30,199 bases of DNA. Origin: an uncultured Lentimicrobiaceae bacterium. GTDB taxonomy: Bacteria > Bacteroidota > Bacteroidia > Bacteroidales > F082. Location: the NCBI GenBank assembly GCA_964440855.1, contig CAYTUA010000130.1:1-30199 (forward strand), in the 5' to 3' direction. Position numbers and translations under genes: made by a program. Shown here piece by piece: positions 1 through 30,199 of this stretch; within the stretch, counting starts at the first letter, position 1; each line of letters begins with the position of its first letter. Under the pieces are notes generated by a model, which worked only from the letters and a program-made list of their open reading frames with translations, was not told the DNA's origin and searched no databases.

Positions 1-59
1 TTTCAGCTTCTCTTATCATTCATAGCCAGGCTCATACACAAAGTGCGAAACATTAGTTA
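1..59. repeat. 59-bp exact direct repeat, copy 1; probable right end of a MITE/IS-like element extending beyond the window start
   Basis: Bases 1..59 are identical to 2129..2187 and include the 16-bp TIR motif AGTGCGAAACATTAGT at 42..57. The match stops after ...CATTAGTTA. Confidence 0.9.
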
Positions 60-1481
60 TTCATTTTCAATTATTTCTTTCAATTCAGTTGTTATCTCAA
101 ATATTCGAAAAGGAAATTTCTGTCTTACTTCAGTCGCTTCTTCATAATCAAGTAAATCATATTGTTTAAAGAATTTTTTTTCAGAGTATACATTTCTTAA
201 TTCATTAACAGCTTCTTTTAAACTTAGCAAGACTTTGAAATAATTCGAAAAAGCAACATTGTCATTCACATAGAATTTGATTATATAATCTGAATTTTGT
301 TGAATTAATCTTTTAATTGTGCTTTTAATTCGATTGGTTTTAACCAAAGTGTCATTGATTACATTGTCAAATTCTGTTTGCTTAATTTCTATAATATTTT
401 GAACTTTATTTAAGTCCTTAATCGTTTTTGGATTCATCCAATCAGCTTTCCAATTGGGTAAAAGCATCGAAAATGAATAGTCTTGATAGAACCTTTTATC
501 ATACTCATTATTTGCTGGAACAACAGCATAAGCAATCCTTGAAACATTCGATTTTGTTAGTTCTTTTTTCACTTGATTGACAAAGTCCATTTTTATTGAT
601 TTGTGAATATGTAAACGATAAACCATGAAAGGAACATCGTACTTATATCTCACTGACTGCCATTCGATAATTTTTTCATGAAGTTTTTCAAAAGAAATTT
701 GTTCGTTGTCAACAATAATTATTGACTCATTTTCATTTTGCTTAGAATCAACCAAATATATATTTTCTGTTAATGACCTTTTCTCAATTCTTTTATAGCT
801 ATCAGATTCAGGCAATTCAAGGTTGTAATTGTAATGAATATTCTTTTTAAGATAATTATGATTAATTGTTTTGTAGTCAATTATATTAATTCTTGAAATA
901 CCAAAAGCAATAATAGATAATAGCACGCCTGAAATTAGCATCCATTTTTGCCCTTTCCTTTTTAATGACAAGCTTATTGTATTCCATGTTTGCAAGAACA
1001 GAACAATGACAATTAAAATAAATATGTAATTGTAATCTGGATATAAACTAAAAACGTAAAATCCGCCACGAAAAGTAAGTCCGAACATTAAACCAAAGAC
1101 AATGGCAAGTTTTGAAAACCAGCTTAAAAAATACCAGTTTATAGCTCTTTGGTCGTTTAATATTGTTGTTTTTCTGAGATTCTGCTTTCTAAATATACTT
1201 TTAGGTCGGTCAAGCCAAAATAAGAAAGCAATAGATTGTCCAATTATAACTGAAATATAGGCAAAAATCAGGTTATAAAAATAAACTTCTTTGTCGGTTA
1301 AAATCCACAAATCATAGGTTTCTGTAACTGAAAGAATCCTAAATACTTCTCGAATAAGGTATATGAAAGAATAAAATGCAAAAGCAAAGAATAGTCCGAC
1401 CATTATCCCAATGATAATCTTAAATCGAGATATTTGAATGAAATCAGGTTCTTTATGTAGAAATTTCTTTGTCAGCGTCAT
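57..1481 (-). CDS. Membrane protein with about 5 N-terminal TM helices and two C-terminal ExbD/TolR-like domains
   Basis: 474-aa ORF with five hydrophobic segments in the first ~200 aa. Segments LHIHKSIKMDFVNQVKKELTKSNVSRIAYAV and YFKVLLSLKEAVNELRN..KKFFKQYDLLD..VRQKFPFRIFE resemble Bacteroidota ExbD periplasmic domains. The gene is visibly more AT-rich than the rest of the window. Confidence 0.7.
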   Translation of the reverse strand: MTLTKKFLHKEPDFIQISRFKIIIGIMVGLFFAFAFYSFIYLIREVFRILSVTETYDLWILTDKEVYFYNLIFAYISVIIGQSIAFLFWLDRPKSIFRKQNLRKTTILNDQRAINWYFLSWFSKLAIVFGLMFGLTFRGGFYVFSLYPDYNYIFILIVIVLFLQTWNTISLSLKRKGQKWMLISGVLLSIIAFGISRINIIDYKTINHNYLKKNIHYNYNLELPESDSYKRIEKRSLTENIYLVDSKQNENESIIIVDNEQISFEKLHEKIIEWQSVRYKYDVPFMVYRLHIHKSIKMDFVNQVKKELTKSNVSRIAYAVVPANNEYDKRFYQDYSFSMLLPNWKADWMNPKTIKDLNKVQNIIEIKQTEFDNVINDTLVKTNRIKSTIKRLIQQNSDYIIKFYVNDNVAFSNYFKVLLSLKEAVNELRNVYSEKKFFKQYDLLDYEEATEVRQKFPFRIFEITTELKEIIENE

Positions 1482-1719
1482 TGTTGAGGTGTTTTCAGGC
1501 TAGATTACCAGCGGTTTGGCGGTCTGTTTTTGTTGCCGATTTCGAAGTAATTTGCTGACGAGTCCAACGGCAGGGCACCGATTGCAACCCGAAAATTCTG
1601 GAGGCGGCAGCGGAGGCACACATTGCAAATGTGCGCCATGGAGGGTGCCCAATAGCTCACTTGCTGTCTGCTCGATTGGCACTTCGTGCATTTTATTCAC
1701 TGATGTTTCGCACTCCGAA

Positions 1720-1732
1720 TAAAATGTTGATA
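1720..1732 (-). promoter_or_regulatory. IHF-consensus site just inside the left TIR
   Basis: The reverse complement TATCAACATTTTA matches WATCAANNNNTTR exactly. The region is AT-rich, so a chance match is possible. Confidence 0.4.
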
Positions 1733-1865
1733 ATGAGGAACAAAACACAAATGATGTTTTTTAAACTACAGAATTACAGCAACTTATATCTTTCCATTTT
1801 TGCTTTCAGGTTTACATGTCGCCAGTATCATGGATTATTTAGTAGAGCGCGAAGCGTGGCCCATT

Positions 1866-1996
1866 GCCCCCACCCCCCACAAGTGGGGGCTTCAGCCCGG
1901 TGTGATTTGACGTATAGGTTTTGGAATTGTACTGACTATTAGCCTTACTTCACTCTTGACCAGGTCGAAAGCCCCCACTTGTGGGGGTTGGGGGGC
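1866..1996. repeat. Inverted REP-like doublet (REPIN-like)
   Basis: GCCCCCACCCCCCACAAGTGGGGGCTT (1866..1892) and AAGCCCCCACTTGTGGGGGTTGGGGGGC (1969..1996) are near-perfect inverted copies 76 bp apart. Each has a 7-bp internal hairpin (CCCCCAC-AA-GTGGGGG). Confidence 0.8.
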
Positions 1997-2128
1997 TAAA
2001 ACAGAAAAATTAGCCAAAATATTATCTATTCACCTTTACAATATCAATCAGGCTGTAATCAATGATTTCAATCAATATCATGAATAGGGAAAAGCTTAAA
2101 GCTCAGAATATCTGTATTTTATATAAAA

Positions 2129-2187
2129 TTTCAGCTTCTCTTATCATTCATAGCCAGGCTCATACACAAAGTGCGAAACATTAGTTA
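2129..2187. repeat. 59-bp exact direct repeat, copy 2
   Basis: Identical to 1..59. Confidence 0.9.
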
Positions 2188-2287
2188 ATAAATCTTAAAT
2201 GGCTGTATTGTTAAAATGGACCAAAGCTTATCAAAAAAATGCATCAAATTTGAATAGAGAAATCACCCCCAGTATTGTACCATATAA

Positions 2288-2542
2288 TTACCGGTTTCCC
2301 AGGTACATGCGCGCACCACAGGCATAAGCAGAAGGACAAAGCTCTTGCTTGCCTTTGCTTTTTTTTGTCGCTTTGTTTTGTAATTCGGTGGTATTGAGTG
2401 GCTGAACTTCAAAAACAGTTTGTTCCTCCTTTTGCTTGGCTTTTCCTTGCAAGTAGACACTGTCAGTTTTTTGGCTGTTTGTGGGTTTTGACAAGCCAAA
2501 AAATTGCAACAAATTGTTTTTGAGTTTGTTATATTTGATCAC
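2288..2542 (-). CDS. Possible small basic hypothetical protein (84 aa, GTG start)
   Basis: ORF with a TAnnTTTG motif 40 bp upstream and an A-rich leader. No recognisable homology. Confidence 0.3.
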   Translation of the reverse strand: MIKYNKLKNNLLQFFGLSKPTNSQKTDSVYLQGKAKQKEEQTVFEVQPLNTTELQNKATKKSKGKQELCPSAYACGARMYLGNR

Positions 2543-2581
2543 AGGGGATTTTTTTTGTTATTTAATGAATCAAGTGTTTTG

Positions 2582-2589
2582 CAAAATTA
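2582..2589 (-). promoter_or_regulatory. Bacteroidota sigma-A -7 box (TAATTTTG)
   Basis: CAAAATTA on the + strand reads TAATTTTG on the - strand and points toward the small ORF at 2542. Confidence 0.4.
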
Positions 2590-2647
2590 CATAAATTATT
2601 CTTGAGGCATATCGACGGCACAAACCGTGGGTGTAAATCATTAAATG

Positions 2648-3592
2648 TTAAGTTAATGCACTGATTTTTTCAACAAGCACCTGTGCCATTTTGATATTTG
2701 ATTCATGCGTCCAGCCTGCTATATGCGGACTGAGGACAACATTGTCCAGTGCAAATAGCTGCTTCATGGGTTCGGGAAATTGGCTTAATTGCAGGCTTTC
2801 GAAGGATGATTTTTCGTACTCGAGTACATCGAGACAGGCACCACGAACGCTGCCACTTTTCAATGCAGCTAACAGGTCATTGGTGCTTACTACCTTACCC
2901 CGTGACGTGTTTAATAAAAAAATGGGTTTTGCAAACTTTTTAATATAGGCCAGGTCAACCATATAAGTTGTTTCTTCAGTTAGGGGGACATGCAGGCTTA
3001 GTATGTCGGATTCAGCAAAGATGCGGTCCATATCCACCTCTTCCACATTAGCATTCGAAAAATCACTTTTGTATTTGTCATAGGCCAATACCCTGACGCC
3101 AAAACCACTGAGTTTTTGCGCAAAAGCACTTCCCGTATTGCCATAGCCGATCAGGCCAATAGTTTTACCACCCAATTCAATCCCGCGGTTTTCTTCGCGC
3201 AACCAAATACCCTGCCGCACCTGCTTGTCGGCCACCAGCAGTTTGTTGAATAAAGCCAGCAACATGCCAATAGCCTGTTCGGCAACGGCATCGCGGTTGC
3301 CTTCAGGGGCATTCAGGCAACTGATCCCTTTTTTTCGGGCGTATTCTACGTCAATGTTTTCCATACCTGCGCCTACACGTGCTATGAAACGCAGTTTGCC
3401 GGCCACATCCATGATTTGCTTGTTCATGGAAATTTTGCTGCGCACCACAAAGCCGGTGTATTCCCCTGCAATACGCAGAATATCTTCCTTTTCGTAATCC
3501 GGGAAGTGATCGCATACAAATCCCATCTGTTCCAGTATTTGGTGTAGGCTGGGATGGGCTGTGTCAATAAAGAGGATTTTTGATTGAGGCAT
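2648..3592 (-). CDS. D-isomer-specific 2-hydroxyacid dehydrogenase (SerA-like, no ACT domain)
   Basis: ARVGAGMENIDV, NAPEGNRDAVAE, Rossmann GLIGYGNTG, NTSRG, LDVLEYE and SPHIAG motifs. Confidence 0.9.
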   Translation of the reverse strand: MPQSKILFIDTAHPSLHQILEQMGFVCDHFPDYEKEDILRIAGEYTGFVVRSKISMNKQIMDVAGKLRFIARVGAGMENIDVEYARKKGISCLNAPEGNRDAVAEQAIGMLLALFNKLLVADKQVRQGIWLREENRGIELGGKTIGLIGYGNTGSAFAQKLSGFGVRVLAYDKYKSDFSNANVEEVDMDRIFAESDILSLHVPLTEETTYMVDLAYIKKFAKPIFLLNTSRGKVVSTNDLLAALKSGSVRGACLDVLEYEKSSFESLQLSQFPEPMKQLFALDNVVLSPHIAGWTHESNIKMAQVLVEKISALT

Positions 3593-3603
3593 GTTTCATA
3601 AAT

Positions 3604-4770
3604 TTACCTATTCCCATTTAATCGCGACGACTCCCGGTTTATGCTCCTGCGGGCCGATTCATTCAGCGCTTTGGCAGCTTCAAGCACCATCAGGCCATCA
3701 GGTGGGAAAGGGATGTGCTTATTTTGCATCATTTGCCTCGTTTCTTTCGAAATGGCTTTTAAATCGCCGTTTACGCTGGCAAAAGCATGGTTGAAGTTAT
3801 TGGTTGCCGAAATGGGTATGGAGTAGACAATGCTGTTGTCGTAGTTGCGCATATAGTCCACGCTGCCTTCGAGCAAGGCACTTTTGTTGAGCAGGGTTTC
3901 GTAAACAATGGCTGAAACTGTTCTGTAATTGGGCACTTCCACCACTTTACCATCTTCATCCAGGACGATGTTCCCTTCATCATCACGCTTTGGTTTGGTC
4001 CCATCTTCAATCTCCCTGGTTTCAGTAAAACTGCGCGACTCAACTTGCTCAGGCGAAACACGGATATTTTTAAGTGTAATCCAAATGGTAAAATCATAGT
4101 TTTTGCCATCAAAAGCATACAGGTCATATTGCACAAATTCATCACGGAAATCGGCGGGGTTAAAGGCCATCAATCTATCGGTGAACCCATCGGGCAAAGG
4201 CATGCCTGCCTGGTTGTCGAAAGCCAGCAACACCTGGTTGGTGCCTTGCAGCAATGCCTGACGCATAAGTATTTCTGTATCGCGATAGTTGCGGTTGATT
4301 TGTGTTAGTTCCAACAAAAGGTCATAAGCCTTCCTGGCATCTGCTCTGTCATTGCTTTTGAGCAACTGTTCTGATCTGGCATACAGATAGGCTGAGGCCT
4401 TGTTGCGCGATTCGGCTATGTCGGCCCCATAATCAATTGGCCTGAAATTTACGCCCTGCTTTACGGCATCAGGCAATCCTTTGATCAAATCCTGCCGGTG
4501 GTTCATGGCCAGGTAGCGGAAATGTATATCTGACCAAATATCAGGTTGGCCACTTTGGCGCAAAAGCATTATCCTGTCATGGTCGCGCTGATTGGCCGCA
4601 TGAAAAGCCTGTCTGAGCAATTTCACATGCTTTTCCTTGGGGGTGCCAGTGCGCAACGACTTGCTAAGTTTCTCAATAGCCTGGTCATATTCCTGGTTTT
4701 TCACCAGTCTGGAAGGTGATGCGCATCCAAAGAGCAGCACCGTCATCAATAAAATGGCAATTAATCGCAT
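3604..4770 (-). CDS. Hypothetical lipoprotein with helical/TPR-like N-terminal half (start revised from 4836 to ATG 4770)
   Basis: MRLIAILLMTVLLFG-C is a signal peptide II with a lipobox. A TAATTTTG promoter at 4791..4798 lies inside the longer predicted N-terminus. The stop is 11 bp from the dehydrogenase start. Confidence 0.75.
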   Translation of the reverse strand: MRLIAILLMTVLLFGCASPSRLVKNQEYDQAIEKLSKSLRTGTPKEKHVKLLRQAFHAANQRDHDRIMLLRQSGQPDIWSDIHFRYLAMNHRQDLIKGLPDAVKQGVNFRPIDYGADIAESRNKASAYLYARSEQLLKSNDRADARKAYDLLLELTQINRNYRDTEILMRQALLQGTNQVLLAFDNQAGMPLPDGFTDRLMAFNPADFRDEFVQYDLYAFDGKNYDFTIWITLKNIRVSPEQVESRSFTETREIEDGTKPKRDDEGNIVLDEDGKVVEVPNYRTVSAIVYETLLNKSALLEGSVDYMRNYDNSIVYSIPISATNNFNHAFASVNGDLKAISKETRQMMQNKHIPFPPDGLMVLEAAKALNESARRSINRESSRLNGNR

Positions 4771-4790
4771 AGGGTCATTTTTAGAAGTTT

Positions 4791-4798
4791 CAAAATTA
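4791..4798 (-). promoter_or_regulatory. -7 promoter box (TAATTTTG) for the lipoprotein/dehydrogenase operon
   Basis: Exact TAnnTTTG 20 bp upstream of ATG 4770. Confidence 0.55.
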
Positions 4799-4933
4799 GT
4801 GATTATGCACACGATGTCATGCAGCAATCTTAACAAATTTCGAACCAGTTTTTCGTAATCGAAAATAAAGTGCTAATTTCGGTGGCTCATTTGAATTTCG
4901 ACACACTTTTTAGGCATTCAAAGCTATGCTTTT

Positions 4934-7342
4934 ATGAAGATCTGGACATTGATGGTAAGGCTGATATTGAGGAACCGTGTGGCAAACCTCATTGTTATCG
5001 GGATGATTACATTGCTCATGGGGTGGCAGGGTTTAAAGGTGAAAATGCATTATGAAATGCCCAGCATGTTACCCGATTCGGATAGCACAAGCATTGTTTA
5101 TCAGAATTTTAAAAAACAATTTGGGCAGGATGGCAGTGTGATGTTTGTAGGCATTCAGGATGAGAAACTGTTTGATCTGGATCACTTTCGTGCCTGGTAT
5201 AAACTTACAGAGGAGTTGAGGCGCATCGAAGGGGTAGAAGAAGTGGTGTCGGTGGCACGGATGTTCCAACTGCAGCGCAACGACAGCCTGCGTAAATTTG
5301 ATTTTCTTCCTGTTGTGGCGCGTCTTCCACAAACCCAGGCCGAACTTGATTCGCTCCGAGAGGCCATTTATAAGCTTCCTTTTTATGAAGGTTTGCTGTT
5401 CAATACAAAAAACCATGTGAGCATGATGATGATCACGCTCGATAACGAGTTGCTCAACACCAAAAGCCGCGTTGGTTTGGTATTTGAAATCAGGAATACG
5501 CTCGATAAATTCTCCAAAGAACAAAACCTCAAGCTATATTACTCAGGCCTGCCCTATATCAGGACCATGACATCAAAAAAGATTCAGGATGAACTGGTGC
5601 TGTTTATGTTTCTTGCCCTGGTGATAGCTGGCATCATCCTGTATGTTTTTTTCCGCTCAGCCAGACTGGTTTCTTTTATCCTGCTAATAGTAGTGATTAC
5701 GGTGATATTTATGTTTGGTACCATCACCTTGTTAGGCTATAAAATTTCAATACTTACAGCCATTTTGCCCCCCTTGCTTATTGTGATCGGGGTAGAAAAT
5801 TCTATCTTCTTGTTAAATAAATACTATAACGAATTTATTATTCACGGCAACAAAATAAAAGCTTTGTCGCGGGTAATCAGGCGTATAGGCCCTGCCAATC
5901 TACTAACCAACGCCACCACTGCCGCTGGTTTTGCAGCTTTTACGGTTACCGGAAATAAATTACTTGTCGATTTTGGTGTGGTTGCTTCTATCAATATACT
6001 GGCTTCATACCTTCTGAGCCTGTTCCTCATACCCATCATTTTTTCATTCCTTCCCGATCCCAAGGCCAGGCACATTCAGCATCTTGAAAAGGGCTTGGTG
6101 AGCAGGCTGTTAGAAAAAATTGTTTGGGTGGTATTAAATAGGCGTAATACGGTATATGCGATATCCATTACTGTAGTGCTTATTGGCTGTTTTGGACTGC
6201 TGCGGCTGCGAACCACCGGCAACGTGGTTGACGATATTTCTAAAAAAGATAGACTTTATAAAGACATGTTGTTTTTCGAAGAGCATTTTAATGGCGTAAT
6301 GCCTTTCGAAATTACGTTGGATACCAAGCGTAACCGGGGCGTATTGCGAATGGATAATTTGCAGAAAATTGACCAATTGCAGGATACCTTGCTAACCTTT
6401 TCTCATTTTAGTAAACCTTTGTCGGTTGTAGAGTTGGTGAAATTCTCCAAGCAGGCTTTTTACCGGGGTGATCCCAATTTTTACAACCTGCCAAGCAATC
6501 AGGAGCGGAATTTTATACTGCCCTATATGCCCAATATGCAGGGGGCTGGCCATGCACTTGTAAATTCGTTTGTGGATACCAATCTGCAGCTTACACGTAT
6601 CAGTGTGCAAATGGCCAATGTAAGTACGCGACAGATCGACAGTATCCTACAAACCCTTGACCCTAAGATCAAACAAATATTTCCACCTGAGGATTATGAT
6701 GTTGGTATCACAGGTACGAGTGTGGTTTTTTTGGAGGGAACCAATTATATGGTACGTAATTTACTCACTTCCCTGCTACTGGCATTGGTGGTAATAGTTT
6801 TGCTGATGGCACTTACTTTTTCCTCCTCCAAAATGATACTCATATCACTTGTTCCAAATCTTATTCCACAGCTGCTCACCGCGGCCATGATGGGATATGC
6901 AGGTATATCCATTAAGCCATCAACGATACTCATTTTCAGTATTGCACTGGGAATCAGCGTAGACAATACCATTCATTTTCTGGCCCGATACAGGCAGCAA
7001 CTGTTGATTAATAGTTTTAAAATCAAAGAATCGGTTTTGGCTGCCTTACTCGAAACAGGTTTTAGTATTATGTATTCTGCTGTGGTACTGTTTTTTGGTT
7101 TTGGAATATTTATTCTCTCATCCTTTGGGGGCACCGAGGCCATGGGGTATTTGGTATCCTTTACTTTGCTAATTGCCATGCTTTCGAACCTTTTTGTGCT
7201 TCCTTCGTTGTTATTGACATTGGACAAACGCATCATTACAAAATCTTTCAAAGAGCCGTTTTTTGAGATTTTTGATGAGGAGGATGACCTTGAGTTAGAT
7301 GATTTGGAGGTTGAAGAAATTGATACACGTGGCGGAAGCTAA
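4934..7342 (+). CDS. MMPL/RND-family transporter
   Basis: 802 aa with two repeats of one TM + large periplasmic loop + TM bundle, SGLPYIR and GISVDNTIHF motifs, and an acidic C-terminal tail. Confidence 0.9.
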   Translation: MKIWTLMVRLILRNRVANLIVIGMITLLMGWQGLKVKMHYEMPSMLPDSDSTSIVYQNFKKQFGQDGSVMFVGIQDEKLFDLDHFRAWYKLTEELRRIEGVEEVVSVARMFQLQRNDSLRKFDFLPVVARLPQTQAELDSLREAIYKLPFYEGLLFNTKNHVSMMMITLDNELLNTKSRVGLVFEIRNTLDKFSKEQNLKLYYSGLPYIRTMTSKKIQDELVLFMFLALVIAGIILYVFFRSARLVSFILLIVVITVIFMFGTITLLGYKISILTAILPPLLIVIGVENSIFLLNKYYNEFIIHGNKIKALSRVIRRIGPANLLTNATTAAGFAAFTVTGNKLLVDFGVVASINILASYLLSLFLIPIIFSFLPDPKARHIQHLEKGLVSRLLEKIVWVVLNRRNTVYAISITVVLIGCFGLLRLRTTGNVVDDISKKDRLYKDMLFFEEHFNGVMPFEITLDTKRNRGVLRMDNLQKIDQLQDTLLTFSHFSKPLSVVELVKFSKQAFYRGDPNFYNLPSNQERNFILPYMPNMQGAGHALVNSFVDTNLQLTRISVQMANVSTRQIDSILQTLDPKIKQIFPPEDYDVGITGTSVVFLEGTNYMVRNLLTSLLLALVVIVLLMALTFSSSKMILISLVPNLIPQLLTAAMMGYAGISIKPSTILIFSIALGISVDNTIHFLARYRQQLLINSFKIKESVLAALLETGFSIMYSAVVLFFGFGIFILSSFGGTEAMGYLVSFTLLIAMLSNLFVLPSLLLTLDKRIITKSFKEPFFEIFDEEDDLELDDLEVEEIDTRGGS

Positions 7343-7410
7343 TTGGTAGCTGCAACATTTTATAAAAAATCAAGTTTATCAAAAGGAATTAAATAAAAAA
7401 ACCATACATC

Positions 7411-8271
7411 ATGAAAGGAATCATCTTAGCAGGCGGGTCGGGAACACGTTTACATCCCCTTACGCTGGCCGTGAGCAAGCAACTAATGCCTATTTACGAC
7501 AAGCCTATGATTTACTATCCCCTATCAGTTTTGCTTATGGCCGGGATACGCGAAATCCTGATAATTTCTACTCCGCACGACTTGCCGCATTTTAAAAGAC
7601 TTCTGGGCGACGGTTCAGGCATTGGATGCACATTCGCTTATGCTGAGCAGGTGGTCCCCAATGGCTTGGCGCAGGCTTTTGTGATTGGAAAGGAGTTTGT
7701 TGGAAATGATAAAGTTGCACTTGTGCTGGGTGATAATATATTCTATGGCAGTGGCTTGCAAAAATTGCTTGTCGAGAACAACGATCCTGATGGAGGTGTG
7801 GTATTTGCTTATCATGTTTCGGACCCGGAGCGCTATGGTGTGGTTGAGTTTGACGATGAAAACAAGGCCATTTCCATCGAAGAAAAACCAAAGCAGCCCA
7901 AATCGAATTATGCAGTGCCAGGCTTGTATTTTTATGACAATTCAGTTGTGGACGTGGCTGCTAATATTCAGCCAAGTGCGCGTGGTGAGTACGAAATCAC
8001 GGATGTTAATAAATACTATCTGAAGCAAGGAAACCTGAAGGTGGGTATTCTGGGGCGCGGAACTGCCTGGCTGGATACAGGCACTTTCGAATCCCTGCTG
8101 CAAGCATCGCAGTTTGTGGAGGTGATCGAAAACCGACAAGGACTCAAAATTGGTTGTATTGAAGAAATTGCCTTCAAAAAAGGCTTTATTGATGCCGCAC
8201 AATTGGAAATAATTGCGCAACCATTGCTTAAAAGTGGTTATGGCCAGTATTTGTTAAACCTCATTAGATAA
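7411..8271 (+). CDS. rfbA: Glucose-1-phosphate thymidylyltransferase
   Basis: [47 protein letters not shown] and [10 protein letters not shown] motifs. Confidence 0.97.
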
Positions 8272-8285
8272 GCTATTTAACTCAA

Positions 8286-9269
8286 TTGATTATGTCAAGT
8301 ATGGTGCGCGAATTTCAGGAAATGATTGAAGGCCTTATCAGCGAGCAGAATTTTGCACGTAAACCTGTTGAACTTTACGAACCCATTGCCTATACCATGG
8401 GACAGGGAGGGAAGCGCCTTCGACCGGTATTGACCCTGTTGTCGTGCAATTTGTTTGGTGGTGAGGTTAATCAGGCAACCTATCCGGCACTTGCCGTAGA
8501 AGTGTTTCACAATTTTACACTCGTTCACGATGATATCATGGACAAAGCACCTTTACGCCGTGGAATGGATACTGTTTTTAAAAAATGGAATGCTGATATC
8601 GCCATCCTCTCGGGTGATACCATGTTTGCTATGGCTTATCAATATGCCCTGCGGACAGAGCCCGCATTTGTGTCCGACATTTTGCGTGTATTCAGTAAGG
8701 CCGCCATCGAAGTGTGCGAGGGTCAGCAAATGGATATGAATTTTGAAACACAACCGGAGGTTGAGATTGCTGATTACCTGGAAATGATACGCCTTAAAAC
8801 AGCTGTGCTATTAGGGGCAGCACTTGAAATTGGCGCTATTGTGGGAAAAGCCTCCGAAGCTGATATTGTTCATATTTATGAATTTGGTGTAAATCTGGGA
8901 ATTGCCTTTCAGCTGAAAGATGACCTGCTCGATGTATTTGGCGACCAAAAAGAGTTTGGAAAAATGAGCGGCGGCGATATAGCAGCCAATAAAAAAACCT
9001 ATCTCTATCTGAAGGCCTTAGAACTGGCCAATTCCCAACAAAATGCTAAATTGAAAAAGTATTACACCACCAACGATATGCCAGCTGAAGAAAAAATTAT
9101 TGCCGTAAAAACTATTTTTGATGACTTGCAAATAGAAAATCAAGTGAGTGATATCATGCAGCAGTATTATGAATCAGCATTGGCCGCTTTAGCCAGGATA
9201 AATTTACCCGAAAAGCAAAAAGAACCCCTGCTGAACTTTGCCGAAAAACTCTTCCACCGAACTTATTAG
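8286..9269 (+). CDS. Polyprenyl synthetase (geranylgeranyl-diphosphate synthase-like); start could be ATG 8292
   Basis: GGKRLRP, HNFTLVHDDIMD..LRRG (first Asp-rich motif), EGQQMD, KTA and FQLKDDLLD (second Asp-rich motif). Confidence 0.93.
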   Translation: MIMSSMVREFQEMIEGLISEQNFARKPVELYEPIAYTMGQGGKRLRPVLTLLSCNLFGGEVNQATYPALAVEVFHNFTLVHDDIMDKAPLRRGMDTVFKKWNADIAILSGDTMFAMAYQYALRTEPAFVSDILRVFSKAAIEVCEGQQMDMNFETQPEVEIADYLEMIRLKTAVLLGAALEIGAIVGKASEADIVHIYEFGVNLGIAFQLKDDLLDVFGDQKEFGKMSGGDIAANKKTYLYLKALELANSQQNAKLKKYYTTNDMPAEEKIIAVKTIFDDLQIENQVSDIMQQYYESALAALARINLPEKQKEPLLNFAEKLFHRTY

Positions 9270-9310
9270 TTATTGTAAACTGATGGGTCTTTTATGCTAA
9301 TCTGTATTCC

Positions 9311-11269
9311 TCACTGAAAATGAAGCAATGAGCCTTGCAACTCATCCAATTGTTGGTGTTTCTGTTCCCAGCTTTCCATGGTGGCTGTCAATTTTTCCTT
9401 GATACCGGAATATTGCTTATACCATTCGTCATCAATTGTTTGTTGGTGTGCCGATGGATTGGCGAGCATAGTATCTGCCTCAGTAATTTGCTGTTCCAGT
9501 TTGGAGATTTGCTGCTCAAGCATTTCAATTTCACGTTCGGTTTTCCGGATGTCGCGGTCAATCAATTTGCGTTTTTCGTAATTCTTCTTGTTCTGCGAAA
9601 CAGGTTCAGAAGCAGAGGATTCCGCATCATTTATTTTTTTCTGCTCCAGCTCTTCCAGCTTTTCAATTTGCCTTGAATCAAGAAAATCATAAATATCACC
9701 TATATGCTCTCTGATACGTGGTTTTCGAAACTCATAAACCTTGTTGGTGAGGCCTTGCAAAAAGTCCCGGTCGTGCGATACAATGATCAAAGTGCCATCA
9801 AAACGGATCAGGGCACTTTTCAAAATATCCTTCGATTGCATGTCCAGGTGGTTGGTTGGTTCATCAAGGACCAATAAATTCACCGGGTTCAGCAAGAGCT
9901 TTGCCAACGAAAGTCTTGATTTTTCACCCCCTGAAAGAACTTTCACCTTTTTGTCGATGGCTTCTCCTCCAAAAAGGAATGCACCAAGCAAGCCCTTTAT
10001 CCTGGGGCGCATTTCACCAACAGCCACCTCATCCAGGGTTTCGAAAACAGTTTTTTCGCCATCAAGCATATCATGCTGATTTTGGGCGTAATAGCCTACA
10101 CTTACCTGATGGCCCAATTTGAGTTCTCCGCTATAATCAAGTACCCCGGCGATGATTTTTGACAGGGTGGACTTTCCTTCACCGTTGCGGCCGACAAATG
10201 CAATGCGGTCGCCGCGTAATACCACCAGATCAATCTTGTTGAGAACCTGCAGATTGCCATATTGTTTGGACAACCCATGAGTTTCAACCGTAATTTTTCC
10301 TGAATGGGGTGCAGGTGGAAAGCGGAAATGAATGGCAGATTTGTCCATGTCGTCTATGGCGATTTCATCCATCTTTTCCAACATCTTTACCCGTGATTGC
10401 ACTTGCTTTGATTTGGTGCTTTTATAACGAAAACGTTCGATAAAGCGCTCAATTTCACGCACCTCGCGTTGCTGGTTGTTGTAGGCTGCCTGCTGATTGC
10501 TGATGCGTTCCTCGCGCATGCCTATATATTCTGAATAAGAGCCTTTGTAATCGTACACCTTGCCCTGGCTGATTTCAATGGTGCGCTTGGTGATGTTATC
10601 AAGAAAGGCCCTGTCGTGGGAAACCATTACGATGGCGCCATAATAGGTTTGTAAAAAACCTTCGAGCCACTGTATGGATTCGATATCGAGGTGGTTGGTA
10701 GGCTCGTCAAGCAGCAATAAGGAGGGCTGTTTGAGCAGGATTTTAGCCAATTCCACACGCATCTGCCAGCCGTTGCTAAATTCCTGCATAGGCCGGCTTA
10801 AGTCGGTACGCTCAAAACCCAGACCGGTAAGTACGCGTTCTGCCTCGCCCTCAATGGTGCTGGAGCCAAGCAATGCCAATCTTTCATTGAGCAGGCTCAA
10901 GCGCTCGATCAGTTTGTTGTAGGCGGTTGATTCGTAATCGTTGCGTTCAGTAATTTCACCCGTAATTTTGGCAATCTGCTTTTCCAGGTGGTTGATCTCG
11001 TCAAAGGCAGTCATGGCTTCATCCAAAACAGTTTTATTGCTGCCAAGTTCCTTTTCCTGGGGTAGGTAACCCAGTGAGGCATCTTCTGGTACTATCACAT
11101 CCCCTTTATAAGGTTGCTCCAAGCCGCAAATGAGACGCAGCAGCGTAGTTTTGCCTGCACCGTTCCTGCCCACCAACCCAATACGGTCCTTCTCGCGGAT
11201 CAAAAAGGTGATGTTGGTGAATAGGTCTTCACCGGTATAGTGCATGCTAAGGTTTTGAACAGAAACCAT
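9311..11269 (-). CDS. ABC-F family ATPase (Uup/YheS/YdiF-like) with C-terminal coiled coil
   Basis: Two ABC domains (GRNGAGKTT, LLLLDEPTNHLD; GRNGEGKST, LSGGEKSR, LLVLDEPTNHLD), no TM segments, an interdomain linker and a C-terminal helical extension. Confidence 0.93.
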   Translation of the reverse strand: MVSVQNLSMHYTGEDLFTNITFLIREKDRIGLVGRNGAGKTTLLRLICGLEQPYKGDVIVPEDASLGYLPQEKELGSNKTVLDEAMTAFDEINHLEKQIAKITGEITERNDYESTAYNKLIERLSLLNERLALLGSSTIEGEAERVLTGLGFERTDLSRPMQEFSNGWQMRVELAKILLKQPSLLLLDEPTNHLDIESIQWLEGFLQTYYGAIVMVSHDRAFLDNITKRTIEISQGKVYDYKGSYSEYIGMREERISNQQAAYNNQQREVREIERFIERFRYKSTKSKQVQSRVKMLEKMDEIAIDDMDKSAIHFRFPPAPHSGKITVETHGLSKQYGNLQVLNKIDLVVLRGDRIAFVGRNGEGKSTLSKIIAGVLDYSGELKLGHQVSVGYYAQNQHDMLDGEKTVFETLDEVAVGEMRPRIKGLLGAFLFGGEAIDKKVKVLSGGEKSRLSLAKLLLNPVNLLVLDEPTNHLDMQSKDILKSALIRFDGTLIIVSHDRDFLQGLTNKVYEFRKPRIREHIGDIYDFLDSRQIEKLEELEQKKINDAESSASEPVSQNKKNYEKRKLIDRDIRKTEREIEMLEQQISKLEQQITEADTMLANPSAHQQTIDDEWYKQYSGIKEKLTATMESWEQKHQQLDELQGSLLHFQ

Positions 11270-11338
11270 TGGTTAGTTTTGGGGTTGTCAGGTGTGATTT
11301 ACAATAAATTTTATCAGCTCTGCTATTCAGATTGCCTG

Positions 11339-11346
11339 CAAAAATA
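11339..11346 (-). promoter_or_regulatory. -7 promoter box (TATTTTTG) for the ABC-F gene
   Basis: CAAAAATA on the + strand, followed on the - strand by CAGGC, 69 bp upstream of the ATG. Confidence 0.55.
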
Positions 11347-11435
11347 GTGGTTTTGCTTGAGTCAAAGGGTTAAATCAATAAATTCAGAAGGACTGTTGCA
11401 TGTTTGACAAGATGTAAAAATAGTGGAAAATCAAT

Positions 11436-11443
11436 TATTTTTG
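11436..11443 (+). promoter_or_regulatory. -7 promoter box (TATTTTTG) for the divergent 11595 cluster
   Basis: Exact TAnnTTTG followed by CC, in the divergent intergenic region. Confidence 0.45.
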
Positions 11444-11594
11444 CCTCTTAATTGAATTTTAGAAGAGGCTGAAAGATACAGCAAGCAGTAATTATTTTTT
11501 CAGGGTCAAAGCAACAATAACATATGTATAATTGTTATGTAAAATGCCCATCTCCTATGCTCGGGATGGATTTAAACAATAAACACCAATCCAA

Positions 11595-12161
11595 ATGCGT
11601 ACATTTTTAATTCTGATCCTGCTGTTGCCCGCTGCACATTATGGGTTTACGCAGAATAAATACGAAAAAGAAATCCGTGTTAAAGACAAGGATGTGCCCA
11701 TAGAGGCTTTGCGTTTTGTTGACACATTGGCGTTTACAAAAAAGGTTAAATGGTTCAAGGAAATCGGATTGGATAAAAACTCTTATGAAGCAAAAACCAA
11801 AAAAGAGGGTCGGTGGTATAGCATTGAATTTTCTGCTGATGGAACTTTTGAGGACATTGAAATAGTGATTGATTCAGAAGAAATTCCTGATGAAATACAG
11901 AAAAAGATATTCACTTATCTCAATGAAAAGTATGATAAATATACGATTGAGAAAATACAGATACAGTATTCGGGAAGCCACACCCTAAACTATTTTCTAA
12001 ACAGGGGGCCGGTAGTTGATCTTAAAATTCAATACGAAATTGTGCTTTCAAGCAAATTGGATGGTGCATTCGTAATGTTTGAAGCATTGTTCGATGCTGA
12101 TGGAGCATTTTTAAACAGTGCGCGAATTGTTTTAGACAGATTGGACAATATTGAATATTAG
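11595..12161 (+). CDS. Secreted hypothetical protein, PepSY-like/BLIP-like repeat pattern
   Basis: N-terminal signal peptide and a repeated xVPxxA/xIPxEIQ..Y...IEKI pattern with YEAK..YSIEFSADG typical of Bacteroidota PepSY-like proteins. Confidence 0.6.
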   Translation: MRTFLILILLLPAAHYGFTQNKYEKEIRVKDKDVPIEALRFVDTLAFTKKVKWFKEIGLDKNSYEAKTKKEGRWYSIEFSADGTFEDIEIVIDSEEIPDEIQKKIFTYLNEKYDKYTIEKIQIQYSGSHTLNYFLNRGPVVDLKIQYEIVLSSKLDGAFVMFEALFDADGAFLNSARIVLDRLDNIEY

Positions 12162-12162
12162 C

Positions 12163-12828
12163 ATGAGAAGTAGCGTTTGGTTATTGTGTATTATTTTGAT
12201 TATTCCATTGATTAGCAATGCGCAATCGAATTTTCAGCTGGGCATTTTGCCTTCAGTTAACATCAATGCGAAATTGCCGAAGGATTGGGCCCTTAATTTT
12301 AAGGTTGAATCAAGGCAGGGCTTGTTTAATGATCAATTTAACTACGATTATTTGCTCACCGATATCTCCATCGGAGGAGGAAAAAAAATTGGCATCAATA
12401 CGACCCTGGCAGGTGCTTATCTGATCCGAATTGATAACAACTCAGTAAGACACAGGGCGATTCAACAGCTAAGTTTTGTCAGGAGATATCCGGGTTTAAG
12501 ATTATCGCATAGAATATCGGCAGATCAAACATTTAAAGATGAAGAAAGTACTGAAATCAGATTGCGATACAGACTTTCATCTGAGATACCCTTGCAAGGA
12601 CATTCCCTCGATCCAAAGGAATTTTTTCTGAAGTTTAACAACGAGTATCTGAACGCTTTTGAAGGAAATGATTATGATTTGGAAATCAGGGTAGCTGCCT
12701 TTGTCGGATATGCCTTAACTGCTTCTGGGAAGCTGGAAATTGGGCCCGATTACCGACTTGATTCCTTTATCAATCATGCTGCAAGAAATCGCGTGTGGAT
12801 CAGCATCAACTTTTATCAGTCATTGTAG
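12163..12828 (+). CDS. DUF2490-like outer-membrane beta-barrel protein (start revised from 12151 to ATG 12163)
   Basis: Signal peptide, alternating amphipathic strands, RHRAIQQ, RLRYRLSSEIPL and NNEYL motifs, and an aromatic residue near the C-terminus. Confidence 0.7.
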   Translation: MRSSVWLLCIILIIPLISNAQSNFQLGILPSVNINAKLPKDWALNFKVESRQGLFNDQFNYDYLLTDISIGGGKKIGINTTLAGAYLIRIDNNSVRHRAIQQLSFVRRYPGLRLSHRISADQTFKDEESTEIRLRYRLSSEIPLQGHSLDPKEFFLKFNNEYLNAFEGNDYDLEIRVAAFVGYALTASGKLEIGPDYRLDSFINHAARNRVWISINFYQSL

Positions 12829-12889
12829 GCTATTATACCCTGAATTGTTGCTGATTGAGCATGTTTCAAGAATATTTACTTGAATCATT

Positions 12890-12897
12890 TATCTTTG
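12890..12897 (+). promoter_or_regulatory. -7 promoter box (TATCTTTG) for the GNAT gene
   Basis: Exact consensus 23 bp upstream of ATG 12921. Confidence 0.6.
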
Positions 12898-12920
12898 AGC
12901 CCCTAAGACATTGCTATGCC

Positions 12921-13775
12921 ATGAAAAAATATCAGCTTAAATTATTAGACCTTAAAGGAGTTCGCCAATTGGTTTCCTGGGCTGCCGATGAAGGATGGAA
13001 TCCTGGGCCAGAAGATGCAGAAGTGTTTTATCGGACTGACCCGGAAGGGTTTTATGGCTTTTTTGAAGATGGGAAGTTAATTGCCGGAGGAGCTATTGTT
13101 TCCTATGATACAAGCTTTGGTTTCATGGGCCTTTTCATTGTTCAGCCCGGTTTAAGGTCGAAAGGCCTCGGAAAGCAACTGTGGTATCAGCGCCGCAATT
13201 TGCTTCTTAGCAGATTAAGACCAGGCGCTGCTATTGGTATGGACGGGGTTGTAGCCATGCAGCCTTTTTACAATAGAGGAGGCTTTGAAATGGCGTTTAG
13301 GAGTGAACGCTATCGAAGACTTGGAAGCTATTTCGAGTCAGAAGAGAATGTCAACAGAATTGATATAAATGATTTTCAAAAAATCATAGAGTACGACACC
13401 CGTTGTTTTGGTTTCCCACGTCCTGAGTTTCTGGAACAATGGCTTGTTCTCCAATCAAGTTTTAAATATGCTTATACGGAGGAGGGAACAACCCGGGGTT
13501 ATGCAGTTCTGCGCAAAGTAATTGATGGTTATAAAATCGGCCCCCTATTTGCCGACAATGCTTTGATTGCCGAAGCACTCTATCGCACCTGCCTTTCTTC
13601 TGTTGAGGGTGAGGCTGTTTTTCTGGATGCACCTGTAGTGAACGTAGTAGCCATTGAAATGCTTAATAAGTACAAAGCCACCTATGTGTTTGAATGTGCC
13701 AGGATGTACTATGGCAATCCACCAAACTTGCCAATGAATAATATATTTGGTATCACTACTTTTGAGCTCGGCTAA
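12921..13775 (+). CDS. Tandem-GNAT N-acetyltransferase (YitH-like) (start revised from 12855 to 12921)
   Basis: WAADEGWNPG, FGFMGLFIV..RSKGLG (acetyl-CoA motif A), GMDGVVAMQPFY, and a second domain with KIGPLFAD and FECARMY. Confidence 0.85.
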   Translation: MKKYQLKLLDLKGVRQLVSWAADEGWNPGPEDAEVFYRTDPEGFYGFFEDGKLIAGGAIVSYDTSFGFMGLFIVQPGLRSKGLGKQLWYQRRNLLLSRLRPGAAIGMDGVVAMQPFYNRGGFEMAFRSERYRRLGSYFESEENVNRIDINDFQKIIEYDTRCFGFPRPEFLEQWLVLQSSFKYAYTEEGTTRGYAVLRKVIDGYKIGPLFADNALIAEALYRTCLSSVEGEAVFLDAPVVNVVAIEMLNKYKATYVFECARMYYGNPPNLPMNNIFGITTFELG

Positions 13776-13806
13776 AGATAGCCAGAAGTTATATAAAATC
13801 AGATCC

Positions 13807-14349
13807 ATGCCTAAATACTTCATTGTTGTTGCATTGGCTGTTTTGTTTTCAGGCTGCCATTATAACCAATCAAAATCAGATCTTATGGAAAATTCAGCAC
13901 AAAAAACCCACAATAAGCTGGCCGAAAACGATACCACCCCAAGGGTAACTGGCATAGGTGGTATTTTCTTTTTTTCGGATAATCCGAATGAAACAAAGGC
14001 CTGGTATGCCAAAAATTTGGGACTTGAAGTAAATGAATGGGGATCAAGTTTTGAATTCAGAAATGGCAACCGGCCTGATGAAATCAATTATTTGCAATGG
14101 AGCCCATTCAAAACAGGAAGTGCTTATTTTGAACCTTCTCAAAAGGAATTTATGATCAATTACCGTGTGCAGAATATCGAAGGGCTTGTGCGCCAATTGA
14201 AGGAAAATGGCGTAACTATTCTCGATAGCATTGAGGCGTTTGATTATGGGAAGTTTGTGCATATTATGGATGCGGAAGGCAATAAAATCGAACTTTGGGA
14301 ACCTGTTGACAGCGTGTTCACCGCCATGGGCGGAAAAACAACAAAATAG
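13807..14349 (+). CDS. VOC/glyoxalase-family protein with a predicted lipoprotein signal (start revised from 13747 to 13807)
   Basis: PRVTGIGGIFF, WYAKNLG, FMINYRV and DYGKFVHIMDAEGNKIELWEP motifs. N-terminus MPKYFIVVALAVLFSG-C. Confidence 0.85.
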   Translation: MPKYFIVVALAVLFSGCHYNQSKSDLMENSAQKTHNKLAENDTTPRVTGIGGIFFFSDNPNETKAWYAKNLGLEVNEWGSSFEFRNGNRPDEINYLQWSPFKTGSAYFEPSQKEFMINYRVQNIEGLVRQLKENGVTILDSIEAFDYGKFVHIMDAEGNKIELWEPVDSVFTAMGGKTTK

Positions 14350-14360
14350 CTTTTCGGAAG

Positions 14361-14397
14361 GGCCTTAGCCATTGTGAATGGGACGAAAGGCTTTTTG
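14361..14397 (+). terminator. Possible intrinsic terminator after the VOC gene
   Basis: GCCTT..CCATT-GTG-AATGG..AAGGC interrupted hairpin followed by TTTTT. Confidence 0.4.
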
Positions 14398-14457
14398 CGA
14401 AATAAATTTGCCTGCCTCATATATCCGCTAAATGCGATGGCATTCTGGTAATCTCCT

Positions 14458-14465
14458 TATCTTTG
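14458..14465 (+). promoter_or_regulatory. -7 promoter box (TATCTTTG) immediately before the TPR lipoprotein start
   Basis: TATCTTTG-CGCC-ATG. Confidence 0.65.
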
Positions 14466-14469
14466 CGCC

Positions 14470-15363
14470 ATGAAAATCTGGAACAAACTCATGGCAACGG
14501 CCTCGATTGCCTTAACAATAGTGCTGACGATAAGCAGCTGCTCCACTACAATGAATACTGCTGAGCTGCAGCGGAATGCTGAAAGTGCCTTTGCCGCTGG
14601 TGAATATGCAAAGGCTTTGCAGCAATACGAAAACTTGATTGAAAGCTGGAACAACAGCAAGGAAAACGAACAAAATCCCTATTACGACAAAGCTGGCCAT
14701 GCGGCTTTTGCCCTGAAAGACTATGAGAAAGCCAATAATTATTTTAGTCAAGCCATGCACTACGGAACAGCTACACCAGCCACCTATACCGAACTAATTG
14801 GCTACTACCGCGAAATCAACAATTTTTCGCGCGAAATGATGACACTTGAAGGCATGGTTGAGACTTTTCCGGAGAAAGCAGCTGCCAACGGGGTGCATGA
14901 GCGACTTTTTGAAATGTATGTTGAAACTGATCGTTGGGAAGATGCTGCTTTACAAGCCAAAAAGTTCAATCCCAAATCCGACGAAATATTGCTTGAAAAG
15001 TTGCTGGAAATGCACAGCAGTTTGGGCAATAAGGCTGAAGCAGATGACATGGCCGGGCAACTTTTAGCCCTGAACGGAGACAATATTCCGGCCTTGGAAT
15101 GGCGTGCAAAAAAATATTACGACAAGGCCGAAGCCCGTTACAAAGCTGAAGCAGAAGCTTACGATCGCAATAAAACCCGTCGCCAATATGCGCAGTTGCT
15201 CGAAGGTTATGAAGCTGCTGGCGTGGATTACCGCAAAGCGCGCGATATTTATGAGCGTTTGTACAAACGCAAGCCTGAAAAACGCTATGCCTTGTATCTT
15301 TACAATATTTATGCACGATTTCAGGATGAAGCCAAAGCAGCTTATTACCGTTCCAGGATGTAA
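14470..15363 (+). CDS. TPR-repeat lipoprotein
   Basis: Signal peptide II (IVLTISS-C) and helical repeats (AFAAGEYAKALQQYE, AFALKDYEKANNYF, YRKARDIYERLY). Confidence 0.8.
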   Translation: MKIWNKLMATASIALTIVLTISSCSTTMNTAELQRNAESAFAAGEYAKALQQYENLIESWNNSKENEQNPYYDKAGHAAFALKDYEKANNYFSQAMHYGTATPATYTELIGYYREINNFSREMMTLEGMVETFPEKAAANGVHERLFEMYVETDRWEDAALQAKKFNPKSDEILLEKLLEMHSSLGNKAEADDMAGQLLALNGDNIPALEWRAKKYYDKAEARYKAEAEAYDRNKTRRQYAQLLEGYEAAGVDYRKARDIYERLYKRKPEKRYALYLYNIYARFQDEAKAAYYRSRM

Positions 15364-15482
15364 AATTTAAATCACTGACAAAGTGGAAGAAACGGTTGCC
15401 ACTGTAAAAATGGCAACTTATAATGCTTGCATGAGGTTAGGCCTGTTTGTGGCAACTTATTTCAACGAAAAAATAAATACAA

Positions 15483-16523
15483 ATGACTGACGAAAACGAA
15501 ATGACCGGCATCAACGAATTGGGTGAATTTGGCCTGATTGATCACCTTACCAAAGGGATTGAATTGGTGAATCCTTCAAGCATTAAGGGCGTGGGCGACG
15601 ATGCAGCTGTTATTGATAATGAATCCTATCAAACCCTTGTCTCCACTGATTTGCTCGTTGAAGGAATTCATTTCGATATGATGTACACCCCCTTAAAACA
15701 CCTTGGTTACAAAGCAGCTGTGGTGAATTTTTCCGATATTTTTGCCATGAATGGAGTTCCAAAACAAATTGTGGTAGGCATCGCCCTTTCAAGCAAATTT
15801 ACCTTGGAAGCTGTTGAGGAAATGTATGAAGGTATCCGCACAGCCTGCGCCAATTATGGCGTTGATATGGTTGGGGGCGACACAACCACTAGCAAATCAG
15901 GCCTGTTTATTTCTGTTACAGTAATCGGGCAAGCCAAAGCCGATAAGCTCTGCTATCGCTCCGGGGCAAGCGAAAATGATTTGATTTGCGTAAGTGGCGA
16001 TTTGGGAGGTGCCTATATGGGGCTGCTGTTGCTTGAGCGTGAAAAAGCTGTTTTTAAGGCCAATCCCGAAATGCAACCCGATCTGGATGGTTATGATTAT
16101 GTGCTTGGCCGACAACTCAAACCGGAGGCAAGGCAAGATATTGTGAATGAACTGGCCGAGGCCGGCATTCTTCCCACTTCCATGATTGATATTTCTGATG
16201 GCTTGGCTTCCGAAGTATTTCATTTACGCAAACACAGTGGATTGGGATGCCGCATTTATGAAGAAAAGCTTCCTATTCATGCTGAGACCCTACGTGTGTG
16301 CGAGGAGTTTAAAATGGTGCCCGCTATTGCAGCGCTCAATGGGGGCGAAGATTATGAACTGCTTTTTACAATCAAACAAGCTGATTTTTCAAAAATTGGC
16401 CAACTGGATAAGGTTACCGTTATTGGCCATATGACGGCGGATGCCAATGAGGCCACACTTGTAAGTGTAGATAACCAAGCCATTACTTTAAAAGCCCAGG
16501 GGTGGGATGCGTTGAAAAGCTGA
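15483..16523 (+). CDS. thiL: Thiamine-monophosphate kinase
   Basis: GEFGLI, GVGDDAAV, TDLLVEGIHF, NFSDIFAM, VGGDTT, MIDISDGLASE and GGEDYELLFT motifs. Confidence 0.96.
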   Translation: MTDENEMTGINELGEFGLIDHLTKGIELVNPSSIKGVGDDAAVIDNESYQTLVSTDLLVEGIHFDMMYTPLKHLGYKAAVVNFSDIFAMNGVPKQIVVGIALSSKFTLEAVEEMYEGIRTACANYGVDMVGGDTTTSKSGLFISVTVIGQAKADKLCYRSGASENDLICVSGDLGGAYMGLLLLEREKAVFKANPEMQPDLDGYDYVLGRQLKPEARQDIVNELAEAGILPTSMIDISDGLASEVFHLRKHSGLGCRIYEEKLPIHAETLRVCEEFKMVPAIAALNGGEDYELLFTIKQADFSKIGQLDKVTVIGHMTADANEATLVSVDNQAITLKAQGWDALKS

Positions 16524-16559
16524 TAACTTTGTGGACTAATCAAGCCGTTTTTTCAACTG

Positions 16560-18368
16560 ATGAATGCCGGTAACCCAAAATATAAATCGCAGCTGGAATC
16601 AGCCCTGGCTGTTATACCTCACAATCCTGGGGTTTATCAATATTTTGATGAAGCAGGTAAAATAATCTATGTCGGAAAAGCAAAGGACCTGCGCAAGCGC
16701 GTGATGAGCTATTTCACCAAAACGCAAACCGGTAAGCTGCGTGTGTTGGTCAATCGCATCGCCAATATTGAGTTTATTGTGGTTGATTCAGAATCGGATG
16801 CGCTTTTGCTGGAAAACAACCTGATCAAAAAGTTCCAGCCGCGCTACAATGTTTTACTCAAGGATGATAAGAGCTTTCCCTGGATTTGTATCAGCCATGA
16901 ACCCTTTCCACGAATTTTCCCAACGCGTAACCTTGTTCATGATGGATCAGAATATTTTGGCCCTTATGCCTCTGTGCGAATGATGAATACCTTGCTCGAG
17001 CTTATCCGGCAGATTTATCCTGTACGTTCGTGCAAGCTTAAATTAACTGAAAAAAGTATCCAGCAGCAGAAATTTAAAATTTGCCTGGAATACCATATTG
17101 GCAATTGCAAGGGTCCATGCGAGGGCTTGCAATCGGGGCAGGAATATAGGGCGATGATTAGAGAAATCCGTGAAATCATCAAAGGAAATATACAAATGGT
17201 GGTCAGGCAGTTGCGTAAATTGATGATGGATTATGCTTCAGAAATGGCATTTGAAAAGGCCCAGATCATCAAGGAGAAGATGGAATTGCTTGAGCGTTAT
17301 CGTAGTAAATCTACCATCGTAAATGCCAGTATTGATGACGTTGATGTGTTTTCCATTGTAGAGGATGCCTCGGCTGCTTACGTTAATTACCTGAAAGTGG
17401 TCCAAGGTGCCATAGTGCAATCTCATTCGGTCGAGCTGCGCAAAAAATTGGATGAATCGGCTGCTGAATTGTTGCTTATTGCCATTTCAGATTTGCGGCA
17501 ACGCTTTTCGAGCGAGTCTAAAGAAATTATTTTGCCATTTGATCCCGGTTATGAATTGAAAGAGGTGAAATATACCATTCCGCAGCGGGGCGATAAAAAG
17601 CAATTGCTTCTGCTCTCGGAGCGCAATGCCAAGCAATTCAGGATGGAAACGGAGAAGAAGAGGAGCTTGGTGGATCCCGAAAGGCACCAAAAGCGCGTGC
17701 TGAACCAACTGCAGCAGGATTTAAGGTTGCCCAAACCTCCCGTGGTAATTGAGTGTTTCGACAACTCCAATTTTCAGGGCGATTATCCAGTGGCAGCCAT
17801 GGTGCAATTTAAAAATGCCCGGCCCAACAAAAGTGAATACAGGCATTTCAATATCAAAACAGTGGAAGGGCCCGACGATTTCGGCTCAATGGAAGAGATC
17901 GTCCTGAGGCGCTACCAGCGCTTGCAAAAGGAGGAAAAGCCGCTGCCACAATTAATTATTGTTGACGGCGGTAAAGGGCAACTCAGTGCTGCTGTTAAAA
18001 GCATTGACAAACTTGGTTTGCGGAATAAAATTGCTATCATTGGGATTGCCAAGCGCCTTGAGGAAATTTATTTTCCCGGCGACAGCCTGCCTTTGTATAT
18101 TGACAAACGCTCAGAATCGCTTAAGTTGATTCAACATATGCGCGACGAAGCCCACCGCTTTGGGATAACACACCACCGCAAGAAATTTGAAAAAGGCATA
18201 ATTAAATCCGTATTGACAGAAATTGAAGGTGTTGGCTATAGTACAGCCCAAAAGCTTTTATGGAAATTCAAGAGCGTAAAACGCATAGGTGAAACCAGCG
18301 AGGAGGAATTGGCCTCTGTGGTGGGGGCAGCCAAAGCAAAACTGGTTTTCCGGCATTTCAACCCTTGA
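16560..18368 (+). CDS. uvrC: Excinuclease ABC subunit C
   Basis: GIY-YIG domain (PGVYQY..IYVGKAKDLRKRV), Cys cluster, UVR motif, RNase H-like IECFDNSN..DGGKGQL..RDEAHRF and a C-terminal HhH. Confidence 0.97.
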   Translation: MNAGNPKYKSQLESALAVIPHNPGVYQYFDEAGKIIYVGKAKDLRKRVMSYFTKTQTGKLRVLVNRIANIEFIVVDSESDALLLENNLIKKFQPRYNVLLKDDKSFPWICISHEPFPRIFPTRNLVHDGSEYFGPYASVRMMNTLLELIRQIYPVRSCKLKLTEKSIQQQKFKICLEYHIGNCKGPCEGLQSGQEYRAMIREIREIIKGNIQMVVRQLRKLMMDYASEMAFEKAQIIKEKMELLERYRSKSTIVNASIDDVDVFSIVEDASAAYVNYLKVVQGAIVQSHSVELRKKLDESAAELLLIAISDLRQRFSSESKEIILPFDPGYELKEVKYTIPQRGDKKQLLLLSERNAKQFRMETEKKRSLVDPERHQKRVLNQLQQDLRLPKPPVVIECFDNSNFQGDYPVAAMVQFKNARPNKSEYRHFNIKTVEGPDDFGSMEEIVLRRYQRLQKEEKPLPQLIIVDGGKGQLSAAVKSIDKLGLRNKIAIIGIAKRLEEIYFPGDSLPLYIDKRSESLKLIQHMRDEAHRFGITHHRKKFEKGIIKSVLTEIEGVGYSTAQKLLWKFKSVKRIGETSEEELASVVGAAKAKLVFRHFNP

Positions 18369-18370
18369 GA

Positions 18371-19042
18371 TTATTGCAGTATAAACTTCACCGGTAGGTT
18401 GTATGTTACCCTTACGGGCTGACCTGCTTGCATGCCTGGTTTCCAAGCGGGCAAAAGGCTTACCACGCGCATGGCTTCCTGATCGCAGCCTCCGCCAATA
18501 CCGCGTAGCAACTTGATACCACTTATGGAGCCGTCCCTTTCAATTACAAATCCGAGATAAACAATACCGGTAATGTTCATCTCCCTTGCAAGGGGAGGGT
18601 ATTTTATCTCTCTGGCCAAAAAGGCCATCAAGGCTTCTGTGCCTCCTGGGAATTCTGGCATCGCTTCAGGGATGGCCACAGGTGTATCGTCAACTAATTG
18701 ATCCTCCTGTTTAAGTGTTGGAACAAATGGTGGTATGGGAACATCAGGCGTAATGGAAGCATCTATAATGACGGGGTCATCAGCCTGTTTGTGGTCCTCA
18801 ATGGGTGTAATCTTTATACTTTGTTTGGGAAGTGGAGGTTCGGGCTGCTTGTGTTTTGTGATTGGAATTAAATCAAAATCAGTTTCGCTTCCGATCCTCT
18901 TTGGCAGTTCAAGGCTTCTTACTTCATAAGTTCTGTACTCAAAGGCAAAAAATACCAGTGCCAGTGCGATGACCATCCCGATTTGTGAAAAAATCAGGCG
19001 TTTGTTTTCGAGGTTTGCTTTGGGGGATTTTTTTGTTTCCAT
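18371..19042 (-). CDS. tonB: Energy transducer TonB (paralog 2)
   Basis: N-terminal TM, Pro-containing linker and C-terminal MPEFPGG..YPPLAREMNITGIVYLGFVIERDG..GIGGGCDQEA domain. Confidence 0.92.
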   Translation of the reverse strand: METKKSPKANLENKRLIFSQIGMVIALALVFFAFEYRTYEVRSLELPKRIGSETDFDLIPITKHKQPEPPLPKQSIKITPIEDHKQADDPVIIDASITPDVPIPPFVPTLKQEDQLVDDTPVAIPEAMPEFPGGTEALMAFLAREIKYPPLAREMNITGIVYLGFVIERDGSISGIKLLRGIGGGCDQEAMRVVSLLPAWKPGMQAGQPVRVTYNLPVKFILQ

Positions 19043-19310
19043 GGCTTACACTTTTTTGGTTCATACCCGGCTGACTACTCAGCCCTGATTGCCTTTGAAC
19101 GGTGCCGCAGTAACTGACTTTTGTATAATCCTTCCCTTTAGGAGGGTTTGTTCAATAACAGCGTGCTGTTCGGGGTAAACCTTTTGCCATGAATACGCTA
19201 TTGGTTATATCACACATAACGATCAGAGTAATCCGATTATTGCATAAAGTTATGTTAAGATATTATTGGGAATGCAGGCAGACGAAATAATTTGGGTAAA
19301 AACGATGGGC

Positions 19311-19348
19311 AAAAAAAAAACACCCTGGCCTTTAAAGGTCAGGATGTT
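19311..19348 (-). terminator. Intrinsic terminator of the upstream tonB
   Basis: Near-perfect 30-bp palindrome AACACCCTGGCCTTTAAAGGTCAGGATGTT (19319..19348) followed on the - strand by a T tract, about 20 bp after the stop. Confidence 0.8.
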
Positions 19349-19369
19349 CATTTTTCTTTACGTTGTTGT

Positions 19370-20047
19370 TTACTGCAAGGTAAACCTTACTGGCAGGTTG
19401 AATGAAACACGTACTGCTTTTCCGCGCTGACGTCCTGGAGTCCATTTGGGCATGGTTTCCACCACGCGGATAGCTTCTTCGTCGCAACCACCACCGATAC
19501 CACGCAAAACATTTACATTGGTAACGGAGCCATCTGGCTCAACCACAAAGTTTACAAACACCCTCCCTTGAATGCCACTTTCGCGGGCCATGGGTGGATA
19601 TTTGATGTTGCGTGCAATAAATTCCATCATGGCTTGCGGGCCACCGGGAAACTCAGGCATGGATTCAACCACAGTAAAAATTTCAGCTTCCTCGATTTCT
19701 TCATCTTCGATAACAGGTGGAATATACACCTCAATCTCAGTGTCCTGGTCCACATCCACATCAATTTCAATATCATCTTCCACTTCCACATCGTCTTCAA
19801 CAACTTGCAAAACGGTTACCTGTCTTGGTGGTGGTGGCGGTGGTGGTGGTGGTTTTTGTTCTGTAACCGGGATGGTCTCCTCGGTAATATCCTCTGCCGA
19901 TCTTTGCATCAAATCAATTTTCCGCTCATCATAACTTTTGTATTCAAAGGCAAGAAAAGCCAGTGCAAGGGCAATGATCAATCCTATTTGCGTAAATATC
20001 ACGCGTTTGTTTTCGAGATCCGCTTTCGGTGATTTTTTAATTTCCAT
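19370..20047 (-). CDS. tonB: Energy transducer TonB (paralog 1)
   Basis: MEIKKSPKADLE N-terminus, TM, poly-Pro run, acidic linker and canonical TonB C-terminal domain. Confidence 0.95.
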   Translation of the reverse strand: MEIKKSPKADLENKRVIFTQIGLIIALALAFLAFEYKSYDERKIDLMQRSAEDITEETIPVTEQKPPPPPPPPPRQVTVLQVVEDDVEVEDDIEIDVDVDQDTEIEVYIPPVIEDEEIEEAEIFTVVESMPEFPGGPQAMMEFIARNIKYPPMARESGIQGRVFVNFVVEPDGSVTNVNVLRGIGGGCDEEAIRVVETMPKWTPGRQRGKAVRVSFNLPVRFTLQ

Positions 20048-20127
20048 AGCTGTACATTTACAGTTTGTATATTGGTTTACACGGGGGCTAAATTACTAAT
20101 TATTCAAAAAGAGATGGCCTTACTGCA

Positions 20128-20520
20128 TTATTTTTTTCTAAACAAGATATGAAACACTACTACACCAAAAATGCTGCCAAAATTATTGGCCATAAAGTCG
20201 AAGATATTTCCGTGCCTGCCAACAGGAAGAAAATGTTGCAACCATTCAGTGAGGGCACTGTAAAAAACTCCTGTAAACAAAGCCAATATTACGAGTTTTA
20301 AACGCCTGTTCTTAAGCTTATATTGTTGGCGTTTGCCCCAAAGAATCAAAAAAGTGAAAACGCCAAAAACAAAAAAGTGAACAAGTTTGTCAGGCTTTAG
20401 CCATTCCCAAAAAGAAACAATTGTTGGGAAATAATCTCCCGGCAAGCTGGTCAGTACCAAGATCATTAAAGCCCAACTCGCTGCAGGCCAGTTTGTTTTT
20501 AAAAAACCATTTCCCTGCAC
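20128..20520 (-). CDS. VanZ-family membrane protein
   Basis: DKLVHFFVFG, TEWLQHF.P.GR.G..FDFMAN..G motifs; 4 TM segments. Confidence 0.85.
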   Translation of the reverse strand: MQGNGFLKTNWPAASWALMILVLTSLPGDYFPTIVSFWEWLKPDKLVHFFVFGVFTFLILWGKRQQYKLKNRRLKLVILALFTGVFYSALTEWLQHFLPVGRHGNIFDFMANNFGSIFGVVVFHILFRKK

Positions 20521-20526
20521 GCTTTG

Positions 20527-20907
20527 TTATGCCTCAATCAGGGATGTATAGGCTGCTGCATCCAACAGCTCACTGAGTTCGGCTGGATCAGAAATTTTCA
20601 TTTTCACTATCCATCCTTCGCCGTAGGGATCTTTATTTACTGTTTCGGGGGCATCAGCCAGATTTTCGTTAAATTCTAAAATTGTTCCACTGATTGGCAT
20701 AAACATATCTGAAACTGTTTTAACAGCTTCGATGGTGCCAAATGTTTCTTCTTTATCAAGGGTCTCATCAACGGTTTCAACCTCGATAAAAACAATATCG
20801 CCCAATTCTTTCTGGGCAAAATCGGTGATGCCAACTGTTGCTACATCTCCTTCAACCTTAATCCATTCGTGGTCTTTGGTGTACTTTAATTCTGCTGGAA
20901 TGTTCAT
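20527..20907 (-). CDS. gcvH: Glycine cleavage system H protein
   Basis: [22 protein letters not shown], lipoyl-lysine EAVKTVSD and NKDPYGEGW motifs. Confidence 0.97.
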
Positions 20908-20932
20908 AGGATTTTATATATTTTTTAAACGT

Positions 20933-20940
20933 CAAATATA
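20933..20940 (-). promoter_or_regulatory. -7 promoter box (TATATTTG) for gcvH
   Basis: CAAATATA on the + strand, 25 bp upstream of the ATG. Confidence 0.55.
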
Positions 20941-21025
20941 ATGAATAAAATGTAGAATGCGCATTAGATTAGTGGGGAATTAAACAAATTAAGCACCAGT
21001 TTAGAAACTATATAAATAGGTTAAT

Positions 21026-24000
21026 TTATTGGGCAAGACTGAACCGCATGGTCACACCGGCATGTGTCATCGAATTCTTAAACTGGTTCGAAACGAAAGG
21101 ATCATTCAGATCGTGCCTGTAAAATGCCTGCAAATTAAACCGGTCATTCAACATATAATCTGCCGTAACATAGATATTGATTTTATTCTGTCCGGCCGAC
21201 ACCTGGCTGTTTTGCTCGTCAATGCGGCGTAAGGTGGTTTTGTCGGTACGGAATCCCAGGTCTAGTTTCATCACCAAATCGCTGGTCGAACGCGAAATAC
21301 GTCCGCCACCAGTAACATTCGAGATGACGAGGGCCAGGTTTCTGATGCGGTATCCTACACCTATAACAATTTCACTGCCAATTATTTCGGTAAGCTGATT
21401 GTTGACAAAACTCATTGCGAGATTGCGCTGTTTTTTGTATTCAACTCGGGTGGTCAGGCTGTTTTGCATGGCAATATCTATGCCAATAAGTGGGGCAAAT
21501 TGCTCAGTGATCGACATCTGGCTGATATCGTACCGGCCAATGAATACATCGCTGTTGGCATAGGTTTTAGTCCTGTTGTTGGGATCATAATCCACATTGG
21601 TACGCCATGAGTTGATGGCATAGGACGAACGGTAGGAGTGGGTTAAGTTCACTGTCCTGAAAATTCGTCCGATAGCAGGGATTCGCGTAAGCCCATTGTA
21701 ACTGACACTCCAGTTGGGAATGGGTATTTTGGGAAAAGGACTTAAGGGAATGGTGGTGACATCCTGGCCGCGATAGGCTGCCAGAAATGCGTAAAGCACC
21801 ACTTCTTGCGAAATGGAGGTGTAGCCAAATGGGAAGAAATCCATTGCTGTGGAATCATAAATGAATCGTTCGCCCTGTTCAACCCATTGGGGGTTTTCTG
21901 AAGCAAGCCTTTCTGCAATAATTTTACGATTGTCGATCAGTTCATCAAACAGAGGCGAAGTTTCATCATCACGCGATTTGGCAAAGGATGTGTTCCACAT
22001 ACCATACGACATGCTGAAGTTGCCACTTTCAACAGGCGAGAAGCTTTGGAAATTGCCTACTGAATCGGCTCTGAAGTATTCCTGAAAATTAAATGCACTG
22101 GTTTTGTCACCACTGATGTCGATACGCAAGCCCGGAACAGGTTCCAGATTAAGCCGATAGTTCAGGTTTTCTGTTGATCGTTTTGCAAAAGCCTGGTTCA
22201 ACAGGGAATCCCTTGTAATCCAATTGTTTTGAATGGCGGCTTGCCGAATATCAGTTTCGTCGCCCATCACAAAGGCCCATCCCGGTGCGTTGTTGCTGAA
22301 ATTCATGCCCAGCAGGTCAGGTTCAAGCATAAAACCGGGTAATAGCATGCCGTTGCTTTCGGTATAGCTAATTGATCCCCTTTTGGCACTCATGGCAAGC
22401 TTTAAAATATTGTCGGCTACAATTTTAAAATAATTGATGCTGGGCTTTTCTTGCAGGCTATCGGGCTGTGCCTCTTGGTTTTCGCTTGCTTGCCGTGGAG
22501 AAGGCGGTGCAGTCCCCGGACGTGCCCCCGGCCCATTCCTGCGTGCTGACCTCGGTGGTTGTGACAGGTTTTTCAGGTAATTGTTTTTGCTGTACAAACG
22601 GCTGAAATCAATATTGCTGTTAAGCTGTTTGGTGTTTTGGTTTTCAATAACATTGCCAATGCGCTCCTGTACCGATTGAGGCGAGGCCGTCCAGTTGAAG
22701 ACAGCCTGATAGCCAGCTGTTGCTGTAATCCAGTTCAGCATGGGTATTTTATTGATCGGCACATTGTAGTTGATGCGAATGGACTGATTGTAGCGGTTTT
22801 TAGTTCCCAACCGCATTATCTCGTTGCGGATGGTATCGCGGTTCAATTCCCAGGCAGAAGTGCCACGGTCAGGATTGCCAGATGGTTCATTCACGTAAGC
22901 ATTTGCAACAGCTGTATAATCTATGGTAAGTGATCTGGTGAGATCGAACTTTAAATCATAATTTCGATTCCAGTTCCACTGTTTGCTGAAAATGGGATAG
23001 GTAATCACATCGCCAGCGCTTTTGTTGCGGAACTTCTTTTCGTGGTGTTGCCGGTTCATTTCGGTACGGAAGGCGAAATTTTTCGGCATATAGAAGAAAT
23101 TAAAATCCTTAATCAATTGCATAAATGGTTTTGAAGCCCATTTAGCTTTAGCAAAAGGCTGTACATTTTTTGGGTTGGCCATAAAATTGTAACCCAACCC
23201 ACCCCGGTATTCTTTTCGCATATCGTATTCCACATCCACATTACGCTGGTATATTTCGCTGTAAGAATAGGACACGTTGAGGTTTTCGATATCATAAATG
23301 CGCGGTGGCTTGGTGCCGCCCACCCTGTCTTTGCGCACATTCATGAAATTGATGTTTTTTCGTTGCAAATAATCATTTGTGAGCACCTTCACCGAATCCT
23401 GTTGCGCTTCCGTATCATAGGAGTCAAGGTCGTCCTTTAGTTTGATATCAGGATTCAACGGGTTGAACTCGGGCCGGATATGTGCCTCACCATAGTCGAA
23501 GTGCATGGGAATGCGCACCCCTGAGGCTTCAGGTAAAAATTTACCAAGATCAATATCAGTGGCTACATTGAAATCGGTAATCGCTTCGCGCGAAGTCTCA
23601 TTTACTTTCATATCGAGGCTTCCAAAGCCAGGTGTGCTGTGGGCGCCCGAAACAACCACACGGCCCAGGTCGGCCAGATGGGTTTCAACACGTGCAGTCG
23701 CAGCCCAGCCTCCCTTATTATTGAAATCAGTCACGCGTAATTCATTCACCCAAACAATAGCACTCTTGGGCAAACCATCATCGGTTGAATTGATGCCTTG
23801 CTTTTTGGGATTGCGCACACCGATCATAATGCCCTTTACATCGCTCACACTGGGGTTGCCAATTACCTTAATCAGGTGGTCACCAAGCTGTTCTATATAT
23901 GGCAAATTCCAATTCACTGTTGAGTTGGGATTGCGCATGGCGATATTCCTGTTTTGCTTCACCTGAACAAGTTCTTCCAAATCGATGTCGAAAAGGTTCT

Positions 24001-27000
24001 CCTCGGGCCAAATCGCCACATCATCAGTGAATGGCGTATTCCACGGTGTGAAGGTGAGTGGTATTTCGTATTCGTAATAGTTTTGTGTAAAATCGGCACC
24101 CATTCTGATAAAAACAGTCAGGTCGCCATAGTCCAGTTCCTCTGCTTCGATAAGCTTTTCGGCATGCACATACATTTTTAGTTTTTTGTACTGCCTGAAA
24201 TCAAAGCTGGTGGTTTTGTATGCTGCACGTGCATCGCCGTCTTGCAGGTTCTGAACAGTAAATGCCATTGATTGCTCGTTGAGGCGCACAATACTGGTGG
24301 TGCCATAATTGATTTCGCGATCAATGCCTGGAGGGATTACATAAGGGATGGGGTCTCGCTGTCCATTTTCCTCAACATTCACAGCTGAAATATCAAAACG
24401 GGTATCGTTGGCGTTGTCGTTTACCAGGTATTCGCCGGGTGCCTCCAGGTTGTAGCGGTATGTACGCCATTCGCCGCGAACCAGTTCCAGGGTAGCAAAA
24501 CGGGCCACAACCGGACGTTCAAAACCTTTGAAGAACATCCTGATAAACCTAATGGAACGGAAGTCCTCAATGCTCCCAACTACTTTTTCGGGTTGGCTCA
24601 CCGGTATTTTAAACTGATACCAGGTTACTTCCCCCACATCGCCATTTTCAAGGGGAATACCTTTTGCTTCGCGGATATCGGTGATGTAGTTTTCACCCAC
24701 TTTCATGTTTTGGGGATCAAGTTTGATCCGATATTGGAAGTATCTTTCCGTTTCACTGAGTGTATTGTCGCGGTTGATGTCTTCCATATTTGGAAAGGTG
24801 GTGGCACTTGTTTGGAAATCTTCTGGATTTATGTCGTCGGTAGGTGAGTTGCCATCAGGTCCGTTAAAGTTTTTATAACGTTCCATTATGCTGGTGTAGC
24901 GTGAGTCGCTGTCGAGTTCTGCTCCCCTGAAATACTGGAAGTTATCTGCTGAGGGATCTTGCAAGGCTTCTTGAAAGGCTGCTGAATTTTCTCCATAACG
25001 ATCGCGGATTACATCCAGAAAAGTTGGGGCATGGAAATCGCGTTCATCTATATCGCGCAAACCATCATAGCCTACATCCTGAAATTGACGCGATCCGGGC
25101 AGGTTGCTGAAAGATTCGGTTAAAGCCTGCAAGGTTGGAACGCGCCCCCAAATAGTGGTATCCACATTTATCACCTCTTCGGAAACGGGCAATCCATGTT
25201 CAAAAAACTTGCGTCCGTCGCGCAAAATATCTTCAGAAATATCGCCAAGGTTTATATATAAATCTCCAGCATTGGTTGGGTCCTCGGTAAATGGGTCCAT
25301 CATCCAAAACTCCAGGTATTCAATATTGGTAGCCTCAAAATCAGTAGCTTCTATCCTTCGCATAATACCTCCCCAGCGCGAATCAGGTTGGGCAAGGCTA
25401 CCGTCTTCTTCCAGGCCGGCCGTGTAGGAGGTAGGCATTACATCATAATTATACGGACCACGCTCCTGAGGGTAATAGGCCATATTGAGTACAGCAATAT
25501 TGGTGGGAATGCCTGATGGAATATCCTTGTTTGGAAACACTTCTGTTTCAAGAACCTGGCGCACACTGTGTTTTGATAATTCGTTTCGGTCAATATTGGA
25601 AGGTCTTCTTGTACCAAAACGATCATAAAACACCGAAGCATCAATGATGTACCAAGCCATTTTAGCCCTGTTTTTTCCATAGTTAAGCCCTGTCCCCGGG
25701 GCTGCTTCAGGAAAAAGGTCGAGTTGTCCCTGAGGTGTGCTGGCTAAGAACCAGGTATGTTGCTGGCGCAGGTCAATTTTCGATTTAGCCCCTTCAAAAT
25801 CATCAATATAAGATGTGCCTGTTTTGCCTACAGCACGCGAATGGCCTGGCAAAAAATGGGCAAATTCGCCATCCACATTGATACGCGAAATCTGGTTTGT
25901 GCTGATGCCTGGAATTTTGTTGAGCATATTGGTAAGCCAGCGCGATTCGCGACGATAACTCAGGTCGAGGCCATAAATGGTATTTGAAATGGGATCATCA
26001 CCATAGTTTACTTTTTGCGTTAGCGGCCTTTCATGCAAATTGAGCAAGGTGGCACCAAGGCGGAAGTCTTGATTGAACTCATGGTCAACGCGTAATCCCA
26101 TCATGCGTTTCTGCTGAATGGCAAACATTTGGTTGCTCTCCAACGAAATGTTGATGGGGGTGCCCGAACTGAGAATTCCTTCGTTGATAATGCTTACACG
26201 CCCCAGGGTGTAGTCAACAGTATAGTCCACGTTTTCAGTAAGTGGCACGCCTCCTGCTGTAACCTTTACCGACCCTTGTGGAACATTGAGTGCATTGAGG
26301 TTGATTTCGCTGCCCGACTGCGATTTGTAAAAACCCTCGAGGAGGTATTTATTTTTTTCGGGAAATTGTTCGGCACCTGTTTTGGTCAACGTATAGAGTG
26401 AATCATAAGCATAGCGGTCGGCCAGGTCGGGATTGTCAGGAAAGATATTCTTTCGGATATGCGAGCCAAAAGGCTCAAGCACAGTAAAAAAGATACGCCC
26501 ATTGGACGAATTGATTGTTCCGCCCTGGGTGGCTGCATTGTCCAGAAAGTCGAAAACCCCATCGCCACCGGCAACGGGATTCATTTGCTGGTTCAGGTTG
26601 TCGAGGCCCATCAGGTGGATAAGTGGCACACCTGTTACACTTTCGTCCCCCTCGGTGAAATAGCCGGTTGGTACGGAATTGTCATTGCCCGAGTACAAAA
26701 TGTTGAAGGTAAAATCTTCCCGGTTTACCTGAAATGCCCTGATGGAATATACGTTTTTCATCATCAGGTTCCACATGGGGATACGGGTGTTAATGGCACT
26801 GCTCTTAAGCAGCTTAACAACCAGATTTTTTGGCGAATTAATGCCTTGGTCCGAAAATTCACCTACCTGGAAAACGCTGTCGTATCCTATCACTGTGTAT
26901 TGGTAGGCTACAGCAAGAGTTTGGTCAGCGTTGAGCGTCGTATTAAGCGAAACAAAACCCAACTTACTATTGTAGGTATATTCTGAAGGGTTTAGTTTTC

Positions 27001-28336
27001 TGGCATTTTCAATTTTTTCAAAATCCTGTCCTGCAACCATATAGCCATTCCTGCCCAAATTAAAAGGGTCAGTGCTTAAATAGGATGATACCGTATTGAT
27101 GCTGCGAATGCTCGCTGTATCCATACGGTTCATCAGGTTGTTTGATCTGTTTGTAGGCAAGGGAGGCCCCTGCGTGGCAGTTACTTCGTTGTTGCCAATC
27201 CATTCCCTGCGGCCTTCACCCAGGTCGGCCAGTGCGATGATGTTGCGGTTATCTTCCAATGCAGCACCTGCGTTGGTAATCCACACTTCTACCTTGGTGA
27301 TATTGATGTCGGAGCCAATAATGGGCAGCGATTGTAAGGCATTTTCGTATTGTTCCCTAAAGTGCTGGCTAATAAAGAAGTGCCTGTTTTCTTCATAATC
27401 CAGGCTGCTCAGGTTGAACTGGTTGGTTTGGGCGCCACCTTGAACGGTAATATTGCGGGTTTCACTTTCTTGCTGCGAAAAAACAGCCGTAACACTGGTT
27501 CTGCCAAATTGCATTTTTGTTTTAATACCAAAAAGTGCCTGGCTGCCATTAATCAGTGTTGAATTGAGCGGGAAGCTCACATTACCAGCTTCAATCAGTT
27601 TGATAATTTCGTCCTCTTTGCCCTCGTATTTTAGTGCCAAACGGTTCTCGAACTGGAAGGTGGCTTGTGTATTGTAATTGGTTCTGAACTCAATTTTTTC
27701 GCCAATCTTGGCTACAACATTCATTTGGATTTTCTGATCGAAGTCGAAATTGGTAGTACGTCTTTGTCGCACATCCAGCTGGGGATCTTCACGCTTATTG
27801 CTTTTCACGCCAAAGGTAATTTCGGCTGAGCCTTGCGGTCGAATGTCGATGGTGCTGCCGCCAAAAATCCTATCGAAGGCCTCTCCGCCAATATGAATCG
27901 GTGGAATAATGGATTGGGCTGACTGTGGCTGTGAGGTTTGGGAGCGGTCCTGCCAGTAATGTTGAATGCCTTTTTTGTTTTGGTAATCCATGTATTCATC
28001 GCGGGTCATGGTAGTGGGTGTGCGGTAGTTGAAGTCGCCAATTTTGCTGTAAAATACATATTGGCCAGTAACAGGGTCGTACACCACTTCGCGTTTGATA
28101 TTTTCGGGCTCATTCAGATGGAGTGGCGATTGTTGGTCGAATTGGTTATAGGGGTTGCCATCATCCTGTGGAATGGGATACTGCATCAGGCTGGTATCGG
28201 GTTGCTGAGGCCAAAGGGGATTGGCAATAGTGTGGGTAGCCGAAAAAGGCTTATTGGCCATACTTAAGAAAGCCCCCGCCACAATCGCAAGCGAAATAAA
28301 TACGTACCTAAAAAAACGTTTCAATGACAATCCCAC
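21026..28336 (-). CDS. sprA: Type IX secretion outer-membrane translocon SprA/Sov
   Basis: 2436 aa with signal peptide, IDIRPQGS, GSQALFGIK, YIDDFEG, WGGIMR..DFEATNIEYLEFW and VWVNELR motifs, a beta-rich C-terminus, and position between ruvA and gcvH. Confidence 0.95.
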   Translation of the reverse strand: MGLSLKRFFRYVFISLAIVAGAFLSMANKPFSATHTIANPLWPQQPDTSLMQYPIPQDDGNPYNQFDQQSPLHLNEPENIKREVVYDPVTGQYVFYSKIGDFNYRTPTTMTRDEYMDYQNKKGIQHYWQDRSQTSQPQSAQSIIPPIHIGGEAFDRIFGGSTIDIRPQGSAEITFGVKSNKREDPQLDVRQRRTTNFDFDQKIQMNVVAKIGEKIEFRTNYNTQATFQFENRLALKYEGKEDEIIKLIEAGNVSFPLNSTLINGSQALFGIKTKMQFGRTSVTAVFSQQESETRNITVQGGAQTNQFNLSSLDYEENRHFFISQHFREQYENALQSLPIIGSDINITKVEVWITNAGAALEDNRNIIALADLGEGRREWIGNNEVTATQGPPLPTNRSNNLMNRMDTASIRSINTVSSYLSTDPFNLGRNGYMVAGQDFEKIENARKLNPSEYTYNSKLGFVSLNTTLNADQTLAVAYQYTVIGYDSVFQVGEFSDQGINSPKNLVVKLLKSSAINTRIPMWNLMMKNVYSIRAFQVNREDFTFNILYSGNDNSVPTGYFTEGDESVTGVPLIHLMGLDNLNQQMNPVAGGDGVFDFLDNAATQGGTINSSNGRIFFTVLEPFGSHIRKNIFPDNPDLADRYAYDSLYTLTKTGAEQFPEKNKYLLEGFYKSQSGSEINLNALNVPQGSVKVTAGGVPLTENVDYTVDYTLGRVSIINEGILSSGTPINISLESNQMFAIQQKRMMGLRVDHEFNQDFRLGATLLNLHERPLTQKVNYGDDPISNTIYGLDLSYRRESRWLTNMLNKIPGISTNQISRINVDGEFAHFLPGHSRAVGKTGTSYIDDFEGAKSKIDLRQQHTWFLASTPQGQLDLFPEAAPGTGLNYGKNRAKMAWYIIDASVFYDRFGTRRPSNIDRNELSKHSVRQVLETEVFPNKDIPSGIPTNIAVLNMAYYPQERGPYNYDVMPTSYTAGLEEDGSLAQPDSRWGGIMRRIEATDFEATNIEYLEFWMMDPFTEDPTNAGDLYINLGDISEDILRDGRKFFEHGLPVSEEVINVDTTIWGRVPTLQALTESFSNLPGSRQFQDVGYDGLRDIDERDFHAPTFLDVIRDRYGENSAAFQEALQDPSADNFQYFRGAELDSDSRYTSIMERYKNFNGPDGNSPTDDINPEDFQTSATTFPNMEDINRDNTLSETERYFQYRIKLDPQNMKVGENYITDIREAKGIPLENGDVGEVTWYQFKIPVSQPEKVVGSIEDFRSIRFIRMFFKGFERPVVARFATLELVRGEWRTYRYNLEAPGEYLVNDNANDTRFDISAVNVEENGQRDPIPYVIPPGIDREINYGTTSIVRLNEQSMAFTVQNLQDGDARAAYKTTSFDFRQYKKLKMYVHAEKLIEAEELDYGDLTVFIRMGADFTQNYYEYEIPLTFTPWNTPFTDDVAIWPEENLFDIDLEELVQVKQNRNIAMRNPNSTVNWNLPYIEQLGDHLIKVIGNPSVSDVKGIMIGVRNPKKQGINSTDDGLPKSAIVWVNELRVTDFNNKGGWAATARVETHLADLGRVVVSGAHSTPGFGSLDMKVNETSREAITDFNVATDIDLGKFLPEASGVRIPMHFDYGEAHIRPEFNPLNPDIKLKDDLDSYDTEAQQDSVKVLTNDYLQRKNINFMNVRKDRVGGTKPPRIYDIENLNVSYSYSEIYQRNVDVEYDMRKEYRGGLGYNFMANPKNVQPFAKAKWASKPFMQLIKDFNFFYMPKNFAFRTEMNRQHHEKKFRNKSAGDVITYPIFSKQWNWNRNYDLKFDLTRSLTIDYTAVANAYVNEPSGNPDRGTSAWELNRDTIRNEIMRLGTKNRYNQSIRINYNVPINKIPMLNWITATAGYQAVFNWTASPQSVQERIGNVIENQNTKQLNSNIDFSRLYSKNNYLKNLSQPPRSARRNGPGARPGTAPPSPRQASENQEAQPDSLQEKPSINYFKIVADNILKLAMSAKRGSISYTESNGMLLPGFMLEPDLLGMNFSNNAPGWAFVMGDETDIRQAAIQNNWITRDSLLNQAFAKRSTENLNYRLNLEPVPGLRIDISGDKTSAFNFQEYFRADSVGNFQSFSPVESGNFSMSYGMWNTSFAKSRDDETSPLFDELIDNRKIIAERLASENPQWVEQGERFIYDSTAMDFFPFGYTSISQEVVLYAFLAAYRGQDVTTIPLSPFPKIPIPNWSVSYNGLTRIPAIGRIFRTVNLTHSYRSSYAINSWRTNVDYDPNNRTKTYANSDVFIGRYDISQMSITEQFAPLIGIDIAMQNSLTTRVEYKKQRNLAMSFVNNQLTEIIGSEIVIGVGYRIRNLALVISNVTGGGRISRSTSDLVMKLDLGFRTDKTTLRRIDEQNSQVSAGQNKINIYVTADYMLNDRFNLQAFYRHDLNDPFVSNQFKNSMTHAGVTMRFSLAQ

Positions 28337-28396
28337 TTTATTTCTGCCGTATTAAATCTTCTTATTTATTTACGCATCAGGCGATTATAAAAAACA

Positions 28397-28978
28397 CTAC
28401 AATACCTTCAGGGCCTCTTTAATGAGAAATTCCACACTGGGTTCCTGATGTATTTTTACTAATTTATCCAAAGCCTTATCGGCTGCATTTTTGTTGAATC
28501 CCAGAATCAACAGACCTGATAACGCTTCGTCTTTTAAGGTATTGTATGATGCAGTTACTTTTTCGCCTGTTAAACCTCCTTTGCCCACTTTGTCTTTTAA
28601 ATCAACAACGATCCTTTGCGCTGTTTTTCCACCTATTCCTTTCACCCCTTCAAGCACCTGGGTTTTGCCCAAAGCTATGGCGTCAATGGCTTCGGGTGTT
28701 GTAAGCGATGAAAGAATCAGCCTTGCAGTATTGGCGCCAACGCCCGAAACAGTAATTAACAACAGGAAGAGGGCTCTTTCGCTCTCTTCGGCAAAACCAT
28801 AAAGTACATGTGCATCCTCACGAACGGCCAGGTGGGTATATAGTTTTACCTGCTCATTGCTTCCAATGGCTGCAAATGTGTTGAGCGAAATGTGTATTTG
28901 GTAACCAATTCCATTTGCCTCAACGATTACAGAAGTCGGATTTTTTTCAACAAGCTTTCCCTTAATGAATGCGTACAT
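28397..28978 (-). CDS. ruvA: Holliday junction branch migration protein RuvA
   Basis: VEANGIGY, LYGF, HhH motifs VSGVGANTA and VKGIGGKTAQRIVVDLKDK, and EALSGLLILGF. Confidence 0.97.
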   Translation of the reverse strand: MYAFIKGKLVEKNPTSVIVEANGIGYQIHISLNTFAAIGSNEQVKLYTHLAVREDAHVLYGFAEESERALFLLLITVSGVGANTARLILSSLTTPEAIDAIALGKTQVLEGVKGIGGKTAQRIVVDLKDKVGKGGLTGEKVTASYNTLKDEALSGLLILGFNKNAADKALDKLVKIHQEPSVEFLIKEALKVL

Positions 28979-29024
28979 GGACTATTATTTTTAAAGTAGT
29001 GAGTAAATCACGGTCCCAAGCGGG

Positions 29025-29032
29025 CAAAAATA
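29025..29032 (-). promoter_or_regulatory. -7 promoter box (TATTTTTG) for ruvA(-sprA)
   Basis: CAAAAATA on the + strand, followed on the - strand by CCCGC, 46 bp upstream of the ATG. Confidence 0.55.
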
Positions 29033-29171
29033 CAAATAATACCTTCAGTTTGGGTTTGGGTGTATTTTTCGTTTTCAGCCTGTTTTACGATCCTCTTTTT
29101 AAGCCTGATGGATGGTCACGCCGCTTCGTCAATAAAAAAAGAGGAATTAAGCATGACAACAGAATGAGCAA

Positions 29172-30199
29172 TCACCAATTCAGAATCTTCTTGAAATCAT
29201 AGTCCTCAGGATTTGGAAGGTATTCACGAGCGGCAGCATAATCTTCAGGACCTAAATATTGTAAACCGTTTTCGAAGACCATCTTGGTTTTTTCGCCTTC
29301 CATATCTACCAGGCGCGGTTTTACTTTGCCATTTTTGTCTTCCACATCTTTTAGGTAAAGTGGATGGCAATTGCCGGCCGGGTCAGAGGTAACCATAGCA
29401 CCTGAAACACCTTGGTCAAATAGTTGTTTTACACCGTATCCCAGCAAACCGCAGTACATTAAATCAAAAGCCACAGGGCGAACACAACGTAATTCATATC
29501 CCAGTTCAACCGGGCGACTCTTTATGTTCAGCTTGATTTCTTTCAGTCGGTACTGCAACAACATATTATATATGTGGGCTTTGCTTACGTTGCCCAGTTC
29601 AGGGTGGCCATGGTCGTCGTAAGTGAAATTAACATTGGACGATTCAATTTCCTTGTTGGTCATAAAATGAAAAACACCTTCACTTACAATGGCAACACCA
29701 TAAGCAATGCCTTCAATTTTTCTTTTCACCATCGAGGAAATAATTAAACGCGTTATGCGGTCAAAAGTAACTTCCGTTTTATGGAACATTTCCGGTATGA
29801 TGATCATGGGATAATGACAGGCTGCCCCAATGCCAAATGCCAGATGCCCTGCCTCACGGCCCATGGCCGAAACGGTGAACCAGTTGCCGCTGGTGCGGGC
29901 ATCTTCATAAATGGTTTGTGCAATCCTCACCCCTTCATCTTTAGCCGAATAATAACCAAATGTAGGTGATCCTTCAGGCAGGGGCAGGTCGTTGTCAATA
30001 GTCTTGGGAACGTGCAGGTTTTGAATTTTTATTTTGTTTTCAGCCAGGAATTTAGAAATGCGATTGGCGGTAGAGGCCGTGTCGTCGCCACCAATGGTCA
30101 CCAACAATTTTACATTGTTTAATGTGAAAAAGCGGGTCGAGAATTCACTGTCCTTTGGCTTGTGCCGGCTCATCCGCAGTGCCGACCCACCTTGTTTTT
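29172..30199 (-). CDS. 6-phosphofructokinase family enzyme, likely PPi-dependent; 5' end lies outside the window
   Basis: The frame stays open to the window edge (..KQGGSALR-MSRH..), so the track's ATG 30173 is internal. Motifs GGDDT, PKTIDND, MGREAGH and LGYELR. Confidence 0.9.
   Translation of the reverse strand, partial: KQGGSALRMSRHKPKDSEFSTRFFTLNNVKLLVTIGGDDTASTANRISKFLAENKIKIQNLHVPKTIDNDLPLPEGSPTFGYYSAKDEGVRIAQTIYEDARTSGNWFTVSAMGREAGHLAFGIGAACHYPMIIIPEMFHKTEVTFDRITRLIISSMVKRKIEGIAYGVAIVSEGVFHFMTNKEIESSNVNFTYDDHGHPELGNVSKAHIYNMLLQYRLKEIKLNIKSRPVELGYELRCVRPVAFDLMYCGLLGYGVKQLFDQGVSGAMVTSDPAGNCHPLYLKDVEDKNGKVKPRLVDMEGEKTKMVFENGLQYLGPEDYAAAREYLPNPEDYDFKKILNW

Follow-up and report, generated by a model that had tools for sequence, protein, structure and literature searches.

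The 59-base direct repeat that brackets a foreign-looking gene at the start of contig C130 derives from a MITE, a small non-autonomous transposon, whose conserved right end it represents; it lies at the edge of the contig. The reading we favour, with a probability of roughly 0.6, is that a MITE jumped into an integron-type gene cassette and that the link between this cassette and the chromosome in C130 is an assembly path guided by repeated sequence. The analysis was carried out on the window, the whole of C130 from its first base (CAYTUA010000130.1, positions 1-30199; 30,199 nucleotides), which belongs to an uncultured Lentimicrobiaceae MAG (GCA_964440855.1, here G000; 558 contigs, 81% complete). 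Z and Y denote the host chromosome to the left and right of the MITE site, G001 a congener, X1 to X5 independent runs represented by k=31 contigs (Logan), L016 a Logan contig from a soda-lake run and L085 an independent 35.6-kb JGI contig. The features of the window are listed below.

Features of the window, with strand and the basis on which each was assigned
Feature	Position	Strand	Basis
MITE right-end tail, cut by contig start	1..56	+	Identical to 2129-2184; 53-55/56 in four other copies
TTATTCA, right copy of 7-bp target duplication	57..63	.	Same heptamer as 1693-1699; contains the gene's stop and last sense codon
Cargo gene, 474 aa	57..1481	-	ORF; five TM helices and two ExbD/TolR-like periplasmic domains (predicted)
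Cassette 5' leader and degenerate core-site-like boundary	1482..1512	-	Upstream-region comparison
Conserved attC 3' half-module (L'-R'-like)	1506..1547	-	Common to other cassettes
Gene-proximal part of attC-like tail	1548..1692	-	Moved to far side of gene by circular permutation; small hairpin 1616-1636
TTATTCA, left copy of target duplication	1693..1699	.	7/7 match
Complete MITE, 485 bp	1700..2184	+	TIRs; family copies with 7-8-bp duplications
TTAATAA, target of chromosomal MITE insertion	2185..2191	.	Single in C404; both sides of MITE in L085
Host chromosome	2185..30199	.	Pfam: 2-hydroxyacid dehydrogenase, TPR protein, MMPL transporter onward; collinear with G001

Self-comparison of the window confirmed what an earlier, sequence-only reading had reported, an exact repeat of 1-59 at 2129-2187 that carries the same TIR end; the similarity continues to 70 nt, with 93% identity, and inverted ends were found at 1692-1714 and 2170-2192. 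The AT-rich gene that the same reading placed between the copies was also borne out, with a GC content of 24-31% against 40-50% in the remaining window, as was the view that it is foreign cargo. The stop codon of this gene (TAA, 57-59), described earlier as lying at the repeat boundary, sits inside the repeat, solely because the right-hand flanks of the two copies, TTATTCA and TTAATAA, both start with TTA. The complete TIR element proposed at the second copy was likewise real, with its length corrected from 487 to 485 bp by the target duplications. Since the window begins with the first base of its contig, one of 558 in the MAG, the first copy was truncated by assembly, which left 56 nt of the MITE right end.

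Exact identity of the two copies had been taken to imply a recent event, and this argument failed. The last 56 nt of the MITE were matched at 55/56 positions on the MAG contigs C237 and C450 and at 53/56 on C80 and C546; because this tail is almost invariant among family copies, the exactness of the 59-nt repeat is uninformative on age. No further exact copy of the repeat was present in the MAG.

The MITE proved to be one of a family. Its TIRs (1700-1714 and 2170-2184) were complementary at 14 of 15 positions. Four more right ends with 90-94% identity were found in the MAG, bringing the number of right ends to six; C60 and C342 carried left ends, and C546 had a short complete copy. The congener G001 gave 49 matches to the 13-nt TIR end, compared to 0-1 for a control pattern, and contained about 25 copies, the paired ends of which were all 280-430 bp apart. 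All paired family copies measured 270-485 bp, with no transposase within. Exact duplications of 7-8 bp flanked the copies L060 (TAACCTA), L067 (TTAATAA), L075 (TTTTATAA) and the one on C546 (TTATACAT). Copies, empty sites and flanking duplications, proposed earlier as a check on mobility, were thus all found: the family is multicopy, empty and occupied alleles exist, and insertion is accompanied by 7-8-bp duplications. The repeat marks one end of a genuine mobile MITE, from a family that is active and genus-restricted.

The right end had no match in 300 genomes of the order, and these, together with 60 genomes of the host family, showed no member of the MITE family beyond the genus. A copy carrying a transposase was found neither in the MAG or G001 nor in the 300 genomes. 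An autonomous partner IS was sought as ends paired 1-3 kb apart, of which there were none in the MAG or G001; the unpaired ends in G001 were at contig ends or were part of short copies. A second element type with the same 13-nt terminus and a longer, 20-nt inverted end (…CGCACAAGCTG) was observed in the MAG at C146:1474 and C139:1690, its two ends being on different contigs; it might be a related element or a broken partner IS. On C237 (1-470, L003), a tandem array of approximately 50-nt units, each with a GCTTCCGCAAGGAAGC hairpin, adjoined a MITE right-end module, and no left end was present within that contig.

The centre of the window MITE is a GC-rich palindrome with arms at 1867-1892 and 1969-1994. 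These 26-nt arms form a separate small repeat family, with matches on C12, C97, C419, C453 and C477, that is also present in other genera of the host family. Different GC-rich hairpins occupied the same central position in the MITE copies of G001, and the central hairpins look like nested REP-like insertions. An Rfam search of positions 1-3000 of the window returned no match.

Three states of the chromosomal site were distinguished. The MAG's own contig C404 ends with Z joined to Y via one TTAATAA, which represents an empty allele, and G001 was collinear across the Z|Y junction (a single 1,382-nt match, 78.6%), so the empty site is ancestral. The second state was found in L085, which reads Z-TTAATAA-MITE-TTAATAA-Y with a 484-bp MITE, a perfect duplication and no cassette; contrary to the arrangement read from the window, in which the gene stands at this locus, this independent assembly carries the MITE without it. 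C130 shows the third, MITE and cassette. The L085 MITE had 12 substitutions and a 1-nt deletion relative to that of the window (approximately 97% identity), every one of them to the left of 2078, and the two were identical over the last 107 nt (2078-2184).

Other assemblies ended at the boundaries of these units: L084 at 2108, L087 and L089 at 2184, and L091 at the Z boundary. A 3,792-nt contig of run X1, which has an extra 975 nt to the right of base 5000, ends at 2184 and shows only a branch at that point. A look-up of the TonB-dependent receptor on the Z side returned only L085 and the contig that stops exactly at the junction (L091). Scans of metagenome contigs with exact patterns gave 0 matches for the Z end and 0 for the junction of the right end with the gene.

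The two apparent ends of the repeat are two sides of a single MITE insertion, because the heptamer TTATTCA flanks both and occurs once in MITE-free relatives. The flanks matched at 7/7 bases at a fixed position, for which the chance is approximately 1.3e-4 at the local base composition, whereas the right flank of the complete MITE, TTAATAA, differs from its left flank. In the MITE-free contig L016 (98.5% identity over the gene), the sequence corresponding to window 1614-1699 joins window 57 via a single TTATTCA. The same joint, 1692 to 57 with one TTATTCA, was present in L027 (94%, also MITE-free) and in a contig of run X5, where the sequence goes back 1636 positions with 7 letters in common. 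The repeat period of 2128 is the sum of a 1636-bp cassette unit, the 485-bp MITE and the 7-bp duplication. The cargo is circularly permuted in the window, since what comes after the stop codon in its relatives stands upstream of the gene here.

The target of the insertion is a closed 1,636-bp unit that consists of the gene and an attC-like tail. Closure, that is, the tail followed by the gene's own leader, was covered without a break or mismatch from 1043 to 1815 by k=31 contigs of X2 and X3, and X1 covered 1470-1609. Because the k=31 contigs of all three runs show the same joint, the MAG assembler did not create the closure. The cassette read as a closed loop of gene, tail and the gene's own 5' leader in every assembly examined.

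The sequence of events that we propose is as follows. A single 485-bp MITE would have transposed into an integron-type cassette, landing between the stop codon of the ExbD-like gene and the attC-like tail and duplicating TTATTCA. Linearisation of the resulting loop at the MITE would place the right end on one side and a whole MITE on the other, which would appear as the 59-bp repeat. A second MITE copy, approximately 97% identical, would occupy the polymorphic chromosomal site at TTAATAA, and C130 would leave the loop via the 107 nt that the two copies have in common. The loop itself might be a free circle, or might be integrated between MITE copies elsewhere.

We infer that the link in C130 is such an assembly path rather than a real fusion. 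The path is ambiguous, since the passage from the cassette to Y crosses a stretch of 107 nt or more in which two MITE copies do not differ, and the same junction content is given by Z-MITE-Y together with a closed cassette-plus-MITE unit and by Z-MITE-cassette-MITE-Y. The right copy in C130 is of the cassette type at every variable site up to 2077, which is automatic for a switch within the common stretch and counts for an assembly path. Counting against it, read pairs may have carried the MAG assembler across the MITE.

The alternative that survives best is that the fusion is real, the MITE-bearing cassette circle having recombined by homology with the chromosomal MITE to give a true MITE-cargo-MITE structure (Z-TTAATAA-MITE-TTATTCA-cassette-TTATTCA-MITE-TTAATAA-Y); we consider this possible but rather unlikely. 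All four junctions found in X2 and X3 fit one such molecule, and the left end of the cassette MITE in these runs has a single left context (1043-1815), which fits if the left copy is of the other variant. Fusion would also account, in the absence of a replicating circle, for a unit depth of approximately 0.8-1.2 times that of the chromosome in X1-X3, as measured by Logan depths, which are not copy numbers; a non-replicating 2.1-kb circle should not reach a chromosome-like depth. The alleles at this one site can, moreover, be ordered as a series: empty (C404, G001), MITE only (L085), and MITE with cassette (C130). Against fusion, neither the left copy nor the Z junction was ever seen, and the only assembly that spans Z to Y, L085, is without the cassette. 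Such a crossover would, in addition, need to lie within the last 107 nt despite a longer stretch of identity at 1874-2029, which carries a chance of about one in four.

It is improbable that the unit is a tandem duplication of the MITE-bearing cassette within an array, collapsed into a loop by the assemblers. Its k-mer graph would be closed in the identical way, and the genus does have cassette arrays (on G001:C63; the MAG contigs C46 and C334 bear attC-type modules), but the unit depth relative to the chromosome was approximately 1x, not at least 2x, in three runs (again Logan depths rather than copy numbers) and no junctions leading out of an array were seen. Least probable is the arrangement proposed in the sequence-only reading, a classical composite transposon in which two independently inserted MITEs bracket and move a resident gene: direct repeats with intact TIR ends do flank a foreign gene, and Acinetobacter is known to have integrons flanked by MITEs (PMC10969869, PMC3934969), but independent insertions would each have their own duplication, whereas the complete copy is preceded by TTATTCA, the heptamer that follows the other copy, and followed by TTAATAA, which also flanks the MITE alone in L085, while the cargo is permuted relative to its MITE-free relatives and G001 lacks both gene and MITE at the locus. 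The mobile MITE and the foreign cargo of that proposal stand, and the composite of two insertions does not: the inner flanks are one target duplication, from an insertion into a cyclically closed cassette, the reverse of the pattern expected had a composite transposon captured a chromosomal gene. A MITE-cassette-MITE arrangement could still exist as a fusion product, a prospect that we rate as tentative.

By descent, the cargo of the window appears to be an integron-type cassette, which is not proven to be active. The wording is limited to descent because the window tail does not fold as an attC site and no integrase was found: positions 1503-1692 folded no better than shuffled sequence (z = +0.66), with only the L'-R' half-module recognisable, the best match to the integron integrase model (TIGR02249) in the MAG scored 102 bits against a 265-bit cut-off, and 41 genomes, the MAG plus 40 relatives, gave 0 matches at E <= 1e-40. 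The boundary of the cassette is core-like, reading GCTGGTA at 1512-1506 in the window compared to GTTGGCA in L016, and foreign contigs of X5 part from the window at 1508 and 1510. In this lineage, only the central six bases of the core pair correspond (TGCCAA and TTGGCA in L016), and the site in the window is CTGGTA. Half-modules similar to that at 1506-1547 were found on C46 and C334, in L017 and on G001:C63 (the MAG was scanned with a strict motif, a loose motif being too noisy), and alternative contexts in X2 and X3 diverge at 1515-1517 and 1547-1548. The remainder of the tail, 1548-1692, was 86% identical to the sequence directly 3' of the stop codon in L016 and 79% identical to that in L027.

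In L017, a 79% identical relative of the gene lies within a textbook cassette array. In three successive cassettes of this contig, the inverse core after the stop codon was the exact complement of the cassette's own 5' boundary, the pair for the cargo-gene family being GTTAGCACC and GGTGCTAAC. The bottom strands of the attC sites of L017 folded as R-box/spacer/L-stem hairpins with z values of -2.6 to -3.2 (-2.6 for the cassette of the cargo family). Two identical group II introns (RVT_1 and GIIM, 419 aa) were observed in L017 at 2103-3362 and 10780-12039, on the strand opposite to the cassettes, a placement that matches the description for attC-targeting introns.

A co-oriented array on G001:C63 ends in the cargo gene, in the order DUF4386-like protein, DNA methylase and its partner, and cargo gene; related long tails stand between the genes, and no integrase was seen with the array. 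The cassette just upstream of the cargo gene (1469-3362, L077) encodes an N6/N4 DNA methylase with an overlapping 285-aa ORF, probably a restriction-modification pair carried as a cassette. In run X5 the window's cassette was present at 98.5% identity without the window's chromosome, which argues that the cassette moves between hosts.

The many homologue contigs of 1.5-1.66 kb were considered as small circles; they are better explained by the breaking of k=31 contigs at conserved attC modules. In run X1 the cassette tail came in two forms of similar depth (69 and 76), one of which lacks or has replaced positions 1500-1574. The joint in that version runs from 1499 to 1575 with CAGG at both edges, and the missing 75 nt include the attC half-module and the core-like site.

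All components of the system are of known kinds, the MITE family and the cassette being new members, and their combination is mildly interesting. In an IS26-type translocatable unit, a circle of one element copy and its cargo fuses with another copy of the element, giving direct repeats with hybrid flanks. The geometry of the proposed fusion is similar, and the comparison serves as a working analogy; the window element is, however, non-autonomous, no circle was directly observed here, and fusion, if real, would proceed by host homologous recombination. The element resembles other prokaryotic MITEs (MITEAba12 and the 439-bp Acinetobacter MITE) in being short (270-485 bp) and free of a transposase, and in having TIRs, target duplications of a set length, numerous copies and polymorphic insertions with empty sites. 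It differs from them in being found in one Bacteroidota genus only (361 genomes searched), in its 7-8-bp duplications, in its variable GC-rich central palindrome and in that the partner IS was not found.

MITE-flanked class 1 integrons, or integron mobilisation units, likewise have MITE copies in direct orientation with integron-type cargo. In those units, two complete MITEs bracket the whole integron and an outer duplication is present (PMC10969869, PMC3934969), the reports cited there being Gillings 2009, Domingues 2011 and 2013, and Zong 2014. Here, in contrast, one MITE lies inside a single cassette and the inner flanks are the duplication. Integrons have been reported in Bacteroidota, and cassettes in the free state are circular and do not replicate (PMC8618304). 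The likeness to integron gene cassettes (an ORF plus attC) extends to a single ORF with a short leader, to the core/inverse-core complementarity and attC fold of L017, to co-oriented arrays of unrelated genes, to group II introns on the opposite strand and to the presence of the cassette in different hosts; the differences are that the window tail keeps the 3' half-module only, with no attC fold, and that a search of the MAG and 40 related genomes found no intI.

The position of a MITE within a single cassette, where it may serve as a homology handle, would be a modest novelty. It is conceivable, though doubtful, that the MITE makes an excised cassette circle translocatable, able to fuse by homology with any chromosomal MITE copy. 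If so, genomes without an integron integrase could capture cassettes and later release them, and the three alleles at Z|Y would be snapshots of such a cycle; MITE homology would, if the fusion is real, constitute an integrase-independent route of cassette capture. The case also illustrates how a repeat at a contig edge can mimic a composite transposon; the flanking heptamers, the relatives without the MITE and other assemblies were sufficient to undo that reading. An active MITE family confined to one genus is recorded here from an environmental lineage of Bacteroidota, together with an integron-type cassette, moving from host to host, that encodes an unusual protein predicted to have five TM helices and tandem ExbD-like domains.

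An exact database look-up of the 474-aa protein returned no record, and PADLOC and NCBIfam gave nothing useful for it. Pfam ExbD (PF02472) matched residues 220-321 with 17.6 bits, below the 25.4-bit gathering cut-off (E=0.004). There were 164 homologues of approximately 475 aa, mostly from Bacteroidota, some of which carry a precomputed Pfam ExbD match. The AF2 model (pLDDT 80.9) comprised five TM helices and two alpha/beta domains; residues 175-322 and 364-424 matched Swiss-Prot ExbD models in structure, and matches to 8vgd_B and 8p9r_A had a TM score by target of 0.71, an rmsd of 2.1 and a probability of 1.0. According to this model, the protein carries two predicted ExbD/TolR periplasmic-domain folds. 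Elsewhere in the window, within the host chromosome, a 123-nt direct repeat with 80% identity was observed at 18924-19046 and 19929-20051, its copies 1,005 nt apart.
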